From: a virus
Lineage: Duplodnaviria; Heunggongvirae; Uroviricota; Caudoviricetes
Length of the DNA: 14,929 nucleotides
Strand: one strand, 5' to 3'
IMG/VR virus record: IMGVR_UViG_3300042860_001920
Under the pieces are notes generated by a model that had not been told where the DNA came from, did not search any database, and saw nothing but the letters and a program-made list of their open reading frames with translations. Positions within the stretch are counted from its first letter, which is position 1; each line of letters begins with the position of its first letter. A program made the position numbers and the translations under genes. Below are positions 1 to 14,929 of the stretch, piece by piece.

Positions 1-26
1 CTTATGATAATCCTTGGCGTGGTGAT

Positions 27-2513
27 ATGGTTTTATCAGCAGGTTCAACACTTTCAGCAAGAGATATAGACACTAACACAATTTCACCATTTTCTGGAAA
101 TATTGTAACTGTTCCATATCCATACACACTTTTAGTAAGTAATTTATCTGCAATTTCTGCAACAATTAATCAGGTTAATATATTAGTTCAAGAATTATCA
201 GGATTTAAGGTAGAAGGTACTGACGTTGGGATATACATTCATCCTATTATAGTACCAGGTTCTAATGATTTAAGTATTAGCAACGCACCAATTAGTTCAA
301 ATAGTTGGGTATCTATTGCAGGTGATTTACAAACTCAGAACGATTTATTTGTAAGCGGTATTGCACATATTGCTAATGAATATGTTACAAATCTTACAGC
401 AGTTAATCTAAGTGCTTTAAATGCAATTACTTATAATTTAACAGGTGTTAATAATTACTTCTCCAATGTAACAGTAAGTAATTGTTTATCAACGAATTGT
501 GTAAGTCCATATACAGCAGGAGCATCGATTTCAGCATATGGTAATATCGACATGCGAGGATACAGCATTTCAGGAATTGGTGATAATTCACTGAGTTTCC
601 AAAGTGGTGCTAAAATAACTAGTCAAAATAATGGTGGATTATTATTAAAACCGAACACTAGTGGACATCCTGATGATTATCCATATATACACATTATACA
701 AAATAATGATGGATTTACTGGCTACGGTGACATTGAAATAAGTTGTGCGTCTGGTGTAGATGCTTATGCAGTATTAACCAATGGTAGTTATGTTTCAGGA
801 CACCAATCTGCGTTTGGAGTTTATGGTGATGGTACTGCATCTATATTTGGTAATCCTGTTAATATATTTGGTGATGTTGATATGCAGGGGCATAGCATTT
901 CAGGAATTGGTAATAATTCACTGAGTTTCCAAAGTGGTGCAAAGATTAGTAGCCCAAGCAATGGATTGCAAATATCTACAAATAATTTACCAAGAACGAC
1001 AATTACTTCAGGTGGTAATGTAGGTATCGGGACAACTTCACCAGATTCACAATTATCACTGGCTGGTTATGGTGCAATATCAATGGTAACAGGTAATACT
1101 AAAGGATTTGTAACGCATCAATATGGAGCTGATACTGGTAAAGATTATCTATCATTAGGTAGTAATTTTACAAGAACAAATGGATTAACAGGAAACATTA
1201 ATGCTGGTGGGATGTATTCATCAGAAATTAGACTTGAAAATCAAACCGCTTTTGCTGGTGGTGAATCACAAGTGGTTATAGCAACAACAAATATTGCTGG
1301 TACTATACCAATAGACCGATTTGTTGTTAAAGGTAATGGTAATGTAGGTATAGGAACATCTACACCATATTATTCACTTGATGTAAATGGAACAACAAAT
1401 CTAAACGGAGATGTTCAATTTCCCAATAATACTTGGATGTATACACCAGATGGTAGCAATCGAATTTATTTAATAACAGGCGGAGCAACTCAAATTCAAG
1501 GTGTAGGAACGGGAGCACAACATAACTTGAGAGCTTCTGATGGTTCTAACATTATTACAACTTTATATAATGGTAATGTAGGTATTGGAACAGATACCCC
1601 AAATGCTAAACTTGATGTAAATGGAACAGCTAGAATTGGTGGTGATTTAACAGTTTCAAATAATTTTTCGGCAAATAATATATATCCATATACAGCAGGT
1701 GCGAGTATATCTGCGTTTGGCAATATCGACATGCGAGGATTTAGCATCTCAGGAATTGGTAATAATTCTTTAAGTTTACAAAGTGGTTTAAAGATTGGAT
1801 CGGATGTTGATGGAAGATTTATAGCAACATCTTATGCATTTTCTGAAAATGAAGCATGTCTTGCATACGGTCAACACTCCCACACCGAAGGTATACAAAC
1901 AAGTGCTATGGATTCCGCAGCACACGCAGAAGGACTTCGTACATACGCATTTGGTTTGTACTCACACGCCGAAGGTATACAAACACAAGCGAATGGAGAC
2001 TACTCACATGCAGCAGGTTATAATTCCATAGCATCACATGACAGAACATATGTTTGGAGTTCTCATAATACACAAGTAGCATCAACAAACACAGATCAAT
2101 TCACAGTAAGTGCTGGAAATGGTGTAAGATTAGGGCAAAATGTTGATATTAGTGGTGATTTAACAGTTAATAACCATTACATTAGTCCAAAAACAACAAC
2201 ACTCACCCCTCAAGCCAGTGTAACAACAGATTTGAGCACAGGAAATACATTTAGAATAACGGTAACAGGGTCTACAATGCTCATGAATCCCACTAATGCT
2301 ACTGATGGTGCTTTATATGTATGGTATATTAAACAAGATGGTGTAGGTAGTCATGCAATCACACTAGGTGATAAGTTTGTAATACCAACAACTGCTACTA
2401 CACCTTTAGCATTTTCTGTTTCTGCAAATTATATGGATATTTTTGCAGCAAGAGCAGATGCTACATTAGATAAAATGTATGTTATAAGTATGATTCCAGG
2501 TTACAGTATATAA
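27..2513 (+). CDS. Modular phage tail fibre protein (>=828 aa; probably 5'-truncated by the window edge)
   Basis: The frame is open from nt 3 (YDNPWRGD-M) with no RBS before ATG 27, so the true start is probably upstream. It has three GNVGIGTxxP beta-repeat motifs (1014, 1338, 1572) and three copies of an IDMxGxSISGIGxNSLSxQSGxKI module. Four 14-aa SHAEG repeats resemble YadA-head/Hep_Hag repeats (1878-2045). The C-terminal domain (DLSTGNTF..LMNPTNATDG..IKQDGVGSHAITLG) resembles one commonly seen at phage fibre ends. Ends TAA. Confidence 0.8.
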   Translation: MVLSAGSTLSARDIDTNTISPFSGNIVTVPYPYTLLVSNLSAISATINQVNILVQELSGFKVEGTDVGIYIHPIIVPGSNDLSISNAPISSNSWVSIAGDLQTQNDLFVSGIAHIANEYVTNLTAVNLSALNAITYNLTGVNNYFSNVTVSNCLSTNCVSPYTAGASISAYGNIDMRGYSISGIGDNSLSFQSGAKITSQNNGGLLLKPNTSGHPDDYPYIHIIQNNDGFTGYGDIEISCASGVDAYAVLTNGSYVSGHQSAFGVYGDGTASIFGNPVNIFGDVDMQGHSISGIGNNSLSFQSGAKISSPSNGLQISTNNLPRTTITSGGNVGIGTTSPDSQLSLAGYGAISMVTGNTKGFVTHQYGADTGKDYLSLGSNFTRTNGLTGNINAGGMYSSEIRLENQTAFAGGESQVVIATTNIAGTIPIDRFVVKGNGNVGIGTSTPYYSLDVNGTTNLNGDVQFPNNTWMYTPDGSNRIYLITGGATQIQGVGTGAQHNLRASDGSNIITTLYNGNVGIGTDTPNAKLDVNGTARIGGDLTVSNNFSANNIYPYTAGASISAFGNIDMRGFSISGIGNNSLSLQSGLKIGSDVDGRFIATSYAFSENEACLAYGQHSHTEGIQTSAMDSAAHAEGLRTYAFGLYSHAEGIQTQANGDYSHAAGYNSIASHDRTYVWSSHNTQVASTNTDQFTVSAGNGVRLGQNVDISGDLTVNNHYISPKTTTLTPQASVTTDLSTGNTFRITVTGSTMLMNPTNATDGALYVWYIKQDGVGSHAITLGDKFVIPTTATTPLAFSVSANYMDIFAARADATLDKMYVISMIPGYSI
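507..1796 (+). repeat. Three dispersed in-frame copies of a 26-37 aa fibre module (507-617, 870-947, 1686-1796)
   Basis: PYTAGASISAYGNIDMRGYSISGIGDNSLSFQSGAKI / GDVDMQGHSISGIGNNSLSFQSGAKI / PYTAGASISAFGNIDMRGFSISGIGNNSLSLQSGLKI. Nucleotides 564-610 and 894-940 match at 46 of 47 positions. Confidence 0.95.
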
Positions 2514-2528
2514 AAGGAGTAATTAATT

Positions 2529-3461
2529 ATGGCAAATGCAACATTAACATATTCATTAGATACACCAAGTGCGGGAGTAGCAACAATTACAGGAAGAAGT
2601 TCTTCTGGTGCTGAAGATTTGGTAATACCAGCAACAATTGGAGGACAGAATGTAGTGGCGATTGCTGAGAGTGCTTTTAGTTCACAATCAGATTTAATTT
2701 CTTTGGATTTATCAGGAGCTACGAATCTTTTGACTATTGGTAATTATGCATTTAATATATGTTATGGTTTTACAGGAAGTTTAACAATTGGTAATTCTGT
2801 TACAAGTATTGGTTATGCTACATTCGCTGGGTGTTCTGGTTTTACAGGAAGCTTAACGATAGGCAATTCAGTTACAAGTATTGGTTATAATGCATTCGCT
2901 GAGTGTTCTGGTTTTACAGGAAGTTTAACTATTGGTAATTCAGTTACAAGTATTGGTGATTATGTATTTACTCAGTGTTCTGGTTTTACAGGAAATTTAA
3001 CTATTGGTAATTCAGTTACAAGTATTGGTTATGCTACATTCGCTGGGTGTTCTGGTTTTACAGGAAGTTTAACAATTGGAAGTTCTGTTACAAGTATTGG
3101 TGATAGTGCATTCACTGGTTGTTCTGGTTTTACAGGAAATTTAACTATTCCAAATTCAGTTACAAGTATTGGTGAAAGCGCATTCTCTAGTTGTACTGGT
3201 TTTACTTCAATTTGGCTAAAAGGTAATGCCCCCACGCTTGGTACAGATGCTTTTACAGGAATAACTCCAACAGCATTTTTCACATTATCTGGAACAACTG
3301 GATATGAAGGATTTGCTTACCCGATTGCACAAGTTCAATTAGTTGAAAATCCTGCCAGTGAAGTTAAAGAAGGTGTTGCATATGGGATTAATGGAAGATT
3401 GACAGGAACATTAAAATCGGGTGGTGGAATTAATGGCAGTTCAATACTTGGCATAATTTAA
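2529..3461 (+). CDS. BspA/TpLRR-type leucine-rich repeat protein A (LRR_5-like), 310 aa, 7 Cys-containing 24-aa repeats
   Basis: RBS AGGAG at 2515-2519. Typical BspA N-cap (ATITG...LVIPATIGGQNVVAIAESAF). Repeat consensus GFTGSLTIGNSVTSIGxxAFxxCS. C-cap KGNAPTLG. No signal peptide. Ends TAA. Confidence 0.93.
   Translation: MANATLTYSLDTPSAGVATITGRSSSGAEDLVIPATIGGQNVVAIAESAFSSQSDLISLDLSGATNLLTIGNYAFNICYGFTGSLTIGNSVTSIGYATFAGCSGFTGSLTIGNSVTSIGYNAFAECSGFTGSLTIGNSVTSIGDYVFTQCSGFTGNLTIGNSVTSIGYATFAGCSGFTGSLTIGSSVTSIGDSAFTGCSGFTGNLTIPNSVTSIGESAFSSCTGFTSIWLKGNAPTLGTDAFTGITPTAFFTLSGTTGYEGFAYPIAQVQLVENPASEVKEGVAYGINGRLTGTLKSGGGINGSSILGII
2733..3203 (+). repeat. 72-bp coding tandem repeat array (7 units) in LRR gene A
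   Basis: Conserved core tgttctggttttacaggaa[g/a]tttaac.att...aattc.gttacaagtattggt alternates with variable codons. Nucleotides 2799-2851 and 3015-3067 are identical (53 bp, offset 3x72). Confidence 0.95.
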
Positions 3462-3473
3462 AGGAGATAATTT

Positions 3474-5117
3474 ATGGCAAATGCAACATTAACATATTTA
3501 TTAGATACACCAAGTGCGGGAGTAGCAACAATTACAGGAAGAAGTTCTTCTGGTGCTGAGGATGTAGTAATACCAGCAACAATTGGAGGACAGAATGTAG
3601 TGGCTATTGCTGATAGTGCTTTTGATTCACAATCAGATTTAACTTCTTTGGATTTATCAGGGGCTACTAATCTTTTAACTATTGGTAATCTGGCATTTTT
3701 TGGTTGTTCTGGATTTAATGGTACTTTAACAATTGGTAATTCTGTTACAAGTATTGGTGGGATGGCATTTTATAATTGTTCTGGTTTTACAGGAAATTTA
3801 GTTATTCCAAATACAGTTACAACTATTGGTAATGATGCATTTGGTAACTGTACTGGTTTTAATGGTACTTTAACTATTGGTAATTCAGTAACAAGTATTG
3901 GTGCTTATGCATTTCAAAGTTGTTCTGGTTTTACAGGAAGTTTAGTCATTCCTAATTCAGTTACAACTATTGGTGTTTCTGCATTTCAATATTGTACTGG
4001 TTTTACAGGAAGTTTAACTATTCCAAATTCAGTTACAAGTATTGGTGAAAGCGCATTCTCTAGTTGTACTGGTTTTAATGGTACTTTGACAATTGGAAAT
4101 TCTGTTACAAGTATTGGAGATCAGGCATTTTATGCATGTAATGGTTTTACAGGAAGTTTAGTAATTCCTAACTCAGTTACAAGTATTGGTGGTTATGCGT
4201 TTGGTAGTTGTGGTTTTACAGGAAGTTTAACGATTGGTAGTTCTGTTACAAGTATTGGCGATTTTGCATTCGCTGATTGTTATGGTTTTACAGGTACTTT
4301 AACAATCGGAAGTTCTGTGACAAGTATTGGTGAAGCTGCATTTTCGGGCTGTTATGGTTTTACAGGTGATTTAACAATCGGTAATTCTGTTACAACTATT
4401 GGTAATGATGCATTTAATATATGTTATGGTTTTACAGGAAGTTTAACAATTCCTGATTCAGTAACAAGTATTGGTATTTATGCATTTGGTAGTTGTACTG
4501 GTTTTACAGGAAGTTTAACAATTGGAAGTTCTGTAATAAGTATTGGTGAATCTGCATTTAATGGTTGTTCTAGTTTTACGGGTAATTTAACAATTCCTAA
4601 TTCGGTTACAAGTATTGGTGAAGCTGCATTTTATCAGTGTACTGGTTTTACAGGAAGTTTAACAATTGGTAGTTCTGTTACAAGTATTGGTGATTATGCA
4701 TTTTATGGTTGTTCTGGTTTTACAGGAAGTTTAACAATTCCTGATTCAGTAACAAGTATTGGTGATTATGCATTTAGTAGTTGTTCTGGTTTTACAGGAA
4801 ATTTAACAATTGGAAATTCTGTTACAAGTATTGATGAAGGTGCATTTTCCAATTGTACTGGTTTTACATCATGTTGGTTTAAAGGTAATGCCCCCACGCT
4901 TGGTGATGTTTTTGCTTATATGACTATATCGGCATTTTTCACATTATCTGGAACAACTGGATATGAAGGATTTGCTTACCCGATTGCAATAGTTCCATTA
5001 GTTGAAAATCCTGCCAGTGAAGTTAAAGAAGGTGTTGCTTATGGGATTAATGCAAGATTGACAGGAACATTAAAATCGGGTGGTGGAATTAATGGTTCAA
5101 TTATCGGGATGGTTTAA
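3474..5117 (+). CDS. BspA/TpLRR-type leucine-rich repeat protein B (LRR_5-like), 547 aa, 17 repeats; paralog of 2529-3461
   Basis: RBS AGGAG at 3462-3466. Same caps as paralog A. The 237-aa length difference equals 10 extra 24-aa repeats minus three single-residue deletions (repeat 8 is 23 aa). No signal peptide. Ends TAA. Confidence 0.93.
   Translation: MANATLTYLLDTPSAGVATITGRSSSGAEDVVIPATIGGQNVVAIADSAFDSQSDLTSLDLSGATNLLTIGNLAFFGCSGFNGTLTIGNSVTSIGGMAFYNCSGFTGNLVIPNTVTTIGNDAFGNCTGFNGTLTIGNSVTSIGAYAFQSCSGFTGSLVIPNSVTTIGVSAFQYCTGFTGSLTIPNSVTSIGESAFSSCTGFNGTLTIGNSVTSIGDQAFYACNGFTGSLVIPNSVTSIGGYAFGSCGFTGSLTIGSSVTSIGDFAFADCYGFTGTLTIGSSVTSIGEAAFSGCYGFTGDLTIGNSVTTIGNDAFNICYGFTGSLTIPDSVTSIGIYAFGSCTGFTGSLTIGSSVISIGESAFNGCSSFTGNLTIPNSVTSIGEAAFYQCTGFTGSLTIGSSVTSIGDYAFYGCSGFTGSLTIPDSVTSIGDYAFSSCSGFTGNLTIGNSVTSIDEGAFSNCTGFTSCWFKGNAPTLGDVFAYMTISAFFTLSGTTGYEGFAYPIAIVPLVENPASEVKEGVAYGINARLTGTLKSGGGINGSIIGMV
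3678..4865 (+). repeat. 72-bp coding tandem repeat array (17 units, one of 69 bp) in LRR gene B
   Basis: Same unit as gene A. Near-identical blocks recur at multiples of 72 bp, e.g. the GFTGSLTIPDSVTSIG block at about 4428 and 4716. Confidence 0.95.
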
Positions 5118-5218
5118 GAAATAATACCTGAACGAGTGTTTGGGTCAGTTAGTAAACAGAGGATATTCTTAAATTAAATAAGAACAAATAAAAAAGTATA
5201 TATTTTGTGTGTTAGTGG

Positions 5219-5226
5219 TATAAATA
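5219..5226 (+). promoter_or_regulatory. Putative T4-type late promoter TATAAATA
   Basis: Exact match to the T4 gp55-dependent late promoter consensus. It lies in the 131-bp intergenic gap, 5 nt before RBS AAGGAG (5232-5237) and 22 nt before ATG 5249. Caveat: the DNA is AT-rich, and TGGTATAAA could also act as an extended -10 element. Confidence 0.65.
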
Positions 5227-5248
5227 ATAGTAAGGAGTAAATATTTAT

Positions 5249-6370
5249 ATGAAAAAATTTCTTTTATCGATCTATTTACTATTAACATTGCCAATTTTTA
5301 GTACATTTGGTGCTGGTCCAGCGGAAACCGTTAATCATTGGGTTGATTATCGTGTGATGCCTACCTATTTTGGTGTGCCTCTGGTGGATACTAATTTAAA
5401 CCTCACGACAATTAGTAATGATGTTGCTAATTTAACGGTTAGAGTGAATACACTAGAAGCTCAGACTAATTCTTATGCAAGTTTGTATAGTCTTAATATG
5501 CTTTCTAACAGAGTAGTAACCTTAGAAAGTCAAACAAATAGCTATGCGTCAAAAAGTATTACAAATGACGTTAATAGTAAAGTCAGCACGAATACAACCG
5601 TAACAATTAATGGTGTAACGCAACAACTTTCTAGCAACCTTAATTTTACTGTAACTGGTGGAGAAGTTAGTTCAAATAGTTTTAATGACGTTTCTAACAG
5701 AGTAGTAACCTTAGAAAGTCAAACAAATAGCTATGCGTCAAAAAGTATTACAAATAGTATCAACAGTTTATCTAATCGTATAGAGAGTGTCAATACAAAT
5801 TTACAAGGTCAAATAACAGCCGAATATCAAAGAGCTACTAATGCTGAATATGATTTAGATTTGAAGATAGGTATTACGTCCAATTACTTCTATAACTATA
5901 GTACCAATTTAGGGTATTTGATAGATGTTAATTCGAATTTGACATATCAATACTTTACTAATCTTTCGGATCAGATTTTAATCAATTCTAATCAAACATT
6001 CCTATATTACACAAACGTATTACAATTGTTGTATGTGGAGACAAATCGTGCAAATAGTGCTGAAACGAATCTATCAGCCAGAATTGACATAGAAACCAAT
6101 CGTGCAATTTCTGCTGAGACTAATTTACAAGGTCAAGTATCATCTGCTACAAATAGAATCTTCGCATTAGAAGGTGTTACAATTACCATTAATAACGTAA
6201 CGTCTAATATAGTTGATAATCCTATTTTCACTATAGCTGGTGGAGGCTCGAATACCTTGATAGAAGGAACCGGATTTCTGATCATATCAGACAGCGGGCC
6301 GACGAGTTATGTATATCATGTAACGTCCAGCGGTATAACCAACAAACTAATAGAATCATTTAATCGGTAG
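5249..6370 (+). CDS. Thr-Asn-rich coiled-coil fibre-like protein with predicted Sec-type signal peptide, 373 aa
   Basis: RBS AAGGAG. N-terminus MKKFLLSIYLLLTLPIFSTFG|A (basic, hydrophobic, small-residue cleavage region). Repeats SNRVVTLESQTNSYASKSITN x2 and ETNRAxxAETNL x2. Two TIN(G/N)VT...N..FT(V/I)xGG motifs resemble phage fibre shaft repeats. Ends TAG. Confidence 0.8.
   Translation: MKKFLLSIYLLLTLPIFSTFGAGPAETVNHWVDYRVMPTYFGVPLVDTNLNLTTISNDVANLTVRVNTLEAQTNSYASLYSLNMLSNRVVTLESQTNSYASKSITNDVNSKVSTNTTVTINGVTQQLSSNLNFTVTGGEVSSNSFNDVSNRVVTLESQTNSYASKSITNSINSLSNRIESVNTNLQGQITAEYQRATNAEYDLDLKIGITSNYFYNYSTNLGYLIDVNSNLTYQYFTNLSDQILINSNQTFLYYTNVLQLLYVETNRANSAETNLSARIDIETNRAISAETNLQGQVSSATNRIFALEGVTITINNVTSNIVDNPIFTIAGGGSNTLIEGTGFLIISDSGPTSYVYHVTSSGITNKLIESFNR
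5502..5755 (+). repeat. Perfect 65-bp direct repeat (5502-5566 and 5691-5755) inside gene 4
   Basis: tttctaacagagtagtaaccttagaaagtcaaacaaatagctatgcgtcaaaaagtattacaaat occurs twice, offset 189 nt (63 codons). Confidence 0.95.
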
Positions 6371-6379
6371 GAGGCATCT

Positions 6380-6631
6380 ATGGCTAATGTAGTAAAATTC
6401 GATATCGTGGAGGCGTCCAACCTGACGGGGACGAACACTGGAGACCAGGAAGCGGGTACGTACGCCTATAACCCTGATGGAACACTGCATACGACCACAA
6501 CAGCGTATGGAGTGCGTACCATGGCGTATAATCCAGATGGTACGCTAGCGAGCATCACAGGGACGGGCGTCTACAAGACAAAGACATTTACGTATGTCGG
6601 CGGAGTTTTAACAGGAATCAGCGTGGAGTAA
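6380..6631 (+). CDS. Small phage protein with TGTNTGDQ motif and YD-like repeats, 83 aa (putative virion/fibre accessory)
   Basis: RBS AGGAGG (6369-6374) overlaps the upstream TAG. Contains NLTGTNTGDQ (a motif I recognise from phage fibres), YNPDGTL twice and KTKTFTYVGGVLTGIS. GC is about 50-60% in sampled lines. Confidence 0.8.
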   Translation: MANVVKFDIVEASNLTGTNTGDQEAGTYAYNPDGTLHTTTTAYGVRTMAYNPDGTLASITGTGVYKTKTFTYVGGVLTGISVE

Positions 6632-6638
6632 ATAAATT

Positions 6639-9600
6639 ATGGCAAACCAAACAGTATCGACAGACTTAAACTATGACTCATCTGCAATAAGCGGATTAGC
6701 TAATGGTGATAATATCACTATCAATTCAGGTGCGAAACTTACAGTCAACTCTGATATGCGTTGGGGTCAGCAATCTGCTGTCGTTGGAGATATTGATATT
6801 ACTGAAGGTGAGTTAAAAATTGATGCTACTGAAACTTGGTGGATTCCTTTTGATACTTCTAGCGGTAATGTTCCTGCTCTTGGAACAGTTGGGACTCCTG
6901 ATGTAACTCGTGGTGGTTCAAATGTCGGAGAGTTTCTTGGTGTATTTACTGCACTTGGAGTTGCTCCTTCAACTGCTGGTAGTTCAATGCCTGCAAGTGG
7001 ATTTATCAAATTAAGAACAAAGAGTGTAACTCTTGCTGATGATGATGTATTAACTTTCACAGGTGGAGCGACAATTACAATCAACTCTACTACTGGTGGT
7101 CAAAGAGGCTGGCTTCATATTGTAGGAGAAGAAGGAACAACTTCTTTAACGGGTCGTGTTCACGCATCATCACTTTTATCTAAAATAACTACCAATGGTG
7201 GATGGTTTGAACTTGGTGTATCTAATGGTGTAGCAGGACAAGTCTTTCAGCATTTCGTTGGGGATTATTGCCCTGCATTACAAGTAGAAACTGGTAATGG
7301 AACTGGCATATATCAATGGTGGGGTGCTTGTGCTGTAGCAGATTTCTCTGATGTAAATGTACCAACAGATGCTCGTGGTAGATGGTATTCTTGCACATCT
7401 GCGGGTGTGATTACTTTTGGTGGTGATACATACGGAGTTCTTCCACCAAGCGGTGCTCGTATTCGTGTTCCTAATATTCATATAAGCACATCAACAAGTG
7501 CAGACTGGTCTGCAAATGTTGTTAATGCAGTAACTCCTATTTACAGGTATCGTTTGTTTGGTTCTCCAGGAGCGTTGGATATTAACTATGTTATATCTTG
7601 TGGAAACATTATTGGACAGACCACTCAATCTTATTCGGTAAAAACAAGTGCAGGGTTGGATGGTTGTTTTTATGGTAATGCAGGAACTCCTTCTACTTAT
7701 CATTCTAATGTCGTATTTGAAAATGTTTCAACATCATTCGTTCTAACACCAGGGCGTATTCAACTTGGATTTGCTTTTTCAGAGAACTTATCATTTACAG
7801 ATGTAAATGTTTTTAGGATGCCTTCGTATGATAGTGCATCTAGCCCTATGTCGTTTTCCGCGTGTAACAATGTTACATTCACAAGACTTGAGTTGTTTGG
7901 TAGACAACAAGGAGGTTCTTGTCTTCTTGTAACTTCATCATCAAATGTGGTCTTTGATAATTGTGTTATTGTCACTCCTGCTGTTTATGCAGTTACGCTA
8001 ACAAGCAGTATAAATGTCATAATGCGAAACTCGCAGTTTTGTGGGCGTATGGTTGGGGCAACTGGAGCACCAAACTATGAGATTTACGCAAATGATATAA
8101 ACGGGTTGATTATTGACGGATTAACTATGTTTTCTGGTATCAATTTAGGGCCATCAAACCAATTTATATATTCTTCAGGTGGTCGTAATATTAGAGTTAG
8201 AAATATTGGAACTCGTGACGTTGCTCCTGTAGTAATAGATTTAGCAAGAGAACTCGTTTCATTAGTAAATGTAAGAAATGCTCGTCTTGAAAGAGTGTTT
8301 TACAGACCAAGGGCAGGTTATGATATTAACCTATTAGTGCAAAATGCGACTGATGATGTGATTCAATCAGATTGTGGATGGAGTTATACCGCAGGGGCAT
8401 TTGCACAAGCCATCACAGATGTTAATAGGTCAAAGAGAATAATTGGTGGTGGACTTAAAACTTATGCCACAGCACCGATAGCAGGAAGAACTTGTTCAGT
8501 TTTCAATGCTCGTGGAATGCACTTCGTAGAGCAAGAGGTTTCTGCAACAGAAATTATGCTAACTGTTATGACTGGTTCTCCTAAAACCACGAGTGATTTT
8601 TCTTCTCCTGCTTATACTGAAGATGCAGGAACTATTTTACGAGATGGAAATAACGGACTAGCATTAAGAAACATCGGTGACCAAGTAACTTGGACTTGGG
8701 GTTGGTATATTCTTGGAGTTAATAGCCTTCAGAATACAGCACCATTACTTGATGGAGTTAATACAGGTAACTTCACATTAACTTATGATATTGATAAAGG
8801 TAATGGATTTAGTGGTTCATTCAAAGCATTAACTGCATCAAACTGGTCTGCGGAAACAGGAATTTCTCCGAGCATTGGTTTCAGATGGAAATTACGGGCA
8901 GTATGTAATACGGCTAACACAAGTAATTTACTTCGTGCTGTATCTATGTTCTGTGATACAACACAACAGACACTAACTGATAATCCTTATCCATACAATG
9001 AACCTAAAGTAGCTCTGTCAAACACTCAGGCTGGTTCACTCGGTGCTGTATTTCAAAATAGTAATGGAAAACTCCTTGATGTAAAATCAGCGACAACTCC
9101 AAACTTATATCCAGCTTGGTATTCTGATGCTTCTTGCACAGTAAGAGTTCGTAAAGCAGGTTGGAACGAAGTAGAAACTCCGTTTACACTTACAGAAGAT
9201 GGAGCAAGTTTTCCGCTTAATCAAACTAATAGTGCAATACCAGATACAGACCCAGGGGCATTAGGAATCACAGTAACCAACCATGGTGCTTCTCCTGTAA
9301 CTTGGGAAGGCAAAGAATATTCAATCACGATAACGGTATCCGACAGTTCCACGGCTGCGCAGATCGCTCAGTATATCTCGTGGCATACAGCGCAGGACGC
9401 ATACTCGCTAGTCACTGGTTATCACAACATGGCACTACCTGCGATGGTCGTAGCGGTCGGAGCTGAGGTGGAAACGTCGAGAGGCACCCTGTTCGGATCA
9501 GCAGGAGCATCCTTGAAGGGTGTCCGTGTGGTAGACGGCTCCGACAACGCTATCGCGGGATTCGCACGATTCCAGTCCGATGACGGCACGTACTACACCA

Positions 9601-10319
9601 CGCCGCAGATCGCCACGATCTCCCACGCAACCTTGCTGGCTGGATCGCGGGTGCAGCTGTTCAATGTGACAACGGACACGGAGATCGAGAACGTGGTGTT
9701 GGCTGGGGTCGGGTACGAATACAGCTACACTGGAGGGGTCGGTATCAGTGAGGGAGACACCATACGCCTGCGGGCAACGAAGGTTGGGTACCTTGGCTTG
9801 GAACTTAACAGTGCCGCAGGTGTGCAGGGTTCATCTTTTGTTGATACTCAGGTGGTAGACACGGTTTACGTGTCCAATGGTATAGACGGAAGCGCGATAA
9901 CGGAGTTTACGGCATCATACAATGATGTTCAGATAGAACTTGACGACCCTGACGGTATCACGACGGTGCAGCGCATGTATGCATGGTATCATTTCAATCT
10001 TACGACAGAACTCGGGATACGCCACTATTTCGGGACATGTGTGGCCGAAGACTTGGTTAATTACAGGATAGTAACGACCGTTATGACTTTGAATCTGGAT
10101 AATGTGACCGCAAACCCCGTACGCCTAGTGGGAGCGAGAATCTACCGCGACGATGGCGGCGCACTCATCGCCCCGTCGAGCGGGAGCATACAGATAGAAC
10201 CAGACAAGGTATACGCTATTGAAACAGGAGTGAGTGGGTTGACGCCACAGGAAAGTGCGGAGTTGTTCAAACTTACGCCTATCAAGAAGAATGTGGACTT
10301 GATACCCGCTTTACTGTAA
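6639..10319 (+). CDS. Large virion-associated protein with central right-handed parallel beta-helix (tailspike/pectin-lyase-like), 1226 aa
   Basis: GGAG at 6625-6628. Beta-helix-like periodicity at about 7710-8310 (NVVFENVS, NLSFTDVNV, NNVTFTRLEL, SNVVFDNCVI, INVIMRNSQF, RNIRVRNI, RNARLERV). C-terminal ETGVSGLTPQES motif is reminiscent of phage proteins. The last ~1 kb has GC-rich codon usage. Enzymatic activity is not demonstrated. Confidence 0.7.
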   Translation: MANQTVSTDLNYDSSAISGLANGDNITINSGAKLTVNSDMRWGQQSAVVGDIDITEGELKIDATETWWIPFDTSSGNVPALGTVGTPDVTRGGSNVGEFLGVFTALGVAPSTAGSSMPASGFIKLRTKSVTLADDDVLTFTGGATITINSTTGGQRGWLHIVGEEGTTSLTGRVHASSLLSKITTNGGWFELGVSNGVAGQVFQHFVGDYCPALQVETGNGTGIYQWWGACAVADFSDVNVPTDARGRWYSCTSAGVITFGGDTYGVLPPSGARIRVPNIHISTSTSADWSANVVNAVTPIYRYRLFGSPGALDINYVISCGNIIGQTTQSYSVKTSAGLDGCFYGNAGTPSTYHSNVVFENVSTSFVLTPGRIQLGFAFSENLSFTDVNVFRMPSYDSASSPMSFSACNNVTFTRLELFGRQQGGSCLLVTSSSNVVFDNCVIVTPAVYAVTLTSSINVIMRNSQFCGRMVGATGAPNYEIYANDINGLIIDGLTMFSGINLGPSNQFIYSSGGRNIRVRNIGTRDVAPVVIDLARELVSLVNVRNARLERVFYRPRAGYDINLLVQNATDDVIQSDCGWSYTAGAFAQAITDVNRSKRIIGGGLKTYATAPIAGRTCSVFNARGMHFVEQEVSATEIMLTVMTGSPKTTSDFSSPAYTEDAGTILRDGNNGLALRNIGDQVTWTWGWYILGVNSLQNTAPLLDGVNTGNFTLTYDIDKGNGFSGSFKALTASNWSAETGISPSIGFRWKLRAVCNTANTSNLLRAVSMFCDTTQQTLTDNPYPYNEPKVALSNTQAGSLGAVFQNSNGKLLDVKSATTPNLYPAWYSDASCTVRVRKAGWNEVETPFTLTEDGASFPLNQTNSAIPDTDPGALGITVTNHGASPVTWEGKEYSITITVSDSSTAAQIAQYISWHTAQDAYSLVTGYHNMALPAMVVAVGAEVETSRGTLFGSAGASLKGVRVVDGSDNAIAGFARFQSDDGTYYTTPQIATISHATLLAGSRVQLFNVTTDTEIENVVLAGVGYEYSYTGGVGISEGDTIRLRATKVGYLGLELNSAAGVQGSSFVDTQVVDTVYVSNGIDGSAITEFTASYNDVQIELDDPDGITTVQRMYAWYHFNLTTELGIRHYFGTCVAEDLVNYRIVTTVMTLNLDNVTANPVRLVGARIYRDDGGALIAPSSGSIQIEPDKVYAIETGVSGLTPQESAELFKLTPIKKNVDLIPALL

Positions 10320-10330
10320 TTAAAACTACT

Positions 10331-10408
10331 ATGAATTGGCTCCGCTCAATACTGCAATCCATCGGCATCGGTCAGTATGATAGTAGCCATTTGTTAGCAG
10401 GAGATTAA
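10331..10408 (+). other. Possible 25-aa ORF or gene remnant (MNWLRSILQSIGIGQYDSSHLLAGD)
   Basis: ATG 11 nt after the stop of gene 6, with no clear RBS. Composition resembles the GC-richer block. May be the stump of a donor gene at a recombination junction. Confidence 0.2.
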
Positions 10409-10409
10409 T

Positions 10410-10552
10410 ATGAGCATAGATTTTGTAGCAACCAACCCAGTATTGGAGTGTTTGCCCCTGATCCAGTTCCAGTAGTTGAAGAACCTGTTGTGGAACCTGA
10501 TCCTATACCTGAAGAACCAGTTGTAGATCCTATTGAAGAACCTGTTGCATAA
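10410..10552 (+). pseudogene. Frameshifted or internally deleted small gene with Pro/Glu/Val-rich acidic tail
   Basis: AGGAG (10399-10403) precedes ATG 10410, whose frame reads MSIDFVATNP... and stops at TAG 10473-10475. The -1 frame has no ATG but reads PSIGVFAPDPVPVVEEPVVEPDPIPEEPVVDPIEEPVA-TAA (10550-10552). One extra base near aacccag (10434-10440) would restore a 47-aa protein. Confidence 0.55.
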
Positions 10553-10585
10553 TTTAAATACAGTGATAGAATTATCATAATTTTT

Positions 10586-10593
10586 ACTAAATA
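10586..10593 (+). promoter_or_regulatory. Possible late promoter variant ACTAAATA
   Basis: The core TAAATA of the T4-like late promoter sits in the intergenic gap, 12 nt before RBS AGGAG (10606-10610) and 26 nt before ATG 10620, a similar geometry to 5219-5226. It deviates from the T4 consensus and lies in AT-rich DNA. Confidence 0.45.
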
Positions 10594-10619
10594 ATTAAAA
10601 GAAACAGGAGAAATAATAT

Positions 10620-11111
10620 ATGACAATTCAAGCAGATTTTAGTGTACCATATCCACCATCCCAAGCAGAAGATGGAAAATTCGTTTATCTTAATCCATCT
10701 ACATTACCAAACTATCCAGAAACCTACACAAATAGTTATACTGGATCAGCAATACCAACAAGAGGTCGTTATGCTCAATTAGTTTACAGTGTAGGTGGAG
10801 ATTCTTCTGGAACAATTTTATCAGGTGGTTTACCTAATACTACTTTGGAACAATTGGTAACATTTAATACAAATGCTTCATCTATGATAACATTTGATCC
10901 TGCTGTTACCCTTATGGAAGTATCTAATCGTTCAACTGGTTCTATTTATATCTCTTATGCAAATCCAGTAACAAGTTTTAGTAGCCTTACAGCCGCTGGT
11001 TTAGAAATTGCCAAAGGTTCGTTTTATAGTATTGAAAGAACTGTTACAAATGTCACCATTGGTTCAGTTGCTGGTGGTAATGTTGTAGTGTTCGGTCATT
11101 ATAAAGCATAA
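10620..11111 (+). CDS. Hypothetical phage protein, 163 aa (beta-rich C-terminal half, possible virion component)
   Basis: RBS AGGAG at 10606-10610; clean ORF with codon usage like the AT-rich genes. The C-terminal half alternates hydrophobic residues (LMEVSNRSTGSIYISY...LEIAKGSFYSIE..VTNVTIGS) as in a small beta-sandwich. No family recognised. Confidence 0.75.
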   Translation: MTIQADFSVPYPPSQAEDGKFVYLNPSTLPNYPETYTNSYTGSAIPTRGRYAQLVYSVGGDSSGTILSGGLPNTTLEQLVTFNTNASSMITFDPAVTLMEVSNRSTGSIYISYANPVTSFSSLTAAGLEIAKGSFYSIERTVTNVTIGSVAGGNVVVFGHYKA

Positions 11112-11119
11112 GGAGTACC

Positions 11120-14100
11120 ATGAAAAAACAATTATTCAAACTATTAGCCGTATTAGCTCTTTCTTTAAACAGTTTTGGTGGTTCTACAATGACACCATCT
11201 GTGGTAGATTTACCTATTGTAGTAGAACAAGTTAGCAACCTTACAGTAGAAGTATCTAAAAAAGTAGACACTAATGATCTACAATCTACCACACTAGGAT
11301 CAGAAGGTATTAGACAAGTTGGAGCATTAGGTGGTTACAATTTGGATAGATTTTTAGCAGATTCCGCTGCACGTGGAGTTACAAGAGATTATCCAGTATT
11401 TACCTATACACAAGCAGTTCTACCTAGTTTGGAGTTTGCATGGACTGCTGGTGATGTTTATTCTCCTATACATGGATATTATCATATGGTTGCAGGAAGT
11501 AACACACTTACCGACAACAGGGTAAATTATGGATATTGGAGAGTAAACAATCCATATGAAATGCAATGGACAGTAAACACTTTATCTGATATCGAAAATA
11601 CTATTCCAGTTGTAACTGTTTCATGTGCTCAAGGCAGAATTCTTCATGTTGGTGATACTGTTCCCATGGGTGAAATGCCTTTGAGAATGGATAATGCACA
11701 CCGTAAAATCTTCCCTTCGTTAATTGTAGATGGATTAAATTTCAGTCCACTTAATTATACAAATTACAATTTAAATGCTATCATACAAACCGCTGGTACT
11801 GAAATCCATAATATGATAGAGATTAATACCCATCCTTCTAAAAATTTAACTGAATATAATGTGGCTCTTGGAAAATTCTTAATCCCTATATATAGAACAA
11901 ATACTGATATGTGGGTAACTGGGTTAGCTAGTAATTTACCTGTAGATCAATGGGATAATGGTAGTAATCTTGTTTCTTGTGTTGAGAGTAACTGGTATCG
12001 TGGTTTGCTATTTTCTGCTGCTAATTCAAAACAAATGGCATACATGTATCCACAAGCATCATATACAAATTACGCTGATGCTCTTGCTGGTGCTGATCCA
12101 GATATGCCTCCGGGGTTTGCTCCATATATTCCTCGTTGTACTGCTTATATTTTCATGGGTGGTGATACTAATTTAAGAACATCTGCGGATTCATGGATTG
12201 ATAGAAGATTGATAATCCAAAGAGGTAATGTTTCAACTTCTTCTGGTGGTGGGTCTGGTGCAATTCCCTCATTAACACAAATATTAGCACAGAGTCCAAA
12301 TTCTGGTGGTTATTTTATAGATGGTCTTACTGGCTTACCTTCTAATGACGATCAAGTTGTTAATAAACTTTACGTTGATTCAAAAATCAATAATATGAAT
12401 TCAGGTAAGGCATACGTTGACCCTAATGGTAATGATGCCACCGCAGAATTGCATAGTTCTACCTTACCTTTCAAGACAATTCAAGCCGCCATTAATGCCG
12501 CTGCGAATGATACCAACAGATACATTGTTCTACTTAGCCCCGGTGTTTATGATTTAAACGGTACAAACATCATAATGAAAGAGAATGTATCACTAGAAGG
12601 TGCAGACATACAAGGCTGTATTATTATTGGTGCTATATACTATCCTACTAATTATATGGATATTAGTGGTTCAGAAATAGCGAAGTTGTCTGTATTCTCT
12701 CATAATGAACCATCTATTGTTATTAATGCTGGTGCTGACGATGCTTATGCAGGAATACGATCATGCTGGTTGAGAGCAAATTATGATAATACAGTTTCAG
12801 AAAAATCTGTTGTATTAATTAAAAGAGGACTGGTAGAAGATTATGGAACGACATATCATGAGTTGAATATTTTAACTACTAATGGTTCGGTTGACCACGT
12901 TTCTATCTTTGCACACACAACAGATACAAATAACCAAGGATTGAGCACATTTACTGCATTTGCTCCTTCGTCTATTCTAAATTGTACTGATACTAATGAT
13001 GAGATCAGTTTGATGCATACCTATGATAATACGGACACTGCCTGTATTAATGAATGTATTGCGGGTAATTTCAATATCATTATAAACCACGGTAATGACA
13101 TGCATAACAACAAAATTAAACTAGTTTCACATGACAACGCAGTTGGCAGTACGTTGTCAATGGGTAATGCTACAAGATTATACATGGACGAAACAAACAA
13201 TTGTAATTTATTTATGGCGTTTGCAAAAGATGGAACAGGTGAGAATGTTGCTATAATTAGAAATAATCATGTACGAGTTATAAGTGGTTCATCATCTAAC
13301 ATATGGTTTGGTGCGGCTACTACAACTAACGACAATATTCGCATATACGACACTGAGATAATTCAGAAGAATTTCTTCAACTATTATCCAAAACGTTATA
13401 CGGCTGAAGGTTCTGATGGTAGTTATTATATCAATACAGCGCATCAAAATGGTGATATAATTTTAGGTGGAGCACTTGATATGTTTACACCTAATAGTTT
13501 GAACGATATCACTTATAATTTACCTAGTGTTGGTCATATAAAGATTTATCTTGATAATACTACTGGATTGGAGCAACCTTATTACATAGACTCAACTGGC
13601 ACAAAATTCAGAATTTGTCGTGATTCAGTTTTCCTTGGGTACAACACCGAAACTAATACTTTGATGCCCGGAGAAGTTGTAAGCATTACTCCCGGTTCTA
13701 CCAACCATTTACAGAACATCAAACGTGCTACCTGTATTTTGGGTGATCAGTCACTAGTGCTTGGTATTATTAATACTCAAAATGGTGTTCCTGCTGGTGC
13801 CAAGGCTCATGTTATGGCAATTGGAACAACAGAGGCAACCCCTATTGATACATCTATGTACATTGCAGGTACACCATTATATCTTAGTGCAACTACAGCG
13901 GGTGGGTTTACTAACGTACCTCCACTACCTCCATTTGTTACAAAGCAAATTGGATGGTGTGGTTTCAGTTCTACAAATGGCACGATTATTGTTAATCGTT
14001 TTCCTGCTGATGTATTAGGTGATCAAATTCCATCGTACTATGCAACTGCTTCTAACTTAGTTGCAGAGACAAATAGAGCGTATGTTGCTGAGACTAATTT

Positions 14101-14899
14101 AAGTAACAGAATTAATATAGAGACTAATCGTGCGTATGTAGCTGAGACTAATCTTTCAAACAGAATTAACATAGAAACAAACAGAGCTATAATTGCCGAA
14201 GCAGGGTTGACAAATGCAATTATTGACAATTATACCAATCTCAATAATTCAATTAATGCTGAGACAAATCGTGCTTATATTGCTGAGACTAATTTAAGTA
14301 ACAGAATTAATATAGAGACTAATCGTGCGTATGTAGCTGAGACTAATCTTTCAAACAGAATTAACATAGAAACAAATAGAGCTATAGTAGCTGAAACCAA
14401 TTTACAAGGTCAAGTGACATCTGCAACAAATAGAATTGCAATTATTGAGTCTAATACTCAATCTTGGAATAATGTTGCAATATCAAGAAAATTCTTTGCG
14501 AATGTTGGTGGGGCAATACAGACATTTGGTGGTGGTACAACAGATAAGGTTTTATATACGAATAACACCTTGAATGTTGGTGGAACGTATTCTAATTCGG
14601 TGGCAAGATGGATACCCGGTGTTTCAAATGTTATGATAAGAATATCTGGTAATCTTAATGTAGATATGGCTAACAATTCTATAGCATATATTTATGTTTA
14701 CAAAAATGGCGGTTTAAAATGTACCGTGTTTTCTAAAAGAACAACCAACTTGGGTGAAGAACTAGGACATGGGTATTCATTTGTTGACATAACGACTAAC
14801 GCCGCTGACTATTATGAAATTTTTGCAAATATAGCTGGTGGTGGTGCTCAGTTAAATGGCAATAATGGTAATTGGTGGTCTGGTCAGATTGTTTATTAA
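11120..14899 (+). CDS. Multidomain fibre/tailspike-like protein, 1259 aa: signal peptide, unknown N-domain, beta-helix, DUF2190-like module, 18-aa coiled-coil repeats, C1q-like C-terminal head
   Basis: RBS AGGAG (11111-11115) overlaps the upstream TAA. N-terminus MKKQLFKLLAVLALSLNSFG|G. VVNKLYVD fibre motif at about 12356-12379. YVDPNGND...PFKTIQAAIN...LLSPGVY..NIIMKENVSLEG is a typical beta-helix N-cap (from 12407). GTPLYLSATTAGGFTNVPP..KQIGW module at about 13630-14000. ETNRAxxAETNLSNRINI repeats at 14066-14449. The C-terminal FFAN..Q..KVLY..N.GG.Y...YIYVYKNG..AADYYEIF pattern resembles C1q/TNF-like domains. Confidence 0.78.
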   Translation: MKKQLFKLLAVLALSLNSFGGSTMTPSVVDLPIVVEQVSNLTVEVSKKVDTNDLQSTTLGSEGIRQVGALGGYNLDRFLADSAARGVTRDYPVFTYTQAVLPSLEFAWTAGDVYSPIHGYYHMVAGSNTLTDNRVNYGYWRVNNPYEMQWTVNTLSDIENTIPVVTVSCAQGRILHVGDTVPMGEMPLRMDNAHRKIFPSLIVDGLNFSPLNYTNYNLNAIIQTAGTEIHNMIEINTHPSKNLTEYNVALGKFLIPIYRTNTDMWVTGLASNLPVDQWDNGSNLVSCVESNWYRGLLFSAANSKQMAYMYPQASYTNYADALAGADPDMPPGFAPYIPRCTAYIFMGGDTNLRTSADSWIDRRLIIQRGNVSTSSGGGSGAIPSLTQILAQSPNSGGYFIDGLTGLPSNDDQVVNKLYVDSKINNMNSGKAYVDPNGNDATAELHSSTLPFKTIQAAINAAANDTNRYIVLLSPGVYDLNGTNIIMKENVSLEGADIQGCIIIGAIYYPTNYMDISGSEIAKLSVFSHNEPSIVINAGADDAYAGIRSCWLRANYDNTVSEKSVVLIKRGLVEDYGTTYHELNILTTNGSVDHVSIFAHTTDTNNQGLSTFTAFAPSSILNCTDTNDEISLMHTYDNTDTACINECIAGNFNIIINHGNDMHNNKIKLVSHDNAVGSTLSMGNATRLYMDETNNCNLFMAFAKDGTGENVAIIRNNHVRVISGSSSNIWFGAATTTNDNIRIYDTEIIQKNFFNYYPKRYTAEGSDGSYYINTAHQNGDIILGGALDMFTPNSLNDITYNLPSVGHIKIYLDNTTGLEQPYYIDSTGTKFRICRDSVFLGYNTETNTLMPGEVVSITPGSTNHLQNIKRATCILGDQSLVLGIINTQNGVPAGAKAHVMAIGTTEATPIDTSMYIAGTPLYLSATTAGGFTNVPPLPPFVTKQIGWCGFSSTNGTIIVNRFPADVLGDQIPSYYATASNLVAETNRAYVAETNLSNRINIETNRAYVAETNLSNRINIETNRAIIAEAGLTNAIIDNYTNLNNSINAETNRAYIAETNLSNRINIETNRAYVAETNLSNRINIETNRAIVAETNLQGQVTSATNRIAIIESNTQSWNNVAISRKFFANVGGAIQTFGGGTTDKVLYTNNTLNVGGTYSNSVARWIPGVSNVMIRISGNLNVDMANNSIAYIYVYKNGGLKCTVFSKRTTNLGEELGHGYSFVDITTNAADYYEIFANIAGGGAQLNGNNGNWWSGQIVY
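14066..14449 (+). repeat. 54-bp (18-aa) coiled-coil repeat array with a perfect 97-bp duplication (14085-14181 = 14280-14376)
   Basis: Six ETNRA motifs in two blocks of three, offset 195 nt (65 codons). Confidence 0.95.
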
Positions 14900-14929
14900 C
14901 GTCAGGTAGAATTAAAAAAACTATTTTTT

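What the first reader, a model, noticed from the sequence alone, without database searches (positions are those of the whole stretch)
2529..5117. Tandem pair of variable-repeat LRR genes with near-identical caps: a candidate phage 'variable LRR receptor' locus
Seen: two adjacent intact genes, each with its own RBS. Their first 72 codons differ at only 12 of 216 nt (2529-2744 vs 3474-3689) and a 54-codon C-terminal block at 5 of 162 nt (3273-3434 vs 4932-5093). Between the caps lie 7 versus 17 repeats of 72 bp with a nearly fixed scaffold and hypervariable codons at SIG-xx-AF-xx-C-x. Established: BspA/TpLRR (LRR_5) proteins are binding scaffolds, usually surface proteins of bacteria. Inference: constant caps plus a variable stack of repeats, inside a fibre cluster, resembles a recombination-diversified receptor repertoire (conceptually like lamprey VLRs). 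The shared caps allow unequal crossover to generate chimeric, longer, shorter or extra copies with no dedicated enzyme. I cannot tell from sequence alone whether such loci are already described in phages.
Basis: partly seen in the sequence, partly recalled or inferred. Interest (0 to 1): 0.78.

Follow-up and report, generated by a model that had tools for sequence, protein, structure and literature searches.

The report
Duplicated LRR adhesin genes beside phage fibre
A large T4-like phage carries two neighbouring copies of a bacterial-type leucine-rich-repeat binding protein, with 7 and 17 repeats, directly after a tail-fibre gene; they are probably fibre-associated adhesins reshaped by ordinary recombination, and I found no sign of a programmed receptor-diversifying system.

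Summary
Genes 2529-3461 (310 aa) and 3474-5117 (547 aa) are intact BspA-type LRR_5 genes, each with its own AAGGAG ribosome-binding site. Their caps differ at 12/216 and 5/162 nt, and they hold 7 and 17 units of 72 bp.

In favour:
- The phage is T4-like. An overlapping IMG/VR contig carries a Gp23 capsid gene.
- A fibre gene followed by an LRR gene recurs in a complete 236-kb relative (one gene, 3 units) and in a third contig (6 units). Other relatives have no LRR gene there.
- Blocks of 65 and 44 nt are identical out of register between the two genes.
- The N-cap is under purifying selection.

Against:
- The pattern "fixed scaffold, hypervariable IG-xx-AF-xx-C" is generic to this LRR_5 subfamily. 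Ninety-nine homologues, mostly with no named source, show it.
- Tandem BspA paralogues are common in MAG and metagenome contigs.
- The window has no silent cassettes, invertase, reverse transcriptase or inverted repeats.
- The one chimeric variant found (237 aa, on a 986-bp contig) switches parent only at the longest exact repeats, so it may be an assembly mis-join.

Virion location is untested. Unchecked first-reader notes of this scan report similar multi-copy BspA loci in other genomes. Interest is moderate.

The parts
3..2513 (+). Fibre-type gene, with its 5' end cut by the window. The real start is about 120 bp upstream and reads MSSRFHNKFHR... (L041:9881).
   Evidence: tblastn matches tail spike and tail fiber genes of Flavobacterium and Verrucomicrobia phages. 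It matches Bdellovibrio fibre chains 8ojn (E 3.5e-6). It is homologous to the 1364-aa fibre ORF of L050 (E 3e-26). IMG/VR contig L041 is 100% identical over residues 1-141.
2514..2519 (+). Ribosome-binding site AAGGAG of gene A, 9 nt before the ATG
2529..3461 (+). LRR gene A, 310 aa (P0001). N-cap 2529-2726, seven 72-bp units 2727-3230, C-cap 3231-3335, C-terminal tail 3336-3458.
   Evidence: The AF2 model has pLDDT above 90 over most of residues 1-210, falling to about 75-90 up to about residue 240 and below 50 for residues 248-310. Foldseek matches 4fs7, 4fd0 and 6mlx TpLRR.
3461..3466 (+). Ribosome-binding site AAGGAG of gene B, overlapping the stop codon of gene A
3474..5117 (+). LRR gene B, 547 aa (P0002). 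N-cap 3474-3671, seventeen units 3672-4892 (unit 8 lacks one codon), C-cap and tail 4893-5114.
3140..3204 (+). 65-nt block identical to 4013-4077 in gene B (units A6/A7 = B5/B6, out of register). It includes four hypervariable codons (IG-ES-AF-SS-C) and is the longest exact repeat in the whole locus.
2746..2789 (+). 44-nt block identical to 4408-4451 (unit A1 = B11)
2799..2851 (+). 53-nt block identical to 3015-3067 (units A2 = A5, offset 216 bp). The 3-unit deletion seen in variant P0003 maps to this repeat.
10620..11111 (+). 163-aa ORF that marks the downstream edge of the syntenic block. In the complete relative L050 its homologue follows the single LRR gene after a gap of about 170 bp.

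Best explanation
The two genes are tandem paralogues of a small phage subfamily of BspA/TpLRR-type (LRR_5) proteins. They lie in a roughly 250-kb T4-like phage, in the slot directly downstream of a trimeric-fibre-type gene.

Shown here:
- Both genes are intact and are LRR beta-solenoids.
- The arrangement of a fibre gene followed by an LRR gene recurs in other phage contigs.
- The number of genes (0, 1 or 2) and of units (3, 6, 7, 17) differs between relatives.
- Blocks have moved out of register between the two genes.
- The N-cap is under purifying selection.

Inferred:
- The proteins have no signal peptide, so they are probably made in the cytoplasm with the fibre.
- They probably act as accessory adhesins or receptor-binding modules of that fibre. 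By position this resembles gp38 of T-even phages.
- The stripe of four variable residues per unit would form the binding surface.
- The family-specific, unmodelled C-terminal tail of about 45 aa is the candidate docking element.
- Keeping two copies with different stacks would give the phage two binding specificities.

The diversity is best explained by ordinary homologous recombination among the 72-bp units and the shared caps over evolutionary time (unit gain and loss, block conversion, gene duplication). I see no sign of a programmed or somatic diversification system.
For: LRR_5 membership and fold.

Phage identity: IMG/VR contig L041 is 100% identical to the window's first 423 bp of the fibre gene, and that contig encodes a Gp23 major capsid protein (E 5e-91).

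Synteny: L050, a complete 236-kb Gp23-type phage with terminal repeats, has a homologous fibre gene (E 3e-26), then its only LRR_5 gene (186 aa, 3 units, 56% identity), then a homologue of the window's 163-aa ORF (E 5e-17). In L002, a fibre C-terminal domain aligns end to end with that of the window (E 8e-4) and is followed 14 nt later by a 281-aa LRR gene with the same N-cap and tail.

Selection: in N-cap codons 1-45, gene A against L002 shows 18 synonymous and 3 non-synonymous differences. Among units, the hypervariable codons have pN 0.60 and pS 0.34, while the scaffold has pN 0.047 and pS 0.27.

Recombination: 65- and 44-nt identical blocks lie out of register between the genes.

Other points: both genes have strong ribosome-binding sites and gaps of 15 nt and 12 nt to the gene before them, so they probably form one operon with the fibre gene. 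Neither has a signal peptide, by inspection of the N-termini. The tail is family-specific and not modelled as a monomer.
Against: No evidence places either protein in the virion or on the fibre. In other phages LRR_5 genes sit among replication genes or beside an invertase, not among tail genes. The 10 kb upstream of the fibre gene holds a glycosyltransferase-like ORF and an endonuclease, not baseplate genes. Close relatives L054 and L055 have no LRR gene after the fibre gene, so the protein is dispensable for the fibre. The LRR protein of L050 lacks the C-terminal tail, so the docking idea rests on only two co-occurrences. There is no sequence similarity to gp38.
Confidence: 0.55

Rival explanations
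1. The locus is an actively diversifying receptor repertoire. Unequal crossover between the shared caps and units would generate co-existing chimeric, longer and shorter variants at appreciable frequency within phage populations, and selection would maintain the locus for that purpose.
For: Identical tracts of 53-65 nt lie in the caps and units. From general knowledge, T4-type recombination can use tracts of this length. P0003 equals, at 236 of 237 residues, the product predicted from recombination at three of these tracts. Gene and unit numbers differ among relatives. P0001 occurs on 15 contigs, whereas no near-identical gene B is in the protein collection.
Against: P0003 comes from a 986-bp contig, and every switch falls at the longest exact repeats. 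That is also what a de Bruijn-graph mis-join produces. Synonymous divergence between units is substantial (pS 0.27), so most units are old and not recently shuffled. Gene A is identical on 15 contigs, which argues for stability. The window holds no cassettes, invertase, reverse transcriptase or inverted repeats. The variable positions are generic to the family.
Confidence: 0.12
2. The proteins are non-structural, intracellular LRR proteins that bind host proteins, for example in host takeover or counter-defence. On this reading their position beside the fibre gene is incidental.
For: They have no signal peptide. LRR domains are general protein-binding scaffolds. In Heliusvirales phages, LRR_5 genes lie among replication and nucleotide-metabolism genes. 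The neighbourhood upstream of the fibre gene is not a classical structural module.
Against: The position directly after a homologous fibre gene, with a 12-15 nt gap, is kept in three diverged phage contigs. All the other large ORFs in the window are fibre-like.
Confidence: 0.2
3. The proteins are fibre assembly chaperones, like the Tfa proteins or T4 gp38. They would be needed to fold the upstream fibre but would be absent from the finished particle.
For: The gene directly downstream of a tail-fibre gene is very often its chaperone (general knowledge). The LRR gene varies together with the fibre C-terminal type.
Against: A chaperone gives no reason for two copies with 7 and 17 units, or for diversification of the exposed positions (pN/pS 1.75 at the hypervariable codons). 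I know of no LRR-type fibre chaperone. Relatives with homologous fibres lack the gene.
Confidence: 0.08
4. One of the two copies, or the unit count of gene B, is an assembly artefact of the repeat array.
For: The exact gene B protein is absent from the protein collection. An independent IMG/VR assembly of the same phage ends about 2 kb upstream of the locus.
Against: The copies differ by 17 substitutions in the caps, by an indel near the C-terminus, and in almost every hypervariable codon. Each has its own ribosome-binding site and reading frame. The longest exact repeat within gene B is 49 nt and within gene A 53 nt, short enough for standard read lengths to resolve. Gene A is identical in 15 assemblies.
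Confidence: 0.03

Closest known systems
BspA / TpLRR-type leucine-rich-repeat proteins (Pfam LRR_5, PF13306), for example Tannerella forsythia BspA, Treponema pallidum TpLRR (PDB 6MLX), and Bacteroides and Faecalibacterium surface proteins 4FS7 and 4GT6
   Same: They share the Pfam family, the 23-24-residue unit (L.I[PG]..V..IG..AF..C), the N- and C-caps, the predicted beta-solenoid, and the same four variable positions per unit.
   Different: The phage proteins have no signal peptide, lipobox or cell-wall anchor. They carry a family-specific C-terminal tail (V.eGvaYG.n.LTGT..GGGINGS.ILGII) that I found in only a handful of proteins among 1.8 billion cluster representatives. They are encoded directly after a phage fibre gene.
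LRR_5 / BspA proteins annotated in other phages (PHROG 35892 and 18805; Klebsiella phage N1M2, Vibrio phage pir03 ORF 287 in PMC7765460, crAss-like cr273_1, many uncultured gut phages)
   Same: These are phage-encoded LRR_5 proteins of unknown function.
   Different: Identity is below 55%, and most are much longer multidomain proteins. In the two annotated records I opened, the LRR gene lies among replication and nucleotide-metabolism genes, and in one of them beside a DNA invertase, not after a fibre gene. I found no paper that assigns them a role.
gp38 adhesin of T2/T6/S16-type T-even phages. This comparison is from my own knowledge and was not checked in the paper library.
   Same: The gene lies directly downstream of a fibre gene in a T4-like phage. 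The protein has conserved parts plus short hypervariable segments set in a repeated, conserved scaffold. The proposed role is the receptor-binding tip.
   Different: There is no sequence or fold relationship. gp38 is a polyglycine-sandwich protein, whereas this is an LRR solenoid. There are two copies here. Attachment to the fibre is not shown.
Lamprey and hagfish variable lymphocyte receptors (VLR)
   Same: The architecture is LRR with N- and C-caps and a variable number of internal units whose variable residues line one surface.
   Different: In VLRs an incomplete germline gene is completed somatically from flanking donor cassettes, with cytidine deaminases. Here both genes are complete, no cassettes lie outside them, and no deaminase is encoded in the window. 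The resemblance is architectural only.
Expanding LRR gene families shaped by unit concatenation and recombination (Trichomonas vaginalis BspA-like family, PMC2843621; Protochlamydia lgr genes, PMC2216083). I know these from titles and abstracts only.
   Same: Paralogous LRR genes differ mainly in unit number and in the residues at fixed positions. Tandem BspA paralogues are also seen in MAG and metagenome contigs L010, L012 and L017.
   Different: Those families are cellular. This locus is a two-gene array in a phage fibre region.

Membership tests
Pfam LRR_5 (BspA/TpLRR-type LRR) | Match to PF13306 above the gathering score | tested here: met
   129.3 and 420.8 bits against a cut-off of 27.7
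Pfam LRR_5 (BspA/TpLRR-type LRR) | Tandem units of 23-24 residues with the motif L.I[PG]..V..IG..AF..C | tested here: met
   There are 7 and 17 units in register; the per-codon table shows I, G, F, C, F, G, L and I invariant.
Pfam LRR_5 (BspA/TpLRR-type LRR) | LRR solenoid fold like the solved TpLRR and Bacteroides LRR_5 structures | tested here: met
   The AF2 model has pLDDT above 90 over most of residues 1-210, with one strand (LTI) per unit. Foldseek gives probability 1.00 to 4fs7, 4fd0, 4gt6 and 6mlx, with TM-scores of only 0.28-0.57 because length and curvature differ. phmmer against PDB sequences gives E 1.7e-36 to 4gt6.
Bacterial BspA-type surface adhesins | Export and surface anchoring (signal peptide, lipobox, T9SS or cell-wall anchor) | tested here: not met
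   Both N-termini read MANATLTYSLDTPSAGVATITG, with no charged n-region or hydrophobic h-region. This was judged by inspection; no predictor was available. Pfam finds no anchor domain.
VLR-type somatic LRR assembly | An incomplete receptor gene plus flanking silent LRR donor cassettes | tested here: not met
   Both genes are complete ORFs. All 13 scaffold-motif matches lie inside the two genes on the + strand. The 80-kb adjoining contig has no LRR_5 match. The rest of the genome could not be searched.
VLR-type somatic LRR assembly | Co-existing assembled variants within one population | not testable with these tools
   No reads were available. The only variant found, P0003, is ambiguous.
T-even gp38 adhesins | Homology to gp38 | tested here: not met
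   The only Pfam and PHROG matches are to LRR families.
T-even gp38 adhesins | Gene directly downstream of a fibre gene in a T4-like phage | tested here: met
   A 15-nt gap follows the fibre-type ORF. Gp23 is encoded on the adjoining contig. The same order occurs in L050 and L002.
T-even gp38 adhesins | The protein sits at the fibre tip in the virion and binds the receptor | not testable with these tools
   This needs proteomics, structural work or binding assays.
Diversity-generating retroelement targets | A reverse transcriptase and a template repeat near the variable gene | tested here: not met
   None of the 8 window ORFs matches a reverse transcriptase. The variable codons are spread over 24 units rather than one VR/TR pair. 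Only the window was searched.
Invertase-switched fibre or adhesin genes (Mu Gin type) | An invertase gene and inverted repeats that flank alternative gene segments | tested here: not met
   Both genes lie on the same strand. The window has only one weak 21-nt inverted repeat, far from the locus, and no invertase match.

The most novel reading that the evidence does not exclude
LRR solenoids are a so far undescribed class of phage receptor-binding adaptor. A conserved C-terminal tail would plug interchangeable BspA-type LRR adhesins onto the tip of a T4-like phage fibre. The phage would keep two such adhesins (7 and 17 units) and would re-tool its host range by recombining the 72-bp units and shared caps, so that real recombinants such as P0003 circulate in natural populations.
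Probability: 0.2. Interest if true: 0.7.

Novelty: new member of a known kind. Interest (0 to 1): 0.4.

Why it matters
If these proteins are fibre-tip adhesins, they would add the LRR solenoid to the known scaffolds of phage receptor-binding proteins. The LRR is a fold whose specificity is easy to read and to re-engineer unit by unit. They would also give a natural example of host-range change through gain, loss and exchange of repeat units. As it stands, the locus is a clear but fairly ordinary case of a BspA-type paralogue pair. Its practical value is as a defined candidate for virion proteomics and binding tests: two genes, one fibre, and one conserved tail. It is also a caution that "fixed scaffold plus hypervariable positions" in LRR_5 genes is a family property and does not by itself indicate a diversification system.

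Tried and rejected
- Megablast of the whole window against 50,697 phage records found no match. No whole genome is held for the window.
I therefore could not fetch the 15 contigs that carry P0001, or the contigs of P0003, P0004, P0032 and P0125.
- The metagenome and genome scans with P0001 returned only distant relatives, the best being L002 at 56%.
- The whole-protein search with P0002 was swamped by generic BspA proteins: 7876 hits and no close relative.
- Searches of IMG/VR with the 373-aa ORF and with the C-terminal tail alignment found nothing.
- Relatives of the 1226-aa ORF lie in unrelated contexts without LRR genes.
- A DGR is rejected: the window has no reverse transcriptase and no single VR/TR pair.
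- An invertase switch is rejected: the genes share one strand and no inverted repeats flank them.
- Silent cassettes are rejected.
- The T4 late-promoter motif TATAAATA is not enriched (3 matches against 2.4 expected) and does not occur before the LRR genes.
- No terminator-like site lies between the genes; the only such site in 1-6700 falls inside gene B.
- A simple model in which A is a collinear subset of B is rejected. The best A-to-B unit matches still differ at 9-15 of 72 nt, against 3-6% divergence in the caps, and they are not in order.
- Paper searches for phage BspA or LRR receptor-binding proteins returned nothing relevant.
Full report
**Observation.** ORFs 2529-3461 (310 aa, P0001, "A") and 3474-5117 (547 aa, P0002, "B") are intact and lie on the + strand. 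Each has AAGGAG 7-9 nt before its ATG, and the site for B overlaps the stop codon of A. Both are strong Pfam LRR_5 (BspA-type) matches, at 129 and 421 bits against a cut-off of 27.7. In register, A has 7 and B has 17 units of 24 residues, and one unit of B has 23. Tandem Repeats Finder reports period 72 with 6.2 and 16.6 copies. Residue entropy is 2.7-2.9 bits at unit codons 6, 7, 10 and 11 (IG-xx-AF-xx-C), about 1.6 at codons 13 and 18, about 1.0-1.2 at codons 22 and 23, and 0-0.8 at the remaining codons.

**Is it phage DNA?** The window has no close match in GenBank phage records, and no genome is held for it.
- An 80-kb IMG/VR viral contig (L041) is 100% identical to the first 141 residues of the upstream ORF and ends there. 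That contig encodes a T4-type major capsid protein, Gp23, at E 5e-91.
- P0001 occurs on 15 contigs, the longest 249,720 bp. The window therefore belongs to a roughly 250-kb T4-like phage.
- The upstream ORF (3-2513) really starts upstream of the window with MSSRFHNKFHR. It resembles tail spike and tail fiber genes and Bdellovibrio trimeric fibre chains 8ojn.

**Related genomes.**
- L050 lies in a complete 236-kb Gp23-type phage with terminal repeats. It has a homologous fibre gene (E 3e-26, same N-terminal motif). After a 14-nt gap comes its only LRR_5 gene (186 aa, 3 units, 56% identical to A). A homologue of the window's 163-aa ORF 10620-11111 follows (E 5e-17).
- In L002, the C-terminal domain of the upstream ORF aligns end to end with that of the window's fibre (E 8e-4). 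A 281-aa LRR gene with 6 units follows 14 nt later and has the same N-cap and C-terminal tail.
- Two other relatives, L054 and L055, have no LRR gene after the fibre gene.
- The fibre C-terminal domain differs between relatives.
- The fibre-then-LRR module is therefore real and recurrent. It is also optional, and it varies in gene number (0, 1, 2) and in unit number (3, 6, 7, 17). Family members without genomic context have 4 units (P0003) and about 13 (P0004).

**How the two copies relate.**
- The caps are close: pS is 0.10 in the N-cap and 0.025 in the C block.
- No unit of A is that close to any unit of B in register. The best pairs differ at 9-15 of 72 nt, and they are not collinear.
- The longest exact repeat in the whole locus runs between the genes and out of register: 65 nt, 3140-3204 = 4013-4077, covering four hypervariable codons. 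A second block of 44 nt has 2746-2789 = 4408-4451.
- The arrays have therefore exchanged blocks. Either the caps were homogenised, or the duplication is recent and the stacks were rebuilt afterwards.
- Between units, scaffold codons have pN 0.047 and pS 0.27, and hypervariable codons have pN 0.60 and pS 0.34. The units are not young copies, and the four positions are unconstrained or under diversifying selection.

**Calibration.**
- I measured the same four positions in 99 homologues from the general protein collection. Most carry no source name; the named ones are bacterial MAG proteins. The median entropy is 2.35 bits at those positions against 0.56 in the scaffold. B ranks 16th of 99. The pattern of fixed scaffold and hypervariable xx is a property of this LRR_5 subfamily.
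- Tandem BspA paralogues recur in MAG and metagenome contigs recovered with the same query (L010, L012, L017).
- LRR_5 proteins are annotated in many phages and form two PHROG families of unknown function. In two annotated gut phages they lie among replication genes, and in one case next to a DNA invertase.
- I found no paper that gives them a role in phages.

**What is specific to this locus.**
- The subfamily is tiny. It is defined by the N-cap MANATLTY...GGQNVVAI and by a C-terminal tail V.eGvaYG.n.LTGT..GGGINGS.ILGII.
- Only P0001-P0004, P0125, the fragment P0127, the L002 protein and, for the N-cap alone, P0032 were found among billions of proteins.
- The N-cap is under strong purifying selection: 18 synonymous against 3 non-synonymous codon differences over codons 1-45, A against L002.
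- AF2 models residues 1-247 as a confident solenoid with one LTI strand per unit. Residues 248-310 fall below pLDDT 50.
- The tail occurs together with the window-type fibre C-terminus in both the window and L002. It is absent from the LRR protein of L050, whose fibre ends differently. This is a weak hint (n = 2 against 1) that the tail docks on the fibre tip.

**Population variation.**
- P0003 (237 aa, from a 986-bp ENA contig) matches a product predicted from the window DNA at 236 of 237 residues. The predicted product joins A 2529-2798, A 3015-3329 and B 4989-5117.
- Its one odd residue, residue 9, carries the B allele.
- All three switches therefore sit at the longest exact repeats (60, 53 and 57 nt). 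Homologous recombination would produce this pattern, and so would a de Bruijn-graph mis-join on a very short contig. I lean towards an artefact but cannot decide.
- The exact B protein, and any near-identical protein of 300-958 aa, is absent from the protein collection, although A is present on 15 contigs.

**Mechanisms excluded within the window.** There are no LRR units outside the two genes or on the other strand. No inverted repeats flank the locus. No window ORF matches an invertase, reverse transcriptase or deaminase. The adjoining 80 kb holds no other LRR_5 gene.

**Verdict.** The best reading (confidence 0.55) is a tandem pair of phage BspA-type LRR proteins that serve as fibre-associated accessory adhesins. 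They have been reshaped over evolutionary time by ordinary recombination among units and caps. Their role is gp38-like by position, but they are not members of that family. The VLR analogy is architectural only. Active, population-level diversification remains possible (about 0.12) and can be tested directly with spanning reads. Other first-reader notes of this scan describe similar multi-copy BspA loci with shared caps in other genomes. I did not check those notes.

Noticed in passing
window 9000-10500: GC content jumps from about 0.35-0.42 to 0.50 in the C-terminal part of the 1226-aa ORF (6639-10319). Relatives in IMG/VR match only residues 1-1031, so the tip looks like a mosaic or acquired segment.
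   Followed up: partly
window 14065-14401: Two arrays of 54-bp tandem repeats (2.3 and 2.6 copies, 78-79% matches) lie inside the 1259-aa ORF 11120-14899.
   Followed up: no
window 5249-6370 and 11120-14899: Both fibre-like ORFs begin with Sec-type signal-peptide-like N-termini (MKKFLLSIYLLLTLPIFSTFGAG and MKKQLFKLLAVLALSLNSFGGS), unlike the two LRR genes. Another report of this scan, e1-5414564, already covers this.
   Followed up: no
window 5118-10619: About 5.5 kb holding three ORFs (373, 83 and 1226 aa) lies between LRR gene B and the 163-aa ORF. The complete relative L050 has no counterpart: there the 156-aa homologue follows the LRR gene after about 170 bp.
   Followed up: partly
window 6380-6631: An 83-aa ORF has two AYNPDGTL repeats, which resemble YD/RHS-type repeats. 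It has no significant family match.
   Followed up: no
L048 (PV036423.1, phage NatCom_17901) 7473-12774: Three adjacent hypothetical genes lie here, two on the + strand and one on the - strand, and at least the first is an LRR_5 gene. They abut a gene annotated as DNA invertase. This may be an invertase-switched LRR locus in a gut Heliusvirales phage.
   Followed up: no
L041:9881-10423, L050:5883, L055:5699, L054:5252: The fibre genes of this phage group share an N-terminal motif, RFH[NS]K[FW]HR.(N)HHT. The window's fibre ORF starts upstream of the window.
   Followed up: partly
P0032 (861 aa, JGI contig of 25.7 kb): In this protein the same N-cap (84% identical) sits internally at about residue 297, after an extra 300-aa Gly-rich N-terminal domain. 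The protein ends in a different C-terminus, so the N-cap and the tail are separable modules.
   Followed up: partly
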